Source: Corallococcus sp. bb12-1 (lineage in GTDB: Bacteria; Myxococcota; Myxococcia; Myxococcales; Myxococcaceae). Taken from it: DNA of 13,011 nt. Made by a program: the position numbers and the translations under genes. The notes beneath the pieces were generated by a model. That model had not been told where the DNA came from. It searched no databases and worked only from the letters and a program-made list of their open reading frames with translations. The stretch is taken from NCBI RefSeq assembly GCF_026626765.1, contig NZ_JAPNJZ010000012.1, positions 1-13,011 on the forward strand, written 5' to 3'. Of the stretch, positions 1 to 13,011 are shown piece after piece (the first letter of the stretch is position 1; the number at the start of each line of letters is the position of its first letter).

Positions 1-1735
1 CGGTGTCGGCGGTGCCTGCGTCCCTGCCGGAGGTGTCCGGCTGCGCGTCCCGGGAGGGGAGCGCCCTGGCGGAGAAGCTCGTCAGCAGTTCTGTCGGAGG
101 GCTCGGCTCACTCCGGTGACCGCCCAGGGGCTCCGGTTCTTCCTTCGCCGGTGCGGTCGGGAGGGTGGTCCTGGCGGTGTCGCTCCCGCTGTCCACCGAT
201 TCGGTCCGTGAAGGGGCTCGCGAAGGCTCCGGGGCCGGCGCGCGCTCACGCAGCGGCAGGCCCAGCACCATGGGCACCTCATCCGGCCGCATGTCGGGCT
301 CGGTCTTCACGAGCCGCGTGTCCATCCCTTCGTCCAGGGCCATGCCCATCACCAGGGGCAGGTCCTCGGCGCCTTCCTTGGGTGCCGCCGGTTCCGGAGC
401 CGCGGCCTCGGACGGAGCGGCTGGCGCGGCGGGCTTCGCGGCCGGCTTGGGCGCTGGCGCGGGCTTCGAGGCCTCCGGCATGCCCAGGCTCGCGAGCCGG
501 TTGGTGGGCGTGCCCGTCATGGTGACGTCGGGCGGCTCGTTGGCGGCGCCCACCGGCAGGTTTCCGCGGTTCTTCAGGAGCGAATCATAGAGGTCCAGCA
601 GCTGGCCCCGGATGAGGCCCGCGTCCAGCACCTTCTCCGCGTACTCGCGACCGGCCCGCCCCAGCGCCACGCGGCGGGGCACGTCGCGCGCCAGCTCCAC
701 GATGCGCTCGGCGAGCGCGCGGCTGTCCCCGGGTGGGAAGAAGACGGCCGCGTCCTGGGGGATGAGCTCGCGGGTGACGGGCAGGTCCGCGGCGATGACG
801 GGCCGGCCGGAGGCCATGTATTCGGAGACCTTGGCCAGCGGTCCGCCCTGGACCCGGTTGCGCTCCGAGTCGTCCAGGGGCAGCACACCCACGTCCGCCA
901 GGGCCAGCACCTTGAAGAGGTCGTCGTGGACGACGGGCGGCTGGAAGTCGACCTTCTCCTTGAGCCCCAGGTCCTTGACCAGGTCGTCCAGGTGGGGCTT
1001 CCAGTCCGGATGGTGCGCGCCCACGAGCGTCAGGCGCACGTCCACCTGCTGGGCGGCGAGCGCCGTGGCCCTCAGGAGGGTGGGCAGGCCCTGCCAGCCG
1101 ACGTGGCTGCCCAGGTACATCATCCTCAGGGGCGTGCCATCCGGGGCGCCGAGCACCTCCGGGTCATAGGGCTTCAGGTCCACGGGCGCGCGCAGCATGC
1201 GCAGCTGGTCTTCCGCCGCGCCCAGCCCCTGGATGTACCCGCGCGTCGTCTGGGAGCCCGTGACGACGAGGTCCGCGTTCATCAGGCAGAAGAGCTCCTG
1301 CCGGCGGATCTTCGACAGGAAGCGGCGGTCCCCGTCCGTCTGGGGATGGGTGTAGCGCAGCTCCTGCGAGGGGAAGGTCTGCGCCTCATAGATGAGGCGG
1401 TAGCCGTAGTCCGCCTTCAGCTCGCAGAGCGCGTAGCCGCCGAAGGGGTCCGTGAAGTGGGCGAGGGCGTAGTCCTCGCTTTCCAGCTGCCGACGCACGG
1501 CCCGCTCGAAGGATTGGATGCGCGAGGCCAGGTCGCCGGAGCCTACCGGGACGCGAAGCAGCCGTGCGCCCTGGTACTTCTCGATGTGGGAGTGGTCGGG
1601 CGTCTTCGCCGACAGCACCACCACGGAGAAGCGGTCAGGCAACGCCTTCAGATACTCGGTCAGTCGGCGTGAGGAGCCAGACGGGCCGGGGATGACGTCG
1701 AAGCTGCACAGGAGAAGTCTGGGCAGGTCACTCAA
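1..1735 (-). CDS. Family 4 glycosyltransferase (GT-B fold) with a ~200-aa Pro/Ala-rich low-complexity C-terminal extension. The C-terminus runs off the 5' edge of the window (partial, >578 aa).
   Basis: The start is TTG at 1733-1735, the only canonical start after an in-frame TGA three codons upstream. I checked the reverse-complement translation by hand: MSDLPRLLLCSFDVIPGPSGSSRRLTEYLKALPDRFSVVVLSAKTPDHSHIEKYQGARLLRVPVGSGD... continuing to ...VSEYMASGRPVIAADLPVTRELIPQDAAVFFPPGDSRALAERIVELARD... This is a typical GT4 N-terminal Rossmann domain plus the C-terminal nucleotide-sugar-binding motif. The frame stays open with high GC3 through a PAPAPKPAAKPAAPAAPSEAAAPEPAAPKE... tail all the way to position 1. 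It is not in the supplied ORF track, presumably because it is edge-truncated. Confidence 0.75.
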   Translation of the reverse strand, partial: MSDLPRLLLCSFDVIPGPSGSSRRLTEYLKALPDRFSVVVLSAKTPDHSHIEKYQGARLLRVPVGSGDLASRIQSFERAVRRQLESEDYALAHFTDPFGGYALCELKADYGYRLIYEAQTFPSQELRYTHPQTDGDRRFLSKIRRQELFCLMNADLVVTGSQTTRGYIQGLGAAEDQLRMLRAPVDLKPYDPEVLGAPDGTPLRMMYLGSHVGWQGLPTLLRATALAAQQVDVRLTLVGAHHPDWKPHLDDLVKDLGLKEKVDFQPPVVHDDLFKVLALADVGVLPLDDSERNRVQGGPLAKVSEYMASGRPVIAADLPVTRELIPQDAAVFFPPGDSRALAERIVELARDVPRRVALGRAGREYAEKVLDAGLIRGQLLDLYDSLLKNRGNLPVGAANEPPDVTMTGTPTNRLASLGMPEASKPAPAPKPAAKPAAPAAPSEAAAPEPAAPKEGAEDLPLVMGMALDEGMDTRLVKTEPDMRPDEVPMVLGLPLRERAPAPEPSRAPSRTESVDSGSDTARTTLPTAPAKEEPEPLGGHRSEPSPPTELLTSFSARALPSRDAQPDTSGRDAGTADT

Positions 1736-1864
1736 GCGGTCGCAGGATACTTGGACATGGGGAAGGTGTCATCGGTCGTGACGGAAGAAGAACGGGGTCC
1801 GCAGACAAACACATCCCGTGACGGATGCGTTGACCCCCTGTATGCCGCGACATAACGAGGCGGG
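1736..1864. promoter_or_regulatory. Divergent intergenic/promoter region between the GT4 gene (-) and the DUF4912 gene (+). It contains an exact 9-bp direct repeat CGTGACGGA (1777-1785 and 1817-1825, 40 bp apart) and a TTGACC -35-like hexamer at 1830-1835.
   Basis: GC content is locally lower here. The 9-mer occurs exactly twice within 129 bp. I found no convincing -10 hexamer at 17 bp spacing: TAACGA at 1853-1858 is poor, and CATAAC at 1851-1856 sits at 15 bp. Confidence 0.3.
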
Positions 1865-4270
1865 GTGTCCATGGATGAGCGGAAGGGCGTCACCTTGAGC
1901 TACCTGCGCGAGCTGGCCCGGAAATACCTCCGGGAGCGCTCCGGCGCGTCCCGAGGGCGTGAGTTCGTCGCCGCGCTGGCCGAGCGTGTTCCCGCCCTGG
2001 GGCGGCTCGCGCGCCTGGCAGGACTGAGCGTGTCCCAGCGCGGCTCCGGTGACGTGGGCGGTGAAGAGCGCAAGCTGGATTCCGGACCGCCGGATTCTGG
2101 TCCGGTGCAGGGCGCGAAGCCCGGGGCCGTTCCCCTGCCGCCTCCGGAGGTCGCTGACGCCGAAGGCGCACAGGCACGAGAACTTTTCTCGGAACCCATC
2201 ACCGAGCCCAGTGGTGGGCCCCGGACGCGGCCGGCCCGGGTGGTGACGTTCCCTGGCCGTGGTGGCAAGTCGCGCCGGGACCCGGACGACGAGGACACGC
2301 TGCCCTCGTTCCCGGAGACGCCCACGCCGCGTCCTTCGAGCGCGCCGACGCAGGACGCCGCGCCCCCGGCCGCCGCCGGAGCGGGCTTTGCGCCCGTAAG
2401 CGAGCCCCCGCATGCCGCCGAGCCCCTGGTGGAGGGGTTCTTCGTGACGAAGGTCGCGGGGCAGGCCGAAGCGCGCCGCCATCATCTGTTGGAGGAGCAG
2501 GCGCCGCGCCTGCCCCCCGCGGACCCGACGCCCGAGCGGCAGGAGCACCTGGGCGAGCTGCCCCTGGACTACCAGGACGACGCGATGGTGCTGCTCGCGC
2601 GCGATCCGCACACGCTCTTCGTCCTCTGGGACTTCAGTGATGCCAGCCGGCAGCGGGCCCTGGATGAGCTGCCGTCGCCGCGCGCGGTGCTGAAGGTGTT
2701 CGACGGGGAGGGTGTGTCGCGCGAGGTGGACTTCGCGTTGGAGTCGCGCAGCTTCTACCTGCGGGAGATGGCCCCCGGCCGCACGTACCGGGTGGAGGCG
2801 CACTTCGTCGGCTCGGATGGTCGTTCGCGCCGCATCGGACATTCGTCGAACCGGGCGACGCTGCCGCCGGCGGGACCGTCCTCGGACACGTCCATCCGGT
2901 TCCTGCACATGCCGCCCCCGCCCGTCGTGAACCGCGCGCGTGAGCAGGCCGTGCCGGTGGTGGCCCCGCGTGCCGCGGAGCCGCAGGAGCGCGAGTACGT
3001 GACGTGGCGCCGGGTGACGCTGCCGGGCAGCGCGGGCGTGCGCGACGTGCCGGAGGTGCACCGCGAGCGGGCCCCGGGCGCTTCGGATCAGCGCTATGGG
3101 GAGGCGCCCTACCTTGAGAATGTTCCCCGGGCGCCGGGGGCTTCGGACCAGCGGTATGCGCGTGGGGCGGAGGCGACGCCCGGTGAGGGCCTACCCCTGG
3201 CGCCTCCGCGTGCCCCGGGTGCTTCGGATCAGCGCTACCTGTCGGTGGATCGCGCGCCGGGCGCTTCGGATCAGCGCTACGGGCAGACGCTGCTTCCGGG
3301 CGGTGTGTCGGAGTATCGCTACCTGGAGGTTTCTTCCCGCGCCGCCGGAGCTTCGGAACAGCGCTACGTGGAAGGTGCTGGAGGGCAGGGCGCGTCGGGG
3401 CAGAAGTACATCGACGTGCCGCGAGCCCCCGGGGCTTCGGACCAGCGCTACCTCACGGTGTCGCCGGGGCCCGGGGCTTCGGATCAGCAGTACCTGACGG
3501 TGCCTCGTGCGGCGGGTGCATCGGATCAGCGGTATCTGGCCATGGATCGGGTGCCGGGTGCTTCGGATCAGCGGTACCTGACGGTGCCTCGTGCCGCTGG
3601 CGCATCGGAGCAACGCTACCTGGGCACGGAGGGCGCTTCGGGTCCGCAGTACCTGACGGTGCCTCGCGCGGCCGGGGCTTCGGATGCGCGCTATCTGGAG
3701 GACTCGCGCGCACCGGCGGGCCCGCCCGCGGCGCAGGGGCCTGCTGCTCCGCTTCCCGTGAATGGCCGAGGCGTGGGGAATGGCTCGCGCGCGCCTGCGA
3801 CGCCGGTCGCCGCGAAGCGGCCCGCGGACTCCTCCGCGTCGGACTCCCGTGCTCCAGGGGCGGTGGCTCCTGCGTCCTCGCGAGCCTCGGAGGCCGGGGC
3901 TCCCAGCGAGCCGTGGTCCTTGAGCGTGGCGCGCGGTCTGACCGCGTCCGAACAGCGAGCCCTCGACAAGGCGAGAGAAGCTGCCGAGGCGTCGCGGGAG
4001 GCCCCTCCGGCTCCCGCGCCTTCGGGTAACCCTGCTTCGACGGATGCGACGCCCGTGGCCTCGAAGGCCCCTGCCGCTCCTGTGGTGCCGAGCGCTCCAT
4101 CCGCAAAGGCCACCACGCCCCGGACGGAAGCCGCACCCGCTCAACCCTCGGCGCCCTCGAAGCCCGCCCCTCCGGAGCCGCTCGGGAAGGGCTCGCCGGA
4201 GCCTTCGTCTCCGGACTCCAAGTCCTCCACCTCCAAGTCCCGGCGCGCTTCGCGCCGTGGACGTTCGTGA
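1865..4270 (+). CDS. Rho_N-like N-terminus plus DUF4912 domain protein (801 aa). It has an internal array of ~14 tandem GASDQRY-type repeats and a Pro/Ala/Ser-rich C-terminal tail ending in a basic KSRRASRRGRS.
   Basis: The ORF track has a GTG start at 1865, with GAGG 6 nt upstream; an alternative ATG lies at 1871. The N-terminus LSYLRELARKYLRERSGASRGREFVAALAE resembles the Rho termination factor N-terminal (SAP-like) motif usually found at the start of DUF4912 proteins. The core LPLDYQDDAMVLLARDPHTLFVLWDFSDASRQRALDELP...RAVLKVFDGEGVSREVDFALESRSFYLREMAPGRTYRVEAHFVGSDGRSRRIGHSSNRATL is DUF4912-like. The stop is TGA at 4268-4270. Confidence 0.8.
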   Translation: MSMDERKGVTLSYLRELARKYLRERSGASRGREFVAALAERVPALGRLARLAGLSVSQRGSGDVGGEERKLDSGPPDSGPVQGAKPGAVPLPPPEVADAEGAQARELFSEPITEPSGGPRTRPARVVTFPGRGGKSRRDPDDEDTLPSFPETPTPRPSSAPTQDAAPPAAAGAGFAPVSEPPHAAEPLVEGFFVTKVAGQAEARRHHLLEEQAPRLPPADPTPERQEHLGELPLDYQDDAMVLLARDPHTLFVLWDFSDASRQRALDELPSPRAVLKVFDGEGVSREVDFALESRSFYLREMAPGRTYRVEAHFVGSDGRSRRIGHSSNRATLPPAGPSSDTSIRFLHMPPPPVVNRAREQAVPVVAPRAAEPQEREYVTWRRVTLPGSAGVRDVPEVHRERAPGASDQRYGEAPYLENVPRAPGASDQRYARGAEATPGEGLPLAPPRAPGASDQRYLSVDRAPGASDQRYGQTLLPGGVSEYRYLEVSSRAAGASEQRYVEGAGGQGASGQKYIDVPRAPGASDQRYLTVSPGPGASDQQYLTVPRAAGASDQRYLAMDRVPGASDQRYLTVPRAAGASEQRYLGTEGASGPQYLTVPRAAGASDARYLEDSRAPAGPPAAQGPAAPLPVNGRGVGNGSRAPATPVAAKRPADSSASDSRAPGAVAPASSRASEAGAPSEPWSLSVARGLTASEQRALDKAREAAEASREAPPAPAPSGNPASTDATPVASKAPAAPVVPSAPSAKATTPRTEAAPAQPSAPSKPAPPEPLGKGSPEPSSPDSKSSTSKSRRASRRGRS
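3068..3700 (+). repeat. In-frame degenerate tandem repeat array inside the DUF4912 gene: about 14 copies, 11 good and 3 degenerate. The peptide unit is P-R-A-[PA]-G-A-S-[DE]-Q-R-Y-L-T-V and the DNA core is gcttcggatcagcgctac. Unit spacing is 37-81 bp, settling to ~41 bp in the last six copies.
   Basis: The core occurs near 3079, 3138, 3219, 3261, 3347, 3431, 3473, 3517, 3558, 3599 and 3674. Degenerate copies lie near 3311 (SEYRYL), 3391 (GASGQKYI) and 3636 (GASGPQYL). Confidence 0.9.
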
Positions 4271-4296
4271 ACCCGCACGGCCTCTTCGACTGACCT

Positions 4297-5886
4297 ATGA
4301 GCCTGGGCTCCCTCGCGCTGGTCCTCCACGCACATCTCCCCTTCGTCCGTCACCCCGAGCACGAGGACTTCCTCGAGGAGGACTGGCTCTACGAAGCCAT
4401 CTCCGAGACGTACCTGCCGCTGCTGCGCGTGTTCGACGCGCTGGTCGAGGATCGCGTCCCCTTCCGGGTGACGATGACGCTCTCGCCCACGCTCGTCACG
4501 ATGCTCAACGACGACCTGCTGCGCGAGCGCTACGCCCGGCGTCTGGACCTGCTCTGCGAGCTGGGCGCCCGCGAGGTGCACCGCACCCGTCACGACGCCA
4601 CGTTCCATCCGCTGGCCGTCTTCCACCGCGACCACTTCGACTCGCTGCGCCTCGCGTACAACAACCACTACCGGCGCGACCTGGTCGGCGCGTTCCGCAG
4701 GCTCCAGGACGCAGGCCACCTGGAGATCCTCACCTGCAACGCCACCCACGGCTTCCTGCCGCTGATGCAGCAGACGCCCGAGGCCGTGCGCGCCCAGGTG
4801 ACGGTGGCGGCGAACCACTACCGGCAGAACTTCGGCCGTGACCCCGCGGGCATCTGGCTGGCCGAGTGCGGCTACTACCCGGGCCTGGAGCGCATCCTCT
4901 CCGCCGAGCGCATCCGCTATTTCTTCGTCGACACGCACGCGCTCACGGACGCCACCCCCCGCCCGCTGCACGGCCCCTACGCCCCCATCTTCACCGAGCC
5001 GGGCGTCGCCGCCTTCGCGCGCGACCCGGAGAGCAGCCAGCAGGTGTGGAGCACCGAGCACGGCTACCCGGGCGACCCCGTGTACCGCGAGTTCTACCGG
5101 GACATCGGCTGGGACCTGGACCAGGACTACATCCGGCCCTTCATCCAGCCCACCGGCGACCGGAAGAACACCGGCTTCAAGTACTTCCGCATCACCGGCA
5201 AGACGAACGACAAGCAGCCCTATGATCCGGCCGCGGCCCGCGAGCGCGCGGCCGTGCACGCCGGCAACTTCCTCTTCAACCGCGAGCGGCAGTTCGAATA
5301 CCTCGCCTCGCGCATGGGCGGCCGCAAGCCCGTGGTCGTCGCGCCCTACGACGCGGAGCTGTTCGGTCACTGGTGGTTCGAAGGCCCCCACTTCATCGAA
5401 GCACTCATCCGTCAGGCCGCGCGCGAGCCCCGGAAGTTCGACCTCATCAGCCCTCTGGACGACCTGCGCGCGCACCCGGAGAACCAGGTGGCCACGCCGC
5501 CCCTGTCGTCCTGGGGCGCGGGCGGGTACGCGAACATGTGGCTGGATGGGAGCAACGACTGGATCTACCGGCACCTGGACCACTGCGCGAAGCAGATGGT
5601 GGCGCTGGCTCGGGACTTCCCCGACGCCTCGTCCTTGCCGCGCCGGGCGCTGAACCAGGCCGCGCGCGAGCTGCTGCTGGCGCAGTCCTCCGACTGGGCC
5701 TTCATCATGAAGACCGGCACCATGGTGGACTACGCCGTGCGCCGGACGAAGGAGCACCTGCAGCGCTTCCTGCGCCTGCACGACCAGGTGCGCGCGGGAA
5801 CCGTCGATGAAGCGTGGCTGTCCCATGTGGAGGGCCGCGACAACCTGTTTCCAGAACTGGACTACCGGGTGTACCGGCCCGGTTGA
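4297..5886 (+). CDS. Glycoside hydrolase family 57 protein, a 1,4-alpha-glucan branching-enzyme homologue (GH57 catalytic domain plus C-terminal DUF1957-type helical domain), 529 aa.
   Basis: ATG at 4297. The N-terminus MSLGSLALVLHAHLPFVRHPEHEDF matches the GH57 family start motif (hydrophobic stretch then HxHLP[FY]V). GIWLAECGYYPG contains the family's WxAE nucleophile region. WWFEGPHFIE and the C-terminal helical region are also GH57-like. The length is typical for GH57 branching enzymes. The gene lies 26 bp downstream of the DUF4912 gene on the same strand, so an operon is likely. Confidence 0.85.
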   Translation: MSLGSLALVLHAHLPFVRHPEHEDFLEEDWLYEAISETYLPLLRVFDALVEDRVPFRVTMTLSPTLVTMLNDDLLRERYARRLDLLCELGAREVHRTRHDATFHPLAVFHRDHFDSLRLAYNNHYRRDLVGAFRRLQDAGHLEILTCNATHGFLPLMQQTPEAVRAQVTVAANHYRQNFGRDPAGIWLAECGYYPGLERILSAERIRYFFVDTHALTDATPRPLHGPYAPIFTEPGVAAFARDPESSQQVWSTEHGYPGDPVYREFYRDIGWDLDQDYIRPFIQPTGDRKNTGFKYFRITGKTNDKQPYDPAAARERAAVHAGNFLFNRERQFEYLASRMGGRKPVVVAPYDAELFGHWWFEGPHFIEALIRQAAREPRKFDLISPLDDLRAHPENQVATPPLSSWGAGGYANMWLDGSNDWIYRHLDHCAKQMVALARDFPDASSLPRRALNQAARELLLAQSSDWAFIMKTGTMVDYAVRRTKEHLQRFLRLHDQVRAGTVDEAWLSHVEGRDNLFPELDYRVYRPG

Positions 5887-5893
5887 GCGCTTC

Positions 5894-5919
5894 GGGAACA
5901 GGCGGGCTGGCCGGGAGTT
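5894..5919 (+). promoter_or_regulatory. Candidate ECF-sigma-type promoter upstream of the htrA/degP homologue: GGGAACA (5894-5900), a 16-nt spacer, then GTT (5917-5919).
   Basis: A GGAAC -35 followed 16-17 nt later by a GTT-containing -10 is the general architecture of ECF sigma (SigE/SigH/SigR-type) promoters. It sits about 70 bp upstream of the ATG at 5989. This is pattern matching only. Confidence 0.3.
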
Positions 5920-5928
5920 AACCTCCCG
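5912..5928. terminator. Short GC-rich hairpin CGGGAG-ttaac-CTCCCG (6-bp stem, 5-nt loop), 26 bp after the GH57 stop codon. It has no T-tract.
   Basis: The inverted repeat is seen directly at 5912-5917 and 5923-5928. It could be a weak terminator or processing stem for the DUF4912-GH57 transcript. It also overlaps the putative ECF -10 element, so its role is ambiguous. Confidence 0.2.
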
Positions 5929-5988
5929 CGAGCGGACGATGTCGTTCCGGTTGCGGGGACTCGTTTCCGCTTTAGCTTGAAGGAATCC

Positions 5989-7488
5989 ATGACCCACACG
6001 CTCCTTCCGTTCCGTCGCAAGCTCGTGACCGCCGTGTTGGTGCTGGCGTCGCCCACACTCGCCCTGGCGCAGGCTCCGGCGCCCAAGCCCGCCGCTCCGC
6101 GGACGCAGCCGGCGGTCACCGGGCAGGCCGGCAACCTCCAACCCGCCACGCGCGAGGCCCAGTCGCTGGCCTCGCTGGCCCCGCTGGTGGACTCGGTGAA
6201 GTCCGCCGTCGTGAACGTGGATGTGCAGGCCCGTCCCGAAATGCCGGAGGGCATGGAGGACAACCCGCTCTTCGACCGCTTCTTCGGCGGAAACGGTGGG
6301 CGGGGTGGCGGCCGCAGTGAGCGGGAGCAGGTCCGCCAGGGCGCCGGGTCCGGCTTCATCATCGACCCCAAGGGTCTGGTGCTCACCAACAACCACGTCA
6401 TCGCGGACGCGGTCACCATCACCATCCGCCTGGACGACGGCCGTTCGTTCACCGGCGAGGTGGTGGGGCGCGACCCGCTCACCGACGTGGCCGTGGTGAA
6501 GATCAAGGAGAAGGTGGATCAGCTGCCCACCGTGAAGCTGGGCGACTCGGACGCGGTGCGCGTGGGCGACTGGGTGCTGGCCATTGGCAACCCGTTCGGC
6601 CTCGCGTCCAGCGTCAGCGTGGGCATCCTGTCCGCGCGGGCCCGGGAGATTGGCGCCAGCGCGTACGACGACTTCCTCCAGACGGACGCGGCCATCAACC
6701 CTGGCAACTCCGGCGGCCCGCTGTTCAACATGAAGGGCGAGGTGGTGGGCATCAACACCGCCATCGTCGGCGGCGGCACGGGCATCGGCTTCTCCGTGCC
6801 CAGCAACCTCATCAAGGCGCTCCTGCCGCAGTTGGAGAAGAGCGGCTCCGTCACGCGCGGCTGGCTGGGCGTGGGCATCCAGCCCCTCACGCGCGACTTG
6901 GCGCAGGCGCTGAAGCTGCCAGTGAACGAGGGCGCCATCCTCACGCAGATCAACCCCGGCTCCCCCGCGGCGAAGGCGGGGCTCAAGGCGGACGACGTGG
7001 TCGTCGCCGTGGACGGGCAGAAGGTCCGCTCCGACAGCGAGCTCACCCGCACGGTGGCGCTCAAGAAGCCCAACAGCGTCACCACGCTCAGCCTCTACCG
7101 CGACGGCAAGGCCCAGGACGTGAAGGTGACCATGGGCACCCGGCCGGACCTGGAGGGCCTGTCCAAGAAGAAGCCCGAGGCCGCCGAGGAGCAGGACACC
7201 TCGCGCCGCGTGGGCGTGTCCCTGCAGGACCTGGATGCGCGCACCGCGTCCCAGGCGGGCTTCACCGAACGCTCCGGGGCGCTCATCACCGACGTCCTCC
7301 CCGGCTCGCCCGCGGACCGCGCGCAGCTGTCCCCGGGCATGTTGGTGGTGGAGGCGAACCGCAAGCCCATCGCGAGCGCGAAGGAGCTGGCTGCGGTCAT
7401 CCGCGCCGCGCCCGCGGGCGGCACCCTGCTGCTGCGCGTGGCCGGTCCCGGCGGCGGGCGGCTCCTGCGCGCGTTGAAGATGCCCTGA
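5989..7488 (+). CDS. htrA: Periplasmic HtrA/DegP/DegQ (Do) family serine endoprotease with a signal peptide and two PDZ domains, 499 aa.
   Basis: ATG at 5989 with AAGGA 5-8 nt upstream; the ORF track's TTG at 5977 is less likely. The signal peptide is MTHTLLPFRRKLVTAVLVLASPTLALAQA. Trypsin-fold motifs are present: GSGFIIDPKGLVLTNNHVI (His), DVAVVKI (Asp) and GNSGGPLFN (Ser). Two PDZ-like segments follow, containing GAILTQINPGSPAAKAGLKADDVVVAVDG and GALITDVLPGSPADRAQLSPGMLVVEANRKPI. Stop is TGA at 7486-7488. Confidence 0.9.
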   Translation: MTHTLLPFRRKLVTAVLVLASPTLALAQAPAPKPAAPRTQPAVTGQAGNLQPATREAQSLASLAPLVDSVKSAVVNVDVQARPEMPEGMEDNPLFDRFFGGNGGRGGGRSEREQVRQGAGSGFIIDPKGLVLTNNHVIADAVTITIRLDDGRSFTGEVVGRDPLTDVAVVKIKEKVDQLPTVKLGDSDAVRVGDWVLAIGNPFGLASSVSVGILSARAREIGASAYDDFLQTDAAINPGNSGGPLFNMKGEVVGINTAIVGGGTGIGFSVPSNLIKALLPQLEKSGSVTRGWLGVGIQPLTRDLAQALKLPVNEGAILTQINPGSPAAKAGLKADDVVVAVDGQKVRSDSELTRTVALKKPNSVTTLSLYRDGKAQDVKVTMGTRPDLEGLSKKKPEAAEEQDTSRRVGVSLQDLDARTASQAGFTERSGALITDVLPGSPADRAQLSPGMLVVEANRKPIASAKELAAVIRAAPAGGTLLLRVAGPGGGRLLRALKMP

Positions 7489-7503
7489 GGCGAGCGAGCG
7501 GCG

Positions 7504-8097
7504 ATGAGCGTCAACTACGTCTCGCTGGGTGACAGCACGGCGGTGGGGGTGGGGGCGGCGCAGGGCGGGGGATATCCCGACCGGCTCGCCTCCCGCCTCC
7601 GACAGGGTGGCCTGCCGGTGGGCCACACCAACCTGGGGCAGAGCGGCGCGCGCGTGCGCGACGTCGTCACCCACGCCCTCAAGCGCGTCGTCGCGTTGCA
7701 GCCCACGCTCATCACCCTGGGCGTGGGCACCAACGACCTCTGGCGCGGCACCGAGGTGGCGGAGTACCAGGACGACCTGGACCGCATCGCCCGGCGCCTG
7801 AAGCAGACCGGCGCGTCCATGGTGGTGGTGAACCTGGCCGACATGGCGCTCGCGCCCATCGCGAAGCTGGTGCCGAGCGCGCTGTACGAAGGGCGCATCG
7901 AGCCGTTCAACGAAGCCATCGCCACGGTGGCCCGCGCGCACGGCCTGCACCTGGTGGACCTGTACACGGCCAGCCGCGAGATGATCCCCCGGCGCTCTGA
8001 CTTCTTCTCCCCGGACGGCTTCCACCCGTCCGCGGTGGGCTACGAAGAGTGGGCGGACCTGATGCTGCCCGTGGTGCGCACGCTCGTGCAGCGCTGA
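7504..8097 (+). CDS. SGNH/GDSL-family hydrolase (esterase/lipase-like), 197 aa. It is probably co-transcribed with htrA, given the 15-bp gap.
   Basis: Block I is VSLGDSTAVG (GDS nucleophile), block II is NLGQSGARV, block III is GVGTNDLW and block V is DGFHPS (DxxH). I did not identify a signal peptide. Confidence 0.8.
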   Translation: MSVNYVSLGDSTAVGVGAAQGGGYPDRLASRLRQGGLPVGHTNLGQSGARVRDVVTHALKRVVALQPTLITLGVGTNDLWRGTEVAEYQDDLDRIARRLKQTGASMVVVNLADMALAPIAKLVPSALYEGRIEPFNEAIATVARAHGLHLVDLYTASREMIPRRSDFFSPDGFHPSAVGYEEWADLMLPVVRTLVQR

Positions 8098-8120
8098 GTC
8101 CCGCGCACCGTTTCCCGCTT
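8073..8120. terminator. Possible terminator between the convergent SGNH (+) and cyclase (-) genes: GGTGCGC (8073-8079) pairs with GCGCACC (8103-8109) around a 23-nt loop, followed on the + strand by GTTTCCCGCTT.
   Basis: The 7-bp inverted repeat spans the SGNH stop codon (8095-8097). The loop is large, but an inner GCT...AGC pairing is possible. The downstream U-tract is weak. The two stop codons are only 22 bp apart. Confidence 0.2.
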
Positions 8121-10045
8121 CACGCCTTGGCGATGCCCGAGGGGGCAGGGGGCGTCGTCGGAGCGTCCGAGGGCGGGGCGTTGATGCTGCGCTCGCGGCC
8201 GGGGTGCATCTCCATGCCCGCTTCGAAACACGTCACGCGGTTGCGGCCCGTGCGCTTGCTGCAATAGAGCGCCGAGTCCGCGCAATCCACCAGCGTCTCC
8301 TGCGAGTTCGCGTCCGTGGGGAAGTGCGCGACGCCAATGGACACCGTGACGTGGTTGCCCGGCAGGCCCGGCCGGCCCAGCGCTCCGGAATCCGCCACCG
8401 CGCGGCGCAGCGTCTCCGCGACCTCGAACGCCGTCGCCTTGGAGACCTGCGGCAGCAGCAGCACGAACTCCTCGCCGCCATAGCGCCCCAGCGTGTCCAC
8501 CTTGCGCGCGCGGGTGCGCAGCACGTCGGAGACCCGGCGCAGCGTCTCATCACCGGCCCGGTGTCCGGCCAGGTCGTTGAGCCGCTTGAAGTGGTCCACG
8601 TCCACCATCAGGAGCGCCAGCGGCACGCCGAAGCGCTGGGCGCGCGCCAGCTCCAGGTCCAACCGCTGGAAGAGGTGGCGCCGGTTGGGCACGCCCGTGA
8701 GCGCGTCCGTCAGCGTGAGCTTCACCGTCTCCGCGTGCAGGCGCGCGTTCGTCACCGCAGTGGCCGCCTGATCCGCCACCGCGGTGAAGAGCTCGATCTC
8801 CTCCGCGGAGAAGCACGCCGTCTCCGGCCGCTGGAAGTTGATGACGCCCAGGAGCGTCTCCGCGTGCACCATGGGCACCGCGAGCAGCGAGCCCTGCTCC
8901 GAACCGCCGCGCAGGCCGCGCCGGGCGAAGATGCTGGTGCTGTCGGTGAGGTCCGGCAGGTACACCGCCTTGCGCGTCTGGGCGGCCCGGCCACACGCGC
9001 CCTCGCCCACGGCGAAGGTGTGGCCCTCCAGGCCCCGGCCCTTCGGCCACGCGTGCTTCACCTCCAGCATGCCGTCCTCGTTGAGGAGCATGATGGAGAA
9101 GTCGGGGATGTGCAGGCGCTCCACCACCATGCGGGTGATGCGCGACAGGAGCTCGTCCAGCTCCAGCGTGGTGTTGAGCGAGCGCGCCACGTCGAAGAGC
9201 AGCGACAGCTCCAGCAGGCGCTCCTCCAGTTCGTCCTTGAGCGCCAGCTTCTCCTTCACCAGCTCCAGGTCGCGGTGCGTGTCGATCTCCTCCACCTTCA
9301 TGGAGGTGAGCCGCGCGAGCATCTGGTTGAAGGCCGCGCCCAGCCGCGAAATCTCATCCGTGCCCCGGGCGTCCGCGCGCACCAGCAGGTCTCCGGACTC
9401 CGCGCGCCCCATGACCTCGCTCAGCCGCTTGAGCGGACGCGTGAGGACGAAGCGCAGGCTCAGCCACGTGACGAGCGCCAGGATGCCCACGAAGAGCACC
9501 ATCGCCCCCAGCGCGTCGCCGAACATCGTCTGCAACTGGCGGTGCAGCGCGGGCTCGCCCAGGCGCACCTGCAACGCGCCCATGCGCTGCGCGGCCTCGC
9601 CGGTGTGACAGCCGGAGCACTCGGGGCCGCCAAGGGGCCGCACCACCTCCGTGCCGTGGTCGATGGTGCGCGCCGCCTCCTGCCCCGTCGCCGACAGCCG
9701 CGCGGCCTCCGGATGCGGGTGGCCCTGTTCGGCTGGACGCCGGCTCCACCGGATGCGCCCGTCCGGCGTCAGCACCCGCAGGTCCTCCACGGAGCGGAAC
9801 AGCCGCGTGTCCGACGCCAGCACCTCCGCCACCGCGCCGTGCGGAGCCGCGCCCGGCGCCTGCGGCAGGGTGAACGTGGACGCCACGAACTCCGCCAGCG
9901 CCAGGGCTTCCAGGTGCGTGCCTTCGCGCACGGCCTGCCGCGTCTCGCGCGAGAAGTGCCACACGCCCAGCAACGCCACCACCAACCCTGGCAGGCCAAT
10001 GCTCCAGAGGAGCTTCCTGCCAATCGTCTCGGAACCCAGGGCCAT
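8120..10045 (-). CDS. Membrane-bound sensor diguanylate cyclase: TM1, a ~140-aa periplasmic domain with a CxxCH motif, TM2, HAMP, a coiled coil, GAF and GGDEF (GGEEF active site with an RxxD I-site).
   Basis: The stop is TGA, read as tca at 8120-8122. I prefer the ATG at 10045 (MALGSETIGRKLLWSIGLPGLVVALLGVWHF, where TM1 begins) to the track's TTG at 10135, because the putative promoter lies between them. The HAMP segment is LKRLSEVMGRAESGDLLVRADARGTDEISRLGAAFNQMLARL. The GAF domain contains LLFDVARSLNTTLELDELLSRITRMVVERLHIPDFSIMLLNEDG... The GGDEF domain contains LTGVPNRRHLFQRLDLELARAQRFGVPLALLMVDVDHFKRLNDLAGHRAGDETLRRV, with RKVD followed five residues later by GGEEF (canonical I-site spacing). 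The periplasmic motif GGPECSGCHTGEA is encoded at 9605-9619. Confidence 0.85.
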   Translation of the reverse strand: MALGSETIGRKLLWSIGLPGLVVALLGVWHFSRETRQAVREGTHLEALALAEFVASTFTLPQAPGAAPHGAVAEVLASDTRLFRSVEDLRVLTPDGRIRWSRRPAEQGHPHPEAARLSATGQEAARTIDHGTEVVRPLGGPECSGCHTGEAAQRMGALQVRLGEPALHRQLQTMFGDALGAMVLFVGILALVTWLSLRFVLTRPLKRLSEVMGRAESGDLLVRADARGTDEISRLGAAFNQMLARLTSMKVEEIDTHRDLELVKEKLALKDELEERLLELSLLFDVARSLNTTLELDELLSRITRMVVERLHIPDFSIMLLNEDGMLEVKHAWPKGRGLEGHTFAVGEGACGRAAQTRKAVYLPDLTDSTSIFARRGLRGGSEQGSLLAVPMVHAETLLGVINFQRPETACFSAEEIELFTAVADQAATAVTNARLHAETVKLTLTDALTGVPNRRHLFQRLDLELARAQRFGVPLALLMVDVDHFKRLNDLAGHRAGDETLRRVSDVLRTRARKVDTLGRYGGEEFVLLLPQVSKATAFEVAETLRRAVADSGALGRPGLPGNHVTVSIGVAHFPTDANSQETLVDCADSALYCSKRTGRNRVTCFEAGMEMHPGRERSINAPPSDAPTTPPAPSGIAKA

Positions 10046-10106
10046 GTGCGGAACGCAGTGTCTCCGAAGCCCGCGCGTTCTGTGCAGCGGGAAGGAGTGT
10101 CCAGAA

Positions 10107-10135
10107 ATTGTCAGGGGGGTGACACGCCCTGTCAA
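10107..10135 (-). promoter_or_regulatory. Sigma70-type promoter on the minus strand reading toward the cyclase gene: TTGACA (complement of 10130-10135), a 17-nt spacer, then GACAAT (complement of 10107-10112).
   Basis: It has a perfect -35 hexamer and a 4/6 -10 hexamer that keeps the conserved A2 and T6. The predicted transcription start near 10100 lies downstream of the TTG at 10135, which supports the ATG at 10045 as the true start. Confidence 0.35.
10109..10134. promoter_or_regulatory. Nested inverted repeats TGTCA-N6-TGACA-N5-TGTCA (10109-10113, 10120-10124, 10130-10134) overlapping the -35/spacer of the putative cyclase promoter. The geometry resembles a CRP/FNR-family operator.
   Basis: TGTCA and TGACA are reverse complements. 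The first pair forms a 16-bp 5-N6-5 palindrome, one mismatch per half-site from the E. coli CRP consensus TGTGA-N6-TCACA. It sits in the 190-bp divergent region between the cyclase and pgeF genes. Confidence 0.3.
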
Positions 10136-10237
10136 ACGTACTCACGTGGAAATATTGAAGCTGGACTGCTGTTAGCAGCGAGTTCCTGTTTTCAGGGGCT
10201 GCGCCCATCATGGGGCGGAAGGCCCGAGGAAAGCCCC

Positions 10238-11035
10238 ATGTCGTCCACGTCCGCGCCTGCATTCCTCACGTCCGCGCTGTTGCCGGTGCCGCACGGCTTC
10301 GCCACGCGCGAGGGTGGGGTGTCGGAAGGGCCCTACGCGTCGCTGAACCTGGGGTTCTCCGTGGGCGACGAGCGCTCCCGCGTGGAGGAGAACCACCGGC
10401 GGCTGGCCCGGGCGGTGGGCGCGAAGCTGGGCGCGCTGGGCCGGGTGTCGCAGGTGCACGGCGACCGGGTGCTGGAGGTGAAGGGCGAAGCCGAAGACGT
10501 GCTGCGCCCGACGCTGGGTGAAGCGGACGCGCTGTGGACCGAAGGGGAGGGCAGCTGGGTGGCGGTGGGCACCGCGGACTGCGTGCCGGTGCTGCTGGTG
10601 GATCCGCGGGGGCGCCGGGTGGCGGCGGTGCACTCGGGCTGGAAGGGCACGGACCTGGAGATCAGCGCGCGCACGGTGGAGGCGCTGGTGGCGAAGGGTT
10701 CGCGGCCGGAGCACCTGCTGGCGGCGGTGGGCCCCTGCATCCAGGCGTGCTGCTACGAGGTGTCGGCGGAATTGGGGGAGCGCTTCCGGGCGCGCTTCGG
10801 TCCGGAGGTGGTGCGCGAAGGCGTGAAGCCCCACCTGGATCTTCCCCGGGCGGTGAGGGGCTCGCTGCTCAAGGCGGGCCTGAAGCCGGAACACGTGGAC
10901 GTGCTACAGGCCTGTACGGCGTGTGAGCGCGAGCGGTTCTTCTCCCACCGCCGGGACGCGGGGCTCACGGGCCGGCACCTCAATTTCGTGCTACACCAGT
11001 TCGAGCGTCCCGTTCCAGACCGGCCGTTTTCTTGA
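10238..11035 (+). CDS. pgeF: PgeF/YfiH family protein (peptidoglycan editing factor; DUF152, laccase-domain / purine nucleoside phosphorylase-like), 265 aa.
   Basis: ATG at 10238 with GAGGA about 9 nt upstream. It lies in the same frame as the long artefactual ORF 8204-11035. Family motifs present: LNLGFSVGDE, GTADCVPVLLVD (conserved Cys), AAVHSGWKGT (conserved His) and GPCIQACCYEV. Stop is TGA at 11033-11035. Confidence 0.85.
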   Translation: MSSTSAPAFLTSALLPVPHGFATREGGVSEGPYASLNLGFSVGDERSRVEENHRRLARAVGAKLGALGRVSQVHGDRVLEVKGEAEDVLRPTLGEADALWTEGEGSWVAVGTADCVPVLLVDPRGRRVAAVHSGWKGTDLEISARTVEALVAKGSRPEHLLAAVGPCIQACCYEVSAELGERFRARFGPEVVREGVKPHLDLPRAVRGSLLKAGLKPEHVDVLQACTACERERFFSHRRDAGLTGRHLNFVLHQFERPVPDRPFS

Positions 11036-11089
11036 CGGTCTCCGACCGGCCTTCCTATCCTCGACGCGGAATCTCCTCCGTCCAGGCTC

Positions 11090-11926
11090 GTGCCGGTGCG
11101 CTCCTTCTTCTTCCGCCTGTTTGCTGTCGTGGCGCTGTGCGCGCCGACTGGTTGCGCCACCACCGCCGCTTCCCAGACGGAAGTGGGGCGGCTGGAGGCG
11201 GAGCTGCGCACGCTGCGCGTCACCCAGGCGAAGCTGGTGGAGCGCCTGGAGCGGCTGGAGAACCGTGACGCCGTCGCCCGCGCCCGCGCCGCGTCCACGC
11301 CGGCGACGCCTGCTCCGGCGCCCGCGAAGAAGCCCGACGCGCCCCCCGCCGACGAAGGCCTGGGGCTGCCCCCGTCGGAGCTTGCGGTGGTGCGGCTCAA
11401 GCCGAAGAAGGAACCGGCCCCGCGCATCGCCACGGCGGTCGCGGTGTCGGAGCCGGATCCGGACCAGATGGAGATGTTCATCAGCCCGGCGGACGGTTCG
11501 TCGGGGACCGCGTCTCCGGGCCGGGTGGAGGTGCCGGACAAGGATCCGGCCATCCTCGAAGCCGAGTACGAGCACGCCGTGGCGCTCCTGCGCACCGGCA
11601 ACGTGGACGGGGGCGTGGAGCAGCTCACGCGCTTCGCGGAGGAGAACCCCCGCCACCCCCGCGCGGACAACGCGCTGTACTTCACCGGCCTGGGGCAGAT
11701 GGGCCTCCATGACACGGCCAGCGCCGCGAAGACGTTCGAACGCCTCATCAAGACCTACCCCGCTGGGGATGCCATCCTGGACGGCATGCTCCGGCTCGCG
11801 GAGTGCCGGGTGCGGCTGAATCAGGCCGTGGATGCCAGGGCCCTCTATACTCGCGTCGTCACCCAGTTCCCGGGGACGGCCGCCGCCACGCAGGCGGAGC
11901 AGCGGCTCGCCGCGCTCTCGCCGTAA
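11090..11926 (+). CDS. Exported coiled-coil plus tetratricopeptide-repeat protein resembling YbgF/CpoB (the Tol-Pal-associated periplasmic protein), 278 aa.
   Basis: GTG start at 11090, the first start after the in-frame stop at 11033. The N-terminal signal is MPVRSFFFRLFAVVALCAPTGCATT. A coiled coil follows: QTEVGRLEAELRTLRVTQAKLVERLERLENRD. The C-terminal TPR region carries the YbgF-type pattern ...ALYFTGLGQMGLHDTASAAKTFERLIKTYPAGDAILDGMLRLAECRVRLNQAVDARALYTRVVTQFPGTAAATQAEQRLAAL. Stop is TAA at 11924-11926. Confidence 0.7.
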   Translation: MPVRSFFFRLFAVVALCAPTGCATTAASQTEVGRLEAELRTLRVTQAKLVERLERLENRDAVARARAASTPATPAPAPAKKPDAPPADEGLGLPPSELAVVRLKPKKEPAPRIATAVAVSEPDPDQMEMFISPADGSSGTASPGRVEVPDKDPAILEAEYEHAVALLRTGNVDGGVEQLTRFAEENPRHPRADNALYFTGLGQMGLHDTASAAKTFERLIKTYPAGDAILDGMLRLAECRVRLNQAVDARALYTRVVTQFPGTAAATQAEQRLAALSP

Positions 11927-11953
11927 GACCTTTTCGTGAAAGGACGTCGTCCG

Positions 11954-13011
11954 ATGCGCTCCCGGATCCTCGCCTCCCTGCTCGTGCCCCTCGCCATCTC
12001 GCCGGCGTGGACGGCCCATGCCCAGCAGCAGGACGCGCAAGAGGAGGAACCGCAGCCGGCCAGCAGTGAGACGGAAGGCCAGGACATCTCCGACGAAGCC
12101 CCGGAGCGCCCCACCTCCGTCACGCTGCCCCCAGGTGCCGCCCAGGGCCGCGAAAGCGCCCCCGGTCAGGTGCACACGGTGGAGGGCGGCGACACGCTGT
12201 GGGATTTGTCCCAGCGCTACCTGGGCAGCCCCTGGTACTGGCCCAAGGTCTGGTCCTACAACCCGCAGATCGCCAACCCGCACTGGATCTACCCGGGCAA
12301 CAACGTGAAGTTCTTCCCCGGCGGCGAGGAAGTGCCGTCGCGCGTGGAGGCGGGTGACCTTCCCTCCGACGACGTGGTGGCGCCCCAGGACGTGAGCGGC
12401 GCCAGCCTGGTGTCGGTGGTGGGGAAGATCGGCTACGACGTGTCCGCGTCCCGGCCGGTGACGACCAAGGGCTTCGTGACGTCGCGCGAGCTGGACGAGG
12501 CGGGCCGCATCGAAGGCTCCCCCTCCGAGGCGCTGATGCTGTCGACTCCGGAGCGGGTCTACCTGCGCTTCAAGAAGAAGGGCGCCGCCAAGGTGGGGGA
12601 TCGCTACGTCATCTTCCACACCGTGGAGCCGGTGAAGCATCCGGTCACGGGCGCCAAGGCGGGCTTCCTCACGGAGCTGCTGGGCACGGTCCAGGTGACC
12701 GCCATCAACGACGAGATGGTGACCGCCCGCATCATGGAGACCTGGGACCCCATCGAGCGCGGCAACTACGTGGGCCCCTCCAGCGAGCGGCTGTCGGAGC
12801 GCGTGGCGCCCAAGCCGAACTCCAAGGAGATCCCCGGCTACGTGCTGACGCCGATGACGCCGGGCCAGACCGTGATGGGCGAGCACCACTACATCGTCGT
12901 GGACCGCGGCACCGCGGACGGCGTGCAGGTCGGCAACACCTTCACCATCGAGCGCAAGGGCGACCCGAGCCTCGACGTGCTCAGCCGCGTCGACTCGAAG
13001 CCGGGCGAGAT
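11954..13011 (+). CDS. Secreted LysM peptidoglycan-binding domain protein. The N-terminal 352 aa are in the window and the 3' end runs off the edge.
   Basis: ATG at 11954 with AAAGGA about 10 nt upstream. My hand translation gives the signal MRSRILASLLVPLAISPAWTAHAQQ. The LysM domain is HTVEGGDTLWDLSQRYLGSPWYWPKVWSYNPQIANPHWIYPGNNVKF. The downstream region (...RVYLRFKKKGAAKVGDRYVIFHTVEPVKHPVTGAKAGFLTELLGTVQVTAINDEMVTARIMETW...) matches no domain I recognise. It is missing from the ORF track because it is edge-truncated. Confidence 0.8.
   Translation, partial: MRSRILASLLVPLAISPAWTAHAQQQDAQEEEPQPASSETEGQDISDEAPERPTSVTLPPGAAQGRESAPGQVHTVEGGDTLWDLSQRYLGSPWYWPKVWSYNPQIANPHWIYPGNNVKFFPGGEEVPSRVEAGDLPSDDVVAPQDVSGASLVSVVGKIGYDVSASRPVTTKGFVTSRELDEAGRIEGSPSEALMLSTPERVYLRFKKKGAAKVGDRYVIFHTVEPVKHPVTGAKAGFLTELLGTVQVTAINDEMVTARIMETWDPIERGNYVGPSSERLSERVAPKPNSKEIPGYVLTPMTPGQTVMGEHHYIVVDRGTADGVQVGNTFTIERKGDPSLDVLSRVDSKPGE

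Follow-up and report, generated by a model that had tools for sequence, protein, structure and literature searches.

A locus in Corallococcus sp. bb12-1 raises the question of which of its genes act together, because a gene for a GT4 glycosyltransferase lies divergently from a DUF4912 gene that is closely followed by a gene for a GH57 glucan branching-enzyme homologue. The window (the whole stretch of DNA analysed, 13,011 nucleotides) had been read in an initial annotation as carrying one module, in which all three products would make a non-classical α-glucan independently of GlgA and GlgB, as the Rv3032/Rv3031 pair does, with the disordered tails as scaffold. The reading that we consider probable, if by no means assured, is that an ancient DUF4912-GH57 operon is the functional core, that a non-catalytic DUF4912 protein partners an AmyC-class GH57 enzyme in α-glucan metabolism, and that the GT4 gene is a lineage-specific neighbour.

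Gene layout and intergenic elements

The genes and the elements around them are as follows.
2..1735, minus strand: GT4 gene, likely start TTG at 1735, open reading frame open at the left window edge
1744..1772, minus strand: GT4 promoter-like element ATGACA-17-TATCCT, a sigma-70-like match
1830..1858, plus strand: DUF4912-GH57 promoter-like element TTGACC-17-TAACGA, ~12 nt 5' of ATG 1871
1871..4270, plus strand: DUF4912 gene, 799 aa from ATG 1871 or 801 aa from GTG 1865
4297..5886, plus strand: GH57 gene, 529 aa
5953..5970, plus strand: terminator-like hairpin between GH57 and HtrA, weak evidence from a consensus scan

All three genes were confirmed where they had been annotated, with DUF4912 divergent from GT4 and the GH57 ATG 26 nt 3' of the DUF4912 stop. 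The window DUF4912 protein matches that of Corallococcus sp. bb12-1 with 100% identity, and the M. xanthus orthologues of DUF4912 and GH57 are MXAN_2993 and MXAN_2994, respectively. Position 1 of the window is probably a contig end, since the database entry for the GT4 is marked 'partial' (P0121).

The element at 1744..1772 was the sole sigma-70-like match that the consensus scan found in 1600-6100. Its ATGACA and TATCCT hexamers are invariant alignment columns in Corallococcus, Myxococcus, Citreicoccus, Archangium and Vitiosangium, and the TTG at 1735 falls within an invariant block of the same intergenic alignment. The element at 1830..1858 was missed by the scan and was read by eye from the alignment, in which its CGTTGACCC block is invariant in all 8 aligned genera/loci. 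Across Myxococcaceae, Archangiaceae and a number of MAG lineages the divergent layout persists to GT4 identities as low as 49%, and this retention, together with the invariant back-to-back elements, speaks for the three-gene module. The position of the hairpin at 5953..5970 is weakly compatible with a bicistronic DUF4912-GH57 unit; the count of such hairpins was not above that in shuffled sequence.

The GH57 enzyme and the DUF4912-GH57 pair

The GH57 protein carries the PF03065 and BE_C domains and aligns over its full length with T. maritima AmyC (TM1438; PDB 2B5D) at ~60% identity (E 1e-168). The two share the five conserved sequence regions (HAHLP 11, LEILT 142, WLAEC 187, DAELFGHWW 352 and AQSSDW 462), GBE fingerprints are present in the window protein, and both lack the flexible loop and the β5-β6 strands that are absent from the AmyC class. 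The catalytic pair is kept, with the nucleophile Glu190 at nt 4864-4866 and the acid/base Asp352 at nt 5350-5352, which bears out the earlier description of a branching-enzyme homologue and shows it to be intact. Judged by its sequence, the protein is an AmyC-type (loop-less) glucan branching-enzyme homologue, and it would act as a cytoplasmic, catalytically intact α-glucan transglycosylase or branching enzyme. AmyC itself is loop-less and is known as a GH57 'glycogen branching enzyme with high hydrolytic activity'. This structural class also includes Rv3031, and the role of loop-less GH57 'GBEs' has been stated to be unknown (PMC9291813).

As in T. maritima, where a DUF4912 gene also stands upstream of the AmyC gene, DUF4912 was found immediately upstream of GH57 in all Myxococcota loci whose flank was long enough, even in distant ones with a core identity of 42-45%. 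The pair also occurs in Kosmotoga pacifica (the two genes overlap by 8 nt), in Petrotoga olearia (4-nt gaps), in an Omnitrophota MAG, in a Thermotoga relative and at the locus of a 99%-identical AmyC copy. Among GH57-anchored metagenome loci of 28-72% GC, DUF4912 was present in 46 of 68, with gaps mostly of -3 to 60 nt, and every upstream ORF tested against Pfam (47/47) was confirmed as DUF4912. The linkage is not universal, since no DUF4912 was found within 5 kb in the other 22 of the 68 loci or in L036. The adjacency, which had been described as recurrent, is far wider than the initial annotation could have known. These comparisons of gene order robustly indicate that the conserved unit across bacterial phyla is a two-gene DUF4912-GH57 operon and not a three-gene cassette.

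Around the pair stand Glyco_transf_5 genes (3 upstream, 3 downstream), genes for NTP_transferase (4), phosphoglucomutase (4) and glucoamylase (2), GT4 genes and a second GH57 gene (2). Three of the neighbours are bona fide GlgA (527-586 bits against a cut-off of 328), and three GlgM/Rv3032-like GT4 genes lie directly upstream of DUF4912 in other lineages. This enrichment in glgA, GlgM/Rv3032-like GT4, sugar-nucleotidyltransferase (NDP-sugar pyrophosphorylase-type) and phosphoglucomutase genes argues for α-glucan metabolism, as had been proposed. Independence from GlgA is not favoured, and the presence of glgA directly 3' of the pair in some loci contradicts the 'GlgA/GlgB-independent' part of the proposal. 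The DUF4912-GH57 pair would then act alongside ordinary glucan synthases rather than replace them.

The DUF4912 protein as a putative non-catalytic partner

The DUF4912 gene encodes the following segments, all on the plus strand.
1895..2017: Rho_N/SAP-like helix-loop-helix, aa 11-51, AF2 model
2042..2560: disordered linker, aa 60-232, pLDDT ~40
2570..2899: DUF4912 core, FN3-like β-sandwich, aa 236-345
2987..3070: β-hairpin EREY(V/I)TWRRVxLPGS...PEVHRER, aa 375-402, pLDDT 76-88
3077..3712: array of 13 GAS[D/E]QRY repeats, aa 405-616, from TRF and a repeat finder
3713..4267: basic Ala/Pro/Ser-rich C-terminal tail, aa 613-801, from composition, net charge +9

The core was matched by PF16258 at aa 236-341 (67.8 bits against a gathering score of 29.4, 1.3e-18). 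The FN3-like fold is too generic to reveal a ligand by itself. Much of the remainder is predicted to be disordered, with pLDDT <50 in 532 of the 801 residues (66%) of the full-length AlphaFold model, which supports the disorder first proposed for this protein. The linker is rich in Pro (18% in aa 51-180) and contains two conserved segments, PAxVV(T/N)FP at aa ~123-130 and AEPLVEGFFVxxxxGxxEAxxHHL at aa 185-208, which form invariant alignment columns; the hairpin residues aa 375-402 are likewise invariant across Myxococcota alignments. The GAS[D/E]QRY repeats have a 14-aa (42-nt) period and are predicted to be disordered (pLDDT 30-46). Corallococcus and M. xanthus have 9-14 copies and Archangiaceae-like loci 2-6, with none elsewhere. 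The tail (23% Ala, 18% Pro, 16% Ser) contains one predicted helix at aa 694-711 in the AlphaFold model and ends in RRASRRGRS, and the extreme C-terminus, ...S(R)RGR(S), an SGxGR-type motif, is kept even in distant Myxococcota loci.

The N-terminus bears on whether DUF4912 could instead be a nucleic-acid-binding regulator, a remote relative of Rho that would control GH57 transcription or translation and act on neither enzyme nor glucan. The modelled helices (aa 11-22, 31-41 and 43-51; pLDDT 58-76) form the Rho_N/SAP-like hairpin that this reading calls for, and the helix motif is conserved across the family. The resemblance that had been noted at the start of the protein is upheld only below threshold, with Rho_N scores of 17-22 bits in orthologues (gathering score 24.9), and the window protein itself gave no Pfam Rho_N match even at E<=10. 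Rho_N was matched by 9 of 47 distant DUF4912 members (best 2.9e-7), and other members have Lys-rich, histone-like N-termini. The sole mention of DUF4912 found in the literature is of an uncharacterised cyanobacterial 'Rho-like' protein (PMC13613805). Those proteins share with the window protein a Rho_N-like N-terminus joined to DUF4912, and like it have no RNA-binding or ATPase domain; the same paper reports no link to GH57 (PMC13613805), whereas the Corallococcus DUF4912 is translationally close to GH57. Against a regulator of this kind, Pfam detected neither a cold-shock-like RNA-binding domain nor an ATPase domain, and many members have no N-terminal module or a TM-like segment. What stays constant across the family is the FN3-like sandwich, followed in 18 of 47 members by a second Ig-like, Glucodextran_B-type domain, an architecture typical of accessory domains that bind proteins or carbohydrates. 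We regard control of GH57 by a Rho-like DUF4912 as very unlikely.

Family members differ in their N-terminal module (Rho_N-like, Lys-rich, TM-like or none), a pattern that fits an adaptor. Plant PTST, mammalian STBD1 and the tails of glycogenin are non-catalytic adaptors of glucan enzymes. The likeness of DUF4912 to them is a functional analogy only, in that each is non-catalytic and combines a small β-sandwich with disordered or coiled regions in company with a glucan enzyme; there is no sequence or family kinship, DUF4912 lacks a CBM20/21/48 signature, and its binding of glucan or enzyme is a candidate function. Compared with the ~240-260 aa partner in the AmyC system, the Corallococcus protein is three times longer (~800 aa), and the additions are the disordered linkers, the 13 repeats and the basic tail. 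On the reading that we prefer, the DUF4912 protein would be a non-catalytic partner in which the FN3-like sandwich is joined to variable targeting modules, here the helix hairpin, the linkers, the 13 GAS[D/E]QRY motifs and the basic tail. It may bind, position or activate GH57 during intracellular glycogen-like α-glucan metabolism, a physical or functional partnership that could take the direction of either targeting or activation.

The GT4 glycosyltransferase and its neighbours

Two parts of the GT4 gene are distinguished within the window, both on the minus strand.
554..1735: GT4 (GT-B) catalytic domain, Pfam Glyco_transf_4 and Glycos_transf_1
2..553: C-terminal Pro/Ala-rich low-complexity tail, from composition, ending at the window edge

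The catalytic domain was matched by Glyco_trans_1_4 (2.2e-20), Glycos_transf_1 (1.5e-15) and Glyco_transf_4 (2.5e-10). At least 184 aa of tail lie within the window (17% Pro, 16% Ala, only 16% hydrophobic/aromatic), with no Pfam domain in this part. Complete GT4 ORFs have ~930-980 codons in other Corallococcus genomes and the M. xanthus gene encodes 1055 aa, which makes the true tail far longer than the ~200 aa first given. Complete genes carry, after the tail, a conserved peptide at the C-terminus, PWxAQLxxGYCPPE..RHxPP.

The clade of the enzyme does not agree with the earlier view of it as an α-glucan synthase. No match was obtained at E<=0.01 to the GlgM / GT4 glycogen-synthase model TIGR02149 or to glgA models; its NCBIfam matches were all far under cut-offs, none of them to a glgA or GlgM model, and BLASTP against an Rv3032 orthologue gave only E=0.008. 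In a PDB profile search with the family, GlgM (6TVP, 7e-9) ranked 12, behind sucrose-phosphate synthase (SPS; 6KIH, 5e-26), MshA (4e-20), PimA, PimB' and BshA. A GlgM/Rv3032-like identity was therefore rejected, and by sequence the GT4 belongs to a clade distinct from the GlgM/Rv3032 α-1,4-glucosyltransferases. Its closest solved relatives are Thermosynechococcus SPS and MshA, all being retaining GT4 enzymes of GT-B fold; the similarity is at family level only, and the window GT4 is extended by several hundred disordered residues and by the C-terminal peptide.

The comparison with the methylglucose lipopolysaccharide (MGLP) cluster gave a similar picture. Rv3032/Rv3031 also place a GT4 gene near a loop-less GH57 gene. 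However, in Tsukamurella the order is methyltransferase, GH57, GT4 and acetyltransferase on one strand with no DUF4912, and the GT4 matches the glgA_Coryne model at 2.4e-39, unlike the window GT4; the window GH57 shares only ~30% identity with the actinobacterial proteins. The window locus has neither a methyltransferase nor an acyltransferase of the MGLP type, so the proposed likeness was not upheld. The trio was syntenic only inside one sub-clade of Myxococcota. In loci from more remote Myxococcota and from other phyla the pair stands without a window-type GT4 (it is absent from L028-L031), and GT4 homologues at 42-44% identity occur without the pair. Of the cassette first proposed, the pair and its α-glucan context stand, and GT4 membership is not supported.

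The gene was found directly upstream of aglZ in 16 of 18 GT4 loci with a readable downstream flank. In these 16 loci an AglZ-like receiver and coiled-coil gene stands 85-122 nt downstream of the GT4 and shares its strand, and MXAN_2991 was confirmed by coordinates as aglZ. The GT4 could accordingly work with AglZ in gliding motility or in cell-surface or protein glycosylation, its adjacency to DUF4912-GH57 being inherited synteny only. One locus (L002) has GT4 and aglZ with no DUF4912 or GH57 nearby, and the family's own C-terminal peptide and TP[IV][IV][KR] repeats are unrelated to glucan enzymes. This explanation is possible but doubtful, as L001 has GT4 with neither aglZ nor the pair, L004 has GT4 and the pair without aglZ, and a literature search found no experiment that ties aglZ to a glycosyltransferase. 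In M. xanthus developmental expression data, aglZ and MXAN_2993 belong to separate groups, and the GT4 gene MXAN_2992 does not appear among the regulated genes, which neither helps nor hurts the connection with aglZ.

L004 also counts towards the three-gene module, since GT4 is retained there beside a strongly diverged DUF4912 and GH57, as does the expansion of the motif-rich tails of GT4 and DUF4912 in the same clade. In other lineages a GlgM/Rv3032-like GT4, a small GT4 or GlgA adjoins the pair, although GlgA in that position goes against GlgA independence. Given the clade, synteny and gene content above, we judge the three-gene module unlikely. On the preferred reading, the GT4 would be a Myxococcota-specific neighbour with its own conserved promoter-like element, nearly always followed by aglZ, and it may conceivably take part in the glucan pathway. 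Different glycosyltransferases have repeatedly been recruited beside the DUF4912-GH57 pair, and in view of this recruitment and of the L004 layout the GT4 may yet be a true member of the pathway.

The DUF4912–GH57 gene pair

The gene order of the window, which has a G+C content of about 71%, was obtained from codon-position GC, ORF listing and Pfam.

Genes of the window, with the source of each assignment
~1735 to beyond position 1, minus strand: GT4 glycosyltransferase (Pfam)
1865/1871..4270, plus strand: DUF4912 protein (Pfam, ORF listing)
4297..5886, plus strand: GH57 protein (Pfam, ORF listing)
5977..7488, plus strand: HtrA/DegP-like protease (Pfam)
7504..8097, plus strand: GDSL/SGNH hydrolase (Pfam)
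8120..10135, minus strand: HAMP-GAF-GGDEF protein (Pfam)
ending at 11035: ORF matched by synteny to the M. xanthus Cu-oxidase_4 (YfiH-like) gene
11090..11926, plus strand: TPR protein, YbgF-like (Pfam)
~11930-13011, plus strand, leaving the right edge: ORF with high GC3, expected from M. xanthus synteny to encode a LysM-domain protein

The three leftmost genes, the 26-nt gap between the DUF4912 and GH57 genes on the same strand and the low-complexity extensions had been described correctly in the initial annotation. The 801-aa ORF at 1865..4270 was 100% identical to the 'DUF4912 domain-containing protein' of Corallococcus sp. bb12-1. The GT4 gene is cut by the window edge, and its database entry is marked 'partial' on a 314-kb contig, so window position 1 is probably the contig end. 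An Rfam search of the window returned no match. The block at 5977-11926 was collinear with M. xanthus from MXAN_2995 onward, and largely collinear with related genera. In at least six independent Corallococcus/Myxococcaceae drafts (loci L008, L011-L014 and L019), the region corresponding to window 1..~7570 was found on a 7-8.3 kb contig starting within the GT4 tail and ending about 80-120 nt past the HtrA gene, which suggests that both ends are sequence that short-read assemblers cannot cross.

The GH57 gene was located directly after the DUF4912 gene in every Myxococcota locus with enough contig, including distant MAGs (uncultured deltaproteobacterium, Myxococcales, Anaeromyxobacteraceae) with 42-45% identity in the DUF4912 core. 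A pattern search of genome contigs for DUF4912 gave Myxococcota matches only; loci outside this phylum were reached with Thermotoga maritima AmyC as the query, followed by a lookup of the encoding contigs. A DUF4912 gene, annotated by Pfam, was found immediately upstream of GH57 in Kosmotoga pacifica (8-nt overlap), in a Thermotoga relative, at a 99%-identical AmyC copy and in Petrotoga olearia (4-nt gaps in these three), and in a Candidatus Omnitrophota MAG, and one GH57 locus from the AmyC search was without it. A GH57-anchored metagenome scan yielded 80 loci of 28-72% G+C, and among the 68 in which 900 nt or more of upstream sequence was available, the GH57 gene of 46 was directly preceded, on its own strand, by a DUF4912 ORF, the gap being mostly -3 to 60 nt; Pfam confirmed PF16258 in all 47 such upstream ORFs. 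Searched against plasmids, the DUF4912 core gave no tblastn match, and GH57 matched actinobacterial Rv3031-like genes only. With about one family copy per genome and recurrent adjacency, the linkage cannot be chance. Judged by gene order, DUF4912–GH57 is an old and widely conserved bicistronic unit, and the recurrence proposed in the initial annotation was borne out in Myxococcota, Thermotogota, the Omnitrophota MAG and the metagenomes.

The window GH57 protein matched PF03065 at 107.8 bits (gathering score 21.2) and PF09210 (BE_C/DUF1957) at 140.3 bits (gathering score 25). By the criteria of PMC9291813 for conserved sequence regions, catalytic residues and branching-enzyme fingerprints, all five regions were present, including HAHLP at 11 and AQSSDW at 462, as were the nucleophile Glu190 (region III, in WLAEC at 187), the acid/base Asp352 (region IV, in DAELFGHWW at 352) and both fingerprints, HxHLP and ELFGHW. 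The protein is thus, as had been supposed, a branching-enzyme homologue with its catalytic pair. Its best solved relative was T. maritima AmyC (PDB 2B5D; E 1e-168, full length), and the Thermococcus, Pyrococcus and Thermus branching enzymes reached only 1e-74 to 1e-82. 'True' GH57 branching enzymes, as defined by Xiang et al. 2021, have an active-site flexible loop of about 17-22 aa and the β5-β6 strands. Aligned with the P. horikoshii enzyme (5WU7), the window protein was gapped by 14 and by about 11 residues there, whereas its alignment with loop-less AmyC ran through without a gap, and on this comparison it belongs to the loop-deficient class and not among the 'true' enzymes. The NCBIfam branching-protein equivalogs NF041133 (321.5 bits) and NF041566 (317.1 bits) remained below their cut-offs of 1000 and 920.

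This class assignment gives the gene pair its main interest. Loop-less enzymes are the great majority of GH57 'branching enzymes' (92% of the sequences analysed by Xiang et al.), their activity on amylose in vitro is very low or undetectable, with relatives reaching only about 9-14 mU/mg of branching and the class including the inactive M. tuberculosis Rv3031, and what they act on in the cell is a question that the authors themselves leave to be answered (PMC9291813). Among the biochemically characterised loop-less lineages (AmyC of T. maritima, Kosmotoga pacifica and Petrotoga; PMC9291813, PMC6616209, PMC10708623), DUF4912 was located a few nucleotides upstream in every one that could be checked, and those three papers contain no mention of the upstream gene; we also found no literature joining 'Rho termination factor' with GH57. 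The cross-phylum operon is therefore the most useful outcome of the analysis, as it bears on what loop-less GH57 enzymes do. If DUF4912 were a subunit, activator or targeting factor, co-expression could reveal the real activity of these enzymes and give a function to a domain whose conservation extends from Thermotogota to Myxococcota.

Alpha-glucan context and the position of GT4

To characterise the surroundings of the metagenome pairs, the nearest ORF on each side was scanned with Pfam. Most neighbours were unrelated housekeeping genes, yet α-glucan genes were clearly enriched: starch-synthase-type Glyco_transf_5 (three upstream, three downstream), GT4 (three upstream, four downstream), NTP_transferase with hexapeptide repeats (four), phosphoglucomutase (four), glucoamylase-like genes (two) and a second GH57 (two). 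Three neighbours were bona fide GlgA (TIGR02095 at 527-586 bits, cut-off 328), two of them directly after a DUF4912–GH57 pair and the third, in metagenome locus L085, following a GH57 gene whose upstream flank was too short. In three other loci a GT4 gene lay directly upstream of DUF4912, with the TIGR02149 GT4 'glycogen synthase' as its best model (1e-40 to 1e-46) and matches of 1e-32 to 1e-44 to the Rv3032 orthologue of a Tsukamurella cluster of the mycobacterial MGLP type. These GlgA- and GlgM-type neighbours support that the pair works in α-glucan metabolism, often alongside a classical synthase. The general pathway assigned in the initial annotation is consistent with the glgA, TIGR02149 GT4 and phosphoglucomutase neighbours; the independence from GlgA and GlgB suggested there is not, since glgA itself adjoins the pair in two of the metagenome loci. 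The comparison with the MGLP cluster also showed a difference, as the Tsukamurella order is methyltransferase, GH57, GT4 and acetyltransferase, whereas no SAM methyltransferase or acyl/acetyltransferase gene was found by GH57 or GT4 in the window, where the neighbours encode the HtrA protease, GDSL hydrolase, GGDEF and TPR proteins.

The window GT4 scored above the Pfam gathering thresholds for Glyco_transf_4 (N-terminal) and Glycos_transf_1 (C-terminal). The Rv3032 orthologue from the Tsukamurella cluster, used as a positive control, matched TIGR02149 at 2.4e-39; the window GT4 had no NCBIfam match to TIGR02149 or the glgA models at E<=0.01, gave weak matches only (PEP-CTERM-associated GT, WcaI, EpsE, MshA) and reached only E=0.008 against the Rv3032 orthologue. 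When PDB entries were ranked by the GT4 family profile, SPS 6KIH (5e-26) and MshA (4e-20 to 1e-15), followed by PimA, PimB', BshA and Alr3699, preceded GlgM 6TVP (7e-9). By these profile comparisons the protein is a genuine GT-B/GT4 enzyme outside the α-glucan GT4 clade. The placement counts, on the test that the initial annotation had itself set, against an α-1,4-glucan synthase, is compatible with a glucosyl donor, and does not bear out the Rv3032-like identity proposed earlier.

Loci with GT4 and DUF4912 in divergent arrangement came from Myxococcaceae, from Archangiaceae-like genera and from some MAGs, with GT4 identities as low as 49%. Three-gene synteny, which the initial annotation had made a test of its assignment, was limited to this part of Myxococcota: no DUF4912 or GH57 gene was found near GT4 homologues of 42-44% identity, and no GT4 within 10 kb of the distant Myxococcota pairs L028-L031, which were instead flanked by genes for GlnE, NtrC-type regulators, kinases, Omp85, LysS and nucleoside phosphorylases. 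The next gene on the GT4 strand, 85-122 nt downstream, was almost always one encoding a receiver and coiled-coil protein of about 1400 aa (AglZ). In M. xanthus this gene is MXAN_2991, that is aglZ, which encodes a gliding-motility protein; its coordinates were confirmed (L005:2377-6564, corresponding to CP000113 3504676-3508863), and its place relative to the window is outside, left of position 1. GT4–aglZ adjacency was found in 16 loci (L002, L003, L005, L006, L009, L015, L017, L018 and L020-L027).

Three readings of GT4 were weighed against this distribution. A three-gene, GlgA-independent module, as first proposed, is unlikely. That GT4 acts somewhere in the pathway of the pair is possible, with the balance tilted somewhat against it: the 42-44% homologues occur without the pair, the pairs of L028-L031 occur without GT4, and aglZ is nearly always the next gene. 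A separate aglZ-linked role would account for L002, where GT4–aglZ adjacency is kept and DUF4912–GH57 is absent, but the Myxococcota MAG locus L004 has a GT4 gene 61% identical to that of the window beside a diverged pair and without aglZ, and we regard this role as doubtful. At L004:7943-9999, the 255-aa DUF4912 protein was too diverged for Pfam, and the 430-aa, shortened GH57 protein (37% identity) retained WLPEC, DAELFGHWW and AQASDW. The observation made in the initial annotation was therefore confirmed and its interpretation was partly right, in that the α-glucan context, the recurrence of the pair and the disorder held up, while the Rv3032-like GT4, the GlgA/GlgB independence and the three-gene synteny were contradicted or left unproven.

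Two back-to-back promoter-like elements, minus-strand ATGACA-17-TATCCT and plus-strand TTGACC-17-TAACGA, were found at window 1736-1870. They were invariant in Corallococcus, Myxococcus, Citreicoccus, Archangium and Vitiosangium, with a conserved AACA(C/G)A block between them and very short predicted leaders.

Architecture and candidate role of the DUF4912 protein

The anatomy of the DUF4912 protein was derived from alignments of myxobacterial orthologues and two AlphaFold models. PF16258 matched the window protein at aa 236-341 with 67.8 bits (gathering score 29.4).

Predicted segments of the 801-aa DUF4912 protein
aa 11-51: conserved helix-loop-helix, pLDDT 58-76
aa 60-232: Pro/Gly/Ala-rich linker with conserved short segments PAxVV(T/N)FP and AEPLVEGFFV...HHL, pLDDT ~40
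aa 240-345: β-sandwich, the Pfam DUF4912 domain, pLDDT 85-95
aa 375-402: conserved β-hairpin, pLDDT 76-88
aa 405-616: 14-residue repeat with GAS[D/E]QRY at its centre, 13 copies, pLDDT 30-46
aa 617-801: basic tail rich in Ala, Pro and Ser, one short helix, C-terminus RRASRRGRS, pLDDT mostly <50

A pLDDT below 50 was assigned to 532 of the 801 residues, which, with pLDDT as a proxy, supports that the protein is largely disordered, as had been suggested. The initial annotation had also placed a Rho_N/SAP-like motif at the N-terminus. Pfam gave no match to Rho_N (PF07498) in the window protein at E<=10, so this claim rests on orthologues and the structure model. Orthologues from Myxococcus, Anaeromyxobacteraceae and Thermotogota scored consistently at 17-22 bits, below the gathering score of 24.9; 9 of 47 distant family members matched, the best at 2.9e-7; and the AF2 model placed helices at aa 11-22, 31-41 and 43-51, in a motif conserved family-wide. 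The modelled N-terminus has a two-helix hairpin that is Rho_N/SAP-like. Pfam found neither an RNA-binding (cold-shock-like) nor a RecA-type ATPase domain in the window protein, which is not a Rho terminator. In a study of cyanobacteria, where it is conserved, the DUF4912 protein is called 'Rho-like' and is given no function (PMC13613805).

Across the wider family the FN3-like domain was constant. Its conserved Trp and Tyr were considered as a sugar-binding platform, and this was rejected because model and alignment place them as the FN3 structural core Trp and the tyrosine corner. The N-termini varied among a Rho_N-like hairpin, a Lys/Ala/Pro-rich basic (histone-like) segment, a TM-like segment or none. 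Downstream of the FN3-like domain, 18 of the 47 metagenome ORFs (alignment A11) carried a second Ig-like domain resembling Glucodextran_B. Such a C-terminal β-sandwich is common in DUF4912 proteins outside Myxococcota, L034:6016-7077 and these ORFs among them (best Glucodextran_B E 6e-8), and at the equivalent place the window protein shows no more than a β-hairpin. A constant domain combined with variable N-termini and modules is the pattern expected of an adaptor. We infer that DUF4912 may be one, with a constant domain that would contact either enzyme or glucan and with variable modules that would set the location.

The GAS[D/E]QRY repeats were also detected in the DNA, at window 3065-3704 with a 42-nt period. 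The copies shared only 60-90% DNA identity and yet retained the peptide motif, a pattern suggestive of selection for the motif rather than of recent slippage. Every copy contains a conserved Ser and a conserved Tyr, which could be sites of modification. Corallococcus and M. xanthus have 9-14 motifs of the GAS[D/E]Q type and Archangiaceae-like loci have 2-6; elsewhere there were none. We considered that the repeats might track GT4 as its glycosylation substrate; this was rejected as a strict rule, as L003, L026 and L027 have GT4 and no repeats. The GT4 tails are long, variable and disordered across the family and end in a conserved peptide, PWxAQLxxGYCPPE..RHxPP (alignment A6). In M. xanthus, where the GT4 gene is MXAN_2992 (L005:6664-9831), the tail is about 650 aa long and contains ten TP[IV][IV][KR]-type motifs, eight with a Pro following (for example TPIVKAP); the window copy ends before both these motifs and the C-terminal peptide. 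The tails of both the DUF4912 and GT4 proteins are real and largely lineage-specific.

A bolder reading, to which we give very little credence, is that DUF4912 is an obligate partner that docks the loop-less GH57 enzyme through its FN3-like domain. The variable modules (Rho_N-like hairpin, Lys-rich tail or TM segment) would then anchor the enzyme at some structure of the cell. The assembly in Myxococcaceae would be multivalent and disorder-driven, with the 13 GAS[D/E]QRY repeats and the motif-rich GT4 tail organising or priming a glucan granule, much as organisers of the glycogenin/PTST/STBD1 type would have a counterpart in bacteria. Such a partner, if real, would explain the near-zero activity of loop-less GH57 enzymes assayed alone. 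What the myxobacterial version adds to the pair is the repeat-rich disordered architecture and a link to a long-tailed GT4 located by the motility gene aglZ.

Published M. xanthus data touch on the orthologues. In proximity labelling with EpsW, an exopolysaccharide regulator, the GH57 orthologue MXAN_2994 was one of 11 enriched proteins, with no role given to it by the authors (PMC12802240). MXAN_2992 and MXAN_2994 are not in the developmental transcriptome listing, in which the DUF4912 orthologue MXAN_2993 is mildly up (about 2.2-fold, group 7), aglZ falls in group 5 and MXAN_2995 in group 8.

What the first reader, a model, noticed from the sequence alone, without database searches (positions are those of the whole stretch)
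3068..3700. About 14 tandem Tyr-containing 'PRAxGASDQRYLTV' repeats inside a DUF4912 protein
Between the DUF4912 core and a Pro/Ala-rich tail, the protein carries about 14 in-frame degenerate repeats. The core is G-A-S-[DE]-Q-[RKQ]-Y-[LIV], spaced 12-27 aa apart and settling to a 13-14-aa period. The invariant positions are the Tyr and the Ser/acidic pair.

DUF4912 proteins are usually 250-430 aa; this one is 801 aa, largely because of the array and the tails. The gene sits between a GT4 glucosyltransferase-like gene and a GH57 branching-enzyme gene. That makes me suspect the repeated Tyr or Ser could be modification sites (O-glucosylation as in glycogenin-type priming, or phosphorylation) or a multivalent glucan- or partner-binding module. 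This is speculation: I see nothing in the sequence that proves a function.

At the DNA level the repeat core is about 18 bp and nearly identical in most copies. That predicts copy-number variation between strains through slipped or unequal recombination.
Basis: partly seen in the sequence, partly recalled or inferred. Interest (0 to 1): 0.7.

Follow-up and report, generated by a model that had tools for sequence, protein, structure and literature searches.

The report
Amplified docking motif in glycogen-cluster protein
A soil myxobacterium's uncharacterised protein, encoded next to a glycogen-branching enzyme, has a floppy tail carrying 14 copies of one strongly conserved 14-residue motif, most likely a multi-site docking strip, though its binding partner is still unknown.

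Summary
The 801-aa DUF4912 protein (window 1865-4270, Corallococcus sp. bb12-1) carries 14 in-frame copies of G-A-S-[DE]-Q-[RKQ]-Y at nt 3077-3697. Gly, Ser and Tyr are invariant, and the period settles at 14 aa.

The real unit is a 14-aa motif, [YH]-L-x-V-x-R-[AP]-x-G-[AS]-S-[DE]-Q-[RQ]. AlphaFold2 predicts the array as disordered. The motif cores are the most constrained part of the gene (dN/dS 0.08-0.17).

Copy number ranges from 0 to 16 across Myxococcota and varies within species. Deep-branching relatives have one or two 'LG[AS]SE' copies or none. Archangium has Trp where this protein has Tyr. So G-[AS]-S-[DE] is the conserved core, and the aromatic residue is not.

A gene order of DUF4912 followed by a GH57 branching enzyme holds across phyla. 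In three loci outside Myxococcota (Omnitrophota, Planctomycetota, one unassigned metagenome) a GlgA gene follows.

My best reading is an ancient tail motif amplified into a multivalent docking array for the co-encoded alpha-glucan machinery. The partner is unidentified. Glycogenin-like Tyr priming is weakened. Modification of the Ser is not excluded. I found no published work on this repeat.

The parts
1865..4270 (+). DUF4912-family gene, 801 aa from GTG 1865 (NCBI annotates 799 aa, starting two codons later)
   Evidence: ORF. 100% identical to the Corallococcus sp. bb12-1 protein P0001. Pfam PF16258 above its gathering score.
1895..2017 (+). N-terminal three-helix module (aa 11-51), Rho_N / helix-extended-helix-like
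   Evidence: AF2 helices 11-22, 28-41 and 43-51, pLDDT 60-82. Pfam Rho_N matches 23 of 71 orthologues, best E 2.6e-4, but not the window protein itself.
2570..2887 (+). DUF4912 core (aa 236-341), an FN3-like beta-sandwich
2987..3070 (+). Conserved beta-hairpin 'EREYVTWRRVT-LPGSAG-VRDVPEVHRER' (aa 375-402). Its second strand runs directly into the first repeat unit.
   Evidence: AF2 strands 375-385 and 392-402, pLDDT 77-87. R376, Y378, W381, R383, L386-S389 are invariant in 71 orthologues. Sequence.
3068..3700 (+). Array of 14 units of the motif [Y/H]L.V.R[AP].G-A-S-[DE]-Q-[RKQ]. Core Gly codons at nt 3077, 3137, 3218, 3260, 3302, 3347, 3389, 3431, 3473, 3515, 3557, 3599, 3632, 3674.
   Evidence: Predicted disordered: pLDDT 34-46 in the full-length model; mean 39.7, pTM 0.10 and no secondary structure when modelled alone. 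Core dN/dS 0.08-0.17.
3920..3964 (+). Degenerate 15th copy 'LSVARGLTASEQRAL' (aa 686-700) in the C-terminal tail, running into a predicted helix (aa 694-711)
   Evidence: Read directly from the sequence. AF2 helix 694-711, pLDDT 73-80. Conserved in C. coralloides as 'LSVARGPSASEQRALDKAREAA'.
3716..4267 (+). Pro/Ala/Ser-rich, net basic (+9) disordered C-terminal tail ending in ...SRRASRRGRS
   Evidence: Composition. AF2 pLDDT below 50 except for the helix. The terminal '...SG.GR[S]' / 'W.PPPSGRGR' ending is conserved in other genera.
4297..5886 (+). GH57 1,4-alpha-glucan branching enzyme gene, 26 bp downstream on the same strand
   Evidence: Pfam Glyco_hydro_57 plus BE_C. NCBIfam branching-enzyme models at E 1e-94 to 1e-96, but below the equivalog cut-offs. 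Adjacent in essentially all related loci and outside Myxococcota.
1..1750 (-). Divergently transcribed GT4 glycosyltransferase gene (partial). The catalytic domain is followed by a long disordered tail that runs off the left end of the window.
   Evidence: Translation. Pfam GT4/GT1 domains. Nearest PDB sequence is 6kih, Tll1590. Complete orthologues are 540-1300 aa, with their own tandem repeats and a conserved C-terminal module.

Best explanation
The array is a lineage-specific amplification of an ancient short linear motif that sits in the disordered C-terminal tail of DUF4912 proteins of Myxococcota. The conserved core is G-[AS]-S-[DE](-Q), preceded by a short hydrophobic element ([YH]-L-[ED]-V) and an Arg.

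Each 14-residue unit is most likely a docking site for one folded partner. Fourteen units in tandem then give a multivalent, high-avidity strip. The host protein is a cytoplasmic accessory of the GH57-branching-enzyme route of alpha-glucan (glycogen-like) synthesis. The most likely partners are therefore the co-encoded enzymes (GH57 branching enzyme, GT4 synthase-like protein) or the particle they build. The protein would act as a scaffold that concentrates that machinery. Its N-terminal Rho_N-like module and basic tail may anchor it elsewhere in the cell.

**Shown:** the repeat, its predicted disorder, purifying selection on the motif, its phylogenetic history and the gene linkage.
**Inferred:** that the motif is a binding site, who the partner is, and the scaffold role.
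For: 1. **Disorder.** AF2 gives pLDDT 34-46 across aa 405-620 in the full-length model. Modelled alone with a clean 10-species alignment, the array gives mean pLDDT 39.7, pTM 0.10 and no secondary structure. Flanking modules fold confidently: FN3-like core above 90, hairpin about 80.
2. **Selection acts on the peptide.** Against seven Corallococcus orthologues, dN/dS is 0.08-0.17 for motif cores, 0.14-0.36 for the folded domain, 0.26-0.86 for inter-motif linkers and 0.32-0.74 for the C-tail. Core dS reaches 0.74.
3. **Ancient motif, recent amplification.**
   - Corallococcus has 10-15 copies, Myxococcus/Pyxidicoccus 4-16 and Archangium/Vitiosangium 3-11.
   - Hyalangium and deep Myxococcaceae MAGs have 1-2, for example '...HLEPPARPEGSSEQQAWKPPPSGRGR'.
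   - Vulgatibacter and other distant Myxococcota carry a single 'LG[AS]SE'. Still deeper MAGs have none.
4. **Pattern of conservation.** The invariant part is small residues plus Ser plus an acidic residue. The aromatic residue changes identity and position between genera. That pattern fits recognition by a specific protein pocket better than generic aromatic stacking on sugar.
5. **Specificity.** 222 motif hits fall in this gene's frame and none elsewhere in 718 kb of related loci, six frames.
6. **Link to alpha-glucan synthesis.**
   - GT4(divergent)-DUF4912-GH57 synteny holds in essentially all 60+ Myxococcota loci with enough flank.
   - Outside Myxococcota, DUF4912-GH57-GlgA(GT5) occurs in a Planctomycetales MAG. 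DUF4912-GH57-GlgA(GT5)-PfkB occurs in an Omnitrophota contig and an unassigned JGI metagenome contig, with a 2-bp gap or a 4-bp overlap between DUF4912 and GH57.
7. **The GT4 partner is built the same way.** It has a 150-900-aa disordered tail with its own lineage-specific tandem repeats and a conserved C-terminal module. Its length rises with DUF4912 motif number (Spearman 0.44, p 0.003, not corrected for phylogeny).
Against: - No partner has been identified.
- In the full-length AF2 model no unit docks confidently onto the protein's own FN3-like domain. Self-binding in cis gets no support.
- An invariant Ser followed by an acidic residue is equally what a kinase or glycosyltransferase acceptor site would look like.
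- Evenly spaced Tyr/Arg would also suit non-specific 'sticker' self-association.
- Deep-branching orthologues work with no motif, so the array is an accessory to the DUF4912/GH57 function and cannot be its core.
- dN/dS between repeat arrays can be distorted by mis-paired units or gene conversion.
Confidence: 0.42

Rival explanations
1. Acceptor-site array. The invariant Ser, or in this lineage the Tyr, of each unit is covalently modified. One version is O-glucosylation by the neighbouring GT4, so that the protein primes or carries alpha-glucan chains (a bacterial multi-site analogue of glycogenin). The other is phosphorylation by one of the many myxobacterial Ser/Thr kinases to regulate the system.
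For: - Ser is 100% invariant in every copy of every genus, is flanked by small residues and is followed by an acidic residue.
- A GT4 gene is always adjacent.
- A disordered context is typical of modification sites.
- From general knowledge, not tested here: GT4 enzymes (GtfA/GtfB) O-glycosylate Ser in tandem-repeat adhesins encoded nearby, and heptosyltransferases modify Ser in AIDA-I/TibA repeats.
Against: - Tyr is replaced by Trp or by nothing outside Corallococcus/Myxococcus. A glycogenin-like Tyr linkage cannot be the conserved role.
- Orthologues next to GH57 with zero copies exist, so the synthase/branching pair does not need this primer.
- Outside Myxococcota the neighbouring synthase is GT5 GlgA, and there the DUF4912 protein has no such motif. 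From general knowledge, GlgA needs no protein primer.
- The protein has no GT8 or other transferase domain.
- The GT4's sugar and acceptor specificity are unknown; its best PDB relative is the sucrose-phosphate-synthase-like Tll1590 (that functional label is from memory).
Confidence: 0.2
2. Direct glucan binding. The disordered strip lies along alpha-1,4-glucan chains. The aromatic residue of each unit stacks on glucose rings while Asp, Gln and Arg hydrogen-bond the hydroxyls. This would tether the protein, and whatever its FN3-like domain holds, to the particle surface.
For: - Each unit in this lineage supplies Tyr (Trp in Archangium) plus Asp/Glu, Gln and Arg at regular 13-14-residue spacing. 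By general knowledge these are the residue types enriched in carbohydrate-binding sites.
- The gene is linked to a branching enzyme.
- Known precedents for aromatic tandem repeats that bind alpha-glucans are the YG / cell-wall-binding repeats of glucansucrases and the Trp-rich repeats of plant ESV1/LESV (from memory).
Against: - The aromatic residue is the least conserved element of the motif and is absent from single-copy ancestral-type tails. The invariant Gly and Ser have no obvious role in sugar stacking.
- Known glucan-binding repeats are folded, as beta-hairpin solenoids or sheets. This array is predicted unfolded.
- There is no Pfam match to CW_binding or any CBM family.
Confidence: 0.15
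3. Sticker-and-spacer self-association. Evenly spaced Tyr/Arg (or Trp) make the tail phase-separate or gel with itself or with the GT4 tail, forming a condensate around the glucan machinery without any one-to-one docking.
For: - About one aromatic and two Arg per 14 residues, near-zero net charge and Gly/Ala/Pro-rich spacers.
- Both divergently encoded proteins carry long repeat-bearing disordered tails whose lengths rise together.
Against: Sticker models tolerate sequence drift around the stickers. Here Gly, Ala/Ser, Ser and Asp/Glu are more conserved than the aromatic residue, and the core dN/dS is lower than in the folded domain. The single-copy ancestral motif cannot act multivalently.
Confidence: 0.13
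4. Neutral low-complexity expansion. Replication slippage or unequal recombination inflated a tail segment, and the copies have no function of their own.
For: - Whole-unit insertions and deletions occur between species and strains.
- Genus-specific founder codons point to descent of the copies from one DNA unit. GCT is 72% in the motif against 1% background, GAT 58% against 4% and TCG 97% against 26% in Corallococcus. Archangium uses TCC-TCC-GAG.
Against: - The core dN/dS of 0.08-0.17 is the lowest in the gene, at dS up to 0.74.
- Position-specific unit variants such as 'GVSEYRYLEV' are kept across all compared Corallococcus species.
- The motif core is conserved across genera and in single-copy form in distant Myxococcota.
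Confidence: 0.05

Closest known systems
Multivalent short-motif scaffolds of metabolic bodies (CsoS2 and CcmM of carboxysomes, EPYC1 of the algal pyrenoid); comparison from general knowledge
   Same: A largely disordered protein carries several copies of one short conserved motif separated by variable spacers. It is encoded beside the enzyme it is thought to serve, and copy number differs between lineages.
   Different: The motif sequence is unrelated. The client is unknown and binding is unproven. This protein also has a folded FN3-like DUF4912 domain and an N-terminal Rho_N-like module. The associated pathway is alpha-glucan synthesis; those scaffolds serve CO2 fixation.
Glycogenin (GT8 self-glucosylating primer of eukaryotic glycogen)
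   Same: A protein dedicated to a glucan-synthesis pathway with a conserved hydroxyl-bearing residue.
   Different: There is no GT8 or any transferase domain. The Tyr is not conserved outside two genera. Fourteen sites would replace glycogenin's single one. Orthologous clusters function without the motif.
Serine-rich-repeat adhesins glycosylated by the GT4 pair GtfA/GtfB, and AIDA-I/TibA repeats heptosylated on Ser (from general knowledge)
   Same: A tandem-repeat protein with an invariant Ser in each unit is encoded next to a cytoplasmic glycosyltransferase. GT4 is the family in the SRRP case.
   Different: Those substrates are secreted, cell-surface adhesins with signal peptides. Their repeats are very Ser-rich (SRRPs) or fold into beta-helices (AIDA-I). 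Here the array is 9% Ser, no signal peptide is visible, and the neighbouring genes point to intracellular glucan metabolism.
PhaM / AlgP-type granule- and nucleoid-associated proteins with Pro/Ala/Lys-rich tails (from general knowledge)
   Same: It is an accessory protein of a storage-polymer pathway with a basic Pro/Ala-rich tail. Some databases name orthologues 'alginate regulatory protein AlgP'. A possible nucleic-acid-binding N-terminal module is present.
   Different: There are no KPAA-type repeats. Nucleoid binding is untested. The conserved repeat here is acidic/polar and has no counterpart in PhaM.
Non-myxobacterial DUF4912 proteins (Omnitrophota, Planctomycetota, Cyanobacteria)
   Same: They share the DUF4912 core, often the same Rho_N-like N-terminus (PMC13613805), and the same position immediately upstream of a GH57 branching-enzyme gene.
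   Different: They are about 260-450 aa. They end in a folded Glucodextran_B-like Ig domain (PF09136), not a disordered tail, and lack the G-[AS]-S-[DE] motif. Their neighbouring synthase is GT5 GlgA where this cluster has GT4.

Membership tests
DUF4912 (Pfam PF16258) | Match to the family HMM above the curated gathering score | tested here: met
   67.8 bits against a cut-off of 29.4, E 1.3e-18, aa 236-341. All 71 aligned orthologues match.
DUF4912 (Pfam PF16258) | Typical context: gene immediately upstream of a GH57 branching-enzyme gene (an association seen here, not part of the Pfam definition) | tested here: met
   The gap to GH57 in the window is 26 bp. The same order holds in related Myxococcota loci, a Planctomycetales MAG, and an Omnitrophota contig and an unassigned JGI metagenome contig.
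Rho_N / helix-extended-helix N-terminal module (PF07498) | HMM match and a three-helix fold at the N-terminus | tested here: inconclusive
   No Pfam hit for the window protein at E up to 0.1. 23 of 71 orthologues match, best E 2.6e-4. AF2 predicts three helices at aa 11-51.
Glycogenin-type self-glucosylating primer | GT8 catalytic domain in the same polypeptide | tested here: not met
   DUF4912 is the only Pfam family detected. There is no PDB sequence relative.
Glycogenin-type self-glucosylating primer | Conserved acceptor Tyr | tested here: not met
   Tyr is 94% in Corallococcus and 86% in Myxococcus. Archangium has Trp one position earlier, and single-copy motifs of distant Myxococcota have no aromatic residue.
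Glycogenin-type self-glucosylating primer | Glucose covalently attached to the protein | not testable with these tools
   Needs mass spectrometry of native protein.
Serine-rich-repeat glycoproteins (GtfA/GtfB GT4 substrates) | Secretion signal and cell-wall anchor; repeats dominated by Ser | tested here: not met
   The N-terminus is a charged helical module with no hydrophobic signal segment (sequence; AF2). The array is 9% Ser.
Serine-rich-repeat glycoproteins (GtfA/GtfB GT4 substrates) | Adjacent GT4 glycosyltransferase gene | tested here: met
   A divergent GT4 gene lies 114 bp upstream and is conserved in the related Myxococcota loci with enough flank. Its acceptor is unknown.
Glucan-binding tandem repeats (YG / CW_binding_1, CBM families) | HMM match to a known carbohydrate-binding repeat or module, and a folded repeat structure | tested here: not met
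   No such Pfam or NCBIfam hit. The array is predicted unfolded.
Multivalent short-linear-motif scaffold (CsoS2/EPYC1-like in mode of action) | Intrinsically disordered region carrying repeated conserved short motifs with variable spacers | tested here: met
   pLDDT 34-46 (mean 39.7 alone) and no secondary structure. Core against linker dN/dS is 0.08-0.17 against 0.26-0.86. Spacings are 11-27 aa.
Multivalent short-linear-motif scaffold (CsoS2/EPYC1-like in mode of action) | Each motif binds a defined site on a folded client protein | not testable with these tools
No multimer predictor or binding assay is available.

The most novel reading that the evidence does not exclude
The array is a multi-site protein primer or carrier for a GT4/GH57-made alpha-glucan. 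The neighbouring GT4 would attach glucose to the invariant Ser of each unit, or to Ser and Tyr in this lineage, and chains would then be elongated and branched on the protein. That would be a bacterial 'proteoglucan', functionally analogous to glycogenin but unrelated in sequence and with up to 16 initiation sites per molecule.
Probability: 0.07. Interest if true: 0.9.

Novelty: new variant of a known kind. Interest (0 to 1): 0.55.

Why it matters
DUF4912 is a widespread protein family with no known function. The only mention I found notes a Rho_N-plus-DUF4912 protein conserved in Cyanobacteria with function unknown (PMC13613805).

This work ties the family firmly to the GH57-branching-enzyme route of glycogen-like glucan synthesis in three phyla (Myxococcota, Planctomycetota, Omnitrophota). 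It also shows that in Myxococcota the folded C-terminal domain has been replaced by a disordered tail. The single conserved motif of that tail has been amplified up to 16-fold.

That gives experimenters a precise 14-residue peptide to use as bait. It also gives a natural copy-number series, from 0 to 16 copies, for asking how GH57-type glucan synthesis is organised, primed or regulated. This matters particularly in organisms that use glycogen during fruiting-body sporulation. If the motif turns out to be a glycosylation site, it would reveal a new way of initiating a storage polysaccharide.

Tried and rejected
1. **Repeat region alone against 5.8 billion proteins.** Only one hit, a partial Corallococcus orthologue. 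My guess is that HMMER's composition filter removed repetitive matches. The search says nothing about whether the repeat occurs in other protein contexts. The 718-kb six-frame regex scan is the only specificity test I have.
2. **AF2 'docking by fusion'.** I built a GT4 catalytic domain, linker, three units, linker, GH57 chimera with paired orthologue rows.
3. **Sequence search of the whole protein against the PDB.** No relative found.
4. **Literature searches.** These covered DUF4912, PF16258, Q1D821/ABF89196/COCOR_05065, Myxococcus glycogen/branching enzyme, Myxococcus phosphoproteome and GH57 gene clusters. Nothing on this protein or motif turned up. The Chem Rev alpha-glucan review does not mention an accessory protein in the GH57 passages shown (12 of 14 places).
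5. **A DNA- or RNA-level role for the 42-bp tandem repeat.** Rejected. The unusual codons are genus-specific and selection acts on the amino-acid sequence.
6. **A folded beta-solenoid or ESV1-like sheet.** Rejected on two AF2 runs.
7. **The overlapping long ORFs in other frames or on the other strand of the array** (3096..3497 +, 3191..4144 -, 3453..4136 -). I regard them as by-products of high G+C content. Only the DUF4912 frame was searched, and it has homologues.
8. **GT4 identity.** The only relatives found are generic retaining-GT4 enzymes. 'Glucosyltransferase' remains an inference from context.

Full report
**1. Observation**

The window comes from Corallococcus sp. bb12-1. ORF 1865-4270 (+) is 100% identical to that strain's 'DUF4912 domain-containing protein'. 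Pfam places DUF4912 at aa 236-341.

A regular-expression scan and a Tyr-anchored listing give exactly 14 in-frame copies of G-A-S-[DE]-Q-[RKQ]-Y between nt 3077 and 3697.
- Tyr-to-Tyr spacings are 20, 27, 14, 14, 15, then 14 six times, then 11 and 14.
- Gly, Ser and Tyr are present in 14/14 copies.
- Tandem Repeats Finder sees a 42-bp period.
- The 18-mer GCTTCGGATCAGCGCTAC occurs 11 times with 3 or fewer mismatches, against 0.01 expected.

One detail needs adjusting: the GT4 gene is on the opposite strand and divergent. The GH57 branching-enzyme gene follows after 26 bp on the same strand.

**2. Anatomy of the host protein**

AlphaFold2 with 71 orthologues folds four pieces:
- an N-terminal three-helix module (aa 11-51), which Pfam Rho_N matches in 23/71 orthologues;
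- the DUF4912 core (aa 240-340, pLDDT above 90);
- a conserved beta-hairpin (aa 375-402, pLDDT about 80);
- one helix (aa 694-711).

Everything else is below pLDDT 50, including the whole array at 34-46. The array modelled alone with a clean alignment of ten Corallococcus arrays gives mean pLDDT 39.7, pTM 0.10 and no secondary structure.

**3. What the repeat unit really is**

Comparison across genera shows a 14-residue motif: [Y/H]-L-[TSE]-V-x-R-[AP]-x-G-[AS]-S-[DE]-Q-[RQ].
- In Corallococcus the units abut head to tail. The 'invariant Tyr' that closes one core is also the first residue of the next unit.
- In Myxococcus xanthus the same motif is spread over 15- to 38-residue units.
- In Archangium and Vitiosangium it reads W-x-x-S-x-G-P-x-G-S-S-E-Q-W, with Trp and no Tyr.
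- In Stigmatella it reads 'YLE..RP.GSSEQ.LE'.
- In Hyalangium and deep Myxococcaceae MAGs there are one or two copies, for example '...RHLEPPARPEGSSEQQAWKPPPSGRGR'.

A profile search of 1.84 billion representatives found 1129 family clusters. Those among the best 150 that could be named are Myxococcota (Vulgatibacter, a Myxococcales MAG). They have a median length of 361 aa. Many carry a single 'LG[AS]SE' in a short tail that ends in 'RPWSG..' or 'W.PPPSGRGR'. Still deeper MAGs and a Planctomycetales homologue have no copy.

The conserved core is therefore G-[AS]-S-[DE](-Q). The aromatic residue is a later addition that varies between lineages.

**4. Evidence that the motif is functional**

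*Selection.* Nei-Gojobori estimates against seven Corallococcus orthologues:

| Region | dN/dS |
|---|---|
| Motif cores | 0.08-0.17 |
| Folded domain | 0.14-0.36 |
| Inter-motif linkers | 0.26-0.86 |
| C-terminal tail | 0.32-0.74 |

Core dS reaches 0.74.

*Unit order.* Position-specific variants such as 'GVSEYRYLEV' keep their place in the array in all compared Corallococcus species.

*Turnover.* The array also changes by whole units. The window protein lacks a 25-residue unit that eight of the nine compared relatives carry in full and the ninth in shortened form. M. xanthus strains have 9, 10 or 12 units and C. exiguus 15-16.

*Codons.* The codons inside the motif are rare ones and differ by genus.
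- In Corallococcus, GCT is 72% in the motif against 1% in the neighbouring GH57 gene, GAT 58% against 4% and TCG 97% against 26%.
- Archangium uses TCC-TCC-GAG.

That is the footprint of descent from a founder DNA unit. It does not indicate a DNA-level function.

*Specificity.* The motif occurs 222 times in this gene's frame and never elsewhere in six-frame translations of 718 kb of related loci.

**5. Genomic context**

GT4 (divergent), DUF4912, GH57 is conserved in essentially all 60+ Myxococcota loci with enough flank. GT4 and GH57 are much better conserved than DUF4912.

Outside Myxococcota the order is DUF4912, GH57, GlgA(GT5). This holds in a Planctomycetales MAG, and in an Omnitrophota contig and an unassigned JGI metagenome contig where PfkB follows GlgA. 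In those two loci the DUF4912-GH57 junction is a 2-bp gap or a 4-bp overlap. There the DUF4912 protein is 260-450 aa and ends in a folded Glucodextran_B-like Ig domain where the myxobacterial proteins have a tail.

DUF4912 proteins are thus conserved companions of GH57 branching enzymes. In Myxococcota a GT4 stands where GlgA stands elsewhere. That it is an alpha-1,4-glucan synthase is an inference.

The myxobacterial GT4 itself carries a 150-900-residue disordered tail. The tail has its own lineage-specific tandem repeats ('EE.PAPTPIVRRP' and 'DKPPIRGG' in Corallococcus). It also has a conserved C-terminal module, 'LNPWFAQLAHGYCPPEG..FARHTPPTNFPGRD', with no Pfam match. Its length rises with DUF4912 motif number (rho 0.44, p 0.003, uncorrected for phylogeny).

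**6. Mechanism**

The combination is the signature of a short linear motif amplified into a multivalent array:
- disorder;
- a short, very strongly constrained core;
- variable spacers;
- an ancient single copy that was later amplified;
- tight genetic linkage to an enzyme pair.

I therefore favour a docking strip that binds a folded component of the co-encoded glucan machinery with high avidity (confidence about 0.4). The pattern of invariance (small, small, Ser, acidic) fits a protein pocket better than sugar stacking, because the aromatic residue is the least conserved element. The partner is not identified. The full-length model shows no confident docking of any unit on the protein's own FN3-like domain.

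The rival readings are:
- a modification-site array on the invariant Ser (0.2);
- direct glucan binding (0.15);
- sticker-type self-association (0.13);
- neutral expansion (0.05).

The first four readings are not mutually exclusive.

Tyr is not conserved beyond two genera. There is no transferase domain in the protein. Orthologous clusters function without the motif.

**7. Comparison with known systems, and novelty**

No Pfam or NCBIfam model, PDB relative or paper covers this repeat. The family itself is described only as a Rho_N-containing protein of unknown function in Cyanobacteria (PMC13613805).

In mode of action the nearest known things are multivalent motif scaffolds such as CsoS2, CcmM and EPYC1 (from general knowledge). 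It is not a member of those families, nor of glycogenin, serine-rich-repeat glycoproteins or glucan-binding repeat families; the membership table gives the tests.

I rate it a new variant of a known kind. The finding is moderately interesting in its own right. It is more interesting as a handle on an uncharacterised, phylogenetically wide accessory of GH57-type glycogen synthesis.

Noticed in passing
window 1-1750 (-); complete orthologues L003, L006, L012, L015, L017, L022-L024, L043 etc.: The divergent GT4 is not an ordinary roughly 400-aa enzyme. Complete orthologues are 540-1300 aa. They have a long disordered tail with lineage-specific tandem repeats: 'EE.PAPTP[IV]VRRP' five or six times and 'DKPPIRGG' in Corallococcus, and 'DASSATPVVKAPASLSRSE' about eight times in one Myxococcaceae genome (L017, a record titled Comamonas sp.). 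They also carry a strongly conserved C-terminal module, 'LNPWFAQLAHGYCPPEG..FARHTPPTNFPGRD', with no Pfam match. The window holds only the start of this tail.
   Followed up: partly
window 3077-3697 and orthologous arrays in L001-L042: The codons inside the motif are rare for these genomes and are genus-specific. In Corallococcus they are GCT-TCG-GAT (72%, 97% and 58%, against 1%, 26% and 4% in the neighbouring GH57 gene). In Archangium they are TCC-TCC-GAG. This indicates that each genus's copies descend from its own founder unit.
   Followed up: yes
window 2987-3115 (aa 375-417): The conserved hairpin 'REYVTWRRVTLPGSAG' resembles a repeat unit ('QRYLTV-PRA-PGASDQ'). The second hairpin strand 'VPEVHRER' runs straight into the first 'APGASDQRY'. 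The repeat may have arisen from this segment, and the 'YLxV' half of each unit may form a strand when bound. Not tested statistically.
   Followed up: no
window 3920-3997 (aa 686-711): A 15th, degenerate copy, 'LSVARGLTASEQRAL', sits alone in the C-terminal tail. It continues into the only confidently predicted helix of that tail. It is conserved in C. coralloides.
   Followed up: partly
C-termini of orthologues; window 4238-4267: Most family members in Myxococcota end in 'W.PPPSGRGR' or 'RPWSG..'. Corallococcus has '...SRRASRRGRS'. This resembles 'RHTPPTNFPGRD' in the conserved GT4 C-terminal module, which hints at a shared docking element.
   Followed up: no
L065, L067, L068: Outside Myxococcota the DUF4912 gene lies in a tight DUF4912, GH57 branching enzyme, GlgA(GT5) cluster. 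PfkB-family kinase follows GlgA in L067 and L068. Those DUF4912 proteins end in a Glucodextran_B-like Ig domain (PF09136), not a disordered tail.
   Followed up: partly
alignment A3, relative to window about nt 3260: The window strain lacks a 25-residue unit ('RAPGASDQRYGQTGGSEGHRYLEVP'-like) that eight of the nine other Corallococcus arrays carry in full and one in shortened form. This is a strain- or species-specific whole-unit deletion.
   Followed up: yes
window 3096-3497 (+), 3191-4144 (-), 3453-4136 (-): Long ORFs in other frames or on the other strand overlap the array. I take them to be artefacts of about 70% G+C and the repeat. Only the DUF4912 frame was searched, and it has homologues.
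   Followed up: partly
window 5977-13011: Downstream genes:
- DegP/HtrA-type protease with two PDZ domains (5977-7488), syntenic in most Myxococcaceae/Archangiaceae loci
- GDSL/SGNH hydrolase (7504-8097)
- GGDEF diguanylate cyclase on the minus strand (8120-10135; the N-terminal sensor region was not assigned)
- Cu-oxidase_4/YfiH-like protein (10238-11035)
- YbgF/CpoB-like TPR protein (11090-11926)
- a LysM-domain protein running off the right end (from 11927)
   Followed up: partly
L017 (record title 'Comamonas sp. KCTC 72670'): A genome record titled Comamonas carries a typical Myxococcus-type GT4-DUF4912-GH57-HtrA locus (GT4 87%, GH57 83% identical to the window). The record is probably mislabelled or contaminated.
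   Followed up: no

Follow-up and report, generated by a model that had tools for sequence, protein, structure and literature searches.

The 13,011-nucleotide stretch of Corallococcus sp. bb12-1 DNA analysed here (the window) carries on its minus strand, at 8120..10045, a gene whose product is best read as a haem-c single Cache (sCache) sensor controlling c-di-GMP synthesis in response to NO, other gases or redox state. We assign a probability of about 0.7 to the protein being a dimeric inner-membrane diguanylate cyclase with a periplasmic single Cache input domain and one predicted covalent c-type haem. The attachment of haem, the identity of its distal ligand, the signal, and whether that signal raises or lowers activity are points that we infer. 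The reading draws on the invariance of a CxxCH motif throughout a small protein family, on the modelled fold of the periplasmic domain and on a profile similarity to the haem-c chemoreceptor sensors of Geobacter.

A conserved membrane-bound diguanylate cyclase

The gene encodes 641 amino acids followed by a stop codon at 8120-8122. Its start, MALGSETIGRKLLW, is common to all orthologues, and orthologues at 73-91% identity are collinear with the cyclase over its full length. GC3 is 0.94 in the minus-strand diguanylate cyclase frame, and we therefore regard the overlapping plus-strand open reading frame at 8204-11035 as spurious over this gene. About 60 nt upstream of the ATG lies a sigma-70-like element, TTGACA-17 nt-GACAAT (10107..10135, minus strand), which probably functions as the promoter. 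It is the sole promoter-like site in 7950-10350, where 0.1 would be expected, and both hexamers are invariant in 10 of 10 orthologous upstream regions, the remaining intergenic sequence being poorly conserved. The gene is thus conserved and syntenic, with a conserved promoter of its own. An exact-sequence look-up of the window protein returned no record.

Hydropathy analysis revealed two hydrophobic segments, at residues ~12-30 and 179-200. Because a HAMP domain (residues 201-247) directly follows the second segment, residues 31-178 (window 9512-9955) are placed in the periplasm, and the order of the protein is TM1, periplasmic domain, TM2, HAMP, coiled coil, GAF and GGDEF (all coordinates below are on the minus strand). 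TM1 (9956..10012), preceded by R10 and K11, is a hydropathy peak conserved in the family alignment and would act as a signal anchor. It is followed by the predicted periplasmic single Cache (sCache/PDC) sensor domain (9512..9955) and by TM2 (9446..9511), a strong hydropathy peak that extends the C-terminal helix of the structural model and leads into HAMP (9305..9445; Pfam PF00672, E 8.7e-13). The helical linker at residues 248-293 (9167..9304; MKVEEIDTHRDLELVKEKLALKDELEERLLELSLLF), whose heptad-like sequence suggests a coiled coil, is the most conserved segment among orthologues, at 86-95% identity. The GAF domain spans residues 294-431 (8753..9166; Pfam GAF_2 E 1.2e-18, GAF E 4.5e-17), and the GGDEF diguanylate cyclase domain spans residues 445-603 (8237..8713; Pfam PF00990 E 1.2e-44; TIGR00254 E 8.5e-48).

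The GGEEF active-site motif is found at residues 523-527 (8465..8479), and the RxxD inhibitory (I) site, RKVD, at residues 514-517 (8495..8506), exactly five residues before GGEEF. The preliminary description had given the HAMP-GAF-GGDEF order, the GGEEF motif and the spacing of the I-site, and Pfam matches and motifs bear it out on each. The other catalytic motifs, DVDHFK, FKRLND, NRR and KRTGRN, are likewise present, so that the domain contains the features of an active cyclase: GG(D/E)EF, KxxGRN, DxDxFK with its metal-binding Asp, and NRR and FKxxND with the Asn and Asp that bind GTP. Its nearest solved structures are the GGDEF domains of WspR, PleD and DosC. Hypr GGDEF enzymes such as GacA/GacB make cGAMP (10.1101/600031). 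Assignment to this class was rejected because FKRLND has the guanine-specifying Asp where Hypr enzymes carry Ser or Thr. Judged by its residues, the domain is a canonical c-di-GMP synthase with catalytic and I-site residues intact.

The CxxCH motif is invariant in a small family

The periplasmic domain contains the putative c-type haem attachment motif CSGCH at residues 143-147 (9605..9619), where the preliminary description had located it. Cys143 and Cys146, the only cysteines in the periplasmic segment, would form the thioether bonds, with His147 as proximal ligand. The expected number of CxxCH motifs per 148-aa domain is 1.2e-4 from local composition and 5.5e-4 when whole-protein composition is shuffled. 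The earlier warning that such a motif may arise by chance was accordingly over-cautious, even before conservation is counted.

Homologues of the sensor domain are few. Word-indexed searches gave only 2-3 hits because the family is tiny, and an exhaustive search of representatives was needed; it recovered 24 clusters among 1.84 billion representatives. The periplasmic domain thus defines a small sequence family that is apparently restricted to Myxococcota. Loci of other Myxococcota and of Gemmatimonadota (L039, L044, L056 and others) encode related proteins with HAMP, GAF and GGDEF; these were rejected as further members because their periplasmic domains are different and lack CxxCH.

Conservation of the motif in orthologues had been proposed as a check on the haem assignment, and the outcome was positive. 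Cys-x-x-Cys-His recurs in 9 of 9 Myxococcaceae orthologues and in 13 of 13 further family sequences that cover the site (P0001, P0002, P0003, P0005, P0006, P0007, P0008, P0010, P0012, P0015, P0017, P0019 and P0022), down to ~28% identity. With the window protein counted, CxxCH is invariant in all 23 site-covering sequences, and it supplies three of the nine invariant columns in the family alignment. The two intervening residues vary (SG, TG, AG, GS, GG, AS, VR, AR, NA, VA), and the codon of the second cysteine varies synonymously between TGT and TGC. No intact family protein lacking CxxCH was found, the short hits being contig-end, frameshifted or chimeric fragments. This invariance is found in the module that evolves fastest: the between-genera identity of the periplasmic domain is 61-66%, compared with 77-83% for GGDEF. 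The pattern indicates that CxxCH is under selection and not a product of chance. The local context, P-L-G-G-x-x-C-x-x-C-H-x-G, draws weak matches to cytochrome c haem sites, and the sub-threshold PDB matches at the motif are mostly cytochromes c (SoxA, DHC2, NrfA, reaction-centre cytochrome).

The periplasmic domain resembles Geobacter haem-c sensors

The periplasmic domain of the window protein matches no Pfam family, and comparison of the native domain with Pfam, NCBIfam and the PDB (phmmer, and hmmsearch with the family profile) returned nothing significant. The window protein does not match PF11845 (Tll0287-like/DUF3365; gathering threshold 24.1 bits) at E up to 1. One of 17 members, P0022, matches this family at 15.2 bits (E 0.03) over 24 residues around the motif, below the 24.1-bit threshold. 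The Geobacter sensors likewise score below threshold, at 12.6 bits, and the CxxCH motifs of P0022 and GSU0935 both fall at approximately positions 103-108 of the 144-position profile. None of the 17 members matches PF21563 (Mcp40H-20_sensor; threshold 27 bits) at E up to 10, a model on which the GSU fragments reach 126 bits. Further searches were also negative: a padded profile of the published GSU0582 13-mer found no homologue at E up to 10, a scan for DUF3365 proteins among 80 genome loci by CxxCH open reading frames yielded only spurious high-GC frames or unrelated proteins, and a metagenome scan for the GSU0582 motif CQSCHEQG returned 39 loci, none encoding a haem-c sensor (the matches lay in class I cytochromes, in the wrong frame, or in an unrelated protein whose CxxCH is C-terminal).

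Structure prediction, another check that had been suggested, gave a PAS-like single Cache (PDC) fold for the periplasmic domain with confidence. In the model the CxxCH motif occupies a loop that includes a short helix, with a beta-hairpin before it and a single strand, the last one, after it; the preprint on haem-c Cache domains puts the insertion at beta-3/beta-4, and strict structural equivalence of the two insertion points is tentative. In a Foldseek search GSU0935 (3B42) ranked second and GSU0582 (3B47) fifth, and no other match exceeded their identity of 22%. The TM-scores for these two structures were low, 0.33-0.41, which may reflect the fact that the Geobacter crystals are domain-swapped dimers. 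When the most divergent member was used to lead a second model, of lower confidence, the search again returned sCache domains and did not reproduce the Foldseek link to 3B42/3B47.

A chimeric query containing the published GSU0582 13-mer retrieved most of the GSU0582 and GSU0935 sequences from the PDB and therefore made a native profile comparison with controls possible. When the native family profile was aligned with GSU0582/GSU0935 by hhalign, P values of 6.3e-5 to 8.5e-5 were obtained over 66-68 columns, at a probability of just 60-64% and with a template side of two partial sequences. The alignment places CxxCH on CxxCH (CQSCH of GSU0582/GSU0935) and DLRV on DLRI. When the motif was fixed and the other columns were shuffled, the score was 22.3 +/- 2.0 (maximum 27.8) compared with 30.7 for the native profile, and none of 160 shuffles reached the native value; with the five motif columns deleted, P was 0.006. 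The haem site of GSU0935 consists of Cys140/Cys143/His144 and the distal Met60 (PMC8396549), and these linear positions nearly coincide with Cys143/Cys146/His147 and the candidate His69 of the window protein. At the level of sequence profiles, the periplasmic domain thus shows a detectable similarity to known haem-c sensors.

His69 is preferred to Met155 as candidate sixth ligand

A methionine nine residues downstream of the motif had been pointed out previously. The residue, Met155, lies nine positions after Cys146 but eight after His147. Met155 is not conserved and is absent from the Myxococcus orthologues, and it was therefore rejected as the distal ligand. The conserved His69 (9839..9841), in a loop just before helix alpha-2, appears to be the better candidate for the distal (sixth) ligand. 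It forms part of the motif (a)H(r/g)aV, which is present in all covering sequences, the histidine of P0022 being shifted two residues upstream. By extrapolation, the distal Met60 of GSU0935 would fall within ~4 residues of His69. The His69 loop is modelled with low confidence (mean pLDDT 56).

Proposed mechanism and alternative readings

In the mechanism that we propose, TM1 would act as a signal anchor and residues 31-178 would be exported unfolded. The cytochrome c maturation machinery would then attach haem to Cys143 and Cys146, with His147 as proximal ligand and His69, at the start of helix alpha-2, probably as a displaceable sixth ligand. As evidence for such maturation in the lineage, Myxococcus xanthus has genes for respiratory complexes I-IV, and TfcP, a periplasmic cytochrome c of this species, depends on its CxxCH to remain stable in vivo (PMC8833165). 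Binding of a diatomic gas, or a change in the redox state of the iron, would alter haem coordination. The N-terminal helices, continuous with TM1, would consequently shift relative to the C-terminal helix that runs into TM2, and this movement may be passed through TM2, HAMP and the conserved coiled-coil linker to GAF, resetting how the two GGDEF domains are arranged and hence how fast c-di-GMP is made; the RKVD I-site would add product feedback inhibition. By analogy, NO would be the likeliest gas. Of the redox, O2 or NO control that the preliminary description proposed, O2 is the least likely signal, because published haem-c Cache sensors bind NO stably and not O2 (PMC12889525).

Haem c could alternatively be structural or inert, as proposed for TfcP of M. 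xanthus, with the signal arriving as a small molecule in the Cache pocket or through GAF. TfcP is a repurposed Myxococcus cytochrome c whose haem is mainly stabilizing (PMC8833165), GAF is a second potential input domain, and no phenotype is known for the probable orthologue in M. xanthus. In the haem-c sensors that have been studied, however, the haem fills the space between helices and sheet and a change in its coordination is the signal (PMC8396549, PMC12889525), and a conserved, potentially displaceable distal histidine in a flexible loop fits a sensing haem. We consider an inert haem improbable.

A second reading dispenses with haem: the two cysteines would form a redox-active or structural disulfide, or bind a metal (Zn, Cu) together with the histidine, and the Cache domain would be a cofactor-free sensor of a metal, a small molecule or the thiol/disulfide redox state. 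CxxC is a common periplasmic thiol-disulfide and metal site, and neither Pfam haem-c sensor family is matched at threshold level. Against this, His147 is as invariant as the cysteines, and a disulfide does not need it; a longer collinear alignment places the motif on the CQSCH of GSU0582/GSU0935, where haem attachment is proven; the weak matches of the P-L-G-G-x-x-C-x-x-C-H-x-G context are to cytochrome c haem sites; and a second conserved histidine is available as axial ligand. We give this reading a slim chance.

The idea that an ordinary ligand-binding domain in the periplasm acquired the motif by chance, prompted by a single motif in a single protein, is effectively refuted by the conservation data, since the motif, expected 1e-4 to 5e-4 times per domain, is invariant family-wide to ~28% identity while neighbouring residues vary.

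Implications for c-di-GMP signalling in myxobacteria

Few input signals are known for the diguanylate cyclases of Myxococcus and its relatives. A haem-c periplasmic sensor would, if the assignment is correct, constitute a concrete and testable c-di-GMP input (NO, CO or periplasmic redox) in social, predatory myxobacteria. A census of M. xanthus listed 24 c-di-GMP-metabolizing proteins, of which only two were predicted membrane proteins, and deletion of MXAN2997 gave no motility or development phenotype (PMC4686200). If MXAN2997 is the M. xanthus orthologue, a match made by length only, this lack of a phenotype counts against our reading; a haem-c sensor would also explain it under standard laboratory conditions.

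A broader proposal, which we put forward tentatively and regard as rather doubtful, is that the domain represents a separate, Myxococcota-restricted lineage of haem-c Cache sensors outside current family models, with bis-His ligation (His69/His147), which would give Myxococcaceae a direct periplasmic NO/redox input into c-di-GMP that has been overlooked in M. xanthus. Such an input could, for example, detect NO or redox-active compounds released by prey or neighbouring cells. Independently of this proposal, if the haem assignment is right, PF11845 and PF21563 miss at least one divergent haem-c Cache branch with a different candidate distal ligand, which is relevant to the number of times that the cytochrome-like CxxCH element arose and to the route by which it did so. 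No new principle is involved: gas or redox sensors of this kind are known from Geobacter and other bacteria, and earlier work has described the coupling of haem-c Cache domains to c-di-GMP enzymes.

Comparison with known systems

The closest parallels are the Geobacter sulfurreducens chemoreceptors GSU0582 and GSU0935 (3B47, 3B42; PF21563), which share the layout of TM1, a ~140-aa PAS-like/Cache domain with one CxxCH, TM2 and HAMP. The motif occupies residues 140-144 in Geobacter and 143-147 here, ~25-30 residues before TM2, and the profiles are collinear, with shared DLRV/DLRI and (V/R)PL...CxxCH...GA. In both systems the distal ligand would come from the N-terminal helical region, although it is Met60 in Geobacter and a candidate histidine, His69, here. 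No member of the present family matches PF21563 even at E up to 10. The output also differs, being HAMP-GAF-GGDEF here and a methyl-accepting chemotaxis module in Geobacter, as does the host, an aerobic myxobacterium as opposed to an anaerobic metal reducer.

The sCache_heme domains (DUF3365/Tll0287-like, PF11845, 5B82; Deshpande et al. 2026 preprint, PMC12889525) share the single Cache fold and a strictly conserved CXXCH, which in sCache_heme lies in a late element of loop and short helix. They occur in fusions with HAMP and with outputs of the histidine kinase, chemoreceptor or c-di-GMP type (PMC12889525), and haem-c Cache domains with HAMP and signalling outputs, including c-di-GMP enzymes, hold haem covalently, release NO with a slow off-rate and form no stable complex with O2 (PMC12889525). 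Of the present family one member reaches 15.2 bits against PF11845, short of the cut-off of 24.1, and the window protein does not match. Among the entries listed from part of the preprint's data sets (PMC12889525), none is from Corallococcus or Myxococcus. Tll0287 itself differs from the protein described here in having Cys as distal ligand and in being a stand-alone protein. The cofactor-free sCache/PDC sensors, namely the extracellular domains of WalK, CitA, DcuS, TlpB and PhoR, have neither CxxCH nor haem, and bind small ligands in the pocket where haem would be expected here.

Two diguanylate cyclases resemble the present protein in other respects. YfiN/TpbB (DgcN) shares the succession of TM, periplasmic PAS-like domain, TM, HAMP and GGDEF, and NCBIfam and PDB hits cover GGDEF/HAMP; YfiN lacks a haem motif, takes its control from a periplasmic protein, YfiR, and, unlike the protein described here, is devoid of GAF. 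In DosC (DgcO), a globin-coupled sensor whose GGDEF domain ranks with the nearest solved relatives of the catalytic domain, a haem sensor controls GGDEF, and thus the same logic of gas or redox input into c-di-GMP applies as is proposed here. DosC is cytoplasmic, binds haem b non-covalently in a globin fold and senses O2, whereas the present protein would use a periplasmic Cache fold with a predicted covalent haem c.

A membrane diguanylate cyclase with a periplasmic CxxCH motif

The window has a G+C content of 71% and, among genomes, matches Corallococcus most closely. The gene at 8120..10045 on the minus strand encodes a 641-aa protein, to which a C. aberystwythensis product is 91% identical. 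GC3 is 0.94 in this frame, indicating that the overlapping plus-strand ORF at 8204-11035 is an artefact where it crosses this gene. Pfam assigns HAMP (residues 201-247), GAF (residues 294-431) and GGDEF (residues 445-603) domains to the product, with no match within residues 1-200. Hydropathy places TM1 at residues about 12-30 and TM2 at about 179-200; because HAMP comes after TM2, residues 31-178 are periplasmic. CSGCH (residues 143-147, window 9605-9619, minus strand) was located in this periplasmic part exactly where the preliminary description had put it, and contains its sole two cysteines. The described succession of HAMP, GAF and a GGEEF cyclase was likewise confirmed by Pfam and motif inspection, GGEEF occupying residues 523-527 with RKVD five residues before it. 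The GGDEF-domain protein also carries DVDHFK, FKRLND, NRR and KRTGRN, and on sequence the enzyme appears to be a canonical, product-inhibitable diguanylate cyclase, not a Hypr cGAMP synthase. Every full-length family member has the identical architecture.

Genomic neighborhood and promoter

The cyclase gene stands alone on its strand, convergent with a GDSL hydrolase gene (7504-8097, plus strand) and divergent from a PgeF/YfiH (Cu-oxidase_4) gene (10208-11035, plus strand). The GDSL and cyclase stops lie 22 bp apart, and no terminator-like hairpin was found between them. To the left are a group-1 glycosyltransferase gene (1-1720, minus strand), which extends beyond the window and whose product has a long Pro/Ala/Glu-rich tail, an adjoining DUF4912 gene (1865-4270, plus strand) with an uncertain start and an atypically low GC3 of 0.81, a GH57 branching-enzyme-like gene with Glyco_hydro_57 and BE_C domains (4297-5886, plus strand), and a gene for an HtrA/DegP protease with two PDZ domains (5977-7488, plus strand). 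The GH57 gene beside the glycosyltransferase recalls alpha-glucan or methylglucose-polysaccharide clusters. To the right, on the plus strand, are genes for a YfiO/TPR_6-like TPR lipoprotein (11090-11926) and a LysM protein (11954-13011), the latter extending beyond the window. The HtrA/DegP, GDSL, PgeF/YfiH, TPR lipoprotein and LysM neighbors are envelope-related. The order DUF4912, GH57, HtrA, GDSL, cyclase, PgeF is retained in all eight orthologous loci of sufficient length; the ninth (L001), a short contig, holds only GDSL, the cyclase gene and PgeF. This retention suggests vertical inheritance and implies no functional link to the neighbors.

The sole sigma-70-like promoter in the region, TTGACA-17-GACAAT, lies at 10135..10107 on the minus strand. 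Across the ten upstream regions (window plus nine loci), which otherwise show little conservation, neither hexamer varies. The element has TGACA in the -35; five bases on, TGTCA/CGTCA repeats it in inverted orientation, and the -10 holds an extra TGACA (TTGACAGGGCGTGTCAC...TGACAAT); this repetition could be the operator of a regulator overlapping the promoter.

The CxxCH motif is invariant in a fast-evolving domain

A comparison of orthologues, proposed in the preliminary description, bore the motif out: CxxCH is kept at residue 143 in 9/9 full-length orthologues, 73-91% identical, from Corallococcus, Citreicoccus, Myxococcus (M. xanthus AM003 included) and one MAG. Searched exhaustively with HMMER, 1.84 billion representatives yielded only 24 related clusters, and CxxCH is present in every family sequence covering the site, the most distant being 28-31% identical. 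Relatives without it are accounted for by contig-end stops, frameshifts or chimeras. The artefactual database entries include frameshifted sequences (P0011, P0014, P0020), chimeras with unrelated sequence (P0013, P0023) and one with a junk prefix (P0016), which, read naively, mimic family members devoid of the motif. Related GGDEF proteins of other lineages have different periplasmic domains without CxxCH.

Cys143, Cys146 and His147 are three of the nine invariant columns in the family alignment; between the cysteines the two residues change freely, and the codon for the second Cys is either TGT or TGC. This invariance is all the more telling because no other part of the protein evolves as fast as the periplasmic domain. 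His69, part of the motif (a)H(r/g)aV, occurs in all sequences covering the position, the sole deviation being a two-residue shift in the family member P0022. The Met reported nine residues downstream of CxxCH is present as Met155, but the spacing is eight residues after His147, and it is not conserved, since Myxococcus has Ser or Ala there.

The periplasmic domain is predicted to adopt a Cache fold

An AlphaFold2 model built from 14 family sequences was confident (pLDDT 82.5, pTM 0.76), and in this structure-prediction check, also suggested beforehand, Foldseek listed Geobacter sulfurreducens haem-c sensor domains second (3B42, E 2.4e-4) and fifth (3B47, E 6.3e-4). Their sequence identity of 22% is the top of the list; TM-scores are low. 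Crystals of these Geobacter domains are domain-swapped dimers (PMC8396549). The model runs from a long N-terminal helix through a second helix, a beta-hairpin, a helix and a second beta-hairpin to the CxxCH loop and its short helix; after these come a final strand and a C-terminal helix that continues into TM2. A second model, with the most divergent member leading, was less confident (pLDDT 73) and poor near the motif; Foldseek again returned sCache domains, without Geobacter entries. As both models return sCache, the predicted fold is robust, whereas the structural tie to the Geobacter domains in particular was not reproduced by the second model and is only suggestive.

A proposed haem-c sensor controlling the cyclase

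We consider it probable, at roughly 0.7, that a haem-c sensor controls the cyclase. The Cache domain would hold covalent haem c via Cys143, Cys146 and His147, with His69 as the displaceable sixth ligand. Binding of NO or CO, or a redox change, would alter haem coordination and move the helices joined to TM1 and TM2, a movement relayed to the GGDEF dimer via HAMP, the coiled-coil linker and GAF, with feedback inhibition through RKVD. The linker is very conserved (86-95% identity). An inert haem serving a purely structural role seems unlikely.

M. xanthus, an aerobe, has genes for respiratory complexes I-IV, and the stability of its periplasmic cytochrome c TfcP depends on its CxxCH (PMC8833165), indicating a lineage able to mature c-type cytochromes. 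A haem-free site, in which the CxxC would form a disulfide or bind metal, is no likelier than an inert haem; His147 is as invariant as the two cysteines. The preliminary description had allowed that the motif might be fortuitous, but its expectation per 148-aa domain is 1.2e-4 from local composition and 5.5e-4 with whole-protein composition shuffled, and it is invariant in the family, leaving chance a negligible probability: the CxxCH finding is real. Separately, a conserved protein encoded on three metagenome contigs (L095, L100, L116) has a length of about 250 aa, a signal peptide and a single CQSCHEQG at most 20 residues from the C-terminus. It bears no relation to Cache sensors and could be a small c-type haem protein of an unusual kind.

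The haem-c sensor reading, and with it the earlier interpretation of redox, O2 or NO control of c-di-GMP, holds up, with far lower confidence in any particular signal. In sCache_heme, a recently defined haem-c single-Cache class with a strictly conserved CXXCH and histidine kinase, chemoreceptor and c-di-GMP outputs, proteins expressed with pEC86 acquire covalent haem, the representative linked to HAMP binds NO and releases it slowly, and none of the proteins tested formed a stable O2 complex (preprint PMC12889525). By analogy, NO would be the favored signal and O2 is disfavored.

In M. xanthus, all 24 GGDEF, EAL and HD-GYP genes were systematically deleted, and phenotypes were confined to genes with architectures unlike the window protein's (PMC4686200). 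The 645-aa M. xanthus orthologue (L004:3706-5640) may be MXAN2997 (646 codons), a match by length only, whose deletion has no reported phenotype (PMC4686200). That census predicts just two membrane proteins among the 24, MXAN3705 and MXAN2061 (PMC4686200); contrary to it, in the orthologue TM1 and TM2 flank a periplasmic domain and HAMP follows, so that the M. xanthus sensor seems to have been overlooked.

Relationship to known haem-c sensors

The Geobacter haem-c sensor domains have been counted as DUF3365/Tll0287 family (PMC12889525). Despite this grouping, those structurally characterized sit in their own Pfam family, PF21563: the Geobacter fragments score 126 bits against it and just 12.6 bits against PF11845 (Tll0287-like/DUF3365). 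The haem-c Cache class is thus spread over several sequence families, and PF11845-based censuses will undercount it. No member of the window-protein family matched PF21563 at E up to 10. P0022 is the only member touching PF11845 (15.2 bits, cut-off 24.1), its CxxCH falling on the profile positions that the GSU0935 motif also occupies, and two members weakly touch sCache_3_2. From these profile comparisons we interpret the domain as representing a third sequence family of the class, one still unmodelled.

Native-domain searches gave nothing significant in the PDB, the weak matches, mostly cytochromes c, gathering on the motif. With the published GSU0582 13-mer built into a chimeric query, the PDB search retrieved 3B47 residues 30-121 and 3B42 residues 32-122. 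When the family profile was aligned by hhalign to the native 3B47 and 3B42 fragments (P 6.3e-5 to 8.5e-5, probability 60-64%, 66-68 columns), DLRV(L) was paired with DLRI(Y), as were the (V/R)PL strand and the two CxxCH motifs; phmmer, unlike hhalign, extended into the next ...GA(L/M) segment. The native score of 30.7 was reached by 0/160 shuffles in which CxxCH stayed fixed and every other template column was permuted (22.3 +/- 2.0, maximum 27.8), and once the five columns of the motif were taken out of profile and template alike, 16 columns at the first hairpin still matched (P 0.006).

We class the window protein's sensor as a divergent member of a kind already described. Its motif numbering is nearly identical to that of GSU0935, which has Cys140, Cys143, His144 and distal Met60 (PMC8396549) where the window protein has Cys143, Cys146, His147 and the conserved His69. 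In the crystallized GSU0582 domain, a 134-residue chain with the His at chain position 109, the end comes about 25 residues later; in the window protein TM2 starts 32 residues past His147.
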